Source: an uncultured delta proteobacterium (lineage in GTDB: Bacteria > Desulfobacterota > WTBG01 > JAGOGO01). From it: a stretch of 64,000 nt of DNA. Positions 1 to 64,000 of this stretch are shown here, one piece after another. The translations under genes and the position numbers were made by a program. The notes beneath the pieces are model-generated. The model saw only the letters and a list, made by a program, of their open reading frames with translations. It made no database searches and was not told the DNA's origin. The stretch is from the NCBI GenBank assembly GCA_963727835.1, contig CAVSIB010000030.1, positions 5,127 to 69,126 on the forward strand. The letters run 5' to 3'. Positions within the stretch are counted from its first letter, which is position 1; every line of letters begins with the position of its first letter.

Positions 1-1
1 T

Positions 2-256
2 AATTTTTGCTGTACCGGTGGTGGCGGTGCGCTTTCTATGGTAGAGTACAAACACCTCCGGATGGAAGTGGCCAAGATCAAAGCTCAGCAGTTAATGGAT
101 ACGGGGGCAAAACAGGTCTGTACTGTTTGCCACAACTGTCTTGACAGCCTGGGGGATTTGGTCAGGCACTATAAACTTGACAGGCAGGTTGTCCAGATAT
201 TAGAATTGGTAGCAAACGCATTGGCGTTGCCCAAAAAAAGAGAAAAAGCAACATAA
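2..256 (+). CDS. C-terminal end of a CCG-domain (HdrD/GlpC-like) Fe-S oxidoreductase; the 5' end lies outside the window
   Basis: The frame is open from base 2. NFCCTGGGG...CTVCHNC fits the cysteine-rich CCG-domain pattern (CCG ... CxxC). Stop at 254-256. Confidence 0.55.
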   Translation, partial: NFCCTGGGGALSMVEYKHLRMEVAKIKAQQLMDTGAKQVCTVCHNCLDSLGDLVRHYKLDRQVVQILELVANALALPKKREKAT

Positions 257-1226
257 GCCAAAAAGAGTGAAAAATATGAATGTCATCGGGCTTTGTTCAC
301 ATTATTCATACCAGGTTGACTGGGCATTCCATTACGCCTTGACCTAGGCCAGAATGCATGATATTCAGCCCAATATCTTTCACTGAATGGATTCTCCTTT
401 TCGTTTTCGTCGAGATTTTGCTTATGCTGACGATAAAAAAAATTGGTGAGAGTTACTGATGAACTAATTGCTAAAGAAATCTGGAGTTACGCGAATATTA
501 TGCTTTTTGGGCTGAGGGTTTTGTTACAGTTGGTTTCTGGCTTTGCGAAAGCAATGAGGAATCTGAGCCTCACCCCTGTCTCCACCGCAAAGAATATGAT
601 GTCTTAGTGGTGGGCTATGCTGAACACGGTACAGACTTCGGGGGAGAACAAATTGAAAAATTCGTTTCAAAGTCTAGAACACCCGTCATTATGGTGGGTC
701 CTGATAAACCAAACTCTTATCACCTTAATCAACAAGTAGCTTGAAATAGTTGATCAGTTGAGAACCAAGGAAGGAGACTGAACCCTTATAGAGGTCTAAA
801 CGGCGACTGCCGATCAGTCCGAACGTGCATCTTTGGAAAAGGCGATTATTTAGTTTGCATCCGACCTTGAGGCAAAAAATCACCATATTCGTTTTGCCAC
901 TCCCCGAACTCTCGGCGAGTTTAGGAGAGAACAATGCTCATGCTTATAACGCTCACATCGAAACTCTGAAGGATGCCGTTTGGTTTGCGAGGTTCGCGGC
1001 TTTACAGTTTTAAAAGAAGCTTAAACTGGATACTACCGCAATGTAAGATAAGTATTGTAATCAACCTAAGTTGTTCATTTTTTCATTCCTCCTGATTTTA
1101 TAGAAAATTTTTTTACCGTCTTTTTACCAAACTGATTTTTTTATTTTTTGGGTTTAATGTAAAAAATTTGTTTTTAGAACTAAGCGGAATTTTTTGGACA
1201 AAATTACTTTGTGGGGTTGTCTTTTA

Positions 1227-2642
1227 ATGAGTGAAATTTTACTTTCTGATTTCAATTCACCAGCGCGAGAAACAACAAAAAAGTATGCCCTCCTCATTGC
1301 AACGTTGGCTTCTTTTCTCACCCCCTTTATGGGTTCTTCCGTAAATATTGCCCTTCCCGCTATCGGGAAGGAATTTTCAATGAACTCAGTTTTATTAAGC
1401 TGGATTAGCACTGCTTATCTTTTAGCAGTGGCAACACTCCTAGTGCCTTTTGGGAGGATTGCGGACATTTATGGAAGAAAGAAGATTTTCACCGTGGGCA
1501 TGCTGATTTTTTTAGTTTCCTCTTGTTTAACCGCATCGTCAACATCTGCCCAGGAGCTTATTGCCTTTAGGATTTTGCACGGAATCGGAAGTGCCATGCT
1601 CTTTAGTACCAGCGTAGCCATCCTCACCTCAGTTTACCCCTCCGAGGAACGGGGGCGGGTTTTGGGAATAAATGTTGCTTCCGTTTATTTTGGACTTTCC
1701 GTTGGCCCCTTTTTCGGAGGGTTGCTCACGGAATATTTCGGTTGGAGAAGTATCTTCCTTGCCGTAATACCCCTAGTCATAGTAATAATTTACCTGATCT
1801 TCACCAAACTGAAAGGTGATTGGGCGGAAGCCAAAGGAGAGAAGTTTGATTTTGTCGGCGCACTTATCTATTGTTTTTCTATTGTCTCGATTATGTATGG
1901 GTTTTCCCTTTTGCCTTCGGTCCTGGGTCTCGAGGTGATATTAGGGGGAATTATTGGCATTGTGGCCTTCTTGAAATGGGAGATTAGGGTTGATTATCCA
2001 GTATTAGCGATTGGTATGTTAAGAAAAAATACTGTCCTTACATTTTCAAGTTTAGCCGCTTTTATCAATTATAGTGCAACTTTTGCCACGGGTTTTATTT
2101 TAAGCCTTTACCTGCAGTATATAAAAGGTTTAAATCCTCATTATGCTGGCTTCGTTTTAATCTCCCAGCCTGTGGTGATGGCTTTGTTTTCTCCTTTTGC
2201 TGGCCGGCTCTCCGATCGGTTTGAGCCACGTATCATTGCCTCCAGCGGAATGGGATTGATCACGGCAGGCCTTTTTCTTTTTATTCTTTTGGGTGACAAA
2301 ACAACTTTAGGTTTTATCATCATTACGTTAATTTTGAGTGGTTTAGGCTTTGCTTTTTTTTCCTCTCCCAATACCAATGCGGTGATGGGTTCGGTGGAAA
2401 AAAGTTTTTTCGGAGTAGCTTCAGGACTACTCGCAACCATGCGTTCAACCGGAATGATGTTCAGCATGGGAATCACCATGGTGATCTTTGCGCTTCACAT
2501 TGGGCGGGTCGAAATCACTCCTCAATGTTATCCCCAGTTTTTAAAAAGCGTAAAAGTGATTTTTACGATCTTTACAGTTCTTTCTTTTGGAGGAATATTT
2601 GCTTCCCTGGCCAGAGGAAGGAGGGGGGGGGGAAGACATTGA
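1227..2642 (+). CDS. MFS transporter, DHA2 (EmrB/QacA-like, 14-TMS) type
   Basis: ORF track entry 1194..2642 starts at TTG; the first ATG is at 1227. It has many hydrophobic spans, an MFS motif-A-like GRIADIYGRKK, and a length of about 470 aa. Confidence 0.8.
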   Translation: MSEILLSDFNSPARETTKKYALLIATLASFLTPFMGSSVNIALPAIGKEFSMNSVLLSWISTAYLLAVATLLVPFGRIADIYGRKKIFTVGMLIFLVSSCLTASSTSAQELIAFRILHGIGSAMLFSTSVAILTSVYPSEERGRVLGINVASVYFGLSVGPFFGGLLTEYFGWRSIFLAVIPLVIVIIYLIFTKLKGDWAEAKGEKFDFVGALIYCFSIVSIMYGFSLLPSVLGLEVILGGIIGIVAFLKWEIRVDYPVLAIGMLRKNTVLTFSSLAAFINYSATFATGFILSLYLQYIKGLNPHYAGFVLISQPVVMALFSPFAGRLSDRFEPRIIASSGMGLITAGLFLFILLGDKTTLGFIIITLILSGLGFAFFSSPNTNAVMGSVEKSFFGVASGLLATMRSTGMMFSMGITMVIFALHIGRVEITPQCYPQFLKSVKVIFTIFTVLSFGGIFASLARGRRGGGRH

Positions 2643-2931
2643 AAGGCATTAAATAAGAGCCTATTTTCAAAGAACAAAAGAATTTATTGGTTCAGTTTCC
2701 TACGCCATCCCAAACTAGGGCGAGGAGACCTATTACCGCATTGTTTATTTTAGAACAGAGAAACTCAGGAATTCCGACAAATGCTTTGCAAAGGCCACGA
2801 TTATTCGCCAGATCGTTGCATATTCTTTCGCGCGGTGAGCGCGAAGCAGTCACTTCCAATCATATTACAAGATAACTCAAATCTTCCTTTGAGGCTAAAA
2901 TTTCCCCGGCCGTTCATCAACAGAAGTGTGT

Positions 2932-3291
2932 TTAAGGCAGTTCGGTCTTGGTCACTGCTTCAGCCTTAACGCGGTCAAGGAGTTCGGAAAGCACGGGCTT
3001 GACATTTTCCCGAATATCTCCAGCCACCACAATAAAAAGCAGGTCATCTCCTGGGTGCAACCTTCCCGCACGGCACTCAATAAGAATTTTATAAATCCCG
3101 GGCTTTTGTGAATACTCCTTGCGTAAAGTCTCAACTCTATGCGCATCCACCGCGACATCAATGTAAGTAACGGTCTTATGGTCTTGGCGTGACCAGCCGC
3201 GGACCACCCCATTATGAACCAAAACCATACCAACATTTTTTGAAAACCCCGGCTCTTTTTTCATCTCCGCAATGACCTTGCTAATATCCAT
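2932..3291 (-). CDS. MoaE-like (molybdopterin synthase catalytic subunit fold) protein
   Basis: The 119-aa ORF is collinear, from memory, with the MoaE core: G.V..F.G.VR ... G.L.PGD...F..V ... D..K......K.E. The canonical SAHR is replaced by GDIR. Confidence 0.5.
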   Translation of the reverse strand: MDISKVIAEMKKEPGFSKNVGMVLVHNGVVRGWSRQDHKTVTYIDVAVDAHRVETLRKEYSQKPGIYKILIECRAGRLHPGDDLLFIVVAGDIRENVKPVLSELLDRVKAEAVTKTELP

Positions 3292-3566
3292 GGATGCCTT
3301 CGGTGCTGAGAATTCAACTTATCTAGGAGCGGAGGCTATCCCCGCCCACGGGCGAACATAAACTTGCTTCTTCATTTCTATTGATTTTTTCCATCATCCA
3401 AAATGGTTCTACCGTAACTTCTTGGGGCTGTCAAAAGCTTCTGATTGTGCCGATAACTTTTCCTTGCCATATTTTGCCATTTTGCTAAACTAAAAAATAT
3501 TTGCTCTGATAAATTACTCATTTCAACCATGAGACCCTTTTCATTTTCTTCAACCGTAAGAACAAA

Positions 3567-5135
3567 ATGAATCAATTGACATTTAATGAAAAAGATCTTA
3601 GGCAAATGAAGGCTCTGGCAATCACAGAGAAAAAGGTTCGAGCCCAAATCGCGATTTTTAAACGGGGAAGCTTTTTCCAAAAACTCATTCGCCCCTGCAC
3701 TCTCGGTGACGGGATAATCAGCATTTCGGAAAAAGAAATCCCGCAATTGCTCAGAAAACACCAGGAGGAGGGTGCCTACCAAGGAAGACTTCTCAAGTTT
3801 GTGCCTGCTTCAGGAGCGGCAAGCCGTATGTTTGATGTGCTGATGAAGTACTTAAAAAGTGATTCGCGCGTGCACCGAAAGGAAATTATCCAGAGGGCTG
3901 GTGCTGGCGATCAAGAAGCTAAAGAGGTGCTTTCTTTCGTTGATGGCATCAAACGGTTTGCTTTTTATGATGACCTAAAAAGCGTGCTGGCCCGAATGGG
4001 ATTAATGGTAGATGATTTATTAGCCCAATGTGAGTACACACACCTCATCGAGGCTTTAGTAACTGATCGCGGTCTTAACTATGCTAATCTTCCGAAAGGG
4101 CTACTCAAGTTTCACGCTTATCCTGAGGGTTGCCGGACGGCTTTAGAGGAACACTTGGTAGAGGCAATAGCGTATGTTCAAGACCAAACAGGGATTTGCC
4201 GGCTCCATTTTACGGTTTCTCCAGAACATCAAGAGCGATTCATGCACCATTTCGAAGCAGTGAGAGCGCACTATGAAACAAAATACCGCGTCCGCTTTCA
4301 CGTAGATTTTTCAATCCAAAAACTTTCAACCGACACGATCGCTGTGGATATGAACAATGAACCTTTTCGGGGAAAAGATGGAAAACTCGTTTTCCGGCCT
4401 GGAGGACATGGCGCGCTGATTGAAAATTTAAATGATATCCAGGGAGATATAATTTACATAAAAAATATCGACAACATTGTTCCCGATCCCCTCAAAGGAG
4501 AAACCTTTCTCTGGAAAAAAATTTTAGGGGGACTCCTCATACAAATTCAGGAAAAAATTTTTACGTATTTAAAGAAGCTTGAGCGTCAGAAAGAAAACAA
4601 AGTAGTTGAAGAAGCCTTCGAGTTTGCCGAAAAACAGCTTTTTATCCCCCCCCCAAAGAAAAAGCTGGGGTCAAAAAACGAAATACGGGAGTTTCTTTTA
4701 AAAAAATTTAATCGTCCTATCCGAATCGGCGGCATGGTAAAAAATCAAGGTGAACCAGGAGGGGGACCGTTCTGGGTGCAAGGGGAAAATGGTTCTTTAT
4801 CTCTCCAAACGGTGGAACACGCCCAGGTTGATATGAAATCAGCTGAACAGCAAAAAATATGGGGTATGGCAACGCATTTCAGCCCCGTAGATTTTGTCTG
4901 CGGAGTCCGGGATTATAAAGGAAATCCCTTTGACCTTAAGCGTTACGTAGACCAGGATGCAGTTTTTATTTCTCGAAAATCAAAAGATGGCCGAGCCTTA
5001 AAAGCCTTGGAACTTCCCGGCCTCTGGAACGGGGGCATGGCTGACTGGATTACTATTTTTGTTGAAGTTCCGCTGATTACTTTTAATCCGGTTAAAACCA
5101 TCAATGATCTGCTTCGCAAGGAGCATCAACCCTAA
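3567..5135 (+). CDS. DUF4301-like protein with UDP-sugar-pyrophosphorylase-like motifs
   Basis: The 522-aa ORF carries PASGAASRMF and FRPGGHGAL motifs typical of UDPGP-type nucleotidyltransferases. It lies next to sugar-nucleotide genes. Confidence 0.45.
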   Translation: MNQLTFNEKDLRQMKALAITEKKVRAQIAIFKRGSFFQKLIRPCTLGDGIISISEKEIPQLLRKHQEEGAYQGRLLKFVPASGAASRMFDVLMKYLKSDSRVHRKEIIQRAGAGDQEAKEVLSFVDGIKRFAFYDDLKSVLARMGLMVDDLLAQCEYTHLIEALVTDRGLNYANLPKGLLKFHAYPEGCRTALEEHLVEAIAYVQDQTGICRLHFTVSPEHQERFMHHFEAVRAHYETKYRVRFHVDFSIQKLSTDTIAVDMNNEPFRGKDGKLVFRPGGHGALIENLNDIQGDIIYIKNIDNIVPDPLKGETFLWKKILGGLLIQIQEKIFTYLKKLERQKENKVVEEAFEFAEKQLFIPPPKKKLGSKNEIREFLLKKFNRPIRIGGMVKNQGEPGGGPFWVQGENGSLSLQTVEHAQVDMKSAEQQKIWGMATHFSPVDFVCGVRDYKGNPFDLKRYVDQDAVFISRKSKDGRALKALELPGLWNGGMADWITIFVEVPLITFNPVKTINDLLRKEHQP

Positions 5136-5354
5136 ATATTATTAACTCTCCCCGCAAATATCCCAAGATTGACACAAACCTCTTTTTAGGATATTTAAAC
5201 ACTCAAACCCCTTCATGCAACGCTTGAAAATAATTCTTAGCACAATAATCAAAAGATTGATTCTGCTGGTGCTGGAGAAGGTTTTAACAACATAATTGCT
5301 CAGATAGGGCTTGGGTTGTATTACCAACAATATTGCGCAATAGAGAGGTGACTG

Positions 5355-6486
5355 ATGAACCGTGCGCTTATCACCGGCATAACCGGCCAAGATGGCTCGT
5401 ATCTCGCCGAACTGCTTCTTAAAAAAGGTTACGAAGTTCATGGGCTCATCCGGCGGGCCAGCACGTTTAATACCGAACGCATCGAACACATCTACCAAGA
5501 CCCGCATGACCCGAAGGCGCGTATCTTTCTTCATTACGGAGATTTATCTGATGCTGGCCAGCTCACCAACCTCATCTATAACATCCAGCCCGAAGAAATC
5601 TACCACCTGGCGGCCCAGAGCCATGTGCGGGTGAGTTTCGATATCCCTGAATACACCGGTGATGTGGTGGGATTAGGAACCACCCGTATTTTGGAGGCAC
5701 TGCGCCGCAGCGGCTTAAAATCACGTTTCTACCAGGCTTCGTCTTCGGAAATGTTTGGCAATTCCCCGCCCCCGCAGACTGAGGAAACCCCCCTTACCCC
5801 CCGAAGCCCCTATGCGGCGGCCAAAGTTTATGCTTTTCACATGGTAAAAAACTACCGGGAAGGATACGGGCTTTTTGCCACCAATGGGATTCTTTTTAAC
5901 CACGAATCCCCCCGCCGGGGGGAAACACTTCGTAACCCGGAAGATCACCCGCGCCGTTGCCCGCATCCGGTACGGGTTTAATGAATGTCTGTTTCTGGGA
6001 AATTTGGAAGCCCGGAGAGACTGGGGATACGCTCCCGATTATGTCGAGGCCATGTGGAAAATGTTACAGTGGGAGAAACCGGAAGATTTTGTGATCGCTA
6101 CCAGTGAGAATCATTCAGTGCGTGAATTTTGCGAACGCGCTTTTCAAGAAGCGGGCATAGAAATCCTCTGGCAAGGACAGGGGGTTGAAGAAGTGGGAAT
6201 ACTCGGGGGTTTTAAAAAACCATCTTCAGTACCCTCTTCCGGCACTGTTTTTCCTGCTGAAGGCTCAACCATTGTGCGCATAGACCCCCGTTACTTTCGC
6301 CCTACGGAAGTGGATAACTTACGAGGTGATGCCGCGAAAGCCAAAAAAATTCTGGGCTGGGAACCCAAAACAACCTTTAAAGAATTGGTGAAGATCATGG
6401 TCTCCGAAGATATCCAGGCCCTCATTAACCTTCAGCGGTGCCAGGATGTTATCCACACGATCATTACGAGGGAAAACAGCACGTAG
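5355..6486 (+). pseudogene. gmd: GDP-mannose 4,6-dehydratase interrupted by a single-nucleotide frameshift near 5926-5930
   Basis: ORF 5355..5981 reads [17 protein letters not shown]...[14 protein letters not shown] 5875..6486 in the next frame continues [13 protein letters not shown]...RDWGYAPDYVEAMW. Together they are collinear with Gmd; gaa aca C ttc gta shows one extra base. Confidence 0.85.
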
Positions 6487-6533
6487 CGGTGAGCTACTTT
6501 TCCCGGAAATTACTTTTTATTTTCTGAATCCCT

Positions 6534-7574
6534 ATGGAAAAAACATCCCGCATCTACATTGCCGGCCACAAAGGACTTGCTGGTTCAGCTATTCTCCGGA
6601 AGCTTCAGGCGGAAGGTTTTACTGATCTCATCACCCGCACTCATGAAGCATTAAACCTGGAACACCAAGGAAATGTTGAAGCTTTTTTTAAGGCAGAAAC
6701 TCCGGAGTATGTTTTTCTTGCCGCCGCCAAGGTCGGAGGGATTTTGGCCAATAGCACCTTTCCCGCTGAATTCATCCATAAAAACTTAGCGATTCAAGCT
6801 CATGTCATTCATTCTTCATACCTCTATGGAGTCAAAAAACTCCTTTTTCTCGGAAGCTCCTGTATTTACCCTAAGCACTGCCCCCAACCAATGAAAGAAG
6901 AATACCTTCTTTCTGGCTTTCTGGAGACTACCAACGAACCGTATGCAATTGCCAAAATCGCTGGAATTAAAATGTGTCAATCATACAATCGCCAATATGG
7001 TACCAATTTTATCAGTGTGATGCCGACGAACCTTTACGGTCCGCAGGATAACTTTGATCTGGAAACCTCTCATGTCTTACCCGCGCTCATGCGAAAATTT
7101 CATCTCGCAAAATTAGCGGCCACAAACTGCTTCGAGGCTCTACAACAAGACGAATCCTCTTTCGGCCTCATCCCCTTGGACATTAAAACTTCTCTCGGTT
7201 TAACGGAAAAAACCACCATGAAAGCAACTAAAGCACAACCAACAGTCATGCTCTGGGGTTCGGGAACCCCGCGAAGAGAGTTCCTCCATGTGAATGATCT
7301 TGCTGATGCTTGCCTTTTCCTTATGAACAATTATGATGAAAACGAGATTATCAATATTGGTGTTGGTGAAGATTTTACTATTCGCGAACTCGCTGAGGTG
7401 ACTGCAAAAATCGTAGGATTTCAAGGAGAACTCCTATGGGACACGTCCAAACCAGATGGGGCACCACAGAAACTTCTTGATATCTCGCGACTCAACCAGC
7501 TTGGTTGGAAGGCAAAAATAAGGTTAGAACAGGGTATCGCCACAACCTATAGGTGGTATGTGAACCCTATTTAA
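6534..7574 (+). CDS. fcl: GDP-L-fucose synthase (GDP-4-keto-6-deoxymannose epimerase/reductase)
   Basis: The 346-aa ORF reads IYIAGHKGLAGSAI...AAAKVGGI...LGSSCIYPK...NEPYAIAKIAG...WGSGTPRREFLHV, collinear with E. coli Fcl. Confidence 0.9.
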   Translation: MEKTSRIYIAGHKGLAGSAILRKLQAEGFTDLITRTHEALNLEHQGNVEAFFKAETPEYVFLAAAKVGGILANSTFPAEFIHKNLAIQAHVIHSSYLYGVKKLLFLGSSCIYPKHCPQPMKEEYLLSGFLETTNEPYAIAKIAGIKMCQSYNRQYGTNFISVMPTNLYGPQDNFDLETSHVLPALMRKFHLAKLAATNCFEALQQDESSFGLIPLDIKTSLGLTEKTTMKATKAQPTVMLWGSGTPRREFLHVNDLADACLFLMNNYDENEIINIGVGEDFTIRELAEVTAKIVGFQGELLWDTSKPDGAPQKLLDISRLNQLGWKAKIRLEQGIATTYRWYVNPI

Positions 7575-7663
7575 GAACTAAGGATTCGCTTCTTTTTAAA
7601 ACCGGCAATAGTAAACAACTGCTAACAATATTTCAATACTGTTGTTTAAAGCAAATAAAAAAG

Positions 7664-7697
7664 GGGCTTACACATAACTGCTATAACGTGCAAGCCC
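7664..7697 (-). terminator. Hairpin with a U-tract only on the minus-strand transcript
   Basis: gggcttacac (7664-7673) pairs with gtgcaagccc (7688-7697). The single mismatch is A-C on the plus RNA but G-U on the minus RNA. The minus strand then continues CTTTTTTATTT. Confidence 0.45.
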
Positions 7698-8044
7698 TTG
7701 GTTTATCCGGGATCGGGATGAAAAACTTTACTTCAAAGGTTGTCCCTTGCTAACCTTGGACGTTTGCGGGTAGGCAGAGAGGAACCGTGCTGGTGCATGT
7801 GCCTCCCCATACATGAGATACTGTCGTCTCAGGCTTGTCCACAAAATCACCTTAATGGATTTTTGCTGATCTCAATAATACTCAGAGAAGCATTCCGGTC
7901 AGCATCAACTAAGACATAGGCAACTCTCAATTTTACTATACTGCAACGGAACGTAATTCCAAATAAATCTTAAAAACTCCTTTTGTTGAATAGGGTAAAA
8001 AAATTAATCCGCCTCTACGAAATACTTATTAACTCAATTCTCGC

Positions 8045-8073
8045 TTGACAGAAAAAAATAATTCTACTAATAA
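8045..8073 (+). promoter_or_regulatory. Sigma70-like promoter upstream of plsY
   Basis: TTGACA (8045-8050), a 17-nt spacer, then TAATAA (8068-8073), about 45 nt upstream of the plsY start. Confidence 0.45.
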
Positions 8074-8119
8074 GGAAAAAGTAATTTTTTTCGATTAACG
8101 TGAATTGTACGGAGGACAC

Positions 8120-8722
8120 GTGGTCTTAAACATAGGACTTGTTCTTGTATCCTATCTTATCGGTTCAATCCCCACGGGTTTACTTTTTGGCCGGGCGTTT
8201 GCAAAAATCGACATTCGGGAGTATGGAAGCCATAACATCGGCGCAACTAATGTTTACCGGAGCACAGGAAAAACGTTGGGGATATTAACGCTTTTGGGAG
8301 ACACTTTAAAAGGCTTTTTGCCGGTTTATCTGGTCTGGACAATAACCGGATCAGAAACCTGGGCTTTTCTTTCTGCTTTAGCAACTTTTTTGGGGCATCT
8401 CTATCCCGTTTACCTTAAATTTTCTGGGGGAAAAGGAGTTGCAACCGGGCTTGGGGTCTTTTTGTTTTTGGCTCCCAAAGCGCTTATTTTCTGCCTCGGA
8501 ATTTTTTGTATTGTTCTTGCATTATGTCGCTACGTTTCCCTCAGCTCCATGTCCGCTGCTCTTGCGTTGCCGCTGCTCATGATTTTTTCACCCCATCCCT
8601 ACCCCCGGCTTTATAGTGCAACTGCGGTTCTTTTAGCTATTATGATTATTTTTCGGCACAAAGAAAATATCAAAAGAATTATTAAAGGCGAAGAACACAA
8701 AATCGGCAGTAAAAAAGGCTAA
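8120..8722 (+). CDS. plsY: Glycerol-3-phosphate acyltransferase PlsY
   Basis: SYLIGSIPTGLL...YGSHNIGATNVYR...LGDTLKG is collinear with PlsY. GTG at 8120 follows a GGAGGA site; the ORF track starts at TTG 8105. Confidence 0.9.
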   Translation: MVLNIGLVLVSYLIGSIPTGLLFGRAFAKIDIREYGSHNIGATNVYRSTGKTLGILTLLGDTLKGFLPVYLVWTITGSETWAFLSALATFLGHLYPVYLKFSGGKGVATGLGVFLFLAPKALIFCLGIFCIVLALCRYVSLSSMSAALALPLLMIFSPHPYPRLYSATAVLLAIMIIFRHKENIKRIIKGEEHKIGSKKG

Positions 8723-9246
8723 AGTTTCTTAAGAAGTGATTGGTGATGGCGAGTGGATTTTGGAGCTCGTTTTGCAGGGCCTTTCTTTTTTGTGCTCCTT
8801 ACATACGGCTTGTTATCCTCTTTTTCATTCACTTCACCTTTTTGATGTGAATAGTGAACTAATTCCATCTTCACAAGAAATTCCGGGGAGGAAACTACCG
8901 TACACCCTTCCAACGCACAGGAATAGCCCAAGTCACGATCAGAGGTAACCACCGTTATCTCGCCTTTTTTCTGAGCCGCGAGCCGTTTAATTACTTCATC
9001 TGCCTTCTCTCCGCGTCGGGAAAAAATAATTTCAATTCCCCCTTCCTTACCACGACGCTCAAAAATATCTCCTTCAGCCCAACCATCAAATACTACCGTA
9101 ATCGCATGATGCTTAATTCGCTGATACGCTATAAGCCTGAGCAAAAGCATTGCCCGTCCGTTTTCCAAGTCTTTTTTTTCATGGCGCAGTAATTCCGGAG
9201 ACTGGCGGATAAGATTATACCCATCAATAATGAGGTGGAGGGCCAT
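8719..9246 (-). CDS. YacP/Rae1-like NYN-domain protein
   Basis: MALHLIIDGYNLI...VVFDG...ADEVIKRL...VVTSDRDL is collinear with B. subtilis YacP. ATG at 9246 overlaps the lgt stop in a TAATG arrangement. The longer ORF to 9351 would overlap lgt. Confidence 0.75.
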   Translation of the reverse strand: MALHLIIDGYNLIRQSPELLRHEKKDLENGRAMLLLRLIAYQRIKHHAITVVFDGWAEGDIFERRGKEGGIEIIFSRRGEKADEVIKRLAAQKKGEITVVTSDRDLGYSCALEGCTVVSSPEFLVKMELVHYSHQKGEVNEKEDNKPYVRSTKKKGPAKRAPKSTRHHQSLLKKL

Positions 9247-10016
9247 TATCCCCTCTGCTGATAAGCTCTTTGTAAATAAAAGTACAAAAAAAGGGCAATA
9301 AAAAAAGTTACGAGACTCATTCCCTGTGTGAGGGAAAAAAAATGGCCCCAAAGGGGTGCGCGGGGGTCTCCTCGGAAGAATTCAATAAAAACACGGAAGG
9401 AAGCGTGAAAAATGAGATAAAAACAGGAGAGCTGACCGGAAAATTTTGTGTGCTTCCGTAAAAAAAGAAGTATGAGAAAAATGAAAAATAATCCTGCGGC
9501 TGAGTAAAGTTGCGTAGGATGGAGGGGAATGCCGGCAAGGGCAAGGGTTTTTGGATCAGTAAAGGTAACTGCCCAGGGAAGGTTAGTGGGCTTTCCATAA
9601 CAACAGCCCGCGGAAAAACACCCGATCCTTCCGAAAGCTTGCCCAAGCGCCATGTAGGGAGCAAGCACATCGAATGTCTGCCAAAAAGAAAGTTTCTTTT
9701 TTTTAACTAAAGCCCATGCAATGGGAATGGCAAAGATTAAACCACCCTGAAAGACAAGCCCCCCTTCCCAGATTTTCACGATACTCAAAAGGTTCTCTTT
9801 GTAAAAAGAAAAGTTTTGGGCAACATAAAAAATCCGGGCACCGATAATCCCTGCCAAAACCGCATAAAAAAATAGGTCAAGAACAGCTTGGGGATCAAAT
9901 CCCTTTCTGTTAGCTTCCTTTAAAGCAAGGCTTAAACCCACGAGTAATCCCAGGGCAACAAAAAGGCCGTAGGTATAAATCGTTAAAGGACCAACCTGAC
10001 ATAAAATCGGGTGCAT
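9246..10016 (-). CDS. lgt: Prolipoprotein diacylglyceryl transferase
   Basis: A 256-aa polytopic membrane ORF with a GRIGCF...G motif region (Lgt GRxGNF-type), in the conserved position after lspA. Confidence 0.9.
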   Translation of the reverse strand: MHPILCQVGPLTIYTYGLFVALGLLVGLSLALKEANRKGFDPQAVLDLFFYAVLAGIIGARIFYVAQNFSFYKENLLSIVKIWEGGLVFQGGLIFAIPIAWALVKKKKLSFWQTFDVLAPYMALGQAFGRIGCFSAGCCYGKPTNLPWAVTFTDPKTLALAGIPLHPTQLYSAAGLFFIFLILLFLRKHTKFSGQLSCFYLIFHASFRVFIEFFRGDPRAPLWGHFFSLTQGMSLVTFFIALFLYFYLQRAYQQRG

Positions 10017-10023
10017 GCTTTCC

Positions 10024-10500
10024 TCACCATTTTTTAAAAAAAATTAAAATACCTAAAAGCACTGAACCAATGGTAATTGCGGAATCAGCAACATTGAATG
10101 CAGGCCAATGGAGGGAATAATAATGGACATCAATAAAATCAATGACTCCCCCTAAACGGATCCGATCGGTGAGATTCCCGATGGCTCCCCCGATGATGAG
10201 CGCAATCCCTAAAGCTGGGGCCTTTTGGTTGGGCTTAAGTTTACAGTAAAAAAAACCTACAACCCCGATAGTAAGAAACGTAAAGAGGATAAAAAACGTT
10301 TTTAAAAAAAAACCCTTAAACTCAGAAAGAACTCCAAAAGCCACACCCATGTTTTTAATATGGGTGATATGAAAAAAGTTTGGAATTACTTGGATAGACT
10401 GATAAAGGGATACATTATGTTCTATCCAAGACTTGGATATCTGATCCAAGAATATTACCGTAAGAGAAACGGCAAGTAAAAAAAATAGTTTGGCTTTCAC
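10024..10500 (-). CDS. lspA: Lipoprotein signal peptidase (signal peptidase II)
   Basis: A 158-aa ORF with the NMGVAFG and FNVADSAI catalytic-Asp motifs, immediately downstream of ileS. Confidence 0.9.
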   Translation of the reverse strand: MKAKLFFLLAVSLTVIFLDQISKSWIEHNVSLYQSIQVIPNFFHITHIKNMGVAFGVLSEFKGFFLKTFFILFTFLTIGVVGFFYCKLKPNQKAPALGIALIIGGAIGNLTDRIRLGGVIDFIDVHYYSLHWPAFNVADSAITIGSVLLGILIFFKKW

Positions 10501-10539
10501 ATTCTTTCCCGCACCACGTGATTTCTGCCAAGAAACTTT

Positions 10540-13317
10540 TTAGCCAGCCAAAACCTTTAAACAGCGTTCACAAATCGTGGGGTGGTGAGGATTTTTCCCC
10601 ACCGAATGATGATAATTCCAGCACCGTTCACATTTTTCACCATAGGCATTTCTTGCTTTTATTTCAAGCTCCTTATCCTCCTGAACCACGTCCGTTTCTT
10701 CCAAGGTAACTTGAGAGACAATGAACAGGGTGGGAAGAAAAATTTCATAATCATGAAGAAGATCAAACTGCTTACCCCGACCTGAAATAACAACTTCTGC
10801 TTCAAGCGAACTGCCGATCTCTCGTTTTCGCCGTGCGTCTTCTAAGATCTGGTTTACCTCTCCCCTAACAGTTAAAAGTTTTTCCCACCGGTCAGCCAAT
10901 TCTACATCAATATACTTAGGGTTAACCGAAGGAAAGCGAGAAAGATGCACGCTCTGCTCGTTTCCCCCTTTTATTGAGGGGAGGAAACCCCAAATCTCAT
11001 CAGTGGTAAAAGGGAGCACCGGCGCAAAAAGCTTGGTAAGCGCAAGAAGGATTTCATACAAAACAGTTTGAGCTGAACGCCGCAACCGGGAGTCAGGTTT
11101 TTCACAGTAGAGACGATCCTTAAGCACATCTAAATAAAACGCGCTCAAATCTACGACACAAAAATTATGGATCGTGTAGTAGACCTTATGAAATTCAAAT
11201 GACTCATAGGCATCAATAACTCTACTCAAGATGTGCTGTAATTTATGAAGCGCCCACCGGTCAATCTCCTCCAGTTCTTCATAGGCAACCCTGTCCCTAT
11301 CCGGATTAAATCCATCCAGGTTTCCCAATAAGAATCTGCAGGTGTTTCGAAACCTCCGGTATGCTTCAGATAAGCGTTGAGTTATTTCGGGAGAGATTCG
11401 TATATCTTCGCGATAATCTTCCGCTGCTACCCAGAGGCGAAGAACTTCCGCTCCAAATTTATTAATCACATCATTGGGGGGGATAACATTACCCAGGGTT
11501 TTGGACATCTTTTTCCCCGCTCCGTCAACCACAAATCCATGGGTAAGTACCGTCCTGTAAGGCGCCTTAGAGCGGGTCATTACTCCCGTTAAAAGCGCGC
11601 TCTGAAACCATCCACGATGCTGGTCGCTTCCTTCTAAGTAAAGGTCAACGGGGATCTCAATCCCCTCCCGTCCTTCCATAACCGCTGCCCAGCTAACCCC
11701 AGAATCAAACCATACATCCAAAATATCCATCTCTTTTTCAAAAACGCTGTGGCCACATTGTGGACAAGTTGTCCCCGAAGGCATCAATTCTTCAGCGCTC
11801 CGAGAAAACCATGCATCCGCTCCTTCTTGAGCAAAACGGTCTGCAACCTTATCAATAATATTTTTTTTAGCTAAAGGGTGGCGACAGGAGGTACAATAAA
11901 AAATAGCAATCGGGATTCCCCAATATCTTTGGCGGGAGATACACCAATCCGGACGATTCTCAACCATATTGTAAATACGTTCCTCTCCCCAGTAGGGAAT
12001 CCATGTTATTTTTTTTATCTCATCCAGCGCTCGATCGCGGAACCCGTTTTTATCCATGGAAACGAACCACTGTTCCGTGGCTCTAAAAATAATGGGTTCT
12101 TTACATCTCCAGCAATGAGGATAAGAATGAACAATTTCTTCTTCCTTAAGGAGCATACCGGTTTCCTTCAGTTTTTGAACCACGGCTTTATTAGCTCTAA
12201 AAACATTCTGACCGTTAAAAAACTCCACGTCCTCGGTAAACTTCCCTTCGTTATCAACCGGAGAGTAAATGTCTAAACCATACTTTAGGCCAACATCATA
12301 GTCTTCTTGTCCATGTCCTGGAGCAGTATGGACGCAGCCAGTGCCGGCATCCAAAGTAACGTGGTGACCCAAGACCAAAACCGAATCCCGTTCAATAAAA
12401 GGATGGCGGCACCTCAGGTTTTCGAGCGTGGTTCCGGAAAAGGTAGTAAGGACCTCATAAGCGTTAACGCCTAAGGTTTCCATAGTGCGTTTCAATAACC
12501 CCTCCGCCATAATAAAAACCTCATCCTTTGTCTTCACTGCCACATAGGCAAGGTCAGGGTGTAAACAAATGGCTATGTTTCCCGGTATGGTCCAAGGAGT
12601 CGTGGTCCAAATAATAACGGAAATATTTTTTTCTTTTTTTAATACGGGCAAAACTTCACTGATATCTGAACCCAGAGAAAACTTCACGTAAATAGCGGGG
12701 GACGTGTGGTCTTTATATTCGACCTCAGCTTCAGCAAGAGCAGTTTTACAGGTAACACACCATTGAATCGGCTTTTTCCGACGGTAGATGCTGTCCCTTT
12801 CAACAAATTTCCCAAACTCACGCACAATGGTTGCCTGGTAGTCAAAAGACATGGTTAAATAGGGATTTTCCCAATCCCCAAAAACACCTAAACGTTTGAA
12901 CTCCTCGCGCTGGATCTGAACAAATTTTTCCGCATATTCCCGGCAACGTTTGCGAATTTCTAAAGGAGAAAGCCCTTTCTTTTTCGCGCCCAGGGTTTTA
13001 TCCACTTCATGTTCAATCGGTAATCCATGACAATCCCAACCCGGAATGTAATTAACCTGGTAACCAGCCATGAATTTAGCTTTTATAATGATATCCTTTA
13101 TAATTTTATTTAAGGCATGCCCCATATGGATATGGCCGTTCGCATAAGGTGGCCCATCATGGAGGATATATTTGCCCTGCTCACCTCGTGTTTGTTCAAT
13201 AAGTTTATAAATACCCATCCTTTCCCATATTGCTAAAATTTCCGGCTCCTTTTGGGAAAGATTGGCTTTTTGGGGAAAGCCTGTTTTGGGAAGTTGGATA
13301 GTAGCCTTATAGTCCAT
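10540..13317 (-). CDS. ileS: Isoleucyl-tRNA synthetase
   Basis: A 925-aa ORF with PYANGHIHMGHALN (HIGH), KMSKTLGN (KMSKS) and a C-terminal CERCW...CERC zinc finger. Confidence 0.97.
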   Translation of the reverse strand: MDYKATIQLPKTGFPQKANLSQKEPEILAIWERMGIYKLIEQTRGEQGKYILHDGPPYANGHIHMGHALNKIIKDIIIKAKFMAGYQVNYIPGWDCHGLPIEHEVDKTLGAKKKGLSPLEIRKRCREYAEKFVQIQREEFKRLGVFGDWENPYLTMSFDYQATIVREFGKFVERDSIYRRKKPIQWCVTCKTALAEAEVEYKDHTSPAIYVKFSLGSDISEVLPVLKKEKNISVIIWTTTPWTIPGNIAICLHPDLAYVAVKTKDEVFIMAEGLLKRTMETLGVNAYEVLTTFSGTTLENLRCRHPFIERDSVLVLGHHVTLDAGTGCVHTAPGHGQEDYDVGLKYGLDIYSPVDNEGKFTEDVEFFNGQNVFRANKAVVQKLKETGMLLKEEEIVHSYPHCWRCKEPIIFRATEQWFVSMDKNGFRDRALDEIKKITWIPYWGEERIYNMVENRPDWCISRQRYWGIPIAIFYCTSCRHPLAKKNIIDKVADRFAQEGADAWFSRSAEELMPSGTTCPQCGHSVFEKEMDILDVWFDSGVSWAAVMEGREGIEIPVDLYLEGSDQHRGWFQSALLTGVMTRSKAPYRTVLTHGFVVDGAGKKMSKTLGNVIPPNDVINKFGAEVLRLWVAAEDYREDIRISPEITQRLSEAYRRFRNTCRFLLGNLDGFNPDRDRVAYEELEEIDRWALHKLQHILSRVIDAYESFEFHKVYYTIHNFCVVDLSAFYLDVLKDRLYCEKPDSRLRRSAQTVLYEILLALTKLFAPVLPFTTDEIWGFLPSIKGGNEQSVHLSRFPSVNPKYIDVELADRWEKLLTVRGEVNQILEDARRKREIGSSLEAEVVISGRGKQFDLLHDYEIFLPTLFIVSQVTLEETDVVQEDKELEIKARNAYGEKCERCWNYHHSVGKNPHHPTICERCLKVLAG

Positions 13318-13432
13318 AAGCTTAAATATTAACTAATTAAGAACTCTTTTATTATTAAGATATTAAAAAAAATTTAGATTTAGAAGGTTAACACAGAAGG
13401 GCTTATTGTCAAGAAAAATTCCTTCGGCAGGC

Positions 13433-13460
13433 TTGACAAAAAAAAAATCGTTTTTATTTT
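13433..13460 (+). promoter_or_regulatory. Sigma70-like promoter for hsp20
   Basis: TTGACA (13433-13438), a 16-nt spacer, then TATTTT (13455-13460). An AAGGAGG RBS follows at about 13493-13499. Confidence 0.4.
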
Positions 13461-13508
13461 TTTCAAAAGAAAAATAAAAACCTTACACAAAAAAGGAGGT
13501 GAACAATT

Positions 13509-13976
13509 ATGGCACTGATTCCTTGGAGAAGTTTAAGAGAGTTGGATCCCCTTGAGGAGTGGGGTGGTGTTCAGGACCGACTTAACCGTCTCTTTGAGGA
13601 AACTTTCGGACGGTATCCCGTAGGGCAAAGAGAAACGTTAGAAAGGACCTGGGCTCCTGTCGTAGATATCTATGAAGAAAAAGATAGTATTATCGTGAAA
13701 GCGGAACTCCCGGGCATTAAAAAGGACGAGGTGTCCATTGAGATTAAAGATAATGTGCTGACACTCTCGGGAGAACGAAAACACGAGCAGGAGACAAAAA
13801 AAGAAAATTATCATAGAATTGAGCGGTTCTATGGAAAATTCAGCCGTTCCTTTTCCTTACCAGAAACAGCTCAGGTTGAAAAAGTAAAAGCAAATTATAA
13901 AGACGGCGTCCTGGAAATCACCTTGCCCAAGGCTGAGGCAACAAAGCCCACAACAATTCCCATAAAAATTGAATAA
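13509..13976 (+). CDS. Small heat-shock protein (Hsp20/alpha-crystallin family)
   Basis: A 155-aa ORF with an alpha-crystallin domain: VDIYEEKDSIIVKAELPGIKKDEVSIEIKDNVLTLSGERK...GVLEITLPK. Confidence 0.92.
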   Translation: MALIPWRSLRELDPLEEWGGVQDRLNRLFEETFGRYPVGQRETLERTWAPVVDIYEEKDSIIVKAELPGIKKDEVSIEIKDNVLTLSGERKHEQETKKENYHRIERFYGKFSRSFSLPETAQVEKVKANYKDGVLEITLPKAEATKPTTIPIKIE

Positions 13977-13984
13977 CCTGTCAA

Positions 13985-14024
13985 AACAAGGGGAGAGATC
14001 CGAGTCTCCCCTTGTTTTCTCTTT
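13985..14024 (+). terminator. Rho-independent terminator after hsp20
   Basis: An 11-bp perfect stem, aacaaggggag (13985-13995) with ctccccttgtt (14006-14016), followed by a T-rich tail. Confidence 0.8.
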
Positions 14025-14335
14025 CAAAAAACAAAATAATCTTTTTCTTTTCTCATAAAATTTAGCTTTTCACAATCAACATCATTTCTCGTAAGAGCAT
14101 CAGAGCACCCGGGATTTTAATTTTTTTCTCATCACAAAAAAGTCTTAGATATCCCTCCCCACTATCCGCGTCCCGACCAACTTTTTCCCGATTGATACCT
14201 TTGCCATTTTTTTCTCCACAACATCCTTGCTTCATCTCTGGTCGAGAAACGCATTCAGCAGGGATTTATTGGACAGCGAGGATGGTTATGTGGTATCAAG
14301 TAAATCAAATTGAACATAAAAAAATCGAGGATACC

Positions 14336-15421
14336 ATGGAAGTATATCCGGTAATAATGGCAGGAGGGTCAGGAACCAGGTTTTGGCCGGCAAGCCGGGC
14401 TCATTACCCGAAGCAGTTTCTGAGAATCATCGGTTCCAACACCATGGTGGAAGAAACCCTCAAAAGGGTAAAACCGCTCGCAGCAGAAGAGCATACAATT
14501 ATTGTCAGCAATAAAGAACACCACCAACTCCTGCATACCCTTCTGGGAGAAAATCGCTACGTCATCCTGGAAGAGCCACTTGGCCGGAGCACTGCTCCCT
14601 GCATCGGGCTTGCGGCGCTTTATTTAAAAAAACAAGGCATCCTTGACAAACCGATGGCAGTCCTGCCCGCAGATCACTTTATTGCTGAAGAAGAAACCTT
14701 CCGAAAAATTCTATCGATTGGCTGTAAGTTAGCCCGGAAGGGTGACATTATTACTCTTGGTATCGTACCAACTCGGCCTGAGACTGGCTATGGGTATCTG
14801 GAGCGCGGTGAAGTAAAAAAGGAAATAGAAGGAGTTACTGTCTATGCCGTCAAGCGGTTTGTCGAGAAGCCTGATCAAAAAACCGCTTTAGAATATTTGA
14901 ATTCCGGGGGATATTTTTGGAACGGCGGAATCTTTATTTTTACACCGAAAACAATTCTCGAAGAAATAAAACAGCATCTTCCTTCTGTATATGCAGGACT
15001 GCAAAAAATTGAGGGAGCAATGGGCACAAGGAGGTATCACGAAGTTTTATTTTCGGTTTATCAAAACCTGCCTTCGCTTTCCATTGATTACGGCGTGATG
15101 GAAAAAACGAAACGCCCCGTGCTCACCCTCCCGGGAGATTTTGGATGGAGCGACGTGGGAAGTTGGGAATCGGTTTATGATTTAAGAAAAGAGGAAAGAG
15201 ATAAAGAGAAAAATTTAACCCAAGGGGATGTCATCCTTATCAATACCCAATCCTCCTTTGTATTCAGCCAATCAAACAAGATGGTTGTGGGATTAGGTAT
15301 AAAAGATTTACTGATCGTTGCTACACAGGATGTTGTTTTAGTCGGGGACTTAAAAACATCTCAGGACATAAAAAAAATCATCGAAGAGCTGAAGGAACGA
15401 GGGTTACATCACATCCTCTAA
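14336..15421 (+). CDS. manC: Mannose-1-phosphate guanylyltransferase
   Basis: MEVYPVIMAGGSGTRFWPASR... ATG at 14336 is preceded by GAGGA. The ORF-track start at 14192 adds an unrelated 48-aa extension. Confidence 0.88.
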   Translation: MEVYPVIMAGGSGTRFWPASRAHYPKQFLRIIGSNTMVEETLKRVKPLAAEEHTIIVSNKEHHQLLHTLLGENRYVILEEPLGRSTAPCIGLAALYLKKQGILDKPMAVLPADHFIAEEETFRKILSIGCKLARKGDIITLGIVPTRPETGYGYLERGEVKKEIEGVTVYAVKRFVEKPDQKTALEYLNSGGYFWNGGIFIFTPKTILEEIKQHLPSVYAGLQKIEGAMGTRRYHEVLFSVYQNLPSLSIDYGVMEKTKRPVLTLPGDFGWSDVGSWESVYDLRKEERDKEKNLTQGDVILINTQSSFVFSQSNKMVVGLGIKDLLIVATQDVVLVGDLKTSQDIKKIIEELKERGLHHIL

Positions 15422-15439
15422 AACACTGAGGGAAAGTTT

Positions 15440-16810
15440 ATGGTCAATCCGTATATTTTTCGAGAATATGATATTCGTGGGGTGGCTGAACAAGATTTTC
15501 CTGATGAAATCACTTACACCCTCGGCAAAACGTTTGGAACCAATTTTCGTAGAAACAATATACAAAGAGTAGTCGTCGGGAGAGACTGCCGACTGAGTTC
15601 TCCCCGGCTGCACCAAGCGCTTTCAGAAGGCCTTCTTGACACCGGTTGTCATGTGCTTGACCTCAGAATTATCCCCACCCCGTTTCTCTATTTTGCTCTT
15701 TTTAATTTAGAGGTTGGCGGAGGAGTTATGATCACCGGAAGCCATAACCCTCCTGATAATAATGGGTTCAAAGTTTGTGTAGGTAAAGGCACTATTTTTG
15801 GAGAAGAAATTCAGAACTTACGAAAGCTGTTTGAAAAGGGCGATTTTGAATCCGGAAAAGGAACATTAGAATCACAGGACATCCGTGCACGGTATTTAAA
15901 AACAGTGAGTGCTTTTCTTGAAATGGGAAAACAAAAACGGAAGGTGATAATTGATTCCGGGAACGGAACTGCCGGGATAGCAGCCGGACCGCTTTACCGG
16001 AGCTTAGGAGTCGAGGTAAGTGAACTCTTTAGCGAGATGGATGGAACTTTTCCTAACCACCACCCGGACCCCACTATTCCGGCAAATCTAACGTCTTTAA
16101 TTGCTAACGTAAAAGAGCAGAAAGCAGATCTGGGGATCAGTTTTGATGGAGATGCTGATCGCATCGGAGTGATTGACGAACAAGGCAAAATCATCTGGGG
16201 TGACCAATTAATGATCCTTTTTTCCCGCGCAATCCTCGCTGAACTTCCGGGAGCAACTTTCGTTGCTGAGGTAAAATGCTCTCAGACTTTGTTTGATGAT
16301 ATCAAGAAACATGGGGGGAAGGCCATCATGTGGAAAGCAGGTCATTCGCTTATGAAAGCAAAACTTAAAGAAGAAAAAGCCCAACTGGCAGGAGAAATGA
16401 GCGGCCATATCTTTTTTGCGCATCGGTATTACGGATATGATGATGCTCTTTACGCGGGAGCGCGGCTTTTAGAAATCCTTTCGAAAACGGAAAAAAAATT
16501 ATCCGAGCTTCTCGCGGATGTCCCCATGACAATCGTCACCCCAGAGATCCGGACTGAATGCAGTGATGAGATAAAGTTTTTGGTGATACAAAAATTAGTA
16601 GAAAAATTTAAAAGAGACTATCCCGTCATTGATATCGATGGGGCGAGAATTCTATTTGACTCTGGATGGGGCTTAGTGAGAGCATCCAATACCCAACCAG
16701 TGCTTGTGCTTCGGTTTGAAGCTACGGATGAAAGGAATTTGGAGAAGATTAAAACGATCGTTGAAAAAAGGGTGGCTGAGAGTATAAAGGAAGTAAAAGA
16801 AAAAGGATAA
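15440..16810 (+). CDS. manB: Phosphomannomutase/phosphoglucomutase
   Basis: TGSHNPPDNNGFK phosphoserine loop, FDGDADR Mg loop, 456 aa. Confidence 0.9.
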   Translation: MVNPYIFREYDIRGVAEQDFPDEITYTLGKTFGTNFRRNNIQRVVVGRDCRLSSPRLHQALSEGLLDTGCHVLDLRIIPTPFLYFALFNLEVGGGVMITGSHNPPDNNGFKVCVGKGTIFGEEIQNLRKLFEKGDFESGKGTLESQDIRARYLKTVSAFLEMGKQKRKVIIDSGNGTAGIAAGPLYRSLGVEVSELFSEMDGTFPNHHPDPTIPANLTSLIANVKEQKADLGISFDGDADRIGVIDEQGKIIWGDQLMILFSRAILAELPGATFVAEVKCSQTLFDDIKKHGGKAIMWKAGHSLMKAKLKEEKAQLAGEMSGHIFFAHRYYGYDDALYAGARLLEILSKTEKKLSELLADVPMTIVTPEIRTECSDEIKFLVIQKLVEKFKRDYPVIDIDGARILFDSGWGLVRASNTQPVLVLRFEATDERNLEKIKTIVEKRVAESIKEVKEKG

Positions 16811-16884
16811 CGGACTAATAACGAAACTAAAACGTAATACCTTAGCACACTGATGCCTTCAATTCTTCAAAAGGAGGTTTTCTC

Positions 16885-17614
16885 ATGAGCGGCCAAAAAA
16901 TTAATAAAGGGGTAGCCATAACGTTTCTTGGCCATGCCTGCTTTAAACTGATATCACCTCAGGGAACCACTATCCTGATAGATCCTTGGATAAAAGACAA
17001 TCCACAGGCTCCCAAGGGAGCAGAGAATGTAGGCAAACTACATTACATTCTGGTTTCGCATGGACACTGATGATCATCTTGGGGATACGATCGAATTAGC
17101 CAAAAAAACTGGCGCTCCTGTTATCGCCATGCCTGAAATTGCTCACTATCTCATTCAGAAAGGTTTGAATCCTGAAAAAGTCGTGGGGATGAATAAAGGG
17201 GGATCATTGACCGCTGCGGATATCCGCATCACCATGGTGCACGCTCTCCACAGCTCTTCCATGGTTGAAGGAAACCACATTATTTATGGAGGAGAAGCAG
17301 CGGGTTTTATCATTCGGTTTGATAATGGTTTTACAGTTTATTTTGCGGGTGACACGGGGGTTTTTGGGGACATGCAAATTATACGTGAGCTTTATAAGCC
17401 TGAACTCGCCTTGCTCCCTATTGGGAGTCATTATGTGATGGGACCAGAAGAGGCGGTTTACGCTTGTGGGCTTTTAAAACCTCAGTATGTGATCCCCATG
17501 CACTATGGAACCTTTCCGGTTCTTTCAGGAACTCCGGAAAATTTTTTAGAATTGATGAAAAAATTTCCCGAGGTAAAGGTTCTGGTTATGACTCCTGGCG
17601 AGACCATTGATTAA
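16885..17614 (+). pseudogene. MBL-fold metal-dependent hydrolase (UPF0173-like) broken inside its HxHxDH motif
   Basis: ORF 16885..17070 ends ...ILVSHGH*. ORF 17060..17614 continues (M)DTDDHLGD. Removing t at about 17068 restores SHGHDDHLGD. Confidence 0.8.
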
Positions 17615-17636
17615 AGATGCGACATTTAGCCCTTTA

Positions 17637-18082
17637 TTACGCGCTCAATCTTTTTTTGTCTTCAGGAGAAAGGTTTAAGAACTTGACTCCCATGCCAGAA
17701 GGAAATTTCCCCGATGGGGTGCTAATTTCTTTCTTGCGAATCCAAACAACCTCACAATTAAGTTCCAGATCTTTTTCTCCGTTTGTAAGGTTAATTTTTA
17801 CATACAACCGGGCCCCCAAATCCATGGGGTGATCAGTGGAATAAACACTCCATCCACACCGATATTACCAAGGTAGCTGTGAATCAAGGTATTACCCGAA
17901 TTATATACAATCTTAAACTTTTTTGGGATTCGATCGACTCCTCGTCGGTCTTCGTCTGAATCAAAGAGCGCTTGGTTAACAACTGACCTTAAAATTCTAA
18001 TCGTCTGGGAACAAAATTTGTTCCACAATAGGGGCATTGCCCTGCATCATGAGGTATTAATTTGGTGCAATAGGGACATCTA
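17637..18082 (-). pseudogene. 3' part of a zinc-ribbon/PilZ-domain gene, cut by IS630 and carrying two further frameshifts
   Basis: The minus strand from 18081 reads RCPYCTKLIPHDAGQCPYCGTNF. A second frame (18037..17798) carries RRGVDRIPKKF...GNIGVDGVFI, and a third (17825..17637) carries ...GMGVKFLNLSPEDKKRL. These are the PilZ RxxxR and D/NxSxxG-type halves. Confidence 0.7.
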
Positions 18083-19198
18083 GTGTAGTGAGTCTAACAC
18101 TTCTTTACATTTGGCATATTTTTCCAAAATCCGTTCGACCGGTGCGCTCCATACAAAAACTCGTGGGTTTTGATTGTGATTGTCCAGATAATCTTTGCTA
18201 GCAGCAATCAATGCCGGCACGTTCTGGAAGGTCCCGCGCCGGATACCTTTGTCGGTAATCTCTCGAAACCATCGTTCGACCATATTCAACCACGAGCTTG
18301 AAGTCGGAATAAAATGCACATGAAAACGAGGATGCCTTTGAAGCCAGAATTTTACCCGGGGATGTTTGTGGGTGCCATAATTGTCCACGATCAGATGCAG
18401 ATCCAAACCGGCAGGAGATTCCCCATCTATTTTTTTGAGAAAACGGATAAATTCTTGATGTCGATGACGCGGCATGCAGTCCCCAATCACTGTGCCGTCG
18501 AGCATACTGAGAGCTGCAAACAAGGTGGTCGTCCCATTGCGCTTGTAGTCGTGTGTCATGGTTCCACAGCGGCCTTTTTTTATCGGAAGTCCCGGTTGGG
18601 TGCGGTCGAGAGCTTGGATTTGGCTCTTTTCATCCACACACAAAACCAAAGCTTTATCTGGAGGGTTCAGATAAAGACCCACGACGTCCTGCAGCTTTTC
18701 AACAAAATGCTTGTCACGGCTAATTTTGAAGGTCTTGACCAGATGGGGTTTGAGGTTATGGTCTTGCCAGATACGATAAACCATGGTTTGGCTGAGACCG
18801 TGGGCTTTCGCCATGCTTCGTGTGCTCCAATGTGTCGCGTTAGGAGCCGGACTGTGCAAGGTGTCCTCCACTACCGCCCGGATTTTTCTCGCCGACACTT
18901 TCGGCTTACGGCCCGGACGAGGAGCGTCCTTTTCCAGCCCTCTAAGACGCAGCGCCAAAAAACGCTCTCGCCAAAGCTGAACCGTCGGCCTCGATACACT
19001 CAAGGCATTAGCGATATCTTGATTCAAAACCCCATCGGCTGCCATGGCGATAATCCTGGCCCGAATCACTTTTCGATACGGAAGATTTCGACCACGCCCC
19101 CATGCATCCAGCGTGGCTCGTTCCTCTGGAACCAATACAATGGGAGTTGTTGTTCTGCTCATGCTTAATATTTTATGAAGAATCACTGTATTTGTCAA
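18080..19198 (-). CDS. IS630-family (Tc1/mariner-like DDE) transposase
   Basis: A 372-aa ORF with an N-terminal HTH (NQDIANALSVSRPTVQLWRERF), then a DDE_3-type region (LCVDEKSQIQAL...IVDNYGTHKH...FIPTSSSWLNMVERWF). An alternative ATG lies at 19165. Confidence 0.9.
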   Translation of the reverse strand: MTNTVILHKILSMSRTTTPIVLVPEERATLDAWGRGRNLPYRKVIRARIIAMAADGVLNQDIANALSVSRPTVQLWRERFLALRLRGLEKDAPRPGRKPKVSARKIRAVVEDTLHSPAPNATHWSTRSMAKAHGLSQTMVYRIWQDHNLKPHLVKTFKISRDKHFVEKLQDVVGLYLNPPDKALVLCVDEKSQIQALDRTQPGLPIKKGRCGTMTHDYKRNGTTTLFAALSMLDGTVIGDCMPRHRHQEFIRFLKKIDGESPAGLDLHLIVDNYGTHKHPRVKFWLQRHPRFHVHFIPTSSSWLNMVERWFREITDKGIRRGTFQNVPALIAASKDYLDNHNQNPRVFVWSAPVERILEKYAKCKEVLDSLH

Positions 19199-19221
19199 GC
19201 TATTTTTAAATCACTACACTA
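18081..19221 (-). mobile_element. IS630-family insertion sequence with terminal inverted repeats and a TA target duplication
   Basis: CTAGTGTAGTGA (18080-18091) is the exact reverse complement of TCACTACACTAG (19211-19222). TA occurs at both junctions. It holds a single transposase ORF in about 1.14 kb. Confidence 0.88.
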
Positions 19222-19256
19222 GCAACTGGTTTGCTGTTTTTTTCTTTATCTCCCAT
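19221..19256 (-). pseudogene. 5' end (12 codons, MGDKEKNSKPVA) of the zinc-ribbon/PilZ gene, separated from the rest by the IS630 element
   Basis: ATG at 19256 is preceded by AAGAGGA. Joining it across the IS (one TA removed) gives in-frame MGDKEKNSKPVARCPYC... Confidence 0.65.
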
Positions 19257-19608
19257 TTTTATTTATCCTCTTTCTTTGTTTCCCCTAATTATATAATTAT
19301 TTAAATTAGTTTAATCAAAAATAATTTTACACTTTTTCTAACCTCATTCAAGCATGAACTTTATCGGGGTTTCTCCTGAGTTTTATTGGAAATCTTTACA
19401 ACATGTTAAAACTAATCAGTCTTTTTGGGCAGGGATCATCCTTCGCCCCAATCCTGCATTCGGAGTAAGCTTTCTCTACAGCAAGTACCTCCTAGACTAT
19501 AAAAGTAAGGGGAATTTGTTATTAAAATACGGGGAATTTCTTATTGCTTTATTCTACCGGATTGAGTATAATGAAGGCAACAATGACCTTATTGTGAAGG
19601 AGAATTTA

Positions 19609-21486
19609 GTGAAGGTATTATTGATTAATCCAAAGGTTCCGGAAAGTTTCTGGAGCTTTAAGTGGGCATTTGATAAAATTTTACCATCTAATAAAAGAGT
19701 CCTCAATCCTCCCTTGGGATTAGCGACCCTAGCGGCCCTGTGTCCAAAAGATTGGGAAGTAGAAATTATTGATGAAAACATCGAGTCCATCCCCTTAGAA
19801 CCTCAGGCTGACATCATTGGTGTTTGCGGGATGGGGGTGCAATTTAGGCGGCAAAAAGAGTTACTCACGTTTTATAAAAAGAAAGGTTTCTTTGTTGTTG
19901 CCGGCGGAAGCTATGCCTCATTATGCCCAGAGGCGTATGAACCTTTTGCCGATACTGTCGTAGCGGGTGAAGCTGAATATATCTGGAGAGAGTTTTGCTT
20001 GGATTTCGAACTGGGGAAGCCCAAAAAACTATATCATGAAACAGGAATTGTTGACCTGAAAGATTCACCTGTTCCCCGTTTTGACCTCTTGAAGTTAGAT
20101 AGCTACAAAAGAGTAAGTCTGCAGTTTTCTCGAGGGTGCCCGTATCGCTGTGAATTTTGTGACATTATTGTGATGTTTGGTCGTAAATTTCGCGCTAAAT
20201 CTCTTGAACAGATAAGCAACGAGTTGGACGTTCTCAGGGAACTCCATGTGGACAATGTTTTTTTTGTTGATGATAACTTGATTGGCAACAAGCGGGTCGC
20301 GAAAGATTTGCTTAAGTTCCTCAAAAGCTACCAGCTTAAGCATGACTATCGGTTTCAGTTTGGAACCGAAGCTTCTTTAGATTTGGCCGATGATGAAGAG
20401 CTTCTTGAGCTTTTGCATAAGGCGAATTTCGAATGGGTTTTCATCGGAATCGAGTCTCCGGATACCGAAAGCCTTAAAGAAACCAAAAAGCTTCAGAATA
20501 CCCGCCAGGATATACTTTCCTCAGTGAGAAAGATCTATTCCCATGGTATTGAAATTCTTGCCGGATTTATTGTTGGCTTTGATAATGACACCATGAAGAC
20601 CTTTGATAAGCAATACCAGTTTATCATGGACTCTGGCATTCAAGCGGCTATGATCGGGCTTTTAACCGCTTTGCCAAAAACTCCGCTTTATGAACGCCTA
20701 GGGAAAGAAGGAAGGCTTCTTCCTGACGCGGATAATGCCGACAATACGACACTCGGAACAAATTTTTTGCCCAAACAGATGGGGTATGAGGAAATGGTAA
20801 GTGGTTATCGTAGCCTTTACAATCGCCTGTTAAAAGATCGAAACATTGCTTTCCGAATCAAAAATAAAATCCGTTATCTCAGTAACCCCGTTCACAAGGT
20901 TCAGCAATATTCCTTGAGAGAAGCTTTGCAGTTAATAAAAAACTTTTTTTCCCAAGGAATAAACCCAGGGGGTTTTTCACGCGCCTTCTATTTTTTCCGA
21001 TCACTACCTGTCTTCCGGCCGAAACTGATTCCGGTTGTGATCCATGACTGGATTGTTGGATTATCGATGAGAGATTACGTTGAACGCCAATTTATCCAGG
21101 AATTTGAAAAAGTTAATAATTTAGCTATGGGCTACCTGCAGCTAATCAAGAAAACTTTTCAGAATTATCTTGATCGTGGTGCTTTGGAGCTAAACTTAAG
21201 CCAAGTGCAAAATGCTGCTTCTAATCTTTCAATTTCGATGAAGGGATGGTTAGGTAAAGATTTCTTTATTCGCATTGACAAACATTTACAAAAAGTTCTC
21301 AAACACACAACCTCATCCATTACTCTCCATATCGAAGAGTTCCACGAAGCCCAGCGGAAGCATTTTAATAAGCTTTTGAAAAAACTCTCTCGGCATGGGG
21401 ATAGAATTAATATTATCCTTAACGAAAAAGTGAGGAATATGGTTGAGGTGGATTCCTCGATTTTTAACCTCGTTCTCGAATCTTAA
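19609..21486 (+). CDS. B12-binding-domain radical SAM protein (class B, DUF4070-type C-terminus)
   Basis: FSRGCPYRCEFCDI is a CX3CX2C motif. The N-terminus (M)KVLLINPKVPESFW is typical of this family. GTG at 19609 lies 6 nt after AAGGAG. The ORF-track start at 19354 is probably an over-extension. Confidence 0.8.
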   Translation: MKVLLINPKVPESFWSFKWAFDKILPSNKRVLNPPLGLATLAALCPKDWEVEIIDENIESIPLEPQADIIGVCGMGVQFRRQKELLTFYKKKGFFVVAGGSYASLCPEAYEPFADTVVAGEAEYIWREFCLDFELGKPKKLYHETGIVDLKDSPVPRFDLLKLDSYKRVSLQFSRGCPYRCEFCDIIVMFGRKFRAKSLEQISNELDVLRELHVDNVFFVDDNLIGNKRVAKDLLKFLKSYQLKHDYRFQFGTEASLDLADDEELLELLHKANFEWVFIGIESPDTESLKETKKLQNTRQDILSSVRKIYSHGIEILAGFIVGFDNDTMKTFDKQYQFIMDSGIQAAMIGLLTALPKTPLYERLGKEGRLLPDADNADNTTLGTNFLPKQMGYEEMVSGYRSLYNRLLKDRNIAFRIKNKIRYLSNPVHKVQQYSLREALQLIKNFFSQGINPGGFSRAFYFFRSLPVFRPKLIPVVIHDWIVGLSMRDYVERQFIQEFEKVNNLAMGYLQLIKKTFQNYLDRGALELNLSQVQNAASNLSISMKGWLGKDFFIRIDKHLQKVLKHTTSSITLHIEEFHEAQRKHFNKLLKKLSRHGDRINIILNEKVRNMVEVDSSIFNLVLES

Positions 21487-21552
21487 AAAGTTTTATTCTA
21501 TCTGCGAATCAAAACTCCCCTGAGAGAATATCAAAGCAAAGCAGGATAAGAC

Positions 21553-22056
21553 ATGGATAAGCGTAAAGGTAAAGCCTGGAAGTTCGGCGATGGAATCAGC
21601 ACTGATCATATTGCTCCAGGGAGATTTTTTCATCTGCGGAGCAATCTCCCAGAGTTAGCCAAACATGTGCTCGAAGATGCACGGCCGGAGTTTCCTTCAA
21701 ATGTTAAGCCCGGCGATTTTGTGGTGGGAGGCAAGAATTTCGGCCAAGGATCGAGTCGTGAACATGCCCCCACCATCATTAAGCTTGCAGGTGTAAGTGC
21801 CGTAGTGGCAAAAAGTGTTGCCCGTATTTTTTTTCGCAACTGTATTAACGTGGGACTTCCTGCGGTTATCGTAGATACTGATAAAATTGAAGACGGAGAT
21901 GAACTCGAACTGGACTTAACTGCTGGAACGCTCCAGAATGTGACAAAAAATGAAACCCATACCTTCCCTCCCCTGCCCCAGGCCATGGCCAATATTCTTT
22001 CTGATGGTGGTTTGGTCGAGCACATCCAAAAACACGGAGACCTTAAACTCGATTAA
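21553..22056 (+). CDS. leuD: 3-isopropylmalate/homoaconitate dehydratase small subunit (aconitase swivel domain)
   Basis: A 167-aa ORF: KFGDGISTDHIAPGRF...GKNFGQGSSREHAP. No large-subunit gene lies adjacent. Confidence 0.8.
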   Translation: MDKRKGKAWKFGDGISTDHIAPGRFFHLRSNLPELAKHVLEDARPEFPSNVKPGDFVVGGKNFGQGSSREHAPTIIKLAGVSAVVAKSVARIFFRNCINVGLPAVIVDTDKIEDGDELELDLTAGTLQNVTKNETHTFPPLPQAMANILSDGGLVEHIQKHGDLKLD

Positions 22057-22305
22057 CGAAACCAGCCGGGATAATGTTAGCCAAAACTGACTGAGTAATT
22101 TTTTCTGTGTTTTTCCGGGCACTGGGTGCGAAATCCGGGAAAAAACTGGATTACCGCCCGAGGATACCGTGACCTTGCTCATCACTCGTTCCAGGTTATC
22201 GGAATCGCAGGCGGGACATTTAATTTCAACCAGATTGTCCTCTTTTATGGCTAATAATTCAAAAATATTTTTGCATTCCTGGCAGATAAATTCATAAATA
22301 GGAAT
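21916..22305 (-). CDS. FmdB-family zinc-ribbon protein (CxxC...CxxC) lacking a canonical start codon
   Basis: The minus frame reads (I)PIYEFICQECKNIFELL...KCPACDSDNLERV. An in-frame stop sits 4 codons upstream, and only ATT (22305), 7 nt after GAAGGA, is available as a start. The frame then runs on to 21916 and overlaps the leuD 3' end. Confidence 0.4.
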   Translation of the reverse strand: MPIYEFICQECKNIFELLAIKEDNLVEIKCPACDSDNLERVMSKVTVSSGGNPVFSRISHPVPGKTQKKLLSQFWLTLSRLVSLIEFKVSVFLDVLDQTTIRKNIGHGLGQGREGMGFIFCHILERSSS

Positions 22306-22816
22306 CCATTTGTCCTTCGTTTATTTTGTTTTTTTAGCTCTGGTTAAATGCCACTCTCAGGTAAAAGGATTCCCGTTCAACCCATAGCTCCGATTTCCTT
22401 CCTGTCAAATCTTCCAGTATCTTATTTGGCCTTTGCTTCCTGATCAGTGCGACCAAGAATTCGCTTGACATCACTTTTGGTAATGCATCCCATAAACTAT
22501 GCAAAACGAGTAAGGTCTTCCATCATTGCCTCAATGATTTCCTCATCTTTATCCAAAAGACCCTTTTAAGAAGAATGTTTTTTAAACTCTTCAAGCCTTT
22601 TTTTACCAGCATCAGAAATACGCACTTTCAAATTCCCCAAAATAAATATTGTCTTCCGGGGCCACGGGACTGTTTTTTATTAATATTACAAATCGAGGAA
22701 TTCTCTAAACATCAAAAATAAAGCATGGGGAAAAGCCAACAAAATTGGATTGTTGATTGACAGGGGTGCCCTTTTTTGTTATTGATGATAAAATATTTTA
22801 AAATATTTTTTTCGTC

Positions 22817-23341
22817 ATGGGCAAAAAACTTAAAGTCCTTTATAATAAGAAAACCATTCTTAAACGGGTAACGGCTCTCGCGCAACAGATTTCCCAAGAC
22901 TACCCATCAGGAGAACTCATTTTAGTAGGAGTTTTAAAAGGGGGATTTATCTTTCTTGCTGACTTAGTCCGGGCTTTAAAAATTCCCGTGTATATAGATT
23001 TTGTCCACCTGGCTAGTTATGGAGCTTCAACGCATTCATCGGGAAAAGTAAAAATTCTTAAAGATTTAGAAACCTCCATAACCGGTAAAGATGTAATTAT
23101 CGTTGAAGATATTATTGACACTGGGTTGACCCTTGAGTTTCTTAAACAAGAACTTACCAAGCGGAGGCCTCGGTCATTAAAAATTTGTGCTCTCCTCGAT
23201 AAAAAATCCCGGCGCAAGGTTGAGATCGGGGCAGATTATATCGGCATTACTATGGAGAAGGACTATTTCGTTGTGGGTTATGGGCTTGACTTTTCCGAAC
23301 AGTACCGCCACTTACCGGAAATCTTCTTTTTTGACCCTTGA
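22817..23341 (+). CDS. hpt: Hypoxanthine phosphoribosyltransferase
   Basis: A 174-aa ORF with VGVLKGGFIFLADL and the PRPP motif VIIVEDIIDTGLTL. Confidence 0.92.
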   Translation: MGKKLKVLYNKKTILKRVTALAQQISQDYPSGELILVGVLKGGFIFLADLVRALKIPVYIDFVHLASYGASTHSSGKVKILKDLETSITGKDVIIVEDIIDTGLTLEFLKQELTKRRPRSLKICALLDKKSRRKVEIGADYIGITMEKDYFVVGYGLDFSEQYRHLPEIFFFDP

Positions 23342-23371
23342 TTTTCTTCACCATAACTTTTTTAGATATCT

Positions 23372-24367
23372 ATGGAAGTAAAAAGAATTAAATGGGCCAT
23401 CATTTTCCTCCTTTCCGTATTTATTAGCGGAATCGGGGGTTATATGGTCATTGAAGGGTGGAATTTCTTTGATTCCCTTTATATGGTGGTTATTACTCTC
23501 TCTACGGTTGGATTTGGAGAAACCCATCCTTTAACTTTTCATGGACGCATTTTTACTATAGTGCTTATATTAGTTTGGGCAGCAATCGGCTTTTATGCCT
23601 TAAGTAGTATTATTCAACCTATAATTGAAGGTGAGATCCGAAAAGTACTGGGGAGAAAAAAATTGGAAAAAGAAATTAGAAATCTAAAAGATCATTATAT
23701 TGTTTGTGGGTTTGGGAGGATGGGCAGTTATATCAGCCAGGAGCTAAGAAATGCATCAGTTTCTTATATTATCATTGAAAAAGATGAGCATATTCGTGAG
23801 AAGCTGGAACGAGAAAACTACCTTTATCTTTATGGAAATGCTTCTGAAGATGAGGTGTTGATTGAGGCGGGAGTAAAAAAGGCGCGCGGGTTAGTGGCAG
23901 TGGTGGCTTCCGATGCTGACAATGTCTATATAACACTGACCGCTCGTCAGCTGAACCCTAACCTCTTCATTCTCGCTCGGAGTACTAACGAGAGTTCCGA
24001 AAGGAAGTTGCAGCAGGCAGGTGCTAATAAAGTCATTTCGCCTTACCAAATGGGAGCGGTACGTATGGTCCAGGCTATCCTGCGCCCGGCAGTAGTTGAT
24101 TTTATTGAGATTGCCTTTCATGGCAAGAGCATGGAATTGCAGTGTGAAGAGTTTCTGGTTAAATCGAACTCCAGCCTTGTGGGAAGTAGTTTGCAACAAG
24201 CTGAAATTCGCAAGAATTTAGGGGTGATCATTGTTGCGATAAAAGGAACTTCCGGCAAGATGGTGTTTAATCCTTCTCGAGATGCGCGAATTAATGCAGG
24301 GGATACCTTGATTACCCTAGGGGAGAAAAAGGACCTTATTCGGTTAGAAAAAATCCTTCAAACCTAA
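23372..24367 (+). CDS. Potassium channel with RCK/TrkA domains
   Basis: Two TM segments flank the selectivity-filter-like TLSTVGFGE. They are followed by a Rossmann IVCGFGRMG (TrkA-N) and a TrkA-C-like tail. Confidence 0.85.
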   Translation: MEVKRIKWAIIFLLSVFISGIGGYMVIEGWNFFDSLYMVVITLSTVGFGETHPLTFHGRIFTIVLILVWAAIGFYALSSIIQPIIEGEIRKVLGRKKLEKEIRNLKDHYIVCGFGRMGSYISQELRNASVSYIIIEKDEHIREKLERENYLYLYGNASEDEVLIEAGVKKARGLVAVVASDADNVYITLTARQLNPNLFILARSTNESSERKLQQAGANKVISPYQMGAVRMVQAILRPAVVDFIEIAFHGKSMELQCEEFLVKSNSSLVGSSLQQAEIRKNLGVIIVAIKGTSGKMVFNPSRDARINAGDTLITLGEKKDLIRLEKILQT

Positions 24368-24377
24368 AAAAAACACG

Positions 24378-25022
24378 TCATTCATTTTCCTGGGGTTTAG
24401 CTAAGAGACCCCGAATAAAAATTTCGCTTATCGCTTTAGCACAATCAATGGGTTTGTATTTCTTGAGGGGAGAGAGAATCCAATAGCGAGCCATTTCATC
24501 TAGCGCCCCAAAAAAAGCTCGCTTCACAATACCGGGAGCAACATCATTCCGAAAAACCCCCTTTTCCTGACCTTCGCGAATTATCTCTCTTACTAAATTA
24601 ATATACTCAATGAATCCCTTATTGACATATTCCCGCATGAACTTTGCACTTTGTCTTAACTCCACTTGAATAACTTCGGCTAATTCCCGATTTTTTAGAA
24701 TTCTATTAAGGTGACTCAAAGCAAAAATTCGCAATTTTTCAACGAGATCATTTGTTTTATTCATCTCCTCACGCATGGATTGGCAAATTTTTCCAACCTC
24801 TTCCTCAAAAAGGGAAATAAGCAGGTCATCTTTATTTTTAAAATAAAGGTAAATTGTGCCATCAGCTACATTTGCCTCTTTGGCAATCTCGGAAATTCGG
24901 GTGTTATAAAAACCCTTTTCTGCAAAAACCTTGAGCGCAGCCTTCAAAATCCGTTCGTGTTTATCCCTGCCGCGGGGTAATTTTTCTTTCTCTTCTTCGT
25001 TGAAAATTTCTTGTTCCGCCAT
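24378..25022 (-). CDS. TetR/AcrR-family transcriptional regulator
   Basis: The N-terminal HTH reads ILKAALKVFAEKGFYNTRISEIAKEANVADGTIYLYFKNKDDLL; 214 aa. Confidence 0.9.
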   Translation of the reverse strand: MAEQEIFNEEEKEKLPRGRDKHERILKAALKVFAEKGFYNTRISEIAKEANVADGTIYLYFKNKDDLLISLFEEEVGKICQSMREEMNKTNDLVEKLRIFALSHLNRILKNRELAEVIQVELRQSAKFMREYVNKGFIEYINLVREIIREGQEKGVFRNDVAPGIVKRAFFGALDEMARYWILSPLKKYKPIDCAKAISEIFIRGLLAKPQENE

Positions 25023-25055
25023 AGGGTTAGATCCTATCTAAGGATAGAAAAATAA

Positions 25056-25073
25056 TGAATGAATATTCATTCA
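25056..25073. promoter_or_regulatory. Perfect 18-bp palindrome, candidate TetR operator
   Basis: TGAATGAAT/ATTCATTCA is fully self-complementary. It lies 34-51 nt upstream of the TetR start and 4 nt downstream of the predicted -10. Confidence 0.55.
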
Positions 25074-25077
25074 AGCA

Positions 25078-25105
25078 TTTATATTATTTGCTCGTATTCT
25101 GTCAA
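25078..25105 (-). promoter_or_regulatory. Sigma70-like promoter of the TetR gene
   Basis: On the minus strand: TTGACA (25105-25100), a 16-nt spacer, then TATAAA (25083-25078). Confidence 0.55.
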
Positions 25106-25270
25106 GCATTTTAAACTTTTTTCCTGGTGATTCACGAGCGTTTGTGCAGCACGAACCAAGTTGGAATAAAAAATTTAAAGAATTCAAAGAGGGTTCGGTT
25201 AACGGATGAGAGTCAAAATAAAAGGGAATTTTAAAAAATCTTGAGGGGCTTTAACCAAAAAGGGGACTGC

Positions 25271-26194
25271 TTATGCGTTCTGTCCAAACTTTTCTAAAAG
25301 ATGGATGAGATGGGTCAGTGCTTGGTTGATCGGTAGGTCCAAATCAAACTCTTTCCCCTCTCGCAAAATTGCTCCGCTGATAACGTCGATTTCAGTTTTT
25401 TTCTTATTCCGTATATCTTGAAGCATAGAAGAAACATTTTGGGCAGTAGCGTGACAAACGGTTTCAACTTTTTGGAGGTGATCAGGGTAAATAAGGTGAA
25501 TCCCTTTTCGATCTACAACTGATTTTGCCTCATTTACTGCACGTCGCATAATCGCCCGGGTTTCTTCATAATCAAGCAATTCCCCGTTCCGCAGTCCCGT
25601 GATGCCCGTTAACGGATTGATCCCAACATTGATGAGGAGCTTACTCCAAAGCAATCCGATAACGTCTTGAGTGATTTGTATGTTAATTCCGGCTGACTCA
25701 AGAAAAGCCTTTACCTTTTCTAATCGTGAGGTTTTTTCCCCATCAAGTTCTCCAATCACTGTCTCTCCGGTTCCGGCATGACGAATATGGCCCAAGCCAA
25801 GGACAGTCGCTCCCTGGGCCGTGGTGCCTGCCATCGTCTGCTTATAGCCCACAACCCTCACAATTTCTTCTACATTTCCGATGCCATTTTGCAAAGTAAG
25901 AACAACGGAATCAGGACCAACTAACAGCTTTGCTTTTAGGATTGCTTGAAACGTATCAAAAGCCTTAACAAATATGAGGATCAGATCAGCCTCTTTTATC
26001 TCCTCCGCCTCAGAAGTTATCAGAGGGAAAAAGTGATGTTCTCCGTTAATACCCTCAACCTGGATTCCGTATTTTTTAATATGGCTAACTAAACCAGAAT
26101 GTTTTTCGAGAAGCCAGACCTCTTGCCCTGCCTTGTACAGGAGGAATCCAAAGAGACAGCCCATGGCACCGGCACCAACAATCACTACTCGCAT
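25271..26194 (-). CDS. panE: 2-dehydropantoate 2-reductase (ketopantoate reductase family)
   Basis: MRVVIVGAGAMGCLFG Rossmann N-terminus and ApbA/PanE-length protein. ATG at 26194; the ORF track starts at TTG 26212. Confidence 0.75.
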   Translation of the reverse strand: MRVVIVGAGAMGCLFGFLLYKAGQEVWLLEKHSGLVSHIKKYGIQVEGINGEHHFFPLITSEAEEIKEADLILIFVKAFDTFQAILKAKLLVGPDSVVLTLQNGIGNVEEIVRVVGYKQTMAGTTAQGATVLGLGHIRHAGTGETVIGELDGEKTSRLEKVKAFLESAGINIQITQDVIGLLWSKLLINVGINPLTGITGLRNGELLDYEETRAIMRRAVNEAKSVVDRKGIHLIYPDHLQKVETVCHATAQNVSSMLQDIRNKKKTEIDVISGAILREGKEFDLDLPINQALTHLIHLLEKFGQNA

Positions 26195-26215
26195 TATGTT
26201 CTCACTATACAAATG

Positions 26216-26974
26216 TTAAGCGATTTTTTCTCTAATTTTTTTAACCTCAGCGTAAAGGTCGGTACAGTGTTCCCAAAGAAGGTAGTTTTTTTGATCAGCT
26301 TCGATCACTTTCTCATCATACGGAAGAAAACCAAGCAGTTCGAAGTCGGGTAAAAGTTTTTGGATGAACTCTTTTTCTTCCTCGTTTCTCACGCGGTTTC
26401 CCACGGCGTAGACCCTGGAGATACCGATCTGTTCAGACAATTCCCGGATGCGATACGCTGTCTCCATGCTCCGTCTCCCGGGTTCAACCACGGTAATAAA
26501 AGCATTGACCGAAGAAGCTGTTGCCCTTCCCAAATGTTCTATCCCCGCTTCCATATCCATAACCACCACATCCTTTCGGTACAGGATGAGATGTTGAATG
26601 AGGGTCTTAAGCAAAACACTTTCAGGACAGACACACCCACCCCCTCCTTTTTTTACTCCTCCCATCACCATGAGCCGAATTCCATGATGCTCAACCCAAA
26701 GTTTTTCCGGGAGGTCGGATACGGTAGGGTTCATTTTAAACATCGCTCCATAGGAGCCGGGTTTTGCGCCAGTCCTTTCTTCAATCAGTCCACCCATTTT
26801 GGAGATCGGAATAATTTCCTCAGGTTTGGGAAACCTAAGCGTAGAGGCAAGGTTAGCATCGGGATCAGCATCAACTGCTAAAACCTGATACCCGGCATCA
26901 ACATACGCCCTGCACAAGAGAGCAGAAAAAGTGGTTTTCCCAACCCCACCTTTGCCGGTGATTGCTATTTTCAC
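26216..26974 (-). CDS. CooC/AcsF-like MinD-superfamily ATPase (metal-centre insertion accessory protein type)
   Basis: Deviant Walker A ITGKGGVGKTT, DADPDANL, and a GGGGCVCPE CxC motif as in CooC. Confidence 0.7.
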   Translation of the reverse strand: MKIAITGKGGVGKTTFSALLCRAYVDAGYQVLAVDADPDANLASTLRFPKPEEIIPISKMGGLIEERTGAKPGSYGAMFKMNPTVSDLPEKLWVEHHGIRLMVMGGVKKGGGGCVCPESVLLKTLIQHLILYRKDVVVMDMEAGIEHLGRATASSVNAFITVVEPGRRSMETAYRIRELSEQIGISRVYAVGNRVRNEEEKEFIQKLLPDFELLGFLPYDEKVIEADQKNYLLWEHCTDLYAEVKKIREKIA

Positions 26975-27050
26975 GCGACCTCCTTAAAGCACGCCTTGCA
27001 TCGTCTGTTATTCACGTCAAGGAGTGATTTTTATATTTCTATCGGTGATG

Positions 27051-27263
27051 TTATGAAACCTTCTGCACTCTTACCGCACATACCTTGTATTCCGGAATTT
27101 TGGCAATCAGAGCCAGAGCATAATTAGGAAGCAAGTTGGCCAAAACATCAGGGAATTGGAACGTCATAAAAATAACTCTCGGCGACGTTTTTTTCGTTAC
27201 CTTAACCTTGCCGGTAACTTTTGCCCGATGGGATTCTATTGGCACCATGTCACCTTCTTCACA
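27051..27263 (-). pseudogene. C-terminal remnant (about 70 codons) of a molybdopterin oxidoreductase, FdhA-like
   Basis: CEEGDMVPIESHRAKVTGKVKVT...VIFMTFQFPD...ANLLPNYALALIAKIPEYKVCAVRVQKV matches only the last part of the molybdopterin dinucleotide-binding domain. No upstream catalytic domains are present. Confidence 0.65.
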
Positions 27264-27725
27264 TCACACTGTTTCAATTTTTCGGGAGTCCATGTTGCCG
27301 AAATATTTTTTGTCCACCATGATTAGTGGAGACAAGGCACAGGCTCCAAAACACGCTACTGTCTCAAAAGTGAAGTTCATATCCAAAGTAGTCTGATCTT
27401 CTTCAATATCCAAATTTACTGTGATGACTTTTATGACCTTCTGTGCCCCCCAGACATGGCAAGCGATTCCTCGACAAGCTCTAGCGGATATGTCTCCCCC
27501 GGAGAGTTAAGTAAAATCGAGCATAGAATTTTACTACCCCGTAGATTCGACTAAGAGATATCCCCGTTTTTTCATGGGGATGCTGAAGCACCAGTTCAGG
27601 AAGATAGCCATACAGTGCTTGAGCTACCAGAAACAAAAGAATAAGCGAACCCTTAGTATTCTTTTTTCTTCAATAATTTGATCTAACAAGGTAAGATCAA
27701 CGTCGCCCCCCCTGGTCTTTTCCAT
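27264..27725 (-). pseudogene. NuoE/HoxE-like [2Fe-2S] thioredoxin-fold subunit with two mutually compensating frameshifts
   Basis: Frame 0 reads MEKTRGGDVDLTLLDQIIEEK. The shifted frame reads GSLILLFLVAQALYGYLPE...GISLSRIYGVVKFYARFYLTLRGRHI. Frame 0 then resumes with ACRGIACHVWGA...ETVACFGACALSPLIMVD...*. The shifts sit near the T7 run at 27661-27667 and the C5 run at 27496-27500. Confidence 0.65.
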
Positions 27726-27895
27726 TACGTATCCTCTCGGTTGAAAATTTTTCAAACAGTCTGCGGCAAAAAAAAATGGCCTTGCTTTCTCTTGGAAAAG
27801 AATTTACCAAAAGAATATAGGCCATTCCCAAAAAAAAATCAAACAAAATACAAATAGTTCCGACTGATAAATACAACTTTTTAAGCTGACAAATG

Positions 27896-29308
27896 TCAGC
27901 TTAAATACTTTTCAATCGCCCGGGCTGCTTTTCGCCCCGCACCCATCGCGAGAATAACCGTAGCTCCTCCAGTTACAATATCTCCCCCAGCGTATACGCC
28001 TTTGAGATTGGTTTCTCCGGTTTCCTCATTCGCCACGATGTATCCCCATTTGTTCAAAGCAAGGCCAGGCGTTGACGTGGGAAGGAGCGGATTAGCATTT
28101 GTTCCCAATGACATGATCAACGCATCAATGTCAATGGTAAACTCCGAGCCTTTTACCGCAATCGGTCTTCGCCTCCCTGAGGCGTCAGGTTCTCCCAGCT
28201 CCATTCTCAGACACTCCATCGCCTTAACATTGCCCTTGTCATCGCCGATGATTCTGATCGGATTGGTGAGAAACTTGAAAATTAATCCTTCTTCCTCGGC
28301 ATGGTGGGCCTCTTCTGCCCTGGCGGGCATCTCCTCTTTGGAGCGGCGGTAGACTAAATATACGTTATCCGCTCTTAAGCGAATGGCAGTACGGGCAGAA
28401 TCCATAGCCACATTTCCTCCGCCTACCACGGCAACGTTTCTGCTTCTTTTTATCGGAGTGTCGTATTCGGGAAAGAGGTAGGCCTTCATAAGGTTAGAAC
28501 GAGTTAAAAATTCATTGGCTGAGTAAACACCGCTCAGGTTTTCGCCGGGGATATTCATAAACATGGGGCCTCCGGCACCAATTCCGATGAAGACCGCATC
28601 ATAACCACTACTTAATAATTCAGGAATGGTAAATAAGTTCCCAATGACGGCATTAAGCCTAACTTCTACCCCCAAGCTTTTTACGTAATCAACTTCTGCC
28701 TGCACAATCGCTTTGGGTAATCTAAATTCAGGAATGCCATATACCAAAACCCCTCCCGCCTTGTGGAGCGCCTCAAAAATGGTTACCCCAAAACCCACCT
28801 TGGCTAAATCAGCTGCTACTGTGAGGCCCGCTGGACCGGCACCTATGATCGCAACTGTCTTGCCCCTGGACGCTGGGCGAGGAGGTACTTGAACCATCTT
28901 ATTTTCTCTTTCCCAGTCAGCGATGAAACGTTCCAAACGACCAATGGCCACCGGTTCATTTTTCTTCCCCAAAGTGCACTTGCCTTCACATTGAACCTCC
29001 TGAGGACAAACCCTGCCACAGACAGCGGGAAGAGCATTTTTTTCCTTCATCTTCCGGGCCGCTTCAACAAATTTACGCTCCGCAATAAGTCCAATAAAAT
29101 CTGGAATGTCTATTTCAACCGGACACCCTTCTACGCACGGCCGATTTTTGCATTGAATGCACCGGGTCGCTTCTTCCACGGCCTGATCTTCCGAATATCC
29201 GAGGGGAACTTCCTTAAAATTTTTAACGCGCTCCTGCGGTGGTTGTTCCGGCATTTTGGTTTTGTTAGGTATAATTTTCTTTTTCGGTTTTTTCTCTTGA
29301 TCTTCCAT
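27896..29308 (-). CDS. nfnB: NfnB/SudA/GltD-like NADPH-dependent oxidoreductase large subunit
   Basis: A 470-aa ORF with the CIQCKNRPCVEGCP and CGRVCPQE...C Fe-S motifs and a VAIIGAGPAGL FAD/NAD fold. Confidence 0.85.
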   Translation of the reverse strand: MEDQEKKPKKKIIPNKTKMPEQPPQERVKNFKEVPLGYSEDQAVEEATRCIQCKNRPCVEGCPVEIDIPDFIGLIAERKFVEAARKMKEKNALPAVCGRVCPQEVQCEGKCTLGKKNEPVAIGRLERFIADWERENKMVQVPPRPASRGKTVAIIGAGPAGLTVAADLAKVGFGVTIFEALHKAGGVLVYGIPEFRLPKAIVQAEVDYVKSLGVEVRLNAVIGNLFTIPELLSSGYDAVFIGIGAGGPMFMNIPGENLSGVYSANEFLTRSNLMKAYLFPEYDTPIKRSRNVAVVGGGNVAMDSARTAIRLRADNVYLVYRRSKEEMPARAEEAHHAEEEGLIFKFLTNPIRIIGDDKGNVKAMECLRMELGEPDASGRRRPIAVKGSEFTIDIDALIMSLGTNANPLLPTSTPGLALNKWGYIVANEETGETNLKGVYAGGDIVTGGATVILAMGAGRKAARAIEKYLS

Positions 29309-29326
29309 GGGTATCTCCTCTTCAAA

Positions 29327-30139
29327 TCATAACATCGTTAACGCGATTTTCTCTTCCTCTTTATATTGATTCAGCCGGCCCATAAGCAGGTCGAAGTCAA
29401 CTTTATGACCATCAAATTCCGGGCCGTGAACACAGGCAAACTTAGTCTCGTTTCCCACATTAACTCTACATACGCCACACATCCCGGTAGCATCAATCAT
29501 GATGGGGTTAAGGCTCACAATGGTGGGAACGCCGAACGGCTCGGTTGTTTTCGCAACGAATTTCATCATGATGGTAGGGCCAATGGCTATGACCCGATCA
29601 ATCTTCTCTTCCGCAAGGATTTGCTTTAAAACATCGGTAACTAACCCATGATGCCCTTTACTACCGTCATCAGTGGTGATTATCAGACGATGGCAGAAAG
29701 CTTTCATCTCCTCTTCGAAAATAAGCAGGTCCTTATTCCTCGCTCCAACAATGCCAATTACTTGGTTTCCAGCCTGGAAGAGACCTCGGGTGACCGGATA
29801 AATGACCGCCGTCCCCACACCGCCTCCGATACAAACAACTTTACCAAAGTTCTCAATTTCGGTATGCTTACCCAACGGCCCCACCAAATCTTCAATAACA
29901 TCTCCCTCATTTAATCGACCAAGTAAAATGGTGGTTTTCCCAACTTCCTGGAATACAATGGTGATTGTTCCTTTTTGTGGATCAAAATCATTGATGGTAA
30001 GAGGAATGCGTTCCCCTTTCTCGCCAATTTTGACAATTACAAACTGCCCGGGCCTTGCCTTTTTCGAGATATCCGGCGCTTCAATTCTAAGGAGCTTGAT
30101 ATCCTGACCCAAAACTTTTTTCTCTACGATCTTGAACAT
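29327..30139 (-). CDS. nfnA: NfnA/SudB-like ferredoxin-NADP+ reductase small subunit (FAD, 2Fe-2S)
   Basis: A 270-aa ORF with ARPGQFVIV...RIPLTI, GGGVG, and a C-terminal CGVCRV...C cluster. It lies directly upstream of nfnB. Confidence 0.85.
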   Translation of the reverse strand: MFKIVEKKVLGQDIKLLRIEAPDISKKARPGQFVIVKIGEKGERIPLTINDFDPQKGTITIVFQEVGKTTILLGRLNEGDVIEDLVGPLGKHTEIENFGKVVCIGGGVGTAVIYPVTRGLFQAGNQVIGIVGARNKDLLIFEEEMKAFCHRLIITTDDGSKGHHGLVTDVLKQILAEEKIDRVIAIGPTIMMKFVAKTTEPFGVPTIVSLNPIMIDATGMCGVCRVNVGNETKFACVHGPEFDGHKVDFDLLMGRLNQYKEEEKIALTML

Positions 30140-30558
30140 TTATAGCTCTCCTTTCTTTTTTTTATCTGGGGTAAAAATAAAGAATTTGTTATGGTATACT
30201 ACCTTTTTTTGTCAGTCAAATGGAAGTGGAGAGATAAATAACTATAACTCAAAAAGTAAGTGTTAAATTTTTTAACTGCTTTTTATGAGGAAATAAATTA
30301 AAAAGCAAAGCCTATGCCAATGAGCTTAAATTTGATCAACTTATTAAAAACCAAAGATATTTTATTTTCGGCAAAAGGTTGAATAAAAAGCATCCACTTA
30401 AAAAAACTGTCATATTTTTTCCAGGTTGTTAAACAAGTTGTAAAATTTTCCAACCGAATACGTGCGTCGCCATACAAACGATTAAGCCGATGAACTGGTT
30501 CTGCTGCTTCTTGACCGATCATAAGTCACATCTCTTGGAGGGGGACACTGGTGGAACC

Positions 30559-31278
30559 TCATAGCCCAATCAATCTTTTTAAATTTTTTGAAAGCAGCAA
30601 CTCTTTTTCTTCACTGCCCACTCGCAAAGAAAGAATTTTCTCTAATTCGGTCTTCATCGTTCCAAAGGGGATATCTGAACCAAAAAGAATCCGTTCGGGA
30701 CCAATTGTGTCGATAAACCTTTTTACCACTCCAGAGCTAGCCAAGGAAGTGTCAAAATAAACATTCGGATATTTTTCGAAGGCTTCGAGAAAGTCTAACG
30801 GACCTCCTCCTAACATTCCCATATGAGGGATAATAAGCTTAAGGCTTTTGGTGCGTTTAACAAATATCTCCGTAAAAGCTAAATCCTCCTCAAAAATGAT
30901 GGGGAGATCAATACGCTCTGATGCCTCAATGAATTCATGCAACCCCGGATCGTCAAAAACCTCATAATTTGATGAACAATCTTGGATTCCTCTTACCCAA
31001 TGCCATTTTCCTCCATAAAAACCCTTCTCTTGAGGGATCGGCCTAAGATCTTCGGGGATATAATAATAAGGAATAAATTCTTCAATCCGCTGTGCTTCTA
31101 AAAGAAGGCTCTCATTTATACTTTCATCAACAATGGCGGTGGAGGGGAAAGGAAAGATAACGATCTTGGCGACTCCACTTTGTTTCGCTTGCTGCAACAG
31201 ATCCTCAGTCGTAATATTTACTCCCATGAGCGTCACTGAAGGGCCCCAGTGCGTGTGCGAATCAATAATGTGCATCAA
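30559..31278 (-). CDS. Amidohydrolase-2-type (TIM-barrel metal-dependent) hydrolase
   Basis: MMHIIDSHTHWGP N-terminal HxH metal motif, ...IPHMG..., ...FGSDIPF; 239 aa. Confidence 0.65.
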   Translation of the reverse strand: MMHIIDSHTHWGPSVTLMGVNITTEDLLQQAKQSGVAKIVIFPFPSTAIVDESINESLLLEAQRIEEFIPYYYIPEDLRPIPQEKGFYGGKWHWVRGIQDCSSNYEVFDDPGLHEFIEASERIDLPIIFEEDLAFTEIFVKRTKSLKLIIPHMGMLGGGPLDFLEAFEKYPNVYFDTSLASSGVVKRFIDTIGPERILFGSDIPFGTMKTELEKILSLRVGSEEKELLLSKNLKRLIGL

Positions 31279-31434
31279 TTAACCTCAAAATTAACGTTGC
31301 AGTGCTTAACGAAAAAAAGTGTAGTGAAGCAACTCAACGTTTCTTTTTAAGAAAAGGAAATTACATTCTTGGAGGAGATTTCTTATGAGTTAAAAATTTC
31401 GCTAAGAAGCCAAGACCAAGACCGATTCCCACCC

Positions 31435-31779
31435 CTATAATACATTAGCGATTTCATCACCCCAAGAAGGAGTCCGGCCAAGGACAAAATGTTGCAACAG
31501 TTCCAGTATAGCTCCATATAACGAGACGAACCCTAAGGGAAGAAAAAATTTAAAAAAACCAGAGAAAATCTTCAGAAGGCTTAAAAGAAACCCTAAGGGA
31601 ATATAGAACAAAATATGGATCGCCTTGTCCAAGTTCGGAATTTCTATTTTAAGCGGAGTAACCGCGGTCAATGATCCACCAGCGATAGATCCTAAGTAAA
31701 AAAGAATAAGAACAAAAGCGGTTTTATTTTTTCTATCCATATCAATCTTAGAATTTCGATGATAAGAAGAGGAAAACAA
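31435..31779 (-). CDS. VanZ-like membrane protein whose 3' end appears frameshifted
   Basis: ...YGAILELLQHFVLGRTPSWGDEIANVL* is the VanZ E..Q....R....D...N signature. The expected continuation GVGIGLGLGFLAKFL... is present in another frame down to 31361. Confidence 0.6.
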   Translation of the reverse strand: MFSSSYHRNSKIDMDRKNKTAFVLILFYLGSIAGGSLTAVTPLKIEIPNLDKAIHILFYIPLGFLLSLLKIFSGFFKFFLPLGFVSLYGAILELLQHFVLGRTPSWGDEIANVL

Positions 31780-31810
31780 AACTGGTTGGGCTCCAACTCT
31801 TTCCGGAAAT

Positions 31811-32260
31811 TTAGCTTCGTTGATACTGCTGAATCTTTACGGAGGACTCGTTGAGGATCCGCTCGGCTAAATAATCAGGGTAACCATCTTCATAAATAAT
31901 TTTGGTGACACCTGCACTAATAATCATTTTCATACAGATACTGCAAGGCATGTTCGTGCAGTAAAAAACCGAGCCATTGATGCTTATCCCATGGTAAGCG
32001 GCCTGGATGATAATATTTTGTTCGGCGTGCAGACCCCGACACAGTTCGTGTCTTTCACCCGAAGGAATCTGTTCTTGTTCTCTCAAACACCCGGTATCCA
32101 AGCAATGCGGAAGCCCGGGAGGTGCACCATTGTAACCAGTCGCGAGAATACGTTTATTTTTGACTAAAAGAGCGCCAACCTGGCGGCGTTTGCACGTTGA
32201 ACGTTTCGCCACGAGTTTCGTAATTTCCATAAAATATTCATCCCAAGTTGGTCGCAGCAT
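31811..32260 (-). CDS. Deoxycytidylate (dCMP) deaminase
   Basis: HAEQNII and PCSICMKMI zinc motifs; 149 aa. Confidence 0.88.
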
Positions 32261-32300
32261 TGTTTTAATCCAAGAAGTAGTTAGTAACTCCTAAGCCAGT

Positions 32301-32759
32301 TCATCGGCAATTTTTCTCCAGTCGTGATTCAATTTCAGAAATTTTTTGAATCCGGCGAAGATGCCTTCCTCCCTCAAATTTTGTTTCTAACCAGACATGC
32401 AAAATTTTTCGGGCTAATTCCTCGTTTATAACATCTGCTCCCAGACTCAACATATTACTATCATTATGCTTGCGGCTCATTTCTGCGGTAGAAACATCGT
32501 GACAGACAGCAGCGCGGATGCCAGGAAATTTATTAGCTACGACACACATCCCAATTCCTGACCCGCAGATAAGAATTCCTCGGTCATAGTCACCGTGAGA
32601 AACTTTTTCCGCGGCAAGCATGGCAAAATCTGGATAGTCCACCGAATCAGCAGAAAAAGTTCCCACATCAAGGAATTCAATCTCCCTTTCCTCAAGAAAC
32701 TTTTTAAGCGAGTCTTTCAGCTGGTACCCTCGATGGTCACTGGCTAAGACAACTTTCAT
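32301..32759 (-). CDS. rpiB: Ribose-5-phosphate isomerase B
   Basis: MKVVLASDHRGYQLK...GILICGSGIGM...NKFPGIRAA; 152 aa. Confidence 0.9.
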   Translation of the reverse strand: MKVVLASDHRGYQLKDSLKKFLEEREIEFLDVGTFSADSVDYPDFAMLAAEKVSHGDYDRGILICGSGIGMCVVANKFPGIRAAVCHDVSTAEMSRKHNDSNMLSLGADVINEELARKILHVWLETKFEGGRHLRRIQKISEIESRLEKNCR

Positions 32760-32774
32760 GGCAAAAAACCGCTC

Positions 32775-34010
32775 TTATTCAAATTTTTTAAAAACCAGGC
32801 AGGCATTTGTCCCTCCAAACCCAAAAGAGTTAGAGAGCGCATAGGTAATGTTCCCTTCTCGAGCGTGATTCGGCACATAGTCCAAGTCACATTCCGGGTC
32901 AGGAATCTCATAATTGATGGTGGGAGGGATAACGCCGGTTTTTATTGCCAGTGCGGTAAAAATAGCCTCCATGCCTCCCGCAGCGCCAAGGGGATGGCCC
33001 GTCATGGATTTTGTGGAACTGACCATAAGTCGTTTACTGTGCTCGTTAAAGACCTTTTTTATGGCAATGGTTTCACAGAGATCATTAAAGGGAGTTGAAG
33101 TCCCATGCGCATTGATATAATTAATCTTCTCAGGAGCAACCTTAGCGTCCCGTAAAGCCACTTTCATGCACTGAGCTGCTCCTTCACCACCCGGAGAAGG
33201 AGCGGTGATATGGTAAGCATCGCCATTGAGACCGTACCCTACGATTTCACAGTAAATATTTGCTCCTCGCTTTTTTGCCAGTTCTAACTCTTCCAGGATA
33301 ACGATCCCAGCCCCCTCAGCCATGACAAATCCATCCCGACCTTTATCAAATGGACGGCTTGCCTTTTTGGGGTCATCATTGTGCGCAGAGGTTGCCTTCA
33401 TATTACAAAAGCCACTGAGCGCTAACGGGGTGATGGTAGCTTCCGTGCCGCCGGTAATCATCGCATCAGCGCACCCCTGTTGAATCACCTTAAACGCCTC
33501 ACCGATCGCATGGGTCCCGGAAGCGCAGGCGGTAACCACACAGGTGTTTGGTCCCTTCGCACCGCAAAAGATGGCAATCTGGCCAGGGGCCATATTAGGA
33601 ATCATCATGGGAATCAAAAAGGGCGAGACCTTATCCTGGCCTTTTTCGAGAAGGATTTTATGGTTTTTTTCCAAAGTCGTCAGCCCCCCAAGGCCAGTCC
33701 CGATGATAACCCCGGTTCTCTCAGCATTGCCATTGCCCACAAAAAAAGTCGCATCGTCAAGAGCCATTTTTGTGGCGGCCACAGCATATTGGACAAAAAG
33801 ATCAGTCCGCTTGATTTCCTTGTGCTCGAGAAACTCTTCGGGTTTAAAGCCTCTTACTTCTCCGGCGATTCGAGAACGGTAGCCCGCGGCATCGAACTTG
33901 GTGATATAGTCGATGCCCGACCTCCCTTCGCAGATTGCCTTCCAGGTCTTTTGTTTACCAATTCCTACCGGAGTTAAAGGACCCACTCCGGTTATGACAA
34001 CTCTTCGCAT
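32775..34010 (-). CDS. fabF: 3-oxoacyl-ACP synthase II
   Basis: Active-site VVTACASGTHAIG, HGTSTP and GHPLGAAG; 411 aa, downstream of acpP. Confidence 0.95.
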   Translation of the reverse strand: MRRVVITGVGPLTPVGIGKQKTWKAICEGRSGIDYITKFDAAGYRSRIAGEVRGFKPEEFLEHKEIKRTDLFVQYAVAATKMALDDATFFVGNGNAERTGVIIGTGLGGLTTLEKNHKILLEKGQDKVSPFLIPMMIPNMAPGQIAIFCGAKGPNTCVVTACASGTHAIGEAFKVIQQGCADAMITGGTEATITPLALSGFCNMKATSAHNDDPKKASRPFDKGRDGFVMAEGAGIVILEELELAKKRGANIYCEIVGYGLNGDAYHITAPSPGGEGAAQCMKVALRDAKVAPEKINYINAHGTSTPFNDLCETIAIKKVFNEHSKRLMVSSTKSMTGHPLGAAGGMEAIFTALAIKTGVIPPTINYEIPDPECDLDYVPNHAREGNITYALSNSFGFGGTNACLVFKKFE

Positions 34011-34036
34011 GTGTGAACTGCACCCCCAAAATAATA

Positions 34037-34273
34037 TTAAAGGCGTTCGTTGATGTAATTGATCGCATCCTGGACCGTCGTTATTTTTTCGGCGTCCTCG
34101 TCCGGAATCTCTTGACCAAATTCTTCTTCCAAGGCCATTACCAACTCTACCAGATCAAGGGAGTCCGCTCCCAGATCATCCACAAAAGATGCCTCGGATT
34201 TTAATTCCTCTTCACTTACCCCGAGCTGTTCCATAATGATTGCCTTTACTTTTTTTTCAATGTCACTTGCCAT
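34037..34273 (-). CDS. acpP: Acyl carrier protein
   Basis: A 78-aa ORF with the [19 protein letters not shown] phosphopantetheine site. Confidence 0.97.
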
Positions 34274-34298
34274 CCTGCACCTCCTTCAATTAATTTCT

Positions 34299-35054
34299 TT
34301 ACATATATAATCCACCATTTACATTTATCACCTGGCCGGTAATATAATTAGAAGCATCGGTTGCCAAAAAGAAAACCGCCTCAGCTATGTCTTCTGGGGT
34401 CCCCATCCGGCCCAAAGGTATATTGCTAATGAATCCTTCCCTGACCTTTTCAGGAAGAGTGCGCGTCATGCCTGTTTCAATAAATCCTGGGGCTACGGCA
34501 TTAACCATAATTCCCCGGGAGGCAAATTCCCGGGCTAAGGTTTTGGTAAAACCAATAATCCCCGCTTTTGATGCCCCATAATTTGCCTGGCCAATATTTC
34601 CTATTTGCCCGACCACCGAAGCAACACTAATTATCTTCCCTCCTCTTTGTTTTCCCATGTAACGAATAACAGCTTTTGAACAATTAAATACGCTTTTAAG
34701 GTTATTCGTAATGACCGCATCCCATTCCTCTTCTTTCATCCTCAAAAAAAGTCCGTCTCGGGTGATCCCGGCATTATTGACTAAAATATCAATCCGCCCA
34801 AAAGAATCAAAAACCGTTTTCCCCATGTTTTCAGCTTCCGAAAAATTGGAAACATCAACCTTAACCGCTAAGGACTTTCGTCCCAACAATGCGATCTCCT
34901 GAGCAGTCTCCTCAGCCTGCTTGTCGTTTATATCCGCAATGACGATCTGCGCCCCGTTTTGAGCCAGGAGCAATCCGATCGCCCGCCCAATCCCCTGTGC
35001 TCCGCCGGTTATAATCGCCACCCTATCGTGAAGTCTTAATGCATCTCCCTCCAT
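34299..35054 (-). CDS. fabG: 3-oxoacyl-ACP reductase
   Basis: SDR motifs ITGGAQGIG, NNAG and YGASKAG, in the position between fabD and acpP. Confidence 0.92.
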   Translation of the reverse strand: MEGDALRLHDRVAIITGGAQGIGRAIGLLLAQNGAQIVIADINDKQAEETAQEIALLGRKSLAVKVDVSNFSEAENMGKTVFDSFGRIDILVNNAGITRDGLFLRMKEEEWDAVITNNLKSVFNCSKAVIRYMGKQRGGKIISVASVVGQIGNIGQANYGASKAGIIGFTKTLAREFASRGIMVNAVAPGFIETGMTRTLPEKVREGFISNIPLGRMGTPEDIAEAVFFLATDASNYITGQVINVNGGLYM

Positions 35055-35983
35055 ACTTTCTCCAATTTTTTGAGACTTTCGGTATCTTCCACATTACATC
35101 GTGTTGCTGTTTTATCTATCTTTTTCACCAAACCGCTTAAAATCTTCCCCGGGCCGATTTCCACATACGTACTAACTCCTCTTTCCCGCATTGCCACAAC
35201 CGAATCCTCCCAGAGAACCGGATGCGTTACCTGCTTAATCAGAAGTTCCTTCACCCGGATAGCTTCCTGATTTGGCATAGCTTCAACATTGGTAATCACA
35301 GGGTAAGCAAGCGGGTTTACCGTTACATAGCTCAAATAATCTTTTAACTTTTTCGCGGCTGGTTCCATGAGTGCACAGTGAAAAGGAGCACTCACCGATA
35401 GCACTACTGTTTTTGGGGAACCTTTTTCTTTGGCTAAGACAATAGCCCGCTCAAGAGCTTTGGCCGCGCCGGAGATCACGATCTGGCCGGGACAATTAAA
35501 GTTAGCGGGGGTCATTACCTCCCCTTGTGCTGCTTCTTGACAGATCTCTTCAACCTGTGCTCGGCTTAGACCCAAAACAGCAACCATGCCGCCCTCTCCT
35601 TCCGGAACCGCCGCCTGCATAAACTGGCCGCGTTTCTGAACCGCCTTAACGCCATCGGAAAAACTAAAAGCTTTTGTCCCAACTAACGCCGAATATTCTC
35701 CCAGGCTATGTCCGGCCACATAATCCGGAGTTATCTCTAAGTTTTTTTCTATCACTCGGAGGCAGGCCACGCTTACTGTCAGTACCGCAGGCTGAGTATT
35801 GACCGTCAGGTTTAATTCTGTTTCCGGGCCGTCAAAACAAAGGGAAGAAAGCTTAAAGTTGAGCGCCTCGTCTGCCTCAGCAAATACTTCTCGTGCTTCT
35901 TTGAAATTATCACACAGGTTTTTTCCCATCCTCACAGTTTGAGCGCCTTGCCCGGGAAAAATAAAAGCGATCTTACCCATCAT
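35036..35983 (-). CDS. fabD: Malonyl-CoA:ACP transacylase
   Basis: FIFPGQGAQ...GHSLGEYSAL...; 315 aa. Confidence 0.93.
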   Translation of the reverse strand: MMGKIAFIFPGQGAQTVRMGKNLCDNFKEAREVFAEADEALNFKLSSLCFDGPETELNLTVNTQPAVLTVSVACLRVIEKNLEITPDYVAGHSLGEYSALVGTKAFSFSDGVKAVQKRGQFMQAAVPEGEGGMVAVLGLSRAQVEEICQEAAQGEVMTPANFNCPGQIVISGAAKALERAIVLAKEKGSPKTVVLSVSAPFHCALMEPAAKKLKDYLSYVTVNPLAYPVITNVEAMPNQEAIRVKELLIKQVTHPVLWEDSVVAMRERGVSTYVEIGPGKILSGLVKKIDKTATRCNVEDTESLKKLEKVWREMH

Positions 35984-35997
35984 CTCAGTCTCCCCGC

Positions 35998-37158
35998 TTA
36001 TTTTCCTTTTCGAGCGTATTCTTTATTTAAATAGAGGCCGATGACATTCCTCTGAATTTGATTAGTGCCTTCATAAATCTGGAGAATCTTGGCATCCCGC
36101 ATCATTTTTTCCACTGGGTATTCCCTCATGTATCCTGAGCCTCCAAACACCTGGACGGCATCGGTCGTTACCTTCATCGCCACATCACTGGCAAAAACCT
36201 TGGCCAGTGAGGACTCCTTGGAGATCTCTTTAGGAACCGAATCAATGTAGCGCGCCACAGAATAAACTAAAGCTCGAGCCGCCTCAATTTGGATCGCCAT
36301 ATCAGCTAACAGATGCTGGACCGCCTGGAAAGAAATGATCGGTTTACCAAACTGCACCCGTTCACGGGCAAACCTTACCGCTTCTTCCATAGCTCCCTGA
36401 GCTAAACCAACGGCTTGAGAACCAATGCCCGGTCGGGATTTATCCAAGTTTCTCATCGTAAGCAAAAATCCCAGTCCTTCTTTTCCCAAAAGGTTTTCTT
36501 TGGGCACCACACAATCCTCAAAAAAAAGAGAGCAGGTGGCTGACGCCCTGATCCCCAGTTTTTTCTCCTTCTTCCCAAAGGTAAACCCTTTCATCCCCTT
36601 TTCGAGGATAAAAGCACTCGCCCCCCGAGGACCTTTAGATTTATCAGTCAAGGCGATGACCACATACGTATCTGCCTCTTCTCCATTAGTAATCCATTGT
36701 TTGGTGCCATTGAGGATATAATGATCCCCTGCTTTTTTAGCAGTCGTTTGAATCCCTCCGGCATCACTACCTGCATTAGGCTCGGTGAGCCCAAAGGCAG
36801 CTAATTTTTTTCCTGAAGCAATATCAGGAAGATATTTCTGCTTCTGTTCCTCACTGCCGAACATAATAATCGGATAGGAGCCCAAACCATTACAGGCATA
36901 ACTCACAGCTACTGCTGAGCAGATCCGGCTCAGTTGTTCGATCACCAGACATAAATCAAATACACCTCCTCCAAAACCACCATATTTTTTGGGAATGTAG
37001 ACGCCGGATAATCCCGTTTCCCCCAAAATATTTAAAATTTCTCGAGGAAATTTTTCTTTTTCATCCAGTTCTGCCCGCACCGGTAGAACTTTCTCTTCGG
37101 CAATTCTTCGGGCCAGCTCCTGAATTTCTTTCTGTTCTTCGGTTAAGAAATAATCCAT
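35998..37158 (-). CDS. Acyl-CoA dehydrogenase
   Basis: A 386-aa ORF with the ...LTEPNAGSD..., ...GTKQWITNG... and ...YEGTNQIQR... ACAD motifs. Confidence 0.88.
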   Translation of the reverse strand: MDYFLTEEQKEIQELARRIAEEKVLPVRAELDEKEKFPREILNILGETGLSGVYIPKKYGGFGGGVFDLCLVIEQLSRICSAVAVSYACNGLGSYPIIMFGSEEQKQKYLPDIASGKKLAAFGLTEPNAGSDAGGIQTTAKKAGDHYILNGTKQWITNGEEADTYVVIALTDKSKGPRGASAFILEKGMKGFTFGKKEKKLGIRASATCSLFFEDCVVPKENLLGKEGLGFLLTMRNLDKSRPGIGSQAVGLAQGAMEEAVRFARERVQFGKPIISFQAVQHLLADMAIQIEAARALVYSVARYIDSVPKEISKESSLAKVFASDVAMKVTTDAVQVFGGSGYMREYPVEKMMRDAKILQIYEGTNQIQRNVIGLYLNKEYARKGK

Positions 37159-37196
37159 TGCTTACTCATCCCTCTATCGGTTGCTTGCTCAAGAAA

Positions 37197-37379
37197 TTAA
37201 GATTCTTCCACCTTTAACACTTCACGATCTTTATAGTAGCCACAATGGGGACACGCATGATGAGGTGGTTTTTTTTCTCCACAATGGGAACACGCAATTA
37301 AGGAGGGAGCAGTCAGCCGATCATGGGACCGCCGTTTTTTTCTTCGTGCGTTAGAATGTCTTTTCGGTGGTAGGGGCAT
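37197..37379 (-). CDS. rpmF: 50S ribosomal protein L32
   Basis: A 60-aa ORF: MPLPPKRHSNARRKKRRSHD...CSHCGE...CPHCGYY. Confidence 0.95.
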   Translation of the reverse strand: MPLPPKRHSNARRKKRRSHDRLTAPSLIACSHCGEKKPPHHACPHCGYYKDREVLKVEES

Positions 37380-37397
37380 ACAATCCTCCGTTAGGTA

Positions 37398-37979
37398 TTA
37401 TTTTTTAAAAAAATCTTTTAAACCCGAAAGCCTGGGGTCTACAAATTCTTTATCCGAACACTGGCAGATTTCCTGGTTTTTGTTTATCCCGCAATGGGAG
37501 CAAAGGCCCTTACAGTCTTCCCGGCAAAGCGGGTAAAAAGGCATCGCGAGAATTATCTGACGTTGGATAATCGCGTCAAGATCAATAACCTCTCCGTCAT
37601 AGAACTCCGTATCTAAATCTTCCTTTTGGAGCTCCATCTCAGCCGGAAGGTTTTGAAATTGAGCAGGAGATAAAGAAATATCAAATTTCGGGTTAAGCGA
37701 ACGCATAAAACGCTCTAAACACCGGCTACAGGATAGCTCAACTTTTAAGCTTATCCCCCCGGCTACGATGACCAAGGAATCTGAGCGAGAAAGGTGAATC
37801 GTATAAGAGATCGGAGCAATAAATTTAAACTCCGAGCGTGTCTGATCCGGGAACAAGCCTTTCAGCCAGTCGACATCCCGCTCTCCCTGGACCAAAATTC
37901 CTTCTTGCGATATGTCTTCGACTCGATAATTCAAGCTTAAACCTTTTTTGTTTAGGTTTAAATTTATAAACGAATACAC
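37398..37979 (-). CDS. yceD: YceD/DUF177 family protein
   Basis: In the conserved position upstream of rpmF. It has CSRCLE...CKGLCSHCG cysteine pairs; 193 aa. Confidence 0.8.
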   Translation of the reverse strand: MYSFINLNLNKKGLSLNYRVEDISQEGILVQGERDVDWLKGLFPDQTRSEFKFIAPISYTIHLSRSDSLVIVAGGISLKVELSCSRCLERFMRSLNPKFDISLSPAQFQNLPAEMELQKEDLDTEFYDGEVIDLDAIIQRQIILAMPFYPLCREDCKGLCSHCGINKNQEICQCSDKEFVDPRLSGLKDFFKK

Positions 37980-38219
37980 TCTTTGTCAAGTAAAAAAAGA
38001 AAAATTTTACTTTTTTTTATCTTTTTAGAATTAAACCGAAAATATCATTTTCTTTAAAACAGTTTGACAGTTTAAAAGAGGTTCTGATACTTTGTAAAGC
38101 TTCTTTGGCCCCTCTTAAAAAAACATAAATTTTTGAACTTATTTTCTGTCCTTTGTCTTAATAATCCAAAGACACTGCACGGTGAAAAATTTAGGGCTTA
38201 AAAATTATTCAGTCGGATT

Positions 38220-39731
38220 GTGGAATTTCCGGAAACAAAATTGAGAAATAGAATTTTAAACCTAATCTTAATCAGCATAAGTTTTTACTTTTTTTGGTTT
38301 CTAATGGGTTGTGCTATCACTCCTTACAAGTCAGCATCACCTTATAATCTCCCCTACCCCCCAAGTGTGGCGGAAACCTTTGAAAGTGCCAAACCTCCAC
38401 CAGCAATGACGTTGCAGCCAATAGACCAGCTAACAAATCCCATCGGTTTTCAGCAGGGTAATATCCAAAAAATAAACAACCCCGTTGAAAACAATTATTA
38501 TGTAGGCATCCTCCGTAACCTTGTCAATTACAATGGGGCCTTCCTGACCGAGTTATCCGTTTTTTACTATAACCCGATAAACAATCTTTCTCTTTCCCTT
38601 TATCCCCCAAAAAATAATAAAAGCACTACTCCAATTTTTACAACCTGGAATTTTACTCATATTGAGCAATTAGTTCATCCTCAAGGTTTTAAATACCAAA
38701 ATTTTCTTACCCACGAATATTCTTGGGACGGCTACCAATATGCTTGTATTCTGAAAAATCTGTATAATAAAGGGGTTATCCAGGGTGATTTCCCGCTCAT
38801 TTACAATTCCCCGGTTGAAACTTTTATCCAATATTTTCAAAATAAAGAAAATTTTATGAAAGCAGCCCTAGGCCGGGGAGAAACATACCGTCCCTTGATG
38901 ACCTCCATCTTTAGAAAAAATGAAATTCCTGAAGATTTAGTCTATCTTTCTTTAATCGAAAGCGGTTTTAATCCTCATGCCTATTCCCCTGCCGGTGCTT
39001 GTGGTCCCTGGCAGCTGATGAAGGGCACAGCTCAACGATATGGTCTCCGGGTAGATAAGTGGATAGACGAAAGAAGAGACCCGGAAAAATCAACTCAGGC
39101 AGCAGTAAAATATTTAAAAGACTTACACGCGATGTTCGGAGATTGGTATTTGGCTTTAACTGCCTATAATGCCGGAGAAGGAAAAGTTGCTGCAGCCATC
39201 CAAAGATATAACAGCACTGACCTTTGGTATCTTCGTGAGAAAACTTATCTTAAACAAGAAAGCTGCGATTTTGTCCCCAAACTTTTAGCTGCAATCACGA
39301 TTGGGAAACAGCCCGGAGAGTATGGATTTGCTCAACTCGACTCTTCTGCTCCGACTCCACCCTTAACAAAAGTCAACATCCCTTTCTCGGCTGATTTAAA
39401 AATGATTGCTGCTATGGCTGAAATTTCTCTCCCCGAACTGAAACAGTATAACCCGGAACTCTGTTTCGGGCGCACCCCCCCGGATAAAGGAGGATATTGG
39501 GTTAAGATACCAGAATCGAAAAGGGAAATTTTTACGAAAAATTTTTCCCAAAACAAGGACAAACTCAAAAAACGCCAGGTTAGCCAGACACACCAGATCA
39601 AATCCGGGGAGACTTTAGCCACGATTGCCCGAAAATACGATACCACCGTGAACCAACTAATGAAATTAAATGGAATTAAAAAACCCCGCGCCCTTCGCCC
39701 CGGTCAAACCTTACGGGTTCCAGCGTCCTAG
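38220..39731 (+). CDS. Lipoprotein lytic transglycosylase (MltD-like) with a C-terminal LysM domain and an uncharacterised roughly 200-aa N-terminal region
   Basis: Lipobox FLMGC; SLT core LSLIESGFNPHAYSPAGACGPWQLM...AYNAGEGKV; LysM HQIKSGETLATIARKYDTTVNQLMKLNG. Confidence 0.85.
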   Translation: MEFPETKLRNRILNLILISISFYFFWFLMGCAITPYKSASPYNLPYPPSVAETFESAKPPPAMTLQPIDQLTNPIGFQQGNIQKINNPVENNYYVGILRNLVNYNGAFLTELSVFYYNPINNLSLSLYPPKNNKSTTPIFTTWNFTHIEQLVHPQGFKYQNFLTHEYSWDGYQYACILKNLYNKGVIQGDFPLIYNSPVETFIQYFQNKENFMKAALGRGETYRPLMTSIFRKNEIPEDLVYLSLIESGFNPHAYSPAGACGPWQLMKGTAQRYGLRVDKWIDERRDPEKSTQAAVKYLKDLHAMFGDWYLALTAYNAGEGKVAAAIQRYNSTDLWYLREKTYLKQESCDFVPKLLAAITIGKQPGEYGFAQLDSSAPTPPLTKVNIPFSADLKMIAAMAEISLPELKQYNPELCFGRTPPDKGGYWVKIPESKREIFTKNFSQNKDKLKKRQVSQTHQIKSGETLATIARKYDTTVNQLMKLNGIKKPRALRPGQTLRVPAS

Positions 39732-39887
39732 TTGTTTGAAATGCCTCAACTGGTCTAAGGGGTCAAATAATTCTCTTTTCAGCGTTAGGAAAACAGGATT
39801 ATCAGGGGCAACCAACCCTGCAAATAGAAACCGAATATCACGAAAAATCCCAACCACGTGATCAAAGCAGGACCTCATTGCTTCCTC

Positions 39888-40160
39888 TTATCCGCCGGCA
39901 AGCACAAGCGTTATTGAAATCTCATCCCCATCCTTAACTGGTTTAGCCAGTTCATCAGGATAAGCGCTTTTGTGGTTGAGATAGATTTCAATTCCATTGA
40001 GCACCCTTCCCTTTTTATCAAACAAAACTCCCTTCACCCCGGGGAACCGTTGCATGAAACTTTTTAGACAATCCCCAACCGTAGTGCCCTCAACCTCAAC
40101 CGCTGATAAACCATCGGTTACATGTCGGTAAAGCAGAGGAATGTTAATTTTTACACTCAC
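39888..40160 (-). CDS. MoaD/ThiS-family ubiquitin-like sulfur carrier
   Basis: A 90-aa ORF ending ...ISITLVLAGG (C-terminal Gly-Gly). Confidence 0.75.
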   Translation of the reverse strand: MSVKINIPLLYRHVTDGLSAVEVEGTTVGDCLKSFMQRFPGVKGVLFDKKGRVLNGIEIYLNHKSAYPDELAKPVKDGDEISITLVLAGG

Positions 40161-40213
40161 CCTTCCTCCTTGACCACAATTCGACCATCAAAAAAGATAG
40201 AAAAACCCTTTTT

Positions 40214-40768
40214 CTATCTTTGATAGCGCCCCATTAATTGCCCTTGAGCCAAAACGTGTTCTTCCATCGCTTTCAATAATTGAGTTTTAGTCAATCCGGG
40301 TTCACTATCTAGTACTTTATCGAGAGCGTAAAGTTTAAAATAATACCGGTGAGTTCCCCGCGGAGGACACGGTCCTCCGTAGCCAATCTTCCGAAAATCA
40401 TTGGTTCCTTGTTGCGCCCCATTTTCGATGATCTTGTGTGGCGGTATGTTTTCAGGGAGTTCTTTTATCGTGGGTGGTATGTTGTAAATAACCCAATGAA
40501 CCCAGATCCCCACTGGAGCATCCGGATCATCACTGATTAAAGCAACGCTTTTTGTATTCATTGGTACCGCATCCCATGCCAAAGGTGGAGAGATATCGGC
40601 ACCATCGCAGGTATATTTTTTAGGGATCATGTCTCCCTCATTAAAAGCACTGCTCTTTATTTTTAGTTCCATAGCTTCCCCTCCTATTGTACTGAGGTTA
40701 GATAAAACCATTACACAAAAAACGAAACAAGAAGTAGCCAAAAACAAAGAAAGCATCCTTCTTTTCAT
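40214..40768 (-). CDS. YbhB/YbcL (PEBP/Raf-kinase-inhibitor-like) family protein, secreted
   Basis: Signal peptide, then DDPDAPVGIWVHWV and GTHRYYFKLYALD motifs. Confidence 0.88.
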   Translation of the reverse strand: MKRRMLSLFLATSCFVFCVMVLSNLSTIGGEAMELKIKSSAFNEGDMIPKKYTCDGADISPPLAWDAVPMNTKSVALISDDPDAPVGIWVHWVIYNIPPTIKELPENIPPHKIIENGAQQGTNDFRKIGYGGPCPPRGTHRYYFKLYALDKVLDSEPGLTKTQLLKAMEEHVLAQGQLMGRYQR

Positions 40769-41050
40769 GGCCTTATTCCCCTTATAAAACGTGGGTTAGC
40801 TTTTTCCCTCATTTTTCATAGATTATAATATTTCAAGGAGTTAGAAGCAAGAAAAATTTCGGTTGAATTCTCGAAAAAGGAGACGTACGTGCTTAAGCTT
40901 AGACACCCTTTCACCAGGATCATAAATCAATTTCGTAAAGCAATAAGCTTTTCTCTTTTCTTTCGAAAAAACAATTGTTATAAATTAGTTTCTGAATTAA
41001 TAATCCTCCAACGACTCAAGCGAATATTTTTTGCCCTCTAAAGGTTAACT

Positions 41051-41965
41051 ATGAAAGTAATCTTGTTAGGAACCGGAGGAACTATTCCCACCCTTCGCCG
41101 CAGCCTCCCTGCTTTAGCGTTGCAGCGGGATGGAGACATCTTGCTTTTTGACTGCGGAGAGGGCACCCAGGTACAGATTGTTCGGGCTTCTCTAAGCCCC
41201 GGCAAACTTTTTGCCATCTTCCTGAGCCACTTGCATGGAGACCATGTCACTGGCCTTCCCGGCCTCCTCATGACCATCATGCATCAGGCGCGGGAAAAAC
41301 CCCTTCGCATTTTTGGGCCTCCGGGCATCAGAGAGTATATCAACTTGATTCGAAAATGTTTAGGGTTCAATCCACCTTATGTTCTTGACATCCATGAGAT
41401 CACCGAAGGAAAACTTTTTTCCGGCTCTGGCTTTTGGATGGAGGCAGTTGCCGTTGATCACAAACCCCATACGCTTGCCTTTTCTTTAGTAGAAGAACCA
41501 CGACCAGGAAGGTTCTTTCCGGAAAAAGCAAAGAAACTGGGCATTCCTGAAGGCCCTTTGTTTGGAAAGCTTCAACGGGGTGAAACCATAACATTAGCCG
41601 ATGGGCGAGAAATTAACCCTTCGATGGTTATGAACACCCCCCGGAAAGGCCGTAAGTTTGTTTACGCGACTGATACGCGGCCCTGCCCACAAGTGATTAA
41701 ACTTGCCTATGAAGCAGACCTTTTAGTGCATGAAGGAATGTTTGCTCACGACATGGAGGAGGAAGCGAAAATAAAAGGCCATTCTACCTGCGCTCAGGCA
41801 GCTCGTATAGCGAGCGAAGCCAAGGTCAAAAATTTAGTCATTACCCATATCAGTACTCGTTACCAGCGGACTGATGATCTGCTTTATGAAGCTCGATGTG
41901 TTTTTCCCAAGACCGTTATTGGACAGGATTTGATGAAGTTTGAAATACCCGTGCATAAGGAATAA
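41051..41965 (+). CDS. rnz: Ribonuclease Z
   Basis: MKVILLGTGGTIPT...LFDCGEGTQ...LSHLHGDH...; 304 aa. Confidence 0.9.
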   Translation: MKVILLGTGGTIPTLRRSLPALALQRDGDILLFDCGEGTQVQIVRASLSPGKLFAIFLSHLHGDHVTGLPGLLMTIMHQAREKPLRIFGPPGIREYINLIRKCLGFNPPYVLDIHEITEGKLFSGSGFWMEAVAVDHKPHTLAFSLVEEPRPGRFFPEKAKKLGIPEGPLFGKLQRGETITLADGREINPSMVMNTPRKGRKFVYATDTRPCPQVIKLAYEADLLVHEGMFAHDMEEEAKIKGHSTCAQAARIASEAKVKNLVITHISTRYQRTDDLLYEARCVFPKTVIGQDLMKFEIPVHKE

Positions 41966-41974
41966 AAAATTCTC

Positions 41975-42850
41975 TTAAATGAGCAGAGGGTAATGAGCGC
42001 CGCGACTGTACCCTTCCCTTTGGGCGAGAATATCCAGGTGAAGCGTAGCGATGTTTTCTACATCTAAGGGGACAGGGGTGCCAATGAATTCAATGTCAAC
42101 CGCTTTGAGATATTTTTGGCAGGCTTTACAGACTTCAAGTCGGTATTGTTTTTCGTTCTCGACATAAAGATACGTGACCCCTTCTTCCTCTTCGTTTCCA
42201 CAAAACGGGCACATAAGAAAAGGGAACGGCCATTCTGTGCCACAGTAAACACAAAAAAGATGCCTTGACCATTTTCCCTCCGGGATCGCGGCAATAGGTG
42301 GGGCTTTTCCACAAATAGGGCAATACCCCTTTCCCCAGAGAGTTATATCAATCACTGCTCGTAAATTTTCGGCTAAATATTCGTAAAAAGGTTTTAGGGA
42401 CTCAGTCAAAAGAAAGAAGAGGAGCGTAGGGTCACCCAGTTCCTCTTTTTTCCCCATTGGCGAGGGAATTTCCCCATCCCACATCGCTTTGATGGTCTTT
42501 CCAACATCGAGGTTACCTTTTTTAATAAAGGCGTGTAACTTTCCTGCAGTATCAGGATTTTTTTCGTGGCTTATCTGAAGAAGCGTGCGAAAAAATTTTT
42601 CTAACGTCCCATTATCCAACTCAATAGCGCTCTTATCCAGAACCGGGGATCCTGCTTTGAATTTTGCCTGCACTTCCTGTTCATCAAAAACTATGGGGAG
42701 ACCTTTAAGCGACTGGTAAAACTCCTCTTTGGCAATAAAAATTTTTTCATAAAAATCGAGCAGGTTTCTGTACGCGGGTTTTTCGCGTTTGATTTGTTCC
42801 ATGCGGGCCAATTTCGTTTTCAGGTCACCGGCCATTCCTATTTGTTCCAA
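41975..42850 (-). CDS. fdhE: FdhE-like formate dehydrogenase accessory protein
   Basis: Four CxxC pairs (CPICG, CVYCG, CPFCG, CKACQKY) in FdhE spacing; 291 aa. Confidence 0.75.
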   Translation of the reverse strand: MEQIGMAGDLKTKLARMEQIKREKPAYRNLLDFYEKIFIAKEEFYQSLKGLPIVFDEQEVQAKFKAGSPVLDKSAIELDNGTLEKFFRTLLQISHEKNPDTAGKLHAFIKKGNLDVGKTIKAMWDGEIPSPMGKKEELGDPTLLFFLLTESLKPFYEYLAENLRAVIDITLWGKGYCPICGKAPPIAAIPEGKWSRHLFCVYCGTEWPFPFLMCPFCGNEEEEGVTYLYVENEKQYRLEVCKACQKYLKAVDIEFIGTPVPLDVENIATLHLDILAQREGYSRGAHYPLLI

Positions 42851-44346
42851 TCCCTTAATAGCTGAAGCAGGAGCCGCACACCAAAGCCGCTTGCGCCCTT
42901 TGGTATATAGGGTTTATCTTTTTCATACCAGGTCGGCCCGGCGATATCCATATGGACCCATGGGGTATCGTTCACAAATTTTTTCAGAAACATTCCTCCG
43001 GTAATAGTTCCGGCAGCCCGGGTACCCACATTCTTAAAATCCGCAATATCACTTTTGAGGTAATCAAAGTATTCTTCCCAGAGAGGAAGTTCCCATACCT
43101 TTTCGCCGGTTTTTTCGCCGGCTGATTTAACGGAGTTCAACAAAGAAGCATCGTTTCCCATAATACCGGCAACATAGTCTCCTAACGCGGTTATGCACGC
43201 TCCGGTCAGAGTGGCTAAATCAACAATACCTTGCGGTTTATACCTTTTGGCATACGTCAAGGCATCGGCCAGGATTAATCGTCCTTCCGCGTCCGTGCTG
43301 ATTACTTCAATGGTCTGACCCGACAGAGACGTGAGAACATCTCCGGGTTTATACGCTTTGCCTCCCGGCAGATTTTCCGTGGCCGGAATAATCCCCAGTA
43401 AATTTAAAGGAAGTTTCATTTGGGCTACTGCCTGCATGGTTCCCATCACCACCGCTCCCCCAGCCATATCATCTTTCATTTGTTCCATTTTGTCAGGAGG
43501 CTTAAGAGAAATGCCACCGCTATCAAAGGTAATCCCTTTTCCGATGATGACCAGAGGAGGTCCAAAATTTCGGCTGGCGGTGTATTCTAAAATAATAATC
43601 TTCGCTGGTTCACGGCTTCCTTGAGCAACCGCCAGAAAGGCGCCCATTCCCATTTTCTGAGCCTGTTTTTCGGTAATGACCCGGCACTTTAACTTGTTCT
43701 TCTTGGCAATCGTCTGCGCTTGGTGAGCTAACATAGCGGGCGTCTTTTTATTGGCTGGTAAGGACACCAAATCACGAGCAATATATACGGCTTCCCTGAG
43801 AATAGTCACATGACGCAAGACCATTTCTATTATCTTGGTCCTGTCTTTTTTTTGCGAGACAACCACACACTCATCAACTTCTTTTATTTTTTCCCTTCCC
43901 GTGGTTATCAGGTCCCGGAACTGATACACCCCCAAACCTCCTCCGATTAGAAATGCTTCCAGCAGTTTAGACACTGAAAATCCTTTGGCGTCAAGAAGGT
44001 CTTCGGGGAGATGGATTGTTTTTATTCCTAAATCGCGTACATACTGAAAAGCTTTCCCCCCGGCTCCGCGCATGACATCAAGGTCAAACTTTTCTTTCTT
44101 TCCCAATCCCACCAAAACTATTCTCTTGGCAGATAGCGCTCCTTGGGGATAAAGCAAAAAAGTTTTATATCGTTCCCCAAGAAAATCCCCGCTCGTGAGA
44201 AGATTTTTAATCAATCCTTTCGTGGCACTGTCTATAACATCAAGCGATTTTTGCAATGTCTTCGTATCTTCAAAAACAGGCAGAACCAGCACCTCAGCTT
44301 TTTCAAAAATAATACTGCCAACTCTCGATTTAAACTTTATCGCCAT
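42838..44346 (-). CDS. pepA: Leucyl aminopeptidase (M17)
   Basis: GKGITFDSGG, DMAGGA and STDAEGRLILADAL motifs; 502 aa. Confidence 0.92.
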   Translation of the reverse strand: MAIKFKSRVGSIIFEKAEVLVLPVFEDTKTLQKSLDVIDSATKGLIKNLLTSGDFLGERYKTFLLYPQGALSAKRIVLVGLGKKEKFDLDVMRGAGGKAFQYVRDLGIKTIHLPEDLLDAKGFSVSKLLEAFLIGGGLGVYQFRDLITTGREKIKEVDECVVVSQKKDRTKIIEMVLRHVTILREAVYIARDLVSLPANKKTPAMLAHQAQTIAKKNKLKCRVITEKQAQKMGMGAFLAVAQGSREPAKIIILEYTASRNFGPPLVIIGKGITFDSGGISLKPPDKMEQMKDDMAGGAVVMGTMQAVAQMKLPLNLLGIIPATENLPGGKAYKPGDVLTSLSGQTIEVISTDAEGRLILADALTYAKRYKPQGIVDLATLTGACITALGDYVAGIMGNDASLLNSVKSAGEKTGEKVWELPLWEEYFDYLKSDIADFKNVGTRAAGTITGGMFLKKFVNDTPWVHMDIAGPTWYEKDKPYIPKGASGFGVRLLLQLLRDWNK

Positions 44347-44359
44347 AATTCCTTCCTTT

Positions 44360-45235
44360 TTACAAACCCCGCAAAAATTCTGGTCGCAACTGCGCGGGAT
44401 TTTTTAAAGCGCAATCTATCTCACTAAGGAGCTTTGCTTTATCTTGATTAAGCGTCGCCTTGATGGCAAGATAGTTAGAAGCATGATTACTGCGGAAAAT
44501 ACACTTATCTAAGCGAAAGTGCTCAATCATAACACGAAGCTCATTAAGGATTTCCAACTTGTCCATCATCTCCCAATCCTTCCCCAGACAACGGGAAAAG
44601 TATCGGTTATCATCCTCAAGGATAAGAGTTAAGGCGGAAAGATAGTGAGGATTAATCGCTGAACAGACTCGTGCGGTTTCAAGCGCATGGCGCTCGCTCC
44701 CCTTTTTCCCAGCGAGGCCAAGAATAACGGTTGCTGAAAGCACAAAACCAGCATCAATAGCTTTTTTGGCACTGGTAATCAGTTCTTGCGCCGTTGCTCC
44801 TTTTTTTATTTTGACGAGTAGTTCATCATCGCCCGTTTCAATACCAAAGTACAACATCTGGAGGCCAGCCTTGCGGATCCTTTGGAGGTCTTCTGTTGAC
44901 TTTCCCATAAGATTAGCCGGATTAGCATAAGCGCTCACCCGTTCCAATGCAGGAAACTTTTCATAAAGGAAATTCAAAATCTGGAGCATGTAATCCGTAT
45001 CAATAAACAGCGCATCACCATCCGCAAGGAAAATCCTGTTTATCCCGCCATAAGAAAGCGCTGCCTCGAGGATATCGGCCTTGAGTTCTTCCCAGGGCCG
45101 GATACGAAATTTTTTCTTCCGGTACATGATACAAAAAGCGCACCGGTTGTGGGAACACCCTAAGGTTACCTGGAAGATAAGCGAATACGCTTCACTCGGA
45201 GGACGATATAAGGGCATATCATAATACATAGTCAC
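44360..45235 (-). CDS. Radical SAM protein with non-canonical CX4CX2C spacing
   Basis: QVTLGCSHNRCAFCIMY was checked on the DNA (tgt tcc cac aac cgg tgc gct ttt tgt). TIM-barrel-length protein of 291 aa. Confidence 0.7.
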   Translation of the reverse strand: MTMYYDMPLYRPPSEAYSLIFQVTLGCSHNRCAFCIMYRKKKFRIRPWEELKADILEAALSYGGINRIFLADGDALFIDTDYMLQILNFLYEKFPALERVSAYANPANLMGKSTEDLQRIRKAGLQMLYFGIETGDDELLVKIKKGATAQELITSAKKAIDAGFVLSATVILGLAGKKGSERHALETARVCSAINPHYLSALTLILEDDNRYFSRCLGKDWEMMDKLEILNELRVMIEHFRLDKCIFRSNHASNYLAIKATLNQDKAKLLSEIDCALKNPAQLRPEFLRGL

Positions 45236-45250
45236 ATCCTTCTGCTTTCA

Positions 45251-46972
45251 TCATTTTTTCTTTAAAACCTTTACCACATCATTATAGTTAAGGCAATTTA
45301 AAATATCTGTTTTCCCCAGCCATCCTCTCCGCGCTACCGAAAGCCCAAGCTCAAGGTATTCCATCTGATCAAGGCTGTGGGCATCGGTTCCAATGGTAAG
45401 TTTTGCTCCCTTGTCTTTCGCTGCCCGAGAGTAAATATCGTTAAGGTCAAGTCTCTGGGGATAAGCGTTAATCTCAAGGGCTGTATTGGTTTGCGCTGCT
45501 TCCTCAAACACCATTTCCAGATTGACAGCGTAAGCATCCCGCTCTCCGATGAGGCGTCCGGTGGGGTGGGCAATACTGTGCACCCGGGGGTGACGCATGG
45601 CTTTCATGATTCGGCGGGTTAAGGTTTTTTCGTCCTGTTTAAAACCACTATGGATAGCCGCAATAACAACATCAAGCTTCCTGAGTAACTCGTCAGGATA
45701 ATCTAAGCCGCCATCATTGTTGATATCAACCTCGGACCCACAGAGCAGTTTAACTTTTTTGTTTTTCCGATTAATTTTTTGAATTGCCGAAATTTTTTCC
45801 TCCATCCGAGCAATCGACAATCCTCCGGCTATTTTAAGAGACTGAGAATGATCGCAGATCGCTACCCATTCAAGCCCCATGGTCTCGGCCTTTTTTGCAA
45901 TCTCCTCCAGGGTTGCCGCCCCATCACTATAGTAGGAATGGACATGGAAGTCTCCCCGAACATCCCTGTGTTCCACTAAATGCGGGAGTTTTCCCTCCAA
46001 CGCTGCTTCAATTTCACCACGATCTTCCCTAAGTTCAGGGGGGATAAAAGGCAACCCAACTGAAGTGTAAACCTCCTGTTCATCCCTCCCACCGATTTTT
46101 TTCTCGCCCCGAAATATTCCGTATTCATTTATTTTCAGACCCTTCGTGACTGCCAGTTCCCGAAGCCGGATATTATGAGCTTTGGAGCCGGTAAAATAGC
46201 AAAGCGCTGCTCCAAAACAATCCGGTTCTACCACGCGGAGATCCACTTGAATACCTCCCCGTGCCCGAATGCTTGATTTTGTTCTTCCTTTGGCCTGGAC
46301 TGTTTCCACAAAGGGAAGGTGAGTAAAAAAGTCCATTACCTTTTCTGGTTGAGGAGAAATGGTCAATATGTCTATGTCCTTAATGGTTTCCCGTTGGCGA
46401 CGGACACTTCCTGCCACACTTATTTGTTTTACTTCTTTTAATTTTTTAAGTTCGCCCGTTATTTCCCGGGAAAGAGCAAGCATGGTGCTGAGCATTACCC
46501 GCGCTAACTTCTGACGGTAAAGCGCGATCCCTTTCAGAATATTTTCTTCGGTCTTGGCCTTTATTCCTGGCAGTCCTTGCAGCTTGTGCGCTTGAGCCAA
46601 TCCTTCCAAGTGATCTATGCTTTCAACTCTTAACTCATCGTAAAGCATTTTAACCGTCCGGGGGCCGAGTCCCGGAATCGTGATGATTTCCATCAACCCC
46701 TCTGGTATCTCTTTTTTCAATTCCTCATATTTTTGGAGAGTTCCGGTCGTGATGATTTCAGTAATTTTTTGGGATAGGTCCTTCCCGATTCCGGGAAGGG
46801 TATCCAGTTCGTTGTGCTGCGCAATTAAAGCAATATCTTCAGCTAAATTTTCAATATTCTGAGCAGCCTTCTGGTAAGCGCGGATACGAAAAGGGTTTTC
46901 CCCTTTTATTTCCAGCATTTCCGCTATCTTTTTAAAAACAGTGGCCACTTCCTGATTTTTCATGGATTGCAC
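45251..46972 (-). CDS. polX: Family X DNA polymerase with a C-terminal PHP domain (PolX)
   Basis: N-terminal HhH region, GSVRRQRETIKDIDIL nucleotidyltransferase motif, PHP DFHVHSYYSDG; 573 aa. Confidence 0.9.
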   Translation of the reverse strand: MQSMKNQEVATVFKKIAEMLEIKGENPFRIRAYQKAAQNIENLAEDIALIAQHNELDTLPGIGKDLSQKITEIITTGTLQKYEELKKEIPEGLMEIITIPGLGPRTVKMLYDELRVESIDHLEGLAQAHKLQGLPGIKAKTEENILKGIALYRQKLARVMLSTMLALSREITGELKKLKEVKQISVAGSVRRQRETIKDIDILTISPQPEKVMDFFTHLPFVETVQAKGRTKSSIRARGGIQVDLRVVEPDCFGAALCYFTGSKAHNIRLRELAVTKGLKINEYGIFRGEKKIGGRDEQEVYTSVGLPFIPPELREDRGEIEAALEGKLPHLVEHRDVRGDFHVHSYYSDGAATLEEIAKKAETMGLEWVAICDHSQSLKIAGGLSIARMEEKISAIQKINRKNKKVKLLCGSEVDINNDGGLDYPDELLRKLDVVIAAIHSGFKQDEKTLTRRIMKAMRHPRVHSIAHPTGRLIGERDAYAVNLEMVFEEAAQTNTALEINAYPQRLDLNDIYSRAAKDKGAKLTIGTDAHSLDQMEYLELGLSVARRGWLGKTDILNCLNYNDVVKVLKKK

Positions 46973-47134
46973 TCTTTATAGTTGATGCGTTGTTGCAAAA
47001 TTTACCATAGCTAAAAATCAAGTTCAAGTTTTGTTGTTAGCGAATTTAACCAAAAAAAAACTGCTAAAGCAGACACTTTTCACGTAGTAACAAAGTCAGG
47101 GAAAAGTAAACTGGGGTTTGGAAACAAAGGGAAA

Positions 47135-48240
47135 TTACTCGCAGACAGTGGCGAGACTTATTAGCTTCAAAGGCCATCGAGGCCAAGTTCTTTGAGTTTT
47201 TTGGGTTGGGCTACCGGTTATTAAATCCCATCCCACCATGGAATAGAAATCTTTTTCCAGTTTATTCATATCAAGTGTTTCCTCTTGGGTTGGTCCTTTG
47301 CTTGAGTGGAGGGATTCCTGCAGCGCGAAGGTGGAGCCGAACCTCTTGCGGTGTAACACCTTCGCGGACAGTGAACGCTTTTCTTAAGCTTAATATCCTT
47401 TCTCCAGTCTTAAGGTATTCCTCCACGGAAAGCTCCCAGCCCGTCGCAAAGCTTAAATATTCGACCAAAGGATACGTGCCCGTCAAAGGCCCAAACAGCC
47501 AGACACCCGCGCAATTGATAAGCCACATGAACACGCTTGCGGCAGTGTACCAAACAATATTTTTTCTTTCTTTATCCAAGCTTCTTTGAACGTTTTCTCA
47601 ATGGTAGGAACCTGTTTATCAACTCCCATGACCAGACCATATAAATAAAAAGAAATCGTGTGCCTTCCCGGAGTTGGCTCACACTGATGCGCGATCCCAA
47701 AACCTTCATCGAGCTTAGAATCATGCCTGGGGAGTTTCTCTCCGCTCACTCCGATCGAGGCAATCCTTATTTTTTTTCGCCGAGCTCTTTTTTGATTGTT
47801 GTTTCAGTTGCAACAACATCCTTACCCCACAGTTTACTTGCATCTCTGATTTCCACGTTATCATCATGAAGGAAAACCTAGACTAGGTTATCGGAATGAC
47901 CAGTGAAAAAACTGCACCATAGCCTGTTTTTTTTTAATTCCTTTGAAAAAAAGCCTTCGGAATTCGCATCCGCCCCACGTGTTGGTAAGCGACGACTTCC
48001 CAACCACGATGTATCGTCCGGGGAAAAAGCTCCGGTTCCGGTGAGCAACCCCGCGCAAAAGCCGAGATAACTTTCGGGCGAAAGGGGATCGATACCCAGC
48101 TTTTGCCGCTCAGTAATTTCCGCTGCACCCAGACCATACCCGAAAAAAAAGTTCCGATAAAATCCGTCGATAGGAGGAACAAGCTCATGGCTTTTATTGG
48201 ATAAATTAACTATCAAGTATTTACCCATATATCCGCTCAT
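47135..48240 (-). pseudogene. Degraded aldehyde:ferredoxin oxidoreductase (AOR family) gene with several frameshifts and a large internal deletion
   Basis: The 120-aa ORF 47878..48240 starts like AOR (MSGYMGKYLIVNLSN...). Three further overlapping ORFs in different frames carry C-terminal AOR-like segments (...TGWELSVEEYLKTGERILSLRKAF...). The whole footprint is 1.1 kb against about 1.8 kb for an intact gene. Confidence 0.75.
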
Positions 48241-48418
48241 AGAAAACTCTCCTCAAGAATTTTAACTTGGGGAAAATAGTTTTTTTATTAACAAAAAACA
48301 TCTTTTTTCTCAAGAAAATAATACCTTTTAATCTGGTTTTCTCCTTGACACCTAAGAGTAATTTTCTTAAACTAATTTCACCCGAAACTCTTGCTTATGC
48401 AGTAAAGGAGGGTTCTCT

Positions 48419-49450
48419 ATGCGCGTTGCAATGTATTACCGTAATCATGATGTCCGGCTCGAGGAAATGCCGGTTCCCTTGATCGGACCCGGTGAACTGC
48501 TGGTAAAAATTTATTCGAGTGGTGTTTGCGGAAGCGATGTGATGGAATGGTACCGGATCAATAAAGCGCCGTTGGTGCTGGGCCATGAAATTGCGGGAGA
48601 AGTGGTTGAGGTTGGCGAGGGAGTAAAATTATTCGTTAAAGGTGATCGCGTCGCCGCGACTCATCATGTTCCCTGCTTTTCTTGTCATTACTGCGTGAGC
48701 GGTCATGAAACGGTCTGCGACACATTGCTTTCTGGCACGCATTTTGATCCCGGTGGTTTCTGTGAATATGTCCGCCTTCCGGCGATTAATGTTGACTGGG
48801 GAACGTGGAAGTTACCTGATACCATGACCTATGATGAAGCAACCTTTGTTGAACCGCTCGCCTGCATTCTCCGTGGTTTGCGCGCGGTTAAGTTCGAACC
48901 CGGGAAAAGTGTTTTAGTGCTGGGAAGCGGCATTTCGGGATTGCTTTTTATCAGCCTTGCCCGAGCCCTGGGCGCAACTCGCATCATTGCCACTGATGTG
49001 AATACCTATCGGCTTAAGGCTGGCAAACAGGTTGGCGCTGACGATACGATAGACGGACGCCAAAATGTATCCCTGCTTTTTCGTGAACGTAACCAAGGAC
49101 GTGGTGCAGATGTAGTCATTGTGACCGCTGGTGTCGTGGGTACTTTCGAACAAGCACTGCAGGCAGTCGAACGAGGCGGTACTATCCTTTTCTTCGCCCC
49201 CACCAGAGAAAATATCACAATACCGCTTTCCATCAACGATGTCTTTTGGCGCAAAGATATTACTTTGACCACAACGTATGCCGGCAGCCCTGCTGATTGC
49301 GTGACTGCTCTTAAAATTATTCGTGCCAAGCGTGTACCCCTTCACGACATGATTACCCATCGTTTTGGTCTTCAAGAAACCGTTAAGGGTTTCGAGTTAG
49401 TAGAAAAAGGGGATGAGTCAATCAAGATCATTATTCGGCCCCAAGAATAA
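48419..49450 (+). CDS. Zinc-dependent medium-chain alcohol/polyol dehydrogenase
   Basis: CGSDV...GHEIAGEVVEVG, structural-zinc CFSCHYCVSGHETVC, and GSGISG NAD fold; 343 aa. Confidence 0.88.
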   Translation: MRVAMYYRNHDVRLEEMPVPLIGPGELLVKIYSSGVCGSDVMEWYRINKAPLVLGHEIAGEVVEVGEGVKLFVKGDRVAATHHVPCFSCHYCVSGHETVCDTLLSGTHFDPGGFCEYVRLPAINVDWGTWKLPDTMTYDEATFVEPLACILRGLRAVKFEPGKSVLVLGSGISGLLFISLARALGATRIIATDVNTYRLKAGKQVGADDTIDGRQNVSLLFRERNQGRGADVVIVTAGVVGTFEQALQAVERGGTILFFAPTRENITIPLSINDVFWRKDITLTTTYAGSPADCVTALKIIRAKRVPLHDMITHRFGLQETVKGFELVEKGDESIKIIIRPQE

Positions 49451-49529
49451 AAAAGGGCTGAATTAAAAACGTGCAGGGCCGAATAGGAACCAATAAGCAA
49501 ATCTAAAAAATTTATCAAGGAGGAAAACA

Positions 49530-50411
49530 ATGCCGGAAATAGATCAAGAAGGAAAAGATTATGGTCTCGATATTCCCGTAAAGACTGGGGGGTTTTTTTT
49601 AAAAGGTTCACATGCCCTCGATTGGGGGATGAAAAACCGCCTCTCCCGTATATTTAACCCTGATACCGGTCGCACCGTGATGCTGGCAATTGACCACGGA
49701 TACTTTCAAGGACCGACAACGGGGCTTGAACGGATTGATTTAAACATCGTGCCCCTCGCTCCCTATGCCGACACCCTTATGCTCACCCGGGGTATCTTGC
49801 GCACCACGATACCACCAACCTATCGAGGAGGAATCGTTCTTCGCGCGACTGGCGGGCCGAGTATTTTGAAGGAACTTTCCAATGAACAAATCGCGGTGGA
49901 TATGGAAGATGCAATCCGGCTCAATGTATCGGCATTAGCGGTACAGGTATTTATCGGAGGAGAGTTTGAAACTCAATCCGTACATAACATGACCCGTTTG
50001 GTGGATATGGGAAATCGCTATGGGATTCCTATTCTCGCGGTTACGGCCGTAGGCAAGGATATGGCCCGGGATGCTCGATACTTCCGCCTCGCGTGTCGGA
50101 TCTGTGCTGAACTGGGCGCCCATTATATTAAGACCTACTATATCCCCGATGGTTTTGACACGGTTGCCGCTTCGTGCCCGGTTCCGTTAGTAATGGCGGG
50201 AGGAAAGAAACTCCCTGAACTGGATGCTCTTCAGATGTCCTATAATGCTGTCCAGGAAGGTGCTGCCGGGGTGGATATGGGCCGAAATATCTTCCAATCA
50301 GAGGCACCGGTGGCAATGATCAAAGCAGTTCGAGGAGTTGTTCACGAAGGGCTTAAACCCAAAGAAGCGTACCAGCTTTTTCTCGATATAAAAAATAAAA
50401 AGGTAAAATAA
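49530..50411 (+). CDS. LsrF-like DhnA/DeoC-family class I aldolase/thiolase
   Basis: Long collinear similarity, recalled from memory, to E. coli LsrF: [38 protein letters not shown]...IKTYY...[11 protein letters not shown]. Confidence 0.75.
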
Positions 50412-50479
50412 AAATCGTGGCATAATCTGCGGCGTATCGCGGGCGGCGATTTCACATCGCGGTCAAAACGTGCTGAGCG

Positions 50480-52450
50480 TTAATTGTCCAGCACCTCTCG
50501 TATTTTAAACAAAATCTCTTCCGGCGAGACGGGTTTACCAATAAAATTTAACCCCTCAAGAATTGCTTGTTCATCAATAATCTCAGCGGAATAACCGCTG
50601 ATAAAAACTGCTTTTATCTCCGGCTTGATTTTTTTTATGGCATCGTAAGCCTCTTTTCCATTCTTTTTAGGCATGATGACATCCAGAAGCAAGAGATGGA
50701 TATCATCCTTGTGTTTTAGAAATTGTTCGATCGCATTTTCTCCATCGCGTGCTTCGAGGACTTTGTACCCAAATTCTTCCAGGATTCCTTTCACTAGGCT
50801 CGCAACTGCCGGATCATCGTCTGCGACAAGTATTGTCTCAGTACCCCTTTTAAGCGGGGGCGAAGCTTTTTCTTCTTGCCTTTCAAATGTCGAATCAATC
50901 AAGGGAAGATAAATATTAAAGGTTGTTCCTTTACCAACCTCACTTTTAACGTCAATATACCCGTCATGTTGTTTCACAATGCCATAGACCATGGAAAGAC
51001 CAAGACCAGTTCCTTTCCCTACCTCCTTCGTGGTAAAAAAGGGGTCGAAAATTTTTTCCTTAGTCTTCTCATCTATCCCAATACCTGTATCGGTAACCGA
51101 GATAAGGGCATAACCACCTGAGTGTCTGGGTTGTGAGGTGACTACACTATGTGGGAGCAACTGTTCCGCCCCGGTCGTAATAGTTAACACACCACCTTTG
51201 GGCATGGCATCCTTGGCATTGGTAACGAGATTCATGAAGATCTGATCTAACTGCCCTTGGTCAGCCATGATAATCAAATCTTTATTGCACAGTTCGATCT
51301 TAAACTCTATGTCTTCTTTAATGAGTCTCCCGAGGAGCTTTTTTAAGTTGCTGATACTTTCATTAAGATTTAATGACCTCGGAGCACTCAACTGTTTTCT
51401 GCTAAACGCAAGAAGGTTCTTGGTCAGACTTGCTGCCCTTTGGGCTGAGTCAAGTATTTGTGCAACATGAGAACTGATCGGGCTTCCTTGTGGAATTTTC
51501 ATTTGAATAAGCCCCCCAAAACCCATTATCGCCGTGAGGATATTATTAAAGTCATGGGCTATGCCGCCGGCCAGAGTTCCGATTGCTTCCATTTTTTGGG
51601 CATGCCAGAGCTGTTCTTGGAGTTGTTCTTTTTCTGCTTCCCTTTTTTTTAACGCATCAAGCATAGTGTTAAATGCGTCAGCGAGCTTGCCGATTTCATC
51701 CCCGGTCTCAACCCCCACATCACTGACCACGCCTCCAATACCGAGAGTGTACACCCCTGCAGTCAATCGTTTAAGGGGAATTGTTATCTGCCTGGTCATA
51801 ATAAATATAAGTAAAGAACCGATGCTCCAAAAAACAAAACCTATTAAAATACTTTTTAATAACAGGATATTGAGCTGTTTTTTAAGTTCGACTTTATCAA
51901 TGGTTAATTTTGCAAAACCAGTGATAAGTTCCTTTTTTTTCGAAGGGCGCTCTCCCAGAACCAGATATTCTTCAGAAGCATATCCTGCGACTGTGATGAC
52001 CGGCGACCATAATTCCATAGAGTCCTTGCCCTTAAGCAAACACAGAGGCTGATCCTGCCGGAAACTTGCAATTACGTTACCCGGGACTTTTTCATTTTCG
52101 TCTGCTGATGTTTGCTGATCCGTGACTTTATATTTCTTTAGCTTTTTAAACAAATTTTTTTGCAGATTAAATACAGAAACCTCTAAGACGCTTTCCTGTT
52201 GAAAAATTCCTTCAACCGCATCTCTGAGCAGGTCTTTATTTTCTGAAAGAACGCCGAGCCTCACGCTGTAAGCAAGGACCCCGACAAGTAATTCTGAGTT
52301 TTTCATCAGAGTATTGGTGAGCGCTTTTCTTTGCTGATAGTAAAAAAAGATCGTAAAAACAGAGGAAATGATGAAGAAAAAAATTGTAAAGGTAACGAAT
52401 ACCTTAATGCTGAATTTTTCACGCAAGAGCTTAAGAAAATTTAAATTCAT
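50480..52450 (-). CDS. Hybrid sensor histidine kinase/response regulator (TM-sensor-TM-HAMP-HisKA-HATPase-REC)
   Basis: H-box [11 protein letters not shown], the G-box DTGIGI/GTGLGL, and a C-terminal receiver ILVADDD...LLLDVIMP; 656 aa. Confidence 0.9.
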
Positions 52451-52459
52451 CTTGTGCCT

Positions 52460-53380
52460 TTACTTCAGAATCTTAGCTTTTTCTAAGACCTTCTCATCAA
52501 TAGTGATTCCCAACTTTTTTGCTATCTTGAGGTTAATTAATATTACTGCCTTCCTGGCATCAATGCGCTGAACATCCCTCTTACCCCCATTGGAAAGGAT
52601 TGCTTTAGCCATTTCACCGGCCTGATTGCCTATATCAAAGGGGTCTACGCTGATTGACATTAATGCACCGAGCTCAACATATTTTACTGAAAAGGAGATG
52701 ATCGGTTTCTGATTTTCGAGCAAGAAGAGAAGCAGAAAATCGATGGTCTCAGGAGAATACACGGTGATATCCGGGATCATCCAGAAGGCATCTATCTTGT
52801 TTCGAAGATTCTTTAAGGCGGAAGGGACCTCTTTTGTGCTCTGAACTTTTTCTTTTATCAAAGAGATACCCATGGTATTAGCCGCATGCACCGCCTCTTT
52901 TATAAAATTGCCGGTCCTATCCGGGTTATATAAGGTACCGATCGTTTTTGTTGCTGGTAAAACCTCTAGGAGGGTAGCGACCTGCCTTTCGGGAGATAGA
53001 GTCATACTGATACCGCTGATATTCTTTTCACCGAAAGTAATTGCCTGAGGATTGAGAACCATCATATAAATAATCGGAATGTCCTCGATCTCTTTTATTT
53101 CTGTGAGCGCATCCATCCCGATGGCGAGAATAAGTTCCGGTTTGTTGAATTGAATTAACTGGGAAGGGTTGATTTTCTCCTGGTCGGAAAGAACTACTTT
53201 CGTAATCTCAGCATCACAGACACTTTTAAAACCGGCAAGCGCTTCCTCATATGGTGCAACGCTAAGGCTCTGGACAACGAGTACCCTCTGCCCAGCTTCT
53301 GCCAAACCGTTGCAACATACTAATATTAAAAAGGAAGTAAAGATTTTTGTAATCACGAATTTCTGTTGCGATACCGTCAT
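52460..53380 (-). CDS. ABC-transporter-type periplasmic substrate-binding protein (ABC_sub_bind family), co-oriented with the kinase
   Basis: A 306-aa ORF with a signal peptide and family-typical ...LNLKIAKKLGITI... at the C-terminus. It lies 10 nt upstream of the kinase gene. Confidence 0.7.
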   Translation of the reverse strand: MTVSQQKFVITKIFTSFLILVCCNGLAEAGQRVLVVQSLSVAPYEEALAGFKSVCDAEITKVVLSDQEKINPSQLIQFNKPELILAIGMDALTEIKEIEDIPIIYMMVLNPQAITFGEKNISGISMTLSPERQVATLLEVLPATKTIGTLYNPDRTGNFIKEAVHAANTMGISLIKEKVQSTKEVPSALKNLRNKIDAFWMIPDITVYSPETIDFLLLFLLENQKPIISFSVKYVELGALMSISVDPFDIGNQAGEMAKAILSNGGKRDVQRIDARKAVILINLKIAKKLGITIDEKVLEKAKILK

Positions 53381-53591
53381 TGAGTCAAAAATCTTTTAAG
53401 TGTCTCTTTGTTTACCCCCCCTTTCGGGAAAAGGGGGCAAAGGGGGGTTCCAGCCTGTCCGGCGATGGCTGCTCATGCTGTTTTATAAAGTTTAGCGTGG
53501 TATTATACATATTTTATGAGTTTTTCAACAGCCTGATAATTCGCAACGCCCTTTTTTACAATAATTTTTTGTAAAAAAACAAAAAAATTGC

Positions 53592-53625
53592 TTGCATTAA
53601 AAAAAATTGGTGATAAAAATATCCA
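53592..53625 (+). promoter_or_regulatory. Candidate promoter with an overlapping Fur-box-like sequence upstream of the TonB-dependent receptor
   Basis: TTGCAT (53592-53597), a 16-nt spacer, then TAAAAA. TGATAAAAATATCCA (53611-53625) matches TGATAATnATTATCA at 11 of 14 specified positions. Confidence 0.3.
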
Positions 53626-53770
53626 ATAAAAACTATTGGGTTAAAAACAAATATTTACACGATAGTTAAAGAGTAGCGCATAAGCAATAAATAAAATTAG
53701 ACATATCGTATCATAGGTTGGGTTAAAAAATAAATAAAATTTTTCACATTAAAAAATAATATTTATTATA

Positions 53771-55726
53771 ATGAATTTTAGGAACCGAGACATTCTAATT
53801 GTTTGTTTTTTTGTGTTCTTTTCTACCCTCCCCCTCTTTCTTTTCTGTCCACCCTCCTTTGCCCAGTCAGAGGAGGAAATGCAAACTCTCCAGATGTTTT
53901 ATAAGGAAAAAGACCTGGTAGTATCCGCTACCAGAAACCTCGAACCAATCTCTCAGGTTGCCGAAAATATCACGGTTATTACTGCCAAAGACATCGAGCA
54001 TATGAATGCCCATACTGTGGCTGATGTCCTGAACCGTGTCCCGGGTCTCTTCATTAATTATAATCAGGACTTCGGCGCCCCCTCGTTGCTTCAAATCCAG
54101 GGCTCGGAGCCGAGGCATGTCCTCGTTGTGGTTGACGGCATCAAGTGGAATTCTCTGGCAAGCGGGGCGGCTGAAACAAACGCTATTCCGGTAGATATCA
54201 TCGAACGCATAGAGATAATCAAAGGCCCTGCCTCATCATCCTGGGGTTCAGCTTTAGGAGGGGTGGTAAACATCATCACCAAGGACGCAGGAAACACCAG
54301 CCGGCCTTCAGGCTCTCTAAGCGCTTCGTATGGGGAAAGAGAAACCCAGGATTATAGGGCTCAGGTTGCGGGGTTAGCCGGGACAGTAGGGTATTATCTT
54401 TATGCAGGGCACCAGGAATCTGACGGTTTCAGAGAATCGCGGGATTTTGAGACTTACAGCCTTTACTCCAAGGTTCATCTCCCGGTCACAAGCAAGGTAA
54501 CTACTGACTTTACTCTCGGGTACAGTGAACCGGACCAGAAGGTTGGGGATTTTCCGGGCGAGGATATTACCCAACGAGCAGCAAATCCGACTTTTTTTGC
54601 AACTGCGTCCCTTGATGCCTCCCTTTCCAAAGAGTTAAGCTTTGCAGCATCCTTTCACGAATTCAAGCAAAGATTTTCCGAGTGGTTCAATTCCCTCGGG
54701 CTTTACGGGCTTCCTTTTGATCCTCCCGGAGCATTGTATGAGCATGAGGTTTATGATGAGGAAACCACGGGAGGGGATGCAAAGTTTACCTGGGCTCATG
54801 GGATCCACACCGCAGTTCTTGGAGGAGAATTTGATCGCGGCACGCTCGACCAGACGATCAAGGCCGGGACTTTACTTCAATTATATGGCTTTCCAGCAAT
54901 TGCGACTACCAGCCCGGGCATTGACCGGTGGGCAGTATATGCCAATGACACCATTGTCATTGACCGGTGGTCCATCACCCCGGGGGTCAGGTATGACCGA
55001 AACAACATTACCGGCTCATTTGTCAGTCCAAGCCTTGGCATAACCTACCAGGTTTGGCGAGATTCTGTTTTACGCGCTTCAGTGACGCGTGGTTTTACCA
55101 TCCCTCCTTTATCCTGGACGTCCGGGGGGGGGTTAACTCTTCTTCCCAACCCAAGTCTAAACCCGGAAAAAATCATGTCCTACCAGTGTGGCGGGGAAAC
55201 CGCGGTGCTCAAGTACTTCTGGTTAAAGGCGACCTTGTTCCGGCATGAGGTGGAAGATACCTTAAGCCCTAACTATGAACCACCACCATCCCCATATTAC
55301 ATCATTGTCAATGGCAAAAAGACCAGGAGACAGGGCGGAGAAATTGAACTGCAAACCGTCCCGGTTTATAATTTTTATTTTGTCGGCGGATATTCTTACG
55401 TCCATTATTCCCCTCCCAGCGAATCTACCGCCACCAAAGACTCCTATTCCTATTCTCTCGGTTTCAGATACGATGACAATAGATCTTTCCGGGGGGAACT
55501 TTTTGGCCATTATGTGTGGTGGGACCTTGATCCCAGTTTTATGGCAAAATACCATGCTTTTATCTGGGACCTGAACCTTACCAAGAAAATCTTCCTCCAG
55601 GAGAAGACCTCATCTGAGCTTTTCTTTACTGCCCACAACCTTTTTAACGGCGCTCAGTATTTTTCTGTGGAAAGCGAAAACCCCCGACGGTGGGTAGAGG
55701 CCGGAATAAGAATTAAATTTAAATAA
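53771..55726 (+). CDS. TonB-dependent outer-membrane receptor
   Basis: Signal peptide, plug domain ITVITAKDIEHMNAHTVADVLNRVPGL...VVDGI, a long beta-barrel, and a C-terminal aromatic-rich strand; 651 aa. Confidence 0.9.
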   Translation: MNFRNRDILIVCFFVFFSTLPLFLFCPPSFAQSEEEMQTLQMFYKEKDLVVSATRNLEPISQVAENITVITAKDIEHMNAHTVADVLNRVPGLFINYNQDFGAPSLLQIQGSEPRHVLVVVDGIKWNSLASGAAETNAIPVDIIERIEIIKGPASSSWGSALGGVVNIITKDAGNTSRPSGSLSASYGERETQDYRAQVAGLAGTVGYYLYAGHQESDGFRESRDFETYSLYSKVHLPVTSKVTTDFTLGYSEPDQKVGDFPGEDITQRAANPTFFATASLDASLSKELSFAASFHEFKQRFSEWFNSLGLYGLPFDPPGALYEHEVYDEETTGGDAKFTWAHGIHTAVLGGEFDRGTLDQTIKAGTLLQLYGFPAIATTSPGIDRWAVYANDTIVIDRWSITPGVRYDRNNITGSFVSPSLGITYQVWRDSVLRASVTRGFTIPPLSWTSGGGLTLLPNPSLNPEKIMSYQCGGETAVLKYFWLKATLFRHEVEDTLSPNYEPPPSPYYIIVNGKKTRRQGGEIELQTVPVYNFYFVGGYSYVHYSPPSESTATKDSYSYSLGFRYDDNRSFRGELFGHYVWWDLDPSFMAKYHAFIWDLNLTKKIFLQEKTSSELFFTAHNLFNGAQYFSVESENPRRWVEAGIRIKFK

Positions 55727-56060
55727 ACAAAAACGCCTCAATTAATTAGGCAATGGTTAACCAAGATGATGGTTAATTGTTTTCTGCGAAATCGTTTTCA
55801 CCCGAAATGGCCGGGACAAAGCCGAAACCCCCAGATTCTTTCCTACAACTTAACCAGGCTTAGCCTTGTTATCCACTCAACTGTTGATCATCCCCTATTG
55901 AGTGATTCTTCGGTGTCATTTCTTAGACAAGGCTGACGCAATTTCATCTTTCAGCAGATTGCCACGAATCCTTTGGGTTCTCGCAATGACAAAAGAAATA
56001 AGGTTAATCGTGTAAAAGTATGGATGAAAATTTAGCATAAGCAAGGTGAACTCCCCCATT

Positions 56061-56085
56061 GCCCCCTCTTTTCTAAAGAGGGGGC
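56061..56085. repeat. Perfect 11-bp-stem hairpin (GCCCCCTCTTT-tct-AAAGAGGGGGC), member of a local poly-C/poly-G hairpin family
   Basis: Read directly from the sequence. Related C-run/G-run hairpins occur at 53417-53437, 57641-57672 and 57781-57810. Confidence 0.7.
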
Positions 56086-56123
56086 GAAAACATTAGCATG
56101 CTTAGTAGCCGATCGGAATGTTT

Positions 56124-56152
56124 CTGACAGGTAAATTTTTTAATTCGATAAA
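56124..56152 (+). promoter_or_regulatory. Candidate promoter for the precursor array
   Basis: CTGACA (56124-56129), a 17-nt spacer, then GATAAA (56147-56152). The -35-like element exists only in front of copy 1. Confidence 0.3.
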
Positions 56153-56201
56153 AGTTAATCCTTTATATATTTGTAACCTTTTATTACCAAGGAGGTACGT
56201 T

Positions 56202-56306
56202 ATGAAAGAAGAAAGAATCATTATCATTGACGAAGGTATTGATGAAGTTAACCCGGATGGGTGGCAGGCGTGCTGCTGGGGACCTTTGTTTGCCTTCAGA
56301 GGCTAA
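56202..56306 (+). CDS. RiPP precursor peptide candidate, copy 1 (34 aa: MKEERIIIIDEGIDEVNPDGWQACCWGPLFAFRG)
   Basis: ATG lies 6 nt after AAGGAGG. It has an acidic leader-like N-terminus and a Cys/Trp/Phe-rich C-terminus, and sits upstream of a radical SAM/SPASM gene. Confidence 0.8.
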   Translation: MKEERIIIIDEGIDEVNPDGWQACCWGPLFAFRG

Positions 56307-56367
56307 TGAACCGATAAAAGTTAATCCTTTATATATTTGTAACCTTTTATTACCAAGGAGGTACGTT

Positions 56368-56472
56368 ATGAAAGAAGAAAGAATCATTATCATTGACGAA
56401 GGTATTGATGAAGTTAACCCGGATGGGTGGCAGGCGTGCTGCTGGGGACCTTTGTTTGCCTTCAGAGGCTAA
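56368..56472 (+). CDS. RiPP precursor peptide candidate, copy 2 (identical)
   Basis: Identical unit shifted by 166 bp, with its own AAGGAGG. Confidence 0.8.
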   Translation: MKEERIIIIDEGIDEVNPDGWQACCWGPLFAFRG

Positions 56473-56533
56473 TGAACCGATAAAAGTTAATCCTTTATAT
56501 ATTTGTAACCTTTTATTACCAAGGAGGTACGTT

Positions 56534-56638
56534 ATGAAAGAAGAAAGAATCATTATCATTGACGAAGGTATTGATGAAGTTAACCCGGATGGGTGGCAGG
56601 CGTGCTGCTGGGGACCTTTGTTTGCCTTCAGAGGCTAA
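56534..56638 (+). CDS. RiPP precursor peptide candidate, copy 3 (identical)
   Basis: Identical unit shifted by 332 bp, with its own AAGGAGG. Confidence 0.8.
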   Translation: MKEERIIIIDEGIDEVNPDGWQACCWGPLFAFRG

Positions 56639-56699
56639 TGAACCGATAAAAGTTAATCCTTTATATATTTGTAACCTTTTATTACCAAGGAGGTACGTT

Positions 56700-56804
56700 A
56701 TGAAAGAAGAAAGAATCATTATCATTGACGAAGGTATTGATGAAGTTAACCCGGATGGGTGGCAGGCGTGCTGCTGGGGACCTTTGTTTGCCTTCAGAGG
56801 CTAA
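56700..56804 (+). CDS. RiPP precursor peptide candidate, copy 4 (identical)
   Basis: Identical unit with its own AAGGAGG. Confidence 0.8.
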   Translation: MKEERIIIIDEGIDEVNPDGWQACCWGPLFAFRG

Positions 56805-56865
56805 TGAACCGATAAAAGTTAATCCTTTATATATTTGTAACCTTTTATTACCAAGGAGGTACGTT

Positions 56866-56970
56866 ATGAAAGAAGAAAGAATCATTATCATTGACGAAGG
56901 TATTGATGAAGTTAACCCGGATGGGTGGCAGGCGTGCTGCTGGGGACCTTTGTTTGCCTTCAGAGGCTAA
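56866..56970 (+). CDS. RiPP precursor peptide candidate, copy 5 (identical)
   Basis: Identical unit with its own AAGGAGG. Confidence 0.8.
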   Translation: MKEERIIIIDEGIDEVNPDGWQACCWGPLFAFRG

Positions 56971-57031
56971 TGAACCGATAAAAGTTAATCCTTTATATAT
57001 TTGTAACCTTTTATTACCAAGGAGGTACGTT

Positions 57032-57136
57032 ATGAAAGAAGAAAGAATCATTATCATTGACGAAGGTATTGATGAAGTTAACCCGGATGGGTGGCAGGCG
57101 TGCTGCTGGGGACCTTTGTTTGCCTTCAGAGGCTAA
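57032..57136 (+). CDS. RiPP precursor peptide candidate, copy 6 (identical)
   Basis: Identical unit with its own AAGGAGG. Confidence 0.8.
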   Translation: MKEERIIIIDEGIDEVNPDGWQACCWGPLFAFRG

Positions 57137-57197
57137 TGAACCGATAAAAGTTAATCCTTTATATATTTGTAACCTTTTATTACCAAGGAGGTACGTT

Positions 57198-57302
57198 ATG
57201 AAAGAAGAAAGAATCATTATCATTGACGAAGGTATTGATGAAGTTAACCCGGATGGGTGGCAGGCGTGCTGCTGGGGACCTTTGTTTGCCTTCAGAGGCT
57301 AA
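57198..57302 (+). CDS. RiPP precursor peptide candidate, copy 7 (identical)
   Basis: Identical unit with its own AAGGAGG. Confidence 0.8.
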   Translation: MKEERIIIIDEGIDEVNPDGWQACCWGPLFAFRG

Positions 57303-57363
57303 TGAACCGATAAAAGTTAATCCTTTATATATTTGTAACCTTTTATTACCAAGGAGGTACGTT

Positions 57364-57468
57364 ATGAAAGAAGAAAGAATCATTATCATTGACGAAGGTA
57401 TTGATGAAGTTAACCCGGATGGGTGGCAGGCGTGCTGCTGGGGACCTTTGTTTGCCTTCAGAGGCTAA
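57364..57468 (+). CDS. RiPP precursor peptide candidate, copy 8 (identical)
   Basis: Identical unit with its own AAGGAGG. Confidence 0.8.
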   Translation: MKEERIIIIDEGIDEVNPDGWQACCWGPLFAFRG

Positions 57469-57529
57469 TGAACCGATAAAAGTTAATCCTTTATATATTT
57501 GTAACCTTTTATTACCAAGGAGGTACGTT

Positions 57530-57634
57530 ATGAAAGAAGAAAGAATCATTATCATTGACGAAGGTATTGATGAAGTTAACCCGGATGGGTGGCAGGCGTG
57601 CTGCTGGGGACCTTTGTTTGCCTTCAGAGGCTAA
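57530..57634 (+). CDS. RiPP precursor peptide candidate, copy 9 (identical)
   Basis: Identical unit with its own AAGGAGG. ATG at 57530 was checked on the sequence. Confidence 0.8.
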   Translation: MKEERIIIIDEGIDEVNPDGWQACCWGPLFAFRG

Positions 57635-57640
57635 TGAACC

Positions 57641-57682
57641 GAAAGGGGGGTTATACTTAGTTCCCCCTCTTTTTCTTTTTTA
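57641..57682 (+). terminator. Candidate intrinsic terminator/attenuator between the precursor array and the maturase gene
   Basis: A G-run (57645-57650) pairs with a C-run (57663-57667), flanked by A/T pairs, then TTTTTCTTTTTT. The loop is rather large (about 12 nt). Confidence 0.45.
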
Positions 57683-57729
57683 AAAATCATGGTTCATCGT
57701 GTAAAAACGCAGGTGAAAGGCAAGGAGTA

Positions 57730-57759
57730 TTGATTTACCAAATGCAGACATCATATAAA
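57730..57759 (+). promoter_or_regulatory. Candidate internal promoter for the radical SAM gene
   Basis: TTGATT (57730-57735), an 18-nt spacer, then TATAAA (57754-57759), about 135 nt upstream of ATG 57894. Confidence 0.3.
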
Positions 57760-57893
57760 GTAGAAAACAAGCTGGAACTACCCTGCCCCCCCTTTTTTTG
57801 AAAAGAGGGAGTTGGGGTAGTTAACCAAGCAATGGCATCGTGAGTTAAGAAAAAATTTGATTGCGACGAAAAGTTTTATTTACAGGAGGTGAA

Positions 57894-59186
57894 ATGCAGC
57901 TTTCTCACTATCTCAAAATATACCCCTACGAGGAAAAACCGGGGCATCTTTTGCTTTTTTCTACCAAAAAAAGTTCCGTCATTGTCATTAAGGAAGAGAC
58001 CTTTCAGGCAATAGAACAAGCTACTCTTTCCCCTTCGGATGAGGCTTTGTTATTCAAACACGGGGTGATTGTGCCGGACCGGGAAGAAGAAAAGCGGAAT
58101 ATGTTCGGGCTGTTGGATACGAAAAATACGAGGAATCCGGCCTTGAACAGTATGGTAGTTCTCAATCTGGACTGCAACTTTGCCTGTCTTTACTGTTATG
58201 AAGGTGACATGAAGGGAAATCGCTATATGTCAGATGAGACTGCTGCCCTCCTGATAGATTTAATTAAAAAGAACTTCACGGGAGAAAAGAAAAAACTGCT
58301 TATAGACTTTTATGGCGGGGAGCCCCTCCTGAGCTTAGGATTAATTAAATCAATTTCCCGTGAGTTGAGTGCCTTTACTCAGGGAAAAGGAGGTTCCTTT
58401 AATTTCACGCTGGTCAGTAATGGTGCGCTCTTTAAAAAGCAGGTAGCAGAAGAGCTTGTTCCTTTAGGGCTGGAAAGGATTAAGATTACCCTCGATGGAC
58501 CGGCTGAGGTTCATAACCAATACCGGCCTTTTAAGTCTGGAGCCGGAAGCTTTAATACCTTAATAAGAAATATCAAGGAGACCTGTGACCTGGTAAAAAT
58601 CAGCATCGGAGGAAATTTTGAAAGCCACAACTATGAACAATTTGTATCCCTCCTCGATTTTCTGATTAAGGAAGGGCTCACACCGGAGAAGATTAGTGGT
58701 ATTAAGTTCGACCCGGTTTCAAAGCGGCCAGAGGGCGATATTTCACCTGCTGACTATAAAGGCGGCTGCATGTCCATGGACGAGCCTTGGCTTATTAAGG
58801 CCTCGGAAATTTTGCGGGAAGAGATACTCAAAAGAGGCTATAACACTCCCAAAATTGCGCCAATTTTTTGTATGGTTGACAACAAAAGCTCTTTTGTGGT
58901 CAACTTCGATGGGGTCATTTATAAGTGCCCGGCCTTTATCGGCAAGGAAGGGTTCGCGGTAGGCAATGTTCAAAACGGAATTGACGATTACACGAATTCT
59001 TATAAGCTTGGCCTTTGGAAAACCAATGACGAATGTGCTGAATGTGTTTACCTGCCCCTCTGCTTTGGAGGCTGCCGATATACGAAATTTATCCAGAAAG
59101 GTAATATAGATACCTTAGACTGCCGCAAAGATTATCTTGATGCTACCCTCGAGACTTTCATTAAACAGGAGGTAAAGTTTAGGTAG
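57894..59186 (+). CDS. Radical SAM/SPASM-domain peptide maturase with an N-terminal RRE-like (PqqD-like) region
   Basis: ATG at 57894 lies after GGAGG (the ORF track starts at TTG 57861). About 90 aa precede CNFACLYC (CX3CX2C). GGEPLL is present. The C-terminus carries C-X13-G-X4-C (CMVDNKSSFVVNFDGVIYKC), then CAECVYLPLCFGGC (CX2CX5CX3C), then a later Cys (LDCRKD), which together form the full SPASM signature. Confidence 0.9.
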   Translation: MQLSHYLKIYPYEEKPGHLLLFSTKKSSVIVIKEETFQAIEQATLSPSDEALLFKHGVIVPDREEEKRNMFGLLDTKNTRNPALNSMVVLNLDCNFACLYCYEGDMKGNRYMSDETAALLIDLIKKNFTGEKKKLLIDFYGGEPLLSLGLIKSISRELSAFTQGKGGSFNFTLVSNGALFKKQVAEELVPLGLERIKITLDGPAEVHNQYRPFKSGAGSFNTLIRNIKETCDLVKISIGGNFESHNYEQFVSLLDFLIKEGLTPEKISGIKFDPVSKRPEGDISPADYKGGCMSMDEPWLIKASEILREEILKRGYNTPKIAPIFCMVDNKSSFVVNFDGVIYKCPAFIGKEGFAVGNVQNGIDDYTNSYKLGLWKTNDECAECVYLPLCFGGCRYTKFIQKGNIDTLDCRKDYLDATLETFIKQEVKFR

Positions 59187-59228
59187 GGAGCAGAAGACAG
59201 GAGGCAGATGGAAAGAGGGTGACTCTAA

Positions 59229-59450
59229 AAATGTCATTCCTGCAAAAGCAGAAATCTAGAACCAATCGAAATTACTGGACTCTCCCGAGTCAAGTTTGGG
59301 AGAGTAACAGATTGGGAATTATTAGACGTTCTCTTGATTCTTGCACGAGATCTCGGTTATAGTGAGACAAATGATTTAATGCTCCAGGTGGAGGAAGTGA
59401 GTAAACTTCTTGATGCCTATGCGAAAGCTATTCTGAATTCTGACTCCTGA
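59229..59450 (+). pseudogene. Start-less fragment resembling the C-terminus of a four-helix-bundle (23S rRNA intervening-sequence-type) protein
   Basis: The frame is open from 59229 with no start codon: ...DWELLDVLLILARDLGYSETNDLMLQVEEVSKLLDAYAKAILNSDS*. It is preceded by a degenerate gtcattcctgcaaaagcagaaatc-type hairpin element. Confidence 0.4.
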
Positions 59451-59473
59451 CGTCTGACGTCTAAATTAGTAGT

Positions 59474-60754
59474 ATGAAATTTATTGCTGATTTCCACATT
59501 CATTCCCATCTTTCCCGGGCTACCAGCCGTGAGATGAACCTTGAGAATATCTATAAGTGGGCTCAACTCAAAGGGGTAACTGTGGTGGGGACTGGAGATT
59601 TTACCAATCCCCAATGGTTTAAAGAACTCCGCGAAAAACTTGAGCCTTCTGAACCCGGCCTCTTTGTTTTAAAGCCACAGTATCGACATGCTATTGATGA
59701 GGAGATTCCTGAGTCCTGCCGAGCATTGGTGAGATTTATTCTGTCGGTAGAAATTAGCAGCATTTACAAAAAATACGAAAAGACACGTAAAGTTCATAAC
59801 CTCATCTTCTTCCCTGACCTTCGTTCTGTTTCCCGTTTAAATGCCATGCTCACAAAGGTAGGCAACCTCTCATCGGATGGAAGACCCATCCTGGGGCTGG
59901 ACAGTAAAGAGTTATTGAGAATGGCTCTTGATGCCTCTCACGAGACATATTTTGTGCCCGCCCACATCTGGACTCCTCACTTCTCGGTCTTGGGCGCAAA
60001 CAGCGGCTTTGACTCTCTTGAAGAATGCTTTGAAGAGTTAACGCCGTTGATCCACGCCGTAGAAACCGGACTGTCGTCTGATCCCCCTATGAATTGGAGG
60101 CTTTCCGGCCTGGATAACGTAACACTCATCTCTAACTCCGATGCCCATTCTCCTAATCGCATCGGCCGAGAGGCGAATATTTTTTCCGCCGAGCTTTCTT
60201 ATTTTTCTATTCTCGATGCGCTCAACAATCCAGTAAAAGGCGAGTTTTTAGGAACTATCGAATTTTTTCCCGAAGAAGGAAAGTACCACTTTGATGGTCA
60301 CCGCACTTGTGGAGAGCGGCTCTCGCCCGCGGAAACCATCAGACATGGGGGGATTTGTCCAAAGTGCGGGAAAAAAGTTACTGTGGGAGTTATGCACCGG
60401 GTTACCGAATTGGCGGATCGTCCCTTAGGCTTTGTGCCTGATGGAAAACCTACTTTTAAAAGCCTCGTCGGACTCACGGGGGTGATCAGTGAAATTTATG
60501 AAGTGGGGGGAAAAAGTAAAAAAGCCCAGAATGAATATTTACGGCTCCTGAGGCTTCTGGGAAATGAGTTATTTATTCTTATGGACTGCCCTCTGCCTAC
60601 CCTTAAAAACGCCGGTCTTTCCCTCCTTCCCGAGGCGATCAATAACGTGCGGAAAGGTGAGGTAAGCATTCTGCCTGGCTACGACGGAGAATACGGGAAG
60701 GTGAGAGTCTTTAAGGAGAAAGAGAAAAACTCAAAACAGCTGAAACTCTTTTGA
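59474..60754 (+). CDS. EndoQ-like PHP-domain nuclease (TIGR00375-type) with a C-terminal zinc ribbon
   Basis: MKFIADFHIHSHLSRATS (PHP HxH), ...NSDAHSP..., and HRTCGERL...ICPKCGKKVTVGVMHRV; 426 aa. Confidence 0.7.
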   Translation: MKFIADFHIHSHLSRATSREMNLENIYKWAQLKGVTVVGTGDFTNPQWFKELREKLEPSEPGLFVLKPQYRHAIDEEIPESCRALVRFILSVEISSIYKKYEKTRKVHNLIFFPDLRSVSRLNAMLTKVGNLSSDGRPILGLDSKELLRMALDASHETYFVPAHIWTPHFSVLGANSGFDSLEECFEELTPLIHAVETGLSSDPPMNWRLSGLDNVTLISNSDAHSPNRIGREANIFSAELSYFSILDALNNPVKGEFLGTIEFFPEEGKYHFDGHRTCGERLSPAETIRHGGICPKCGKKVTVGVMHRVTELADRPLGFVPDGKPTFKSLVGLTGVISEIYEVGGKSKKAQNEYLRLLRLLGNELFILMDCPLPTLKNAGLSLLPEAINNVRKGEVSILPGYDGEYGKVRVFKEKEKNSKQLKLF

Positions 60755-60755
60755 A

Positions 60756-62618
60756 ATGCCCCTCGATTTAAGCCTTCTGAATTCTTCTCAGCGTGAGGCG
60801 GTCACAGCTCCAGATGGTCCTTCACTGATCATCGCCGGTCCTGGAACCGGTAAAACTCTGACACTTGCCTATCGTATCGCCTATCTCATCTCCGCATTGG
60901 GAATCAACCCGGAAAAAATTTTGGCAGTAACCTTTACCACCAAAGCCGCCCAGGAGATGAAGGAGAAACTCACTAAAATCTTGCCTTCTGATTCACCCCT
61001 TACCCAGTACCTTGCTCACCTTACGGTCAGCACTCTACATGCGCTCGGCCTGTCTTTCTTACGACAGCACGGTGAGAAGGTCGGCCTGTTGCCAGATTTT
61101 CAAATACTTTCCGAATCAGAACAGGTGCAGCTGGTAAAAGAAATTCTCTCTCAGCTTATGCCTCAAGAATCACTTAACCGGGCTTTAAAATGGGTGCGAA
61201 GAATTTCCGAACACAAAAATCTTTTTGGCGATACGCCCATGGGTTGTGATCTTCAGTTGAGTCATGCTCAGGAGATATTCTCTGCATACGAGAAAAAGCT
61301 GTTGGAACGTAATCGGATAGACTTTGATGATTTAATCCTCAAACCACTCATGCTGTTGCAGGAGTTCCCTGAGGTGCGAGAAGACTACCAAAACCGGTTT
61401 AAGTATATTCTCGTAGATGAATACCAAGATCTCAATAACCCCCAGTACTTGTTTCTTAAAAAACTCTGCGGTCCGAAAACCAGTGCTTGGATTATTGGTG
61501 ATGCGGATCAGGCTATTTATGCTTTCCGGGGAGCTAATGTAGAATATTTTTTGACGTTCCAGCAGGACAATCCCCAAGCCCGACGTATTTATTTAGAAAG
61601 AAACTATCGTTCCTCTGAACCTATCCTTGCCGGTGCTTTAGCAGTGATAAAAAACAACACCAATCGTCTCCCGAACAATCTCTTCCCCTCAAATCCAGAC
61701 GGTTCGCCTATCTATCTCTTTCACGCCTCTGACCCCCGAGCTGAAGCTCGCTTTATAGTTAAAGAGATCGAAAAACTGGTCGGAGGAACCCGGATGGAAT
61801 CTCATTATGAAGAATCAGAGATGTTCGGATTCAGCGATATTGCTATCCTCTATCGCCTTCACCATCTCTCCCTTCCTTTTTCGGAAGCGCTTCAGGAATC
61901 AGGTTTCCCCTATCAGATTGTGGGAGGTCATTCCAATAATGTTGACTCTATCTCCGGGTATTTAATCCCCTTTCTGAAAGTGGTACTTAACCCTCATGAT
62001 GACCTTTCTTTTCGGGCTATCGCGCCTCACATAGATAAACACTCTGATTCTCGCGCCATGTTCCTTTCACTCATTGCCCGGTATCAGAGGGAAATTAGCA
62101 CCGTAAGCCTTGAGGCGCTGATTAAAAATATTGTTCAGGAAATGAAGATAAAAGAAAAAGATAGGTTCGAATGGCTCACCCTTGTTGAACCATTCCAGGA
62201 TGGTAGTGCTGACAAGCAGCTTCCCCATTTCTTGGAGTACATTTCGCTCTTAAAAGAGGGAGAGACTTATAACCCCAAAGCGGAAGCAGTCACACTCATG
62301 ACTGTTCATGCAGCCAAGGGTTTGGAATTCCCGGTGGTATTCATAGTGGCTCTGGAATCAGGGGTTTTCCCCTGTACCGAATTTGGAGAAGAGCCATCTG
62401 ATAAAGAAGAGGAAAGACGGCTTTTTTACGTGGGCATGACCAGAGCTCAACAAAGGCTCTACCTTTCCTTTGCCAAAGAAAGGTTTCTTTTTGGCGAAAA
62501 CCGCAAGGAACCGCCTTCACCCTTTATCTCGGAAATTCCTCAGAAAACGATCGAGAACATATCTGATCCCAGAAAGCCATCAAGACCAAAAGTCAAACAG
62601 CGCACCCTGTTTTCTTGA
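60756..62618 (+). CDS. UvrD/Rep/PcrA-family superfamily-1 helicase (short, 620 aa)
   Basis: AGPGTGKT (motif I), ILVDEYQDLN (II), TVHAAKGLEFPVVF (V) and FYVGMTRAQQRL (VI). It starts 2 nt after the preceding stop. Confidence 0.88.
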   Translation: MPLDLSLLNSSQREAVTAPDGPSLIIAGPGTGKTLTLAYRIAYLISALGINPEKILAVTFTTKAAQEMKEKLTKILPSDSPLTQYLAHLTVSTLHALGLSFLRQHGEKVGLLPDFQILSESEQVQLVKEILSQLMPQESLNRALKWVRRISEHKNLFGDTPMGCDLQLSHAQEIFSAYEKKLLERNRIDFDDLILKPLMLLQEFPEVREDYQNRFKYILVDEYQDLNNPQYLFLKKLCGPKTSAWIIGDADQAIYAFRGANVEYFLTFQQDNPQARRIYLERNYRSSEPILAGALAVIKNNTNRLPNNLFPSNPDGSPIYLFHASDPRAEARFIVKEIEKLVGGTRMESHYEESEMFGFSDIAILYRLHHLSLPFSEALQESGFPYQIVGGHSNNVDSISGYLIPFLKVVLNPHDDLSFRAIAPHIDKHSDSRAMFLSLIARYQREISTVSLEALIKNIVQEMKIKEKDRFEWLTLVEPFQDGSADKQLPHFLEYISLLKEGETYNPKAEAVTLMTVHAAKGLEFPVVFIVALESGVFPCTEFGEEPSDKEEERRLFYVGMTRAQQRLYLSFAKERFLFGENRKEPPSPFISEIPQKTIENISDPRKPSRPKVKQRTLFS

Positions 62619-62661
62619 AAACTAACTGAAAAACAAAACATTAATCGTCAAAGGAGGAGCA

Positions 62662-63000
62662 ATGATTATAAGACACTATCAAGAGGTAAAAGCAGAGCCG
62701 GTTACTGATGCTGGTGCAGAAAAGGCGAGCGTCAGATGGGTTATCGCTGAAAAAGACGGAGCGAAAAATTTTTTCATGCGAGTATTCGAGATTGAGCCAG
62801 GCGGTTATACCCCGTTACATCACCATCCCTGGGAACACGAAATGTTTGTCTGTGCGGGTAAAGGCTGTGCGGTTCAAGAAGGAAAAGAAGTTTCCCTTAA
62901 TCAAGGATCAGTGGTATTCATTCCTTCAAACGAAGAACACCAAATTAAACATACCTCTCAGGAATCTTTTGCCTTTATTTGCCTTATACCTGAACACTAA
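62662..63000 (+). CDS. Cupin-2 domain protein
   Basis: G.YTPLHHHPWEHEMFVCAGKG...IPSNEEHQ cupin motifs; 112 aa, with a GGAGG RBS. Confidence 0.8.
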   Translation: MIIRHYQEVKAEPVTDAGAEKASVRWVIAEKDGAKNFFMRVFEIEPGGYTPLHHHPWEHEMFVCAGKGCAVQEGKEVSLNQGSVVFIPSNEEHQIKHTSQESFAFICLIPEH

Positions 63001-63672
63001 TCATTTTTCTATCTTTCCCGAGACCTCCCAGTGTCGGTCGCTGCACATTGTCACTTCTAAGCCATGAAGGCCTGCTTGCGCAAGATGCTCTCTTATTTCA
63101 GCGACAGTGAATGAAGCCTTAAGAGAATGAAAGAAGAGGTCTTTTAAAAGCTGTGGTTCGGTTCCCGAATATTTTTCAACAATACCCCGGGAAGCTTCGA
63201 CGGTTAATGGTCGTGAAAGGTCGCGGATAAGAACAGTACCACCAGTTTTACAGACCCTTCGAATCTCCTCCCAAAAAGGACGCGGATCAAGGAGGTGATG
63301 GACAAGGCTATTGGAGATAACAACATCCAAGCTGTTGGGGGGAAAATTTATCTTTTTTGCATCGCCCTGTACGAAATGAATTGTATTTTGCAGTCCTTGT
63401 TCACTTATCCGCTTAACTGCCAAGGCAATCATTGCTTGCGAGCCATCAACCCCGAGGAGAAGAAATTTGGAGGCCTTCGTATGGATGCGCATTAAAATAT
63501 CGCCCGGTCCACAGCCACAATCAAGCAGGACACCAGAAGGCTGGGTAACCAGCTCTAATACCCGGTTGGCAAACGCCTGGTTTACCTCAGAGAAGTCCGC
63601 CAAGTTATAAACTGTGGCCTCCTCTTCTGCTCCCATTATTTCTGGTTCCGGAATTCTTTCCATGTTTAGCAT
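63001..63672 (-). CDS. Class I SAM-dependent methyltransferase
   Basis: Motif I VLLDCGCGPGD and the typical N-terminus M(LN)MERIPEPEIM. The ORF-track start at 63783 adds an unlikely 37-aa extension. Confidence 0.82.
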   Translation of the reverse strand: MLNMERIPEPEIMGAEEEATVYNLADFSEVNQAFANRVLELVTQPSGVLLDCGCGPGDILMRIHTKASKFLLLGVDGSQAMIALAVKRISEQGLQNTIHFVQGDAKKINFPPNSLDVVISNSLVHHLLDPRPFWEEIRRVCKTGGTVLIRDLSRPLTVEASRGIVEKYSGTEPQLLKDLFFHSLKASFTVAEIREHLAQAGLHGLEVTMCSDRHWEVSGKIEK

Positions 63673-64000
63673 AAAGTGAATCGATTTCTTACTTCTTGTG
63701 TATCGATCTTCACTGAGGGCTGCACCTGAACGAAAATAAGAAAGTGGGAAAGTTATTAAAGAATAAACGTTCAAAGTTTGCAACCCCTTAAAGTTTTAAA
63801 AGCTTATTATAATAAAAGAATGATGTCAATGGATGAAGGACATTTTTACTTGACCTGAATAGGAATCTGGCATAATCTTCCGTTATGTAAATTTGACATA
63901 TCGCTTTTTTTGCAACTCTTACGCATGAGAAAAAGGGAACCGTTCATTTTTCGCTTTCAAAGGGAGACCGTTATGACAAAAAGAATTACTAGGTTTTTTA

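Follow-up and report, generated by a model that had tools for sequence, protein, structure and literature searches.

Nine identical tandem cistrons for a predicted RiPP precursor peptide upstream of a radical SAM/SPASM maturase in an uncultured delta proteobacterium

We have analysed a stretch of 64,000 nucleotides (hereafter the window) of contig CAVSIB010000030.1, which derives from an uncultured delta proteobacterium of the Desulfobacterota and contains a tandem array of a very small gene, located between the genes of a TonB-dependent receptor and of a radical SAM/SPASM peptide maturase. The features of this locus are the following:

50480–52450, minus strand: hybrid sensor histidine kinase with HAMP, HisKA, HATPase and REC domains, co-conserved as part of the module described below
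52460–53380, minus strand: periplasmic substrate-binding protein (PF04392), co-conserved; no transporter partner is encoded in its vicinity
53771–55726, plus strand: TonB-dependent outer-membrane receptor with Plug and beta-barrel domains, co-conserved with the maturase
56113–56144, plus strand: conserved element 5' of the first cistron, consisting of the near-palindrome TCGGAA-TGT-TTCTGA and then CAGGTAAATTTTTTAAT
56146–57642, plus strand: tandem array of nine identical 166-bp units, each with spacer, Shine-Dalgarno sequence and 34-codon predicted precursor ORF
56202–56306, plus strand: predicted precursor cistron 1, MKEERIIIIDEGIDEVNPDGWQACCWGPLFAFRG and stop, with Shine-Dalgarno AAGGAGG at 56189–56195
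56368–56472, plus strand: predicted precursor cistron 2, identical
56534–56638, plus strand: predicted precursor cistron 3, identical
56700–56804, plus strand: predicted precursor cistron 4, identical
56866–56970, plus strand: predicted precursor cistron 5, identical
57032–57136, plus strand: predicted precursor cistron 6, identical
57198–57302, plus strand: predicted precursor cistron 7, identical
57364–57468, plus strand: predicted precursor cistron 8, identical
57530–57634, plus strand: predicted precursor cistron 9, identical
57645–57681, plus strand: G+C hairpin resembling a terminator, with a T-rich run on its 3' side; it comes immediately after the last cistron, and the maturase gene begins about 210 nt further on
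57894–59186, plus strand: radical SAM/SPASM peptide maturase (TIGR04280, 'geopeptide radical SAM maturase'), assigned from HMM and structure matches

An earlier note on this DNA had described nine letter-identical 166-bp copies at 56146–57642, and this is what we observe: Tandem Repeats Finder reports 9.0 copies with a period of 166, 100% matches, 0 indels and a score of 2994 over this interval, and a script comparison of the nine copies yields a single distinct 166-nt unit. Both the number of units and their complete identity are those of a single assembly. Identity to the unit extends 0 nt beyond the left end of the array and 3 nt (CGA) beyond the right end, and the first 35 nt of the ORF occur nine times with 0 mismatches, the corresponding value for shuffled sequence being 0.00. 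All nine ATG codons (56202, 56368, 56534, 56700, 56866, 57032, 57198, 57364 and 57530) are preceded by AAGGAGG-TACGTT, a Shine-Dalgarno sequence plus six nucleotides, and every ORF comprises 34 codons encoding MKEERIIIIDEGIDEVNPDGWQACCWGPLFAFRG and ends with the in-frame double stop TAA TGA; the distance from stop to ATG is 61 nt, in agreement with the spacer length given previously. As 166 mod 3 = 1, the reading frames of successive cistrons rotate 2, 0, 1 and so on. Because the period does not divide by three and every unit is equipped with a Shine-Dalgarno sequence and a double stop, the units are complete, separately translatable cistrons, as had been proposed, and not parts of one repeat protein. 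A repeat protein or a single ORF with several cores was in fact rejected on account of the rotating frames and the TAA TGA that closes each unit, and a CRISPR array was rejected, as before, from the sequence, the whole 166-bp unit being repeated and unique sequence between units being absent. A defence system was also rejected, PADLOC having given only generic radical-SAM and UvrD similarities.

The array is flanked by two candidate control elements. The upstream element (56113–56144) is conserved in the window and in the related loci L001, L002, L022, L024, L027, L030, L031 and L033, and its near-palindrome is absent from the internal spacers, although the spacer aligns with the upstream region. 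We consider this element a putative operator and promoter region, a role worded with this caution since a scan for the sigma-70 consensus gave no match either in the element or in the units. An internal promoter in each unit was rejected, as there are no sigma-70-like sites and the spacer lacks the palindrome. On the 3' side, a hairpin equivalent to that at 57645–57681 is also found downstream of the L027 array.

The nine identical cistrons lie around 250 nt upstream of the maturase gene, which is the arrangement of RiPP loci with identical tandem precursors. The maturase scores 578.7 bits against the TIGR04280 model (cut-off 400), with residues 1–429 of 430 covered, and 57 bits against the SPASM model TIGR04085 (cut-off 27). 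All of 27 homologues retain the CX3CX2C motif (C94, C98, C101) and the seven SPASM cysteines (C326, C345, C381, C384, C390, C394 and C410), so that the protein combines a radical SAM motif with the seven-cysteine SPASM motif of two auxiliary 4Fe-4S clusters. The next-best models are those of maturases of Cys-rich peptides (CefB, TIGR04463, Clo7bot, PapB and SCIFF), the PapB and SCIFF models matching at 1e-41 and 1e-31; the cut-offs of the characterised subfamilies are not reached (SCIFF TIGR03974, 109.8 of 425 bits; PapB NF047865, 140.8 of 340; CcpM TIGR04068, 91.7 of 500). CteB (5WGG/5WHY) is the top PDB match by sequence (E = 3.7e-21) and also by fold over the full length, and in the structural model the N-terminal domain resembles a leader-recognition (RRE) domain. 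Indeed, an RRE-like N-terminus, a radical SAM core and a seven-cysteine SPASM domain are common to the window maturase, CteB (thermocellin/SCIFF, 5WGG) and PapB (freyrasin), and the presence of cysteine in the substrate core is a likeness to ranthipeptides and sactipeptides. By analogy with CteB and PapB, Cys-derived thioether rings would be the most likely chemistry; this is a guess by analogy because the peptide has just two cysteines, its core bearing one CC pair, whereas the substrates of CteB and PapB carry 5 or 6 spaced cysteines.

The peptide itself comprises a conserved leader in codons 1–15 (MKEERIIIIDEGIDE), a hypervariable patch in codons 16–23 followed by an invariant Cys-Cys pair, and a conserved C-terminal tail, W-G-x-x-FAFRG. 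In Desulfobacterota and Nitrospirota, genes of homologous peptides, usually in single copy, immediately precede those of orthologous radical SAM/SPASM enzymes: a homologue is found immediately 5' of the orthologous maturase in L002–L018 (maturase identity 55–86%), with M1, G12, C24 and C25 invariant, at least 20 other loci have a homologous peptide-maturase pair, and a profile search of 5.8 billion proteins gives 183 family members. Between lineages, the leader, the CC pair and FAFRG undergo only synonymous or R/K changes, amino-acid changes being concentrated at codons 16–23 and 28; likewise, ORF lengths across relatives shift by whole codons (31, 33 or 34 residues) and spacers vary freely between 51 and 71 nt. 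Judged from its sequence, the 34-codon ORF is a real gene, conserved and under selection. Since the maturase gene is directly downstream and homologous peptide-maturase pairs are found elsewhere, the gene context supports the reading of the array as encoding the precursor of a modified peptide (RiPP), which the earlier note had already implied.

In public records the precursors of this family are unannotated or called as over-long ORFs. Exact-sequence look-ups with the 34-aa peptide and with a 71-aa public gene call matched no contig, Pfam contained no model matching the peptide, and a precomputed PF27842 tag on one homologue was not reproducible. The geopeptide system of NCBIfam/TIGRFAMs (precursor TIGR04229, maturase TIGR04280) is defined in silico; the window resembles it in having a short precursor immediately upstream of a maturase that passes TIGR04280, and homologues of this enzyme, that of ORM2a among them, bear the NCBI name 'geopeptide radical SAM maturase'. 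The TIGR04229 model gives 13.4 bits for the window precursor, below the cut-off of 30 (E = 0.053), in a weak match spanning the leader-to-CC region, and it matches 9 of 18 related precursors with a best E of 6e-4. Full-text literature searches returned no paper on 'geopeptide' or TIGR04280, no biochemical study, and nothing combining SPASM, TonB-dependent, precursor peptide and Geobacter, and a homologue search from a distant maturase toward the canonical Geobacter loci returned MAG proteins only. The peptide family is named in databases and chemically uncharacterised.

The surroundings of the maturase are also conserved. An orthologue of the TonB-dependent receptor adjoins the maturase in 20 of 23 loci and the periplasmic binding protein is co-conserved in 15 of the 23. 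The conserved module consists of hybrid histidine kinase, periplasmic binding protein, TonB-dependent receptor, precursor(s) and maturase. An MFS transporter is added in nine distant loci, the MFS exporter being missing from the window's clade. Among the genes of the module there is neither a leader protease nor an immunity gene, and an ABC exporter and a C39 peptidase are lacking as well.

A further question is how the array behaves in related genomes, for which the earlier note had proposed very recent amplification or continuous homogenisation and had predicted an unstable copy number. The copy number indeed varies from 1 to 10: there is one copy in ORM2a, the closest complete genome, two in L024, five in L001, six in L027, at least seven in L025 (a short-read contig) and ten in L033, and L030 has four copies where the near-identical strain L031 has two with the same peptides. 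Eight or more assemblies of the ORM2-like clade, independent of one another, contain arrays, with units 91–100% identical within an array versus 74–90% between arrays of different lineages. In a strain of the same species, with flanks 97.7–98.6% identical to the window, a TGG to TTC replacement (W21F) is found in the first, the last and all assembled internal copies. Because copy number varies, units cluster by array and W21F is array-wide, these results bear out both homogenisation and instability; if the 166-bp units recombine unequally or undergo gene conversion, both the copy-number differences and the likeness within arrays would follow. Spacers are homologous across arrays, which points to a common duplication junction. 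The system can exist without a high copy number, as ORM2a has one copy; the amplified cistron may reasonably be interpreted as a dosage strategy. The 96-nt repeats observed in L007 and L008 sit within an unrelated gene.

Identical tandem precursor genes are already known, with four in thiocillin (PMC5100339), three in thurincin H and two in thuricin Z (PMC8172795), so that the previous statement that multi-precursor RiPP loci either have diverged paralogues or repeat the core within one ORF was too strong; the array here is a real but extreme case of an established means of increasing the supply of a modified-peptide precursor. As in the thiocillin and thurincin H type, identical precursor cistrons stand beside modifying enzymes. 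However, the window's clade reaches 9 to 10 copies against 2 to 4 in those systems, the producers are outer-membrane anaerobes (Desulfobacterota) and not Bacillus, the module is devoid of protease, immunity gene and ABC exporter, and close relatives range from 1 to 10 copies with differences fixed array-wide. Cyanobactin PatE and fungal UstA-type loci likewise yield several product units per locus, but their cores repeat inside one ORF, whereas here each unit has its own Shine-Dalgarno sequence, start and double stop. The Bacteroides itf cluster, a radical SAM RiPP system with the dedicated TonB-dependent transporter ItfF (PMC11002830), is similar in associating such a transporter with a radical SAM RiPP in an outer-membrane bacterium, and differs in having a YcaO protein, an ABC/C39 exporter, another precursor and no tandem array.

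Taken as a whole, the locus is probably best explained by nine independently translated copies of a RiPP precursor that is modified by the radical SAM enzyme, along with the following mechanism, in which transcription, translation, modification chemistry, export, uptake and dosage benefit are what we infer. Transcription of the array would start from the conserved region 56113–56144 and most transcripts would probably end at the hairpin 57645–57681, with the probable consequence that the substrate peptide is in large excess over the catalytic maturase. The N-terminal domain of the maturase probably binds the leader, and the radical SAM core and the two auxiliary clusters would cross-link the peptide core. 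The product would then leave the cell and be taken up again through the co-conserved TonB-dependent receptor of the outer membrane, and it is probably sensed by the pair of binding protein and histidine kinase. Such export, uptake and sensing would make the product a signal or a metal/nutrient carrier, rather than a classical bacteriocin.

Several other explanations were weighed against this one. That the repeat is non-coding DNA or RNA (a satellite, regulatory sites or a structured RNA) with an incidental ORF could be argued from the mechanical ORFs of 69 and 81 aa which cross units on the minus strand and in shifted frames. The earlier note had named as refuting its own reading a case where homologues keep the repeat and lose the ORF; the opposite is found, the ORF being retained as a single copy beside the same enzyme where the DNA repeat is absent. 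The substitution pattern is moreover that of coding sequence, the RNA fold of the unit is unremarkable (z = −0.6), and at the Rfam gathering threshold the array has no match, the only matches being at chance level and outside the array. The non-coding reading is therefore largely refuted, and we attribute to it a negligible probability. An artefact, in which the tandem repeat is genuine and its nine copies or perfect identity were made by the assembler or by consensus polishing, has to be considered as perfect 166-bp repeats are difficult to assemble: the same-species short-read assemblies L023, L026 and L034 break at the array and the short-read contig L025 is made of repeat units only, which renders it weak evidence for identity within arrays, since an assembler walking round a cycle could partly yield identical units. 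It is nevertheless quite improbable. Long-contig assemblies of relatives resolve 5, 6 and 10 units with small unit-specific differences, so arrays of such size exist in the clade, and unique flanks enclose the window array. These flanks are confirmed by the short-read (Logan) contig L034, which comes from a separate assembly, is 100% identical to window positions 57613–62398 and begins 30 nt into the last unit, where a repeat would be expected to produce a branch of the assembly graph, and hence gives independent support for a repeat at this place.

The zero divergence among units, the single copy in ORM2a and the different copy numbers of the near-identical strains L030 and L031 would also fit a transient adaptive amplification that arose very recently from one copy in this strain, such as a temporary demand may select, as opposed to a long-maintained array kept uniform by continuing homogenisation. 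We regard this as rather unlikely: the spacer, that is, the duplication junction, is homologous in lineages whose units are just 74–85% identical, from which it follows that the tandem state is old, and the at least eight independent clade assemblies with arrays argue in the same direction. The two accounts overlap, however, as contraction followed by re-expansion is one mode of homogenisation. A last alternative concerns function, the product being a secreted antimicrobial (bacteriocin) for which copy number and fast core evolution reflect an arms race and receptor and kinase serve immunity or regulation. Thiocillin, thurincin H and thuricin Z, the precedents for identical precursor genes in tandem, are all antibiotics, and the hypervariable patch lies in the core; yet the module contains neither an immunity gene nor an ABC exporter or C39 peptidase, while an import protein, the TonB-dependent receptor, is strictly co-conserved with binding protein and kinase from Desulfobacterota to Nitrospirota, and for this reason we find an antimicrobial role unlikely.

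Going one step further than the nine-copy precursor explanation, we tentatively put forward, as a possibility still well short of probable, that the module is a circuit built on a peptide which outer-membrane anaerobes produce themselves. A radical-SAM-cross-linked CC peptide would be released and re-imported through its own TonB-dependent receptor, with periplasmic read-out by the pair of binding protein and hybrid kinase, and its role could be that of a strain-specific signal or of a metal/nutrient carrier. Specificity would be set by the hypervariable patch beside the CC pair and by the fast-diverging receptor. Recombination in the array might tune output via copy number (1 to 10) and might sweep a new variant through all copies at once, as in the array-wide W21F.

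The locus points to a widespread and chemically uncharacterised peptide family, with 183 precursors in the profile search and thousands of maturase homologues in Desulfobacterota and Nitrospirota, whose precursor genes are missed or mis-called by public annotation; the benzene-degrading ORM2 bacteria belong to the clade. It also offers a clean natural case of concerted evolution and copy-number variation of a whole bacterial cistron, as the copy number in relatives ranges from 1 to 10 and one array has an amino-acid change fixed throughout. The strict linkage to receptor, binding protein and kinase suggests that the peptide may be secreted, taken up and sensed, and systems of this type are poorly documented in outer-membrane anaerobes.

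The region 56146-57642 is reported by Tandem Repeats Finder as a single array of period 166, with 9.0 copies, 100% matches and no indels, and a script comparison of the nine copies returned one distinct 166-nt unit. As assembled, these are thus the nine identical units of Shine-Dalgarno sequence plus 34 codons described in an earlier note, nine being the count in the assembled contig. The identity of the units ends exactly at the left edge of the array and extends 3 nt (CGA) beyond the ninth unit, and the first 35 nt of the precursor ORF occur 9 times without mismatch, for a shuffled-sequence expectation of 0.00. In each unit AAGGAGG is separated by six bases from the ATG of a 34-codon reading frame, which closes with two in-frame stops, TAA TGA. 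The precursor ATGs lie at 56202, 56368 and so on to 57530 and rotate through all three frames, so that the array cannot encode a single repeat protein, again as the earlier note had it. The other ORFs spanning unit borders in a mechanical ORF list (81 aa on the plus strand, 69 aa on the minus strand) are by-products of the repeat, and the public gene calls at the array (P0001 and P0121, 71 and 76 aa), which start within the preceding unit, are over-extended calls of this border-crossing kind; an exact-sequence look-up of the 34-aa product itself found it absent from the public record. An independent Logan contig (L034) matches window 57613-62398 at 100% identity, starting 30 nt inside the last unit, and the assembly of the Ga0182021/Ga0182022 strain also breaks at the array, which is the behaviour expected of a genuine repeat in short-read assemblies. 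The finding is real and its first reading was correct in the main. Beyond the structure and conservation of the array, we infer the steps of transcription, chemistry, export and sensing.

A scan with one genome per species recovered 20 loci orthologous to the maturase gene downstream of the array, 53-88% identical, in Desulfobacterota and Nitrospirota MAGs. In the related loci L002-L018 the maturase gene is directly preceded by a small ORF that has its own Shine-Dalgarno sequence and whose peptide follows a common plan: the N-terminus is charged, (E)I(V)VLDxGID comes next, some 10 residues vary, CC is invariant, and about 9 further residues, often R-final, close the peptide. The distant loci among these have the precursor in single copy, without a DNA repeat, and the conserved item is therefore the ORF and not the repeat; the earlier note had named a repeat conserved without its ORF as evidence against a gene, and it is the ORF that is kept where the repeat is absent. 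In the leader (codons 1-15), CC, W26-G27 and FAFRG, the only changes between close relatives are synonymous or Arg/Lys, amino-acid replacements being concentrated at codons 16-23 and 28; the ORFs vary in whole-codon steps (31, 33 or 34 aa), and the inter-cistron spacers measure 51 to 71 nt. No Rfam family matches the 166-bp unit, whose RNA is predicted to fold in an ordinary way (z = -0.6). Searched against 5.8 billion proteins, a profile built from 18 such peptides matched 183 of them (E <= 0.01), none of which carries a name. On the curated geopeptide precursor model TIGR04229 the peptide scores 13.4 bits for a cut-off of 30, and the model matches at all in only half of the related precursors; by this sequence measure the precursor is a divergent relative of TIGR04229 and, lying below the cut-off, not a member.

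The clade around the benzene-degrading ORM2 bacteria is characterised by tandem arrays, and their copy number is indeed variable, as predicted, from 1 in ORM2a to 10 in L033.

Precursor cistrons in related loci from other assemblies
L002 (ORM2a, syntenic complete genome): 1 cistron, single copy
L024: 2 cistrons, period 164 bp
L030: 4 cistrons, period 150 bp, three identical and one variant
L031: 2 cistrons, period 150 bp, two peptides the same as those of L030
L029: 2 cistrons seen, period 150 bp, two peptides the same as those of L030; count uncertain because of an N-gap just upstream
L001: 5 cistrons, period 156-157 bp, 92-98% alike; frameshift-like indels in 2 copies, which may be sequencing errors
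L028: at least 4 intact cistrons and a partial fifth at the contig start, period 157-164 bp
L027: 6 cistrons, period 162-163 bp, units of two subtypes, ordered A A B A B B
L025: 7 cistrons, period 166 bp
L033: 10 cistrons, period 156-158 bp

The spacers are mutually alignable across arrays (consensus TAA TGAACCGATxAAxGT ... AACCTTTTxTTAAACCAAGGAGG), from which it follows that the duplication junction is shared and the tandem state old. Units are nevertheless 91-100% identical within an array versus 74-90% between lineages, and this likeness despite a shared old junction is, as read from the alignments, concerted evolution, which upholds the homogenisation proposed earlier. The sharpest case is the strain of the same species from samples Ga0182021 and Ga0182022, whose flanks are 97.7-98.6% identical to the window: in its first (L023) and last (L026) copies, as well as in every one of the seven L025 units, TTC stands in place of the window's TGG, giving W21F. 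The internal uniformity of L025 may partly reflect the assembler, since this is a short-read assembly, and more weight falls on the edge copies L023 and L026, which are tied to unique sequence. The two unit subtypes of L027 (5001-5919) are told apart by R5/K5 and by GGTACGTT/GGGACATC ahead of the ATG, and their interleaved order is suggestive either of duplication at a higher order or of gene conversion in patches. From what is established for tandem duplications, a unit length of 166 bp suffices for homologous recombination, and expansion, contraction and conversion would be expected to produce both unit identity and copy-number variation.

On the NCBIfam model TIGR04280, 'geopeptide radical SAM maturase' (cut-off 400), the 57894-59186 (+) ORF reaches 578.7 bits, a score that places the predicted enzyme in that family; the same name is already given by NCBI to homologues, including that of the complete ORM2a genome. 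The next models, all below cut-off (CefB, TIGR04463, Clo7bot, PapB, nif11-type and SCIFF), are radical SAM/SPASM maturases acting on cysteine-containing peptides. Across 27 homologues CX3CX2C and the seven SPASM cysteines do not vary. Among solved structures CteB, which forms the thioethers of thermocellin, comes closest both by sequence (E = 3.7e-21) and by fold. The enzyme's AlphaFold model, moderate in quality (mean pLDDT 71, cluster-binding loops low), aligns with CteB over its full length, its N-terminal beta-beta-beta-helix domain, of the leader-peptide-binding type, being confident. By analogy with CteB and PapB, whose thioether chemistry is summarised in a review, the maturase probably makes thioether rings from C24 and C25. 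Four homologues (P0208, P0222, P0281 and P0283) reach 723-733 aa and are thus fused to an additional domain.

Clustering of neighbouring ORFs at 23 loci defined a module in which four genes travel with the maturase, three of them in the window:

53771-55726, + strand, TonB-dependent receptor; 20/23 loci, just 5' of the maturase on the same strand
52460-53380, - strand, PF04392 periplasmic binding protein; 15/23 loci
50480-52450, - strand, hybrid histidine kinase; 18/23 loci

The fourth, an MFS-type transporter gene directly 3' of the maturase in nine distant loci (L003, L005, L009, L010, L012, L014, L018, L019 and L020) and not in the window's clade, encodes a candidate exporter. Full-length identity of the receptor is still 43-59% in distant loci. 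Among close relatives no other protein of the module has diverged as far (79-83% amino-acid identity for the receptor versus 84-91% for kinase, binding protein and maturase), a hint of possible co-evolution with the variable peptide patch. Directly downstream, at 59474-62618, a gene pair for a TIGR00375-family protein and a UvrD/PcrA-type helicase is conserved in the ORM2-like clade only, lies outside the module and has only generic GajB-like helicase similarity in PADLOC. In two related MAGs a 96-nt-period repeat (L007 816-1280 and L008 4442-4734) sits about 1.2 kb 5' of the precursor within a larger opposite-strand gene, and appears unrelated to the peptide.

In 56113-56144, immediately 5' of the array, a near-palindrome (TCGGAA-TGT-TTCTGA) precedes an AT-rich stretch; this element is kept in nine related loci and not in the internal spacers, and a scan found no sigma-70 consensus site in it. 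A hairpin with a G+C stem and T-run follows the last cistron (57645-57681), with an equivalent at the L027 array. Transcription of the array would probably start from the conserved region 56113-56144, each transcript carrying nine translation units and the maturase being reached by read-through only, an arrangement that would fit a substrate consumed one for one versus a catalyst needed in small amounts. In Ga0182021_10000341 (L023), from the W21F strain, about 33 nt corresponding to window 56119-56151 are absent, including the palindrome and AT-rich element 5' of the first cistron, either as a real regulatory deletion or as a short-read join. A G+C-rich hairpin element, CCCC..TGCCCCCTCTTT-N-AAAGAGGGGG..AGTT, occurs on both array flanks (window ~56050-56090 and ~57780-57815) and 5' of the L027 array (~4615-4665), the sites having in common the short stretch GGTTxATCGTGTAAAA; a small repeated element and a terminator pair are both possible readings of it.

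The array is not unprecedented in kind, as the thiocillin precursor is encoded by four identical tandem genes, tclE-H (PMC5100339). In Bacteroides, a dedicated TonB-dependent transporter is described for one RiPP cluster (PMC11002830). Differences from what is known lie in the number of copies (9 to 10), the fixation of variants across whole arrays, which can be demonstrated, the host group, the module of receptor, binding protein and kinase, and a maturase family for which literature searches found a database name only and no published chemistry. The co-conservation of receptor, binding protein and kinase suggests an extracellular role for the product, which would then be re-imported and sensed. 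A role as signal or carrier is a real possibility, if at most an even chance, and a bacteriocin is unlikely; the neighbours were found to include neither a leader protease nor an ABC/C39 exporter, nor any gene for immunity. Tentatively, the locus may constitute a strain-specific peptide uptake and sensing circuit, the output and identity of which would both be shaped by recombination within the array.

Follow-up and report, generated by a model that had tools for sequence, protein, structure and literature searches.

The window, by which we mean the whole stretch of 64,000 nucleotides that was analysed, contains a compact group of genes centred on a tandem array of small open reading frames. 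Its features are listed here in order of position.

50480..52450, minus strand: hybrid sensor histidine kinase with HAMP, HisKA, HATPase_c and receiver domains, starting 10 nt after the binding-protein gene
52460..53380, minus strand: periplasmic solute-binding protein, PF04392 (ABC_sub_bind), with a signal-peptide-like N-terminus (domain search)
53771..55726, plus strand: TonB-dependent outer-membrane receptor (Plug and β-barrel), immediately upstream of the array (domain search)
56146..57642, plus strand: tandem array of 9.0 units of 166 bp with 100% matches, spacers included (repeat analysis)
56202..56306, plus strand: precursor peptide gene, copy 1, 34 aa plus stop (translation, family alignment and HMM)
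56202, 56368, 56534, 56700, 56866, 57032, 57198, 57364 and 57530, plus strand: ATG codons of precursor copies 1 to 9
57645..57676, plus strand: terminator-like G+C hairpin with a T-run, directly 3′ of the last precursor copy (consensus match)
57894..59186, plus strand: radical SAM/SPASM peptide maturase, 430 aa, with a putative RRE-like domain at about residues 1–80 (HMM, motifs and models)

Every one of the nine units encodes the same peptide, and each carries an AGGAGG ribosome-binding site, which in the case of copy 1 lies at 56190–56195, 6 nt 5′ of the ATG. The maturase gene follows on the same strand, 252 nt from the end of the array, with an AGGAGG site of its own. The hairpin between the two is a possible attenuator separating precursor genes from maturase gene, judging from its sequence and position. 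A promoter scan gave no sigma-70-like site 5′ of the array, and an Rfam scan of 53000–60000 matched no RNA family. The flanking genes (Pol X/PHP, ADH, DeoC, M17 peptidase, a second radical SAM protein, UvrD and a methyltransferase) have housekeeping functions and are not conserved with the group described here; they were excluded from the system.

Translation of 56202–56306 on the plus strand gives MKEERIIIIDEGIDEVNPDGWQACCWGPLFAFRG followed by a stop. The composition described in the initial annotation was confirmed: residues 1–20 include seven acidic and two basic residues, while residues 21–34 hold the Cys pair C24-C25 together with W21, W26, G27-P28, F30 and F32. On the basis of the family alignment described below, the peptide is divided as follows.

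Residues ~4–14: leader motif
Residues 15–23: variable spacer
Residues 24–25: Cys pair
Residues 26–34: tail

A precursor family with an invariant Cys pair

To place the peptide in a family context, we used a set of at least 79 loci, one genome per species, carrying relatives of the maturase at 42–88% identity. They come mostly from Desulfobacterales/Thermodesulfobacteriota, Syntrophales and Nitrospirota, and include the complete ORM2a genome, with a maturase 86% identical. Geobacter, the source of the founding TIGR04229 members, is not represented among the 80 loci listed. A short ORF of the precursor type stands beside the maturase in every locus with sufficient flanking DNA, almost always directly upstream. 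In this way 73 homologous peptides directly beside homologous maturases were collected from 79 genomes, which supports the earlier proposal of a RiPP precursor acted on by the neighbouring radical SAM/SPASM enzyme. A Pfam search with the peptide gave no match. An HMM was trained on 70 homologous peptides from elsewhere, the window's own clade being left out. Among 1876 six-frame segments this leave-clade-out model finds the nine window copies at E ~1e-11, the next-best segment scoring E = 0.047, so the similarity is far beyond chance. We hold with high confidence that the window ORF is a genuine precursor for the adjacent TIGR04280 radical SAM/SPASM maturase system.

Alignment of the 73 peptides yields the consensus M-x8-E-I-x-V-L-D-x-G-x-D-x9-C-C-x-G-x3-P-x-R, in which only M1, C24 and C25 are invariant (73/73). 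I6 and G12 come next, each shared by at least 90% of sequences. The leader motif, E-I-(I/V)-V-(L/I)-D-x-G-x-D, is family-wide and takes the form RIIIIDEGID in the window. Behind the Cys pair the tail follows the consensus x5-P/A-hydrophobic-R, represented in the window by WGPLFAFRG, with A31-F32-R33 at CC+6 to CC+8. Its length is 8 residues in 37 of the 73 peptides and 9 in a further 18 (8–9 residues in 55/73). Position CC+6 is P in 51/73 and A in 13/73 (either in 64/73), CC+7 is F, I, V, L or Y in 62/73, and CC+8 is R in 48/73.

The aromatic residues do not follow this pattern. Trp occurs at CC+1 in 14 peptides and at CC-3 in 5; 47 tails contain no W, and 18 contain no aromatic residue (W, F or Y) at all. 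Examples of aromatic-poor peptides beside orthologous maturases are ...CCDSTAGAVV, ...CCSTTTAPIR and ...CCKGASAPVR. Other candidate partners for a crosslink are likewise scattered, with D or E in 6/73 tails and N or Q in 9/73. Among the 73 peptides, the tail has no conserved acceptor side chain or polar position, and no Lys is conserved in the peptide.

Comparisons among close relatives give the same picture at the codon level. The window and ORM2a precursors differ by 8 synonymous and 6 non-synonymous codon changes, the latter all lying outside residues 24–34; between the window and locus L082, 11 of 12 non-synonymous changes fall in residues 9–23. Within the window's clade generally, non-synonymous changes cluster in residues 5–23 and the CC tail is kept, residues 13–23 being the fastest-evolving part of the precursor. 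The synonymous excess in the CC tail indicates purifying selection, as far as can be read from these alignments. W21 is F in locus L081, whose maturase is 96% identical to the window's, and A in L001, L082 and L083 (87–88% maturase identity); W26 is A in L001 and L083.

On this evidence the functional core appears to be the Cys pair with the P/A-hydrophobic-R tail, and not the W-x-x-C-C-W-G-P-L-F-A-F segment that the initial annotation had put forward. We propose that Trp and Phe decorate the peptide in particular clades and are not what the enzyme acts on. The leader/core design itself stands, in that a conserved N-terminal motif is joined by a variable spacer to a conserved C-terminal module, but the boundary drawn between G20 and W21 falls inside the most variable segment. 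The suggested resemblance of NPDGW to the KGDGW motif of streptide is incidental, because W21 is replaced by F or A in close relatives.

The maturase and the geopeptide family

The maturase matches the NCBIfam model TIGR04280, 'geopeptide radical SAM maturase', with 578.7 bits (E = 7.3e-174) over residues 1–429 of 430, above the cutoff of 400. The same name is given by NCBI to homologous enzymes, of which more than 2500 were found at E ≤ 1e-30. The next-best models are CefB (192 bits), TIGR04463 (175), Clo7bot (151), PapB (141), SCIFF (110), CcpM (92) and QhpD (90), followed at lower rank by DynA (78), anSME (73) and YhhB (62). By these scores, the nearest families appear for the most part to mature Cys-rich peptides or to form thioethers, with cyclophane- and ether-forming families lower.

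The cluster-binding motifs are C94x3C98x2C101, C326x13Gx4C345, C381x2C384x5C390x3C394 and C410. Both the CX3CX2C motif and the 7-Cys SPASM motifs are complete, and they are invariant in 13 homologs of 62–86% identity, as are C231 and C292. Of the solved structures, CteB is closest both in sequence (E = 3.7e-21) and in full-length fold (Foldseek E = 1.6e-14); TigE and anSME come after it among the fold matches, and anSME is among the sequence matches too. The full-length AlphaFold model has a pLDDT of 62.7, with low confidence in the SPASM part. When the N-terminal 88 residues were modelled alone using AF2, a β3-α3 domain was obtained with a pLDDT of 81. The six PDB entries that match it best are all RREs of the stand-alone type in complex with leader peptides (TbiB1, a lasso B1 protein), at weak scores (E 0.02–0.3, TM ~0.38), and the N-termini of TigE and CteB rank next, also weakly (E up to 0.7). 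Pfam PqqD did not match the maturase N-terminus. From these models, the N-terminal domain is likely RRE-like and leader-binding. The earlier suggestion that RIIIID is a strand bound by such a domain thus gains a family-wide motif on the peptide side and leader-bound RREs as best matches, albeit at weak scores, on the enzyme side.

CteB, the maturase of CteA (SCIFF type, PDB 5wgg/5why), shares with the window enzyme a three-part build of N-terminal domain (putatively RRE-like in the window enzyme), radical SAM barrel and SPASM domain with two auxiliary cluster motifs, although the two are only ~21% identical. Substrates with essential Cys are a further point in common with CteB/CteA and the PapB ranthipeptide maturases. 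The arrangement of the Cys residues differs, however: the window family has one adjacent pair, whereas SCIFF peptides have six spaced Cys and PapB substrates have CX3D/E repeats. Unlike the CteB and PapB systems, the window family has no conserved Thr, Asp or Glu acceptor. We know of no SCIFF or PapB system that is accompanied by a receptor and kinase cassette.

The initial annotation had recognised no named precursor family and had proposed a search of the peptide against NCBIfam. We ran this search, and the only match was TIGR04229, 'geopeptide', at 13.4 bits (E = 0.053), below the cutoff of 30. The match aligns residues 8–27 (I8–G27) with profile positions 3–20 of 22 and so spans the peptide from the leader motif through the Cys pair. 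A named family therefore does exist, through the maturase, while the peptide itself stays under the precursor cutoff. Ten sampled relatives behave in the same way: seven score 7.7–16.7 bits, three have no match, and none reach 30. Because the window peptide and all ten sampled relatives miss the cutoff, the curated TIGR04229 model appears to be narrow, and peptides of the window type go unrecognised by it. The system resembles the TIGR04280/TIGR04229 geopeptide pair in that its maturase passes the cutoff, its precursor adjoins that maturase and the peptide has no other NCBIfam match; it departs from the TIGR04229 geopeptide in the low peptide score and in the up to 10 tandem copies found in the window's clade, against one in almost all other loci.

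In a collection of 15 billion proteins the exact window peptide has no gene call and its relatives are labelled 'hypothetical protein', and a peptide-profile search of a 5.8-billion protein set returned 40 matches, none of them named. Literature searches on the geopeptide/TIGR04280 family, its product, chemistry or function found nothing. As far as those searches reached, the geopeptide system is computationally named and experimentally uncharacterised. What the present analysis adds to the database label is a CC-centred precursor signature, a conserved coupling to a receptor and sensor, and a lineage-specific 9–10-fold amplification of the precursor gene.

Precursor copy number across the lineage

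Copy numbers in the window and its relatives are as follows.

Window: 9 precursor copies
L081: ~10 units of 157 bp at 97% identity, with 8 intact ORFs
L001: 3 precursor copies and 1 frameshifted
L082: 2 precursor copies
L084: 2 precursor copies
L083: 1 precursor copy
ORM2a (L002): 1 precursor copy

All loci examined outside the window's lineage have a single copy, and multi-copy arrays are confined to this lineage. The number nine itself depends on the source assembly, because a short-read contig with an identical maturase ends 281 nt upstream of that gene, at the array edge. That large arrays are real is shown by L081, where the ~10-copy array is independent and has a different period.

A conserved receptor and sensor cassette

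Clustering of all neighbours of 79 maturase loci revealed a cassette that extends beyond the precursor and maturase genes. The TonB-dependent receptor is the immediate same-strand upstream neighbour in 55 of 60 related loci, and the full arrangement of kinase, binding protein and receptor (HK< SBP< TBDR>) recurs in 36 of 46. MFS transporter genes occur in 25 loci, about a third of the relatives, and in 18 of 66 such a gene comes first downstream; in this window no MFS or other exporter gene follows the maturase. The cassette contains no protease gene. To our knowledge, so tight a link of a TonB-dependent receptor with a binding-protein/kinase pair is unusual among radical-SAM RiPPs.

The kinase has two N-terminal transmembrane or hydrophobic segments flanking a periplasmic loop of ~160 residues. 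In pairing a binding protein with a hybrid kinase that bears such a loop, the system resembles LuxP/LuxQ; the match to LuxQ itself is only generic, at 118 bits against a cutoff of 1200. No ABC permease or ATPase is encoded beside the PF04392 gene, and for want of a permease the binding protein is most simply read as a sensor acting together with the kinase. The PF04392 proteins whose structures have been characterised have L-Trp, L-Tyr or L-Phe as ligands (PMC10443332).

Taken as a whole, the cassette suggests that the peptide is secreted and then either re-imported or sensed. We put the chances of an extracellular role of the product, acting through receptor and sensor, slightly above even.

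Proposed biochemical function

The explanation that we favour overall, and consider fairly likely, is that the ORF at 56202–56306 encodes a RiPP precursor, one of nine identical gene copies, which is the substrate of the TIGR04280 maturase in a Cys-centred chemistry. The leader motif, E4-R-I-I-I-I-D-E-G-I-D14, would serve as the recognition sequence, docking as a β-strand on the RRE-like domain of the maturase. The variable spacer (residues 15–23) would then bring the C-terminal segment to the active site, where radical chemistry would be centred on the invariant C24-C25. This could form one or two intramolecular thioethers in the manner of CteB, PapB and SCIFF maturases, joining the Cys sulfurs to carbons of the 8–10-residue tail. 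Removal of the leader and export of the mature peptide are assumed, the MFS transporter being the candidate exporter in those relatives that encode it. Two co-encoded partners would then recognise the released peptide: the TonB-dependent receptor on the cell surface and, in the periplasm, the PF04392 protein together with the hybrid kinase to which it is coupled. From this dual recognition, the product may be a secreted signal or a metal-carrying peptide.

These parts are not equally secure. That the chemistry is centred on Cys, an option already raised in the initial annotation and favoured by the invariance of the pair, we regard as probable. A thioether specifically is the most likely outcome, because of the affinity of the maturase to CteB, PapB and SCIFF and the fixed length of the tail, yet we would rate its chances a little short of even. 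As to type, the donor Cys expected of sactipeptides and ranthipeptides is conserved throughout, and an Asp, Glu, Asn or Thr acceptor at fixed spacing is absent. A ranthipeptide-type link is not indicated by the alignment, because there is no conserved acceptor side chain and acidic residues are so rare in the tails; a sactionine (Cα) link would be only one possibility.

Alternative explanations

Cys could also be the target of a chemistry other than thioether formation, being converted to a thio-oxazole as by SbtM or to formylglycine as by anSME, or the Cys-Cys pair could give rise to a metal-binding unit and so to a metallophore. The pair is, after all, the only invariant feature of the core, and an acceptor residue is conserved nowhere in the tail. 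A precedent exists in overlapping taxa: SbtM, a radical SAM/SPASM enzyme found only in Geobacter/Desulfobacteria, acts on Cys (or Sec) in a short peptide, which loses 4 Da as the Cys becomes a thio(seleno)oxazole (PMC9204691). The SbtM target motif is GG(U/C)G, in contrast to the CC of the window family, and the SbtM model is absent among the best 25 NCBIfam matches of the maturase. For formylglycine, the product made by anSME, the presence of anSME among both the structural and the sequence matches counts in favour, but thioether-forming families outscore it. The conserved tail length and the P/A-hydrophobic-R motif would also make more sense if the tail were involved in crosslinking or recognition. 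For the metallophore, the model is the operon logic of methanobactin, in which the gene of a small Cys-containing peptide is accompanied by those of a TonB-dependent importer of the outer membrane, a binding protein of the periplasm and an exporter. The window cassette likewise combines a ribosomal Cys peptide with a TonB-dependent receptor and a periplasmic binding protein, plus an exporter in some relatives, and the conservation of receptor, binding protein and MFS transporter suits this reading, as do the many gene copies if the product is used stoichiometrically. Against it, the binding protein is paired with a kinase and not with an ABC importer; in addition, no MbnB/MbnC-type maturase is encoded beside the precursor, the radical SAM enzyme being the only maturase in the cassette. 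Altogether we consider Cys-centred chemistry of a non-thioether kind unlikely, if clearly the most serious competitor to the thioether.

SPASM enzymes also catalyse C-C or C-O-C crosslinks of the Trp/Phe type, which the initial annotation had proposed for this peptide. Such a link, of the streptide, darobactin or triceptide kind, would be placed at W21, W26, F30 or F32, and the case for it lies in the aromatic-rich surroundings of the Gly-Pro turn and in the weak matches of the maturase to DynA and YhhB. The likeness to streptide (StrA/StrB), darobactin and the triceptides extends to a short precursor for a radical SAM/SPASM enzyme and a superficial 'DGW' in an aromatic-rich core. The aromatic and Lys residues required in those systems vary in the window family, however: neither the conserved Lys plus Trp of streptide nor the conserved aromatic of the darobactin and triceptide three-residue motif is found, and the families acting on Cys-rich peptides or forming thioethers score well above DynA and YhhB. 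Because Trp and Phe are not conserved while CC is invariant, we judge such crosslinks very improbable as the family chemistry. It could finally be argued that the small ORFs yield no functional product and belong to a repeat that is non-coding or regulatory, or is an artefact of the assembly, given that the nine units are identical down to their spacers, that the short-read assembly of the same sequence stops at the array and that the exact peptide has escaped gene calling. This we find scarcely credible: homologous ORFs occupy the same position in 70+ loci of several phyla with CC invariant, the leave-clade-out HMM recovers the copies, the tail carries the mark of purifying selection, every copy has a strong ribosome-binding site, and an array of a different period exists on an independent contig.

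Implications for the geopeptide family

Returning to the favoured Cys-centred reading, the geopeptide family gains a concrete precursor signature, made up of the leader EIxVLDxGxD, the invariant CC and the P/A-hydrophobic-R tail, and precursors of this type are evidently missed by current annotation. The residues of first interest for mutation are the Cys pair and the leader motif, rather than Trp and Phe. More tentatively, the system may represent a new kind of extracellular RiPP of anaerobes (Desulfobacterota, Nitrospirota), in which one radical SAM enzyme turns Cys-Cys into a crosslinked or metal-binding unit that acts as a self-sensed autoinducer or as an anaerobic metallophore. If this is true, the 9–10-fold amplification of the precursor gene would raise the output of such a peptide. 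The link with the receptor and the binding-protein/kinase pair predicts that strict anaerobes, among them relatives of the benzene-degrading ORM2a lineage, use the peptide for signalling or to acquire metals.

Homogeneity of the precursor array

The nine precursor units of the array (56146-57642, +) are identical across the full 166 bp, non-coding spacers included. A related strain, L081, whose maturase is 96% identical to that of the window, carries approximately 10 units at 2610-4168, with 97% identity and a 157-bp period that differs from the period seen here. Taken together, the complete identity of the window units and the L081 array of different period suggest recent amplification or ongoing homogenisation of the precursor arrays. 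The end of the Logan short-read contig L080 falls exactly at the array edge.

Frameshifted or fused array copies were identified in relatives, at 5044-5145 in locus L001, where the copy reads ...TPRQGCAARDRYFAFRG, and at 2804-2965 and 3745-3891 in L081. Either these copies are decaying, or the frameshifts and fusions are sequencing errors of the long-read assemblies.

Variation in cassette layout

Among the related loci with homologous maturases, the precursor lies downstream, not upstream, of the maturase in L050 (8236-8421) and L055 (5194-5343). Two others, L011 and L013, are without the upstream receptor, and their peptides contain additional Cys (…GCDTENCWPRCCCWGP…). In the window, the TonB-dependent receptor (53771-55726, +) gave weak matches of 70-82 bits to NCBIfam receptor families whose cutoffs (700-850) lie far above these scores; the families themselves carry U-containing motif names, of the PCPU, CU, FCYXU and PUIUD types.

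The intergenic regions of the cassette contain four similar palindromes with G/C runs, CCCCC(T)CTTT ... AAAGAGGGGG, at 53414-53448, 56061-56085, 57645-57666 and 57776-57822. This recurrent sequence may be a REP-like dispersed element, and the copy that follows the array doubles as a terminator-like hairpin.

Flanking genes

Further genes and reading frames around the cassette are as follows.

42838-44346, -, M17 leucyl aminopeptidase
44360-45235, -, second, small radical SAM protein (291 aa)
59334-59450, +, 38-aa ORF (MILARDLGYSETNDLMLQVEEVSKLLDAYAKAILNSDS)
59474-60754, +, TIGR00375-like protein (156.7 bits, under the cutoff of 326.6)
60756-62618, +, UvrD-family helicase

The adjoining aminopeptidase and 291-aa radical SAM genes lie ~11 kb upstream of the array. 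Conservation of this pair with the cassette was not found in the other loci, and the pair was therefore excluded as a part of the system. In the closest relatives (L080-L084), the TIGR00375-like gene and the helicase gene immediately after it are likewise encoded downstream of the maturase; in the wider family they are absent from that position.

The 38-aa ORF sits just 3′ of the maturase gene, in the short interval that separates it from the following gene, and might be a remnant of a PF05635 (23S rRNA intervening-sequence protein) gene. Two relatives have full-length PF05635 genes within their cassette loci. In L082 (413-781) the gene lies upstream, between those for the binding protein and the receptor; in L084 (7874-8242) it is found two genes beyond the maturase, on the downstream side.

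Follow-up and report, generated by a model that had tools for sequence, protein, structure and literature searches.

The gene at 57894-59186 on the forward strand of the window (the whole stretch of 64,000 nucleotides that was analysed) very likely encodes a RiPP maturase of the geopeptide family, whose substrates are the 34-residue peptides encoded nine times upstream of it and cross-linked at their Cys-Cys motif.

Overall architecture of the maturase

The open reading frame 57894-59186 (+) translates into 430 amino acids followed by a stop codon and comprises the following elements.

57884..57889, + strand: Shine-Dalgarno sequence AGGAGG in front of the maturase gene, visible in the sequence itself and kept in loci L002 and L003
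57894..59186, + strand: geopeptide-family radical SAM/SPASM peptide maturase, 430 aa (TIGR04280, motifs, AF2 model, CteB as top PDB fold match)
57894..58148, + strand: RRE-like N-terminal domain, residues 1-85 (AF2 fold with pLDDT >90; Foldseek)
58173..58196, + strand: CX3CX2C motif CNFACLYC (C94, C98, C101) of the SAM-binding 4Fe-4S cluster, invariant in 78/78 orthologues
58869..59123, + strand: SPASM domain with seven invariant cysteines (C326, C345, C381, C384, C390, C394, C410), matched by TIGR04085 over residues 326-406

On sequence grounds translation starts with the ATG at 57894, as AGGAGG lies 4 nt 5' of it and both M1 and S4 are invariant among the homologues; a longer reading frame beginning with TTG at 57861 is unsupported. 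The first cluster cysteine is preceded by 93 residues, and GGEP occupies residues 141-144. The SPASM cysteines follow the pattern C326-x13-G340-x4-C345, then C381-x2-C384-x5-C390-x3-C394 (CAECVYLPLCFGGC), with the distal C410. Thus, the CNFACLYC, GGEP and seven-Cys SPASM motifs read by the initial annotation are all in place, and the ten motif cysteines (three plus seven) are invariant in 78/78 orthologues. The remaining cysteines are not invariant, C231 being present in 53/78 and C292 in 59/78 orthologues; the latter is the sole candidate for an eighth cluster ligand.

The previous classification as a radical SAM/SPASM enzyme is borne out by Pfam Radical_SAM PF04055 (51.8 bits, cut-off 29.5) and by the SPASM model TIGR04085 (57 bits, cut-off 27). 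By far the highest score is obtained with NCBIfam TIGR04280, 'geopeptide radical SAM maturase' (578.7 bits, cut-off 400, E = 7e-174), in an alignment of almost full length that pairs residues 1-429 with model positions 1-427 of 428. This model is of the type 'hypothetical equivalog', defined by comparative genomics, and has a companion peptide model, TIGR04229 'geopeptide'. The next best models, namely CefB (192 bits), TIGR04463 (175 bits), Clo7bot (151 bits), PapB (141 bits) and SCIFF maturase (110 bits), all describe maturases of Cys peptides, and public homologues with 62-86% identity carry the NCBI name 'geopeptide radical SAM maturase'. Judged by these matches, the maturase is an additional member of the already catalogued family TIGR04280. 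A literature search found no experimental work on the geopeptide/TIGR04280 family.

The AF2 model of the maturase has a pLDDT of 80.9. CteB is the best PDB match in sequence (5WGG, E = 3.7e-21) as well as in fold (chains 5WHY/5WGG, E = 1e-18 to 2e-17, TM 0.62-0.65), and since the fold alignment spans 445-465 columns, the N-terminal domain is included in it. SuiB and TigE are found among the fold matches, too.

The N-terminal domain

In the AF2 model the N-terminal domain adopts a β3-α3 topology with strands at residues 7-11, 18-23 and 28-33 and helices at 34-41, 47-55 and 63-80, i.e. the three-stranded sheet followed by three helices that characterizes the RRE fold. Its top five Foldseek matches in the PDB comprise the lasso RRE TbiB1, another lasso B1 protein (6JX3) and the N-termini of TigE and CteB, all with scores below significance (best E = 0.019 with TM 0.38; TM about 0.38-0.52). 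None of 23 N-terminal domains of the family matches Pfam PqqD, and a profile of the domain yields chance matches only against PDB sequences. The RRE-like N-terminus assigned by the initial annotation thus agrees with the predicted fold, but is the weaker part of that reading: RREs rank first among the structural matches below significance, and a PqqD/RRE signal at the sequence level is lacking. The domain would bind the peptide at its conserved leader (EE-I-I/V-V-L-D-x-G-I/L-D), which would probably join the sheet as a further β-strand; the leader contains a conserved, strand-like hydrophobic motif, I-I/V-V-L-D-x-G.

The precursor array

Upstream of the maturase gene the peptide is encoded in a tandem array flanked by two candidate expression signals.

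56116..56144, + strand: conserved 29-nt block just 5' of the first unit, candidate promoter or operator, unique in the window and present once per array
56146..57642, + strand: tandem array of nine identical 166-bp units (TRF: period 166, 9.0 copies, 100% matches)
56202..56306, + strand: precursor peptide gene copy 1, MKEERIIIIDEGIDEVNPDGWQACCWGPLFAFRG, with homologues in 75 loci
56368..56472, + strand: precursor peptide gene copy 2
56534..56638, + strand: precursor peptide gene copy 3
56700..56804, + strand: precursor peptide gene copy 4
56866..56970, + strand: precursor peptide gene copy 5
57032..57136, + strand: precursor peptide gene copy 6
57198..57302, + strand: precursor peptide gene copy 7
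57364..57468, + strand: precursor peptide gene copy 8
57530..57634, + strand: precursor peptide gene copy 9
57641..57682, + strand: terminator-like hairpin with U run, 3' of the array and 5' of the maturase gene (terminator scan; fold -14 kcal/mol)

Not a single mismatch is found among the nine units, each of which contains AAGGAGG, an ATG (at 56202 + 166n) and an intact ORF of 34 codons, in agreement with the copy number given before. The maturase gene had been placed immediately downstream of the array; it is indeed the next gene on the same strand, but a gene-free gap of 259 nt (57635-57893) harboring the terminator-like hairpin lies in between.

Other genomes differ in the number of copies. 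An independent contig (L082), whose enzyme is 96% identical, carries 9.9 units of 157 bp and a peptide that differs at two residues, whereas close relatives possess 1, 2 or about 5 copies, giving an overall range of 1 to 10. A short-read contig with an identical enzyme ends inside the last array unit. As short-read assemblies break at such arrays, copy numbers elsewhere may be under-counted. Assembly polishing could in part account for the lack of any difference between the nine units. The arrays of nine to ten copies represent a clear case of precursor-gene dosage differing between close strains.

The 29-nt block is kept at the same place in four further loci (L002, L003, L082 and L083). It is regarded as a candidate promoter or operator only, since its reading as -35/-10 elements is weak; a sigma-70 promoter scan 5' of the array found none. 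The array would probably be transcribed as one nine-cistron message from a single upstream promoter. The hairpin at 57641..57682 may act as a leaky attenuator, and such a leaky terminator in front of the maturase gene would yield far more substrate than enzyme. No Rfam family is detected between 55000 and 60000 at E <= 1, nor across the whole window at gathering scores.

Conserved pairing of peptide and enzyme

A homologous CC peptide is encoded in 75 of 80 orthologous loci, usually 40-90 nt 5' of the enzyme gene (median gap to the enzyme start 64 nt) and on the same strand. Four of the five loci without a peptide match are contigs cut at the enzyme gene, and the fifth (L079) encodes a CC peptide of divergent sequence; hence, all 76 informative loci, which span two phyla, encode a CC peptide just 5' of the enzyme. 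This co-occurrence supports the assignment of the nine identical 34-residue peptides as putative maturase substrates and agrees with the enzyme-substrate pair proposed by the initial annotation. Orthologues without a peptide gene, named there as an argument against the pairing, were not encountered apart from the cut contigs.

The Cys-Cys motif is invariant in 78/78 peptides and lies in a core of the form CC-x-G-x-x-x-P/A-x-R/K, 8-10 residues before the C-terminus, with conserved Gly at +3, Pro/Ala at +7 and Arg/Lys at +9. Beyond these three positions the 78 peptides share no conserved acceptor residue, and the Asp/Glu/Thr/Asn acceptors of ranthipeptides are absent. The only family match of the window peptide is to TIGR04229 (13.4 bits, E = 0.053, cut-off 30); among ten peptides encoded at other loci, those that score at all give 10-16 bits, none reaching the cut-off. 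As all these peptides remain below the TIGR04229 cut-off, the link to the name 'geopeptide' rests on the enzyme.

The conserved cassette

Two points had escaped the initial annotation, namely the cataloguing of the enzyme as TIGR04280 and the conserved receptor, binding-protein and kinase genes next to it. Together with the peptide(s) and the maturase, the following three genes form a five-gene cassette.

50480..52450, - strand: hybrid sensor histidine kinase/response regulator (two TM helices, periplasmic domain, HAMP, HisKA, HATPase, REC)
52460..53380, - strand: periplasmic substrate-binding protein with signal peptide (PF04392, 118 bits)
53771..55726, + strand: TonB-dependent receptor, 651 aa, TonB box DLVVSAT (Pfam Plug and β-barrel domains)

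The receptor is encoded directly upstream on the same strand in 63/64 loci with enough flanking sequence. Where at least 5.9 kb of upstream sequence is available, the binding protein is present in 46 and the kinase in 45 of 49 loci. No permease or ATPase gene adjoins the binding protein gene 52460..53380.

This context suggests that the site of action lies beyond the cytoplasm, with subsequent uptake or sensing of the product. The peptide-maturase pair would be the biosynthetic half of the system, and receptor, orphan binding protein and hybrid kinase the other half; the presence of the latter would imply that export of the mature peptide is followed by its import and/or by periplasmic sensing.

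Downstream of the enzyme the loci are less uniform. In about 24 of them the enzyme gene is directly followed by a gene for a 187-residue, half-size MFS transporter, which had appeared as a 'second radical SAM gene' owing to a clustering artefact from fusion proteins. The window contains no counterpart of this half-MFS transporter or of a C-terminal extension known from other loci, and neither a leader peptidase nor an exporter was found in it. The TIGR00375-family protein (59474-60754) and the UvrD helicase (60756-62618) further downstream are shared only with the closest relatives and are therefore placed outside the system.

Proposed reaction and alternative readings

In the proposed reaction the CX3CX2C-bound cluster would cleave SAM reductively to generate the 5'-deoxyadenosyl radical, and the SPASM domain would carry two auxiliary 4Fe-4S clusters. 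As there is no eighth cysteine conserved across the family, a substrate thiolate could bind to an open iron site of auxiliary cluster I. The invariant Cys-Cys of the core would then be cross-linked by one or two thioether bridges from cysteine sulfur to a carbon atom of a nearby residue. PapB, other ranthipeptide maturases and QhpD form thioethers from cysteine sulfur, and by analogy to CteB, PapB and QhpD thioether formation from the CC motif appears most likely.

The same substrate might undergo a different reaction, in which one cysteine of the CC motif is oxidised to formylglycine or another carbonyl in the manner of anSME, leaving a reactive or metal-binding group and no thioether ring. 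We consider this unlikely, even though the anSME structures (4K36-4K39) share the radical SAM and SPASM fold and are the second-best PDB match in sequence (E = 1.8e-09) and in fold (E = 8e-15, TM 0.56-0.68), and the Pro/Ala-x-Arg/Lys near the peptide C-terminus loosely echoes the sulfatase motif C-x-P-x-R. In the peptide, however, the proline is six or seven residues past the cysteine instead of two. Moreover, anSME lacks an N-terminal RRE and has both auxiliary clusters fully ligated by cysteines, in contrast to the geopeptide maturases with no conserved eighth Cys. The kinship with sulfatase maturases that the initial annotation had held to be incompatible with its reading is not seen, either: TIGR03942 scores 73.4 bits (cut-off 349), the models scoring above it all describe peptide cross-linkers, and no sulfatase is located nearby in the window or among the conserved neighbours of the orthologous loci. 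Less probable still are C-C or C-O bonds that tie aromatic residues to other side chains, as introduced by StrB/SuiB, DarE and the three-residue cyclophane enzymes, with the CC motif reserved for metal binding or a disulfide. The window peptide does offer W, W, F and F in its core and SuiB and TigE appear in the fold matches, but the aromatic residues are not conserved (the cores CCKGASAPVR and CCSGSQAAVR have none, yet CC is present in 78/78 peptides) and the scores against cyclophane and dynobactin models are low (YhhB 62 bits, DynA 78 bits).

Ranking lower again is the idea that the peptide, instead of being released, serves as the scaffold of an intracellular redox cofactor similar to PQQ or mycofactocin, the receptor and sensor genes being unrelated or purely regulatory. 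PqqE and MftC are likewise radical SAM/SPASM enzymes that depend on an RRE and have short peptide substrates, and the missing exporter and peptidase in the window would fit such a role. Cofactor pathways, however, require further tailoring enzymes, none of which is conserved at these loci; amplification of a precursor to 9-10 copies fits a consumed or released product better, and both the strict position of the receptor directly upstream on the same strand and the half-size MFS transporter 3' of the enzyme in about 24 loci speak against an unsecreted molecule. Finally, a non-coding or artefactually assembled array, with the enzyme acting on another substrate, is highly improbable. Nine units of 100% identity are admittedly unusual, and the short-read contig with the identical enzyme stops inside the last one; on the other hand, AAGGAGG, ATG and an intact ORF are retained in every unit, protein-level conservation of the peptide extends over 76 loci from two phyla, and the independent array of 9.9 units differs in unit length (157 bp) as well as in two peptide residues.

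Comparison to known systems

With the TIGR04280/TIGR04229 pair the window shares an enzyme that scores above the cut-off over its full length and is paired with a short upstream peptide gene. It differs in the low score of its peptide (13.4 against 30 bits), in the precursor gene being present as nine identical copies and in its host, an ORM2-like lineage of the Thermodesulfobacteriota and not Geobacter.

The closest relative of solved structure is the peptide thioether maturase CteB of the SCIFF (thermocellin) system (5WGG, 5WHY), which has the same layout of N-terminal RRE-like domain, radical SAM barrel and SPASM domain, the same seven-Cys SPASM pattern lacking a conserved eighth ligand, and a Cys-dependent substrate as well. 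The identity is only about 20%, though, and the SCIFF maturase model TIGR03974 yields 109.8 bits (cut-off 425). SCIFF peptides contain six cysteines in about 45 residues compared to the single CC pair of the window peptide, and SCIFF loci lack the receptor, binding-protein and kinase context. PapB (freyrasin; NF047865, 140.8 bits) and QhpD (90 bits) belong to the best-scoring model group, too, yet the maturase stays below their cut-offs of 340 and 453. With scores below these cut-offs, the likeness to the CteB and PapB families is one of architecture and probable chemistry, not of membership. PapB substrates contain repeated C-x3-D/E motifs, whereas an acidic acceptor is not conserved in the geopeptide core.

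With regard to operon logic only, the cassette resembles the methanobactin operon (precursor MbnA, maturase MbnBC, TonB-dependent transporter MbnT, periplasmic binding protein MbnE, exporter MbnM and regulators), as both combine a precursor and its maturase with genes for a TonB-dependent receptor, a binding protein and a regulator, joined at some loci by an exporter gene. After its export, methanobactin takes up copper, returns through MbnT and is bound by MbnE (PMC7558416). The components differ, the maturase being the unrelated MbnBC instead of a radical SAM enzyme, the binding protein OppA-like instead of PF04392, and the regulator a sigma/anti-sigma pair instead of a hybrid kinase. The adjacent genes for an orphan periplasmic binding protein and a hybrid kinase containing a periplasmic domain are reminiscent of TorT/TorS and LuxP/LuxQ; the kinase scores are far under the respective cut-offs (TorS 125 bits, LuxQ 118 bits), and the binding proteins are from different families.

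Biological implications

A tentative overall picture, which we regard as possible but less likely than not, is that the geopeptide cassette constitutes a self-contained extracellular peptide circuit of anaerobic Gram-negatives (Thermodesulfobacteriota, Nitrospirota). A cross-linked peptide of about 10-12 residues made by the radical SAM enzyme would be released and, free or metal-loaded, re-imported by its own small TonB-dependent receptor, captured by the orphan PF04392 protein and reported to the hybrid kinase in a manner similar to TorT/TorS or LuxP/LuxQ. It might be either a quorum signal or a metallophore of the thiol/thioether type whose sensing is built in, and precursor amplification from 1 to 10 copies would tune its output.

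The family, named automatically by NCBI, occurs widely among sulfate-reducing and Nitrospirota lineages, relatives of the benzene-degrading ORM2a among them. It provides a testable system: the substrate is defined, its CC target invariant and its leader conserved, auxiliary cluster I likely has an open iron site, and the partnership with receptor, binding protein and kinase is strict. If the peptide is indeed a re-imported signal or metallophore, the cassette would represent a RiPP circuit of Gram-negative anaerobes comparable to that of methanobactin, but built on radical SAM chemistry.

The maturase and its family

57894-59186, + strand: radical SAM/SPASM maturase, 430 residues in translation

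The true start of the maturase is the ATG at 57894, and not the TTG at 57861 from which an alternative, longer reading frame can be read, because AGGAGG lies 4 nt upstream of this ATG and the homologues start at the same Met. Within their alignment M1 and S4 are invariant. The radical SAM and SPASM motifs claimed in the initial annotation are all found in the translation. The first-cluster motif CNFACLYC provides C94, C98 and C101, GGEP covers residues 141-144, and the SPASM region comprises C326-x13-G-x4-C345, the segment CAECVYLPLCFGGC with C381, C384, C390 and C394, and the distal C410. These ten cysteines are invariant in an alignment of 78 orthologues, while the two remaining ones are less well kept (C231 in 53/78, C292 in 59/78). 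No conserved eighth ligand was found beside the seven SPASM cysteines in the same alignment.

The radical SAM/SPASM identity is confirmed by profile searches, in which the maturase exceeds the cut-offs of Pfam Radical_SAM (51.8 bits, cut-off 29.5), the SPASM model TIGR04085 (57 bits, cut-off 27) and, matching end to end, NCBIfam TIGR04280, 'geopeptide radical SAM maturase' (578.7 bits, cut-off 400). By this curated test the enzyme is assigned to TIGR04280, a 'hypothetical equivalog', i.e. a family defined by comparative genomics. The runner-up NCBIfam models score far lower (CefB 192, TIGR04463 175, Clo7bot 151, PapB 141 and SCIFF maturase 110 bits), and all of them describe maturases of Cys-containing peptides. 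An anaerobic sulfatase maturase, named in the initial annotation as a reading that would speak against a peptide-modifying enzyme, is contradicted by a score of only 73 bits on the corresponding model (cut-off 349). The maturase resembles both CteB and PapB, but lies outside their families.

A protein database search returned the identical sequence together with clearly more than a hundred clusters that are 61-96% identical. Several of these, from MAGs of Thermodesulfobacteriota and Desulfobacterales, carry the NCBI name 'geopeptide radical SAM maturase'. A genome scan yielded 80 loci from Thermodesulfobacteriota and Nitrospirota with 48-88% identity, led by an uncultured deltaproteobacterium at 88% and by the MAG ORM2a, a complete genome, at 86%. 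Some maturases (related loci L036, 2635-4806, and L040, 6001-8181) reach a length of about 723 residues and end in a soluble extension of some 290 residues, for which neither a Pfam match nor a predicted TM helix was found.

Fold and N-terminal domain

The AlphaFold2 model of the full maturase, calculated from 24 sequences, has a mean pLDDT of 80.9. Its low-confidence parts surround the cluster-binding loops, as expected because the model contains no metals. The top PDB fold matches are three CteB chains (E = 1e-18 to 2e-17, TM 0.62-0.65), whose alignment spans 445-465 columns and therefore covers all three domains, followed by anSME, TigE, SuiB and ChlB. CteB is also the best PDB match by sequence (E = 3.7e-21). 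The radical SAM/SPASM maturase has the same kind of three-domain architecture as CteB.

Residues 1-80 (pLDDT above 90) are modelled as strands 7-11, 18-23 and 28-33 and then helices 34-41, 47-55 and 63-80, an arrangement that is the RRE topology. Modelled alone, the N-terminal domain reaches a pLDDT of 86.4, and its top five PDB matches are led by the lasso-peptide RRE TbiB1, crystallised with leader peptide; the rest are a second lasso B1 protein along with the N-termini of TigE and CteB. These matches are weak (best E-value 0.019, TM 0.38-0.52), and sequence methods found no RRE signal in the domain. 'RRE-like', as proposed initially, is therefore the best reading of the modelled fold, short of proven.

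The precursor peptide and its co-occurrence with the enzyme

When all short open reading frames of the 80 loci were searched by iterated HMM, beginning with the window peptide, a homologue was detected in 75 loci, nearly always on the enzyme's strand and with a median of 64 nt from peptide stop to enzyme start. Four of the five loci lacking a match are contigs beginning at or inside the enzyme gene, and the remaining one, L079, encodes a divergent peptide ending ...DDKCCEKSIRPIR. The family has an acidic/basic N-terminus, then a hydrophobic leader, I-I/V-V-L-D-x-G-I/L-D, separated by a variable linker of 7-11 residues from a Cys-Cys pair (CC) that is invariant (78/78). Counted from CC, Gly is found at +3 in 44/78, Pro/Ala at +7 in 68/78 and Arg/Lys at +9 in 56/78 peptides, and the C-terminus lies 8-10 residues past CC. 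The curated peptide model TIGR04229 (cut-off 30 bits) is a narrow one, on which the window peptide reaches 13.4 bits, and those of its relatives 10-16 bits or nothing.

The peptide with its invariant CC co-occurs strictly with the maturase. Such co-occurrence and conservation are expected of an enzyme and its substrate, and the pairing proposed in the initial annotation is supported by the neighbourhood comparison, including L079. The same two observations exclude a non-coding repeat as an explanation of the array.

The tandem array and its expression signals

56116-56144: 29-nt block GAATGTTTCTGACAGGTAAATTTTTTAAT, candidate promoter or operator
56146-57642, + strand: tandem array of nine 166-bp units without mismatch between units
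In each of the nine units: AAGGAGG, ATG and the open reading frame MKEERIIIIDEGIDEVNPDGWQACCWGPLFAFRG

The nine peptide copies noted initially on the enzyme's strand are recovered, each with an intact reading frame, and the array is judged to be real, with a copy number that varies among relatives. In the independent metagenomic contig L082, whose enzyme is 96% identical to that of the window, the array (2610-4168) consists of 9.9 units of 157 bp with 97% identity, encoding MKEERIIIIDEGADEVNPDGFQACCWGPLFAFRG; the relative L002 has about five (4.8) units, likewise of 157 bp (4867-5621). Some peptide copies of both are frameshifted. Two units are present in L083 (5158-5411) and L085 (5128-5391), and a single copy in L084 and ORM2a. 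The uniformity of copies within an array and their difference between strains point to recent amplification or homogenisation. L001, a Logan short-read contig (ERR11594402_2954441) with an identical enzyme, begins inside the last unit, 281 nt upstream of the gene. Such arrays evidently break short-read assemblies, and copy numbers in other MAGs may therefore be underestimated.

The 29-nt block is unique in the window, occurs once per array and in four relatives (L002, L082, L083 and ORM2a) is kept just 5' of the first peptide gene. Between the last peptide stop codon (57634) and the enzyme ATG lie 259 nt that contain no gene; a terminator-like hairpin and its U run are located there. The upstream block and the hairpin after the array suggest that a single promoter would drive a nine-cistron message with partial read-through into the enzyme gene. 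Altogether three G/C-rich hairpins bracket the array, at 56059-56087 (-22.7 kcal/mol), 57641-57673 (-14 kcal/mol) and 57776-57822 (-21.8 kcal/mol); a U run comes after the middle hairpin alone.

The conserved cassette

Clustering of all proteins of 81 loci revealed three further conserved partners:

50480-52450, - strand: hybrid histidine kinase with two TM helices, periplasmic domain, HAMP, HisKA, HATPase and REC
52460-53380, - strand: PF04392 periplasmic binding protein with signal peptide
53771-55726, + strand: TonB-dependent receptor with Plug and barrel domains and TonB box DLVVSAT

In all but one of the 64 loci with enough flank (63/64), the receptor gene is the immediate upstream neighbour and has the same orientation. 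Where at least 5.9 kb of upstream sequence is available, the binding protein is present in 46/49 and the kinase in 45/49 loci; in the window, no permease or ATPase gene adjoins that of the binding protein. The receptor plug region has sub-threshold NCBIfam matches (60-82 bits) to TonB-dependent receptors of the PCPU, PUIUD, CU and FCYXU types, models bearing names of U-containing motifs. A G/C-rich, seemingly self-complementary stretch is located at about 53409-53450, past the binding-protein gene. A half-size MFS transporter (PF07690, 187 aa), which may be an exporter, directly follows the 3' end of the enzyme gene in about 24/80 loci (e.g. L004 7306-7911, L060 7302-7865, L064 7294-7857); none is present in the window.

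Other neighbours are less widely shared:

49530-50411, + strand: LsrF-type 3-hydroxy-5-phosphonooxypentane-2,4-dione thiolase (autoinducer-2 processing; NF006081, 499 bits, cut-off 297)
59474-60754, + strand: TIGR00375-family protein (157 bits, short of the cut-off of 327; weak MJ0043_C)
60756-62618, + strand: UvrD-type helicase, downstream of the TIGR00375-family gene

The thiolase gene adjoins that of the kinase, probably by coincidence, since this arrangement is common to only one other locus. The TIGR00375-family/UvrD pairing is kept only in the closest relatives (L002, ORM2a, L082-L085), and both genes were rejected as members of the system. PF05635 genes (23S rRNA intervening-sequence protein family) are found near the cassette in L083 (1413-1781) and L085 (8236-8604).

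Proposed mechanism and role

In the proposed mechanism the peptide leader would bind the N-terminal domain of the maturase and, in the manner of CteB, a substrate Cys would occupy auxiliary cluster I at its open iron site. The 5'-deoxyadenosyl radical would then take a hydrogen from a nearby residue and a thioether would form, possibly twice, because the peptide has two Cys. By analogy, the chances that the maturase performs thioether chemistry appear evenly balanced. Since the peptides have no acceptor side chain in common, linkage to an alpha-carbon of the backbone or to the conserved Gly +3/Pro +7 region is as plausible as the beta/gamma links of ranthipeptides.

From the receptor, the orphan binding protein, the kinase and the possible exporter of some loci, an action of the product outside the cytoplasm is implied. 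In operon logic methanobactin comes closest, and the binding-protein-dependent hybrid kinases TorS and LuxQ, both among the weak matches of the cassette kinase, are precedents for the sensing half. For ranthipeptides in clostridia a quorum-sensing role has been reported (Chen et al. 2020, doi 10.1002/biot.202000136, as cited in PMC8748961). The geopeptide may be either a signal or a metal carrier.

In the literature available to the analysis, no experimental paper on geopeptides was found. The overall interpretation of the initial annotation is supported, and the maturase adds to an already catalogued, uncharacterised family; the amplification of the precursor to 9-10 identical copies and the near-universal association with the triad of receptor, binding protein and kinase merit follow-up.
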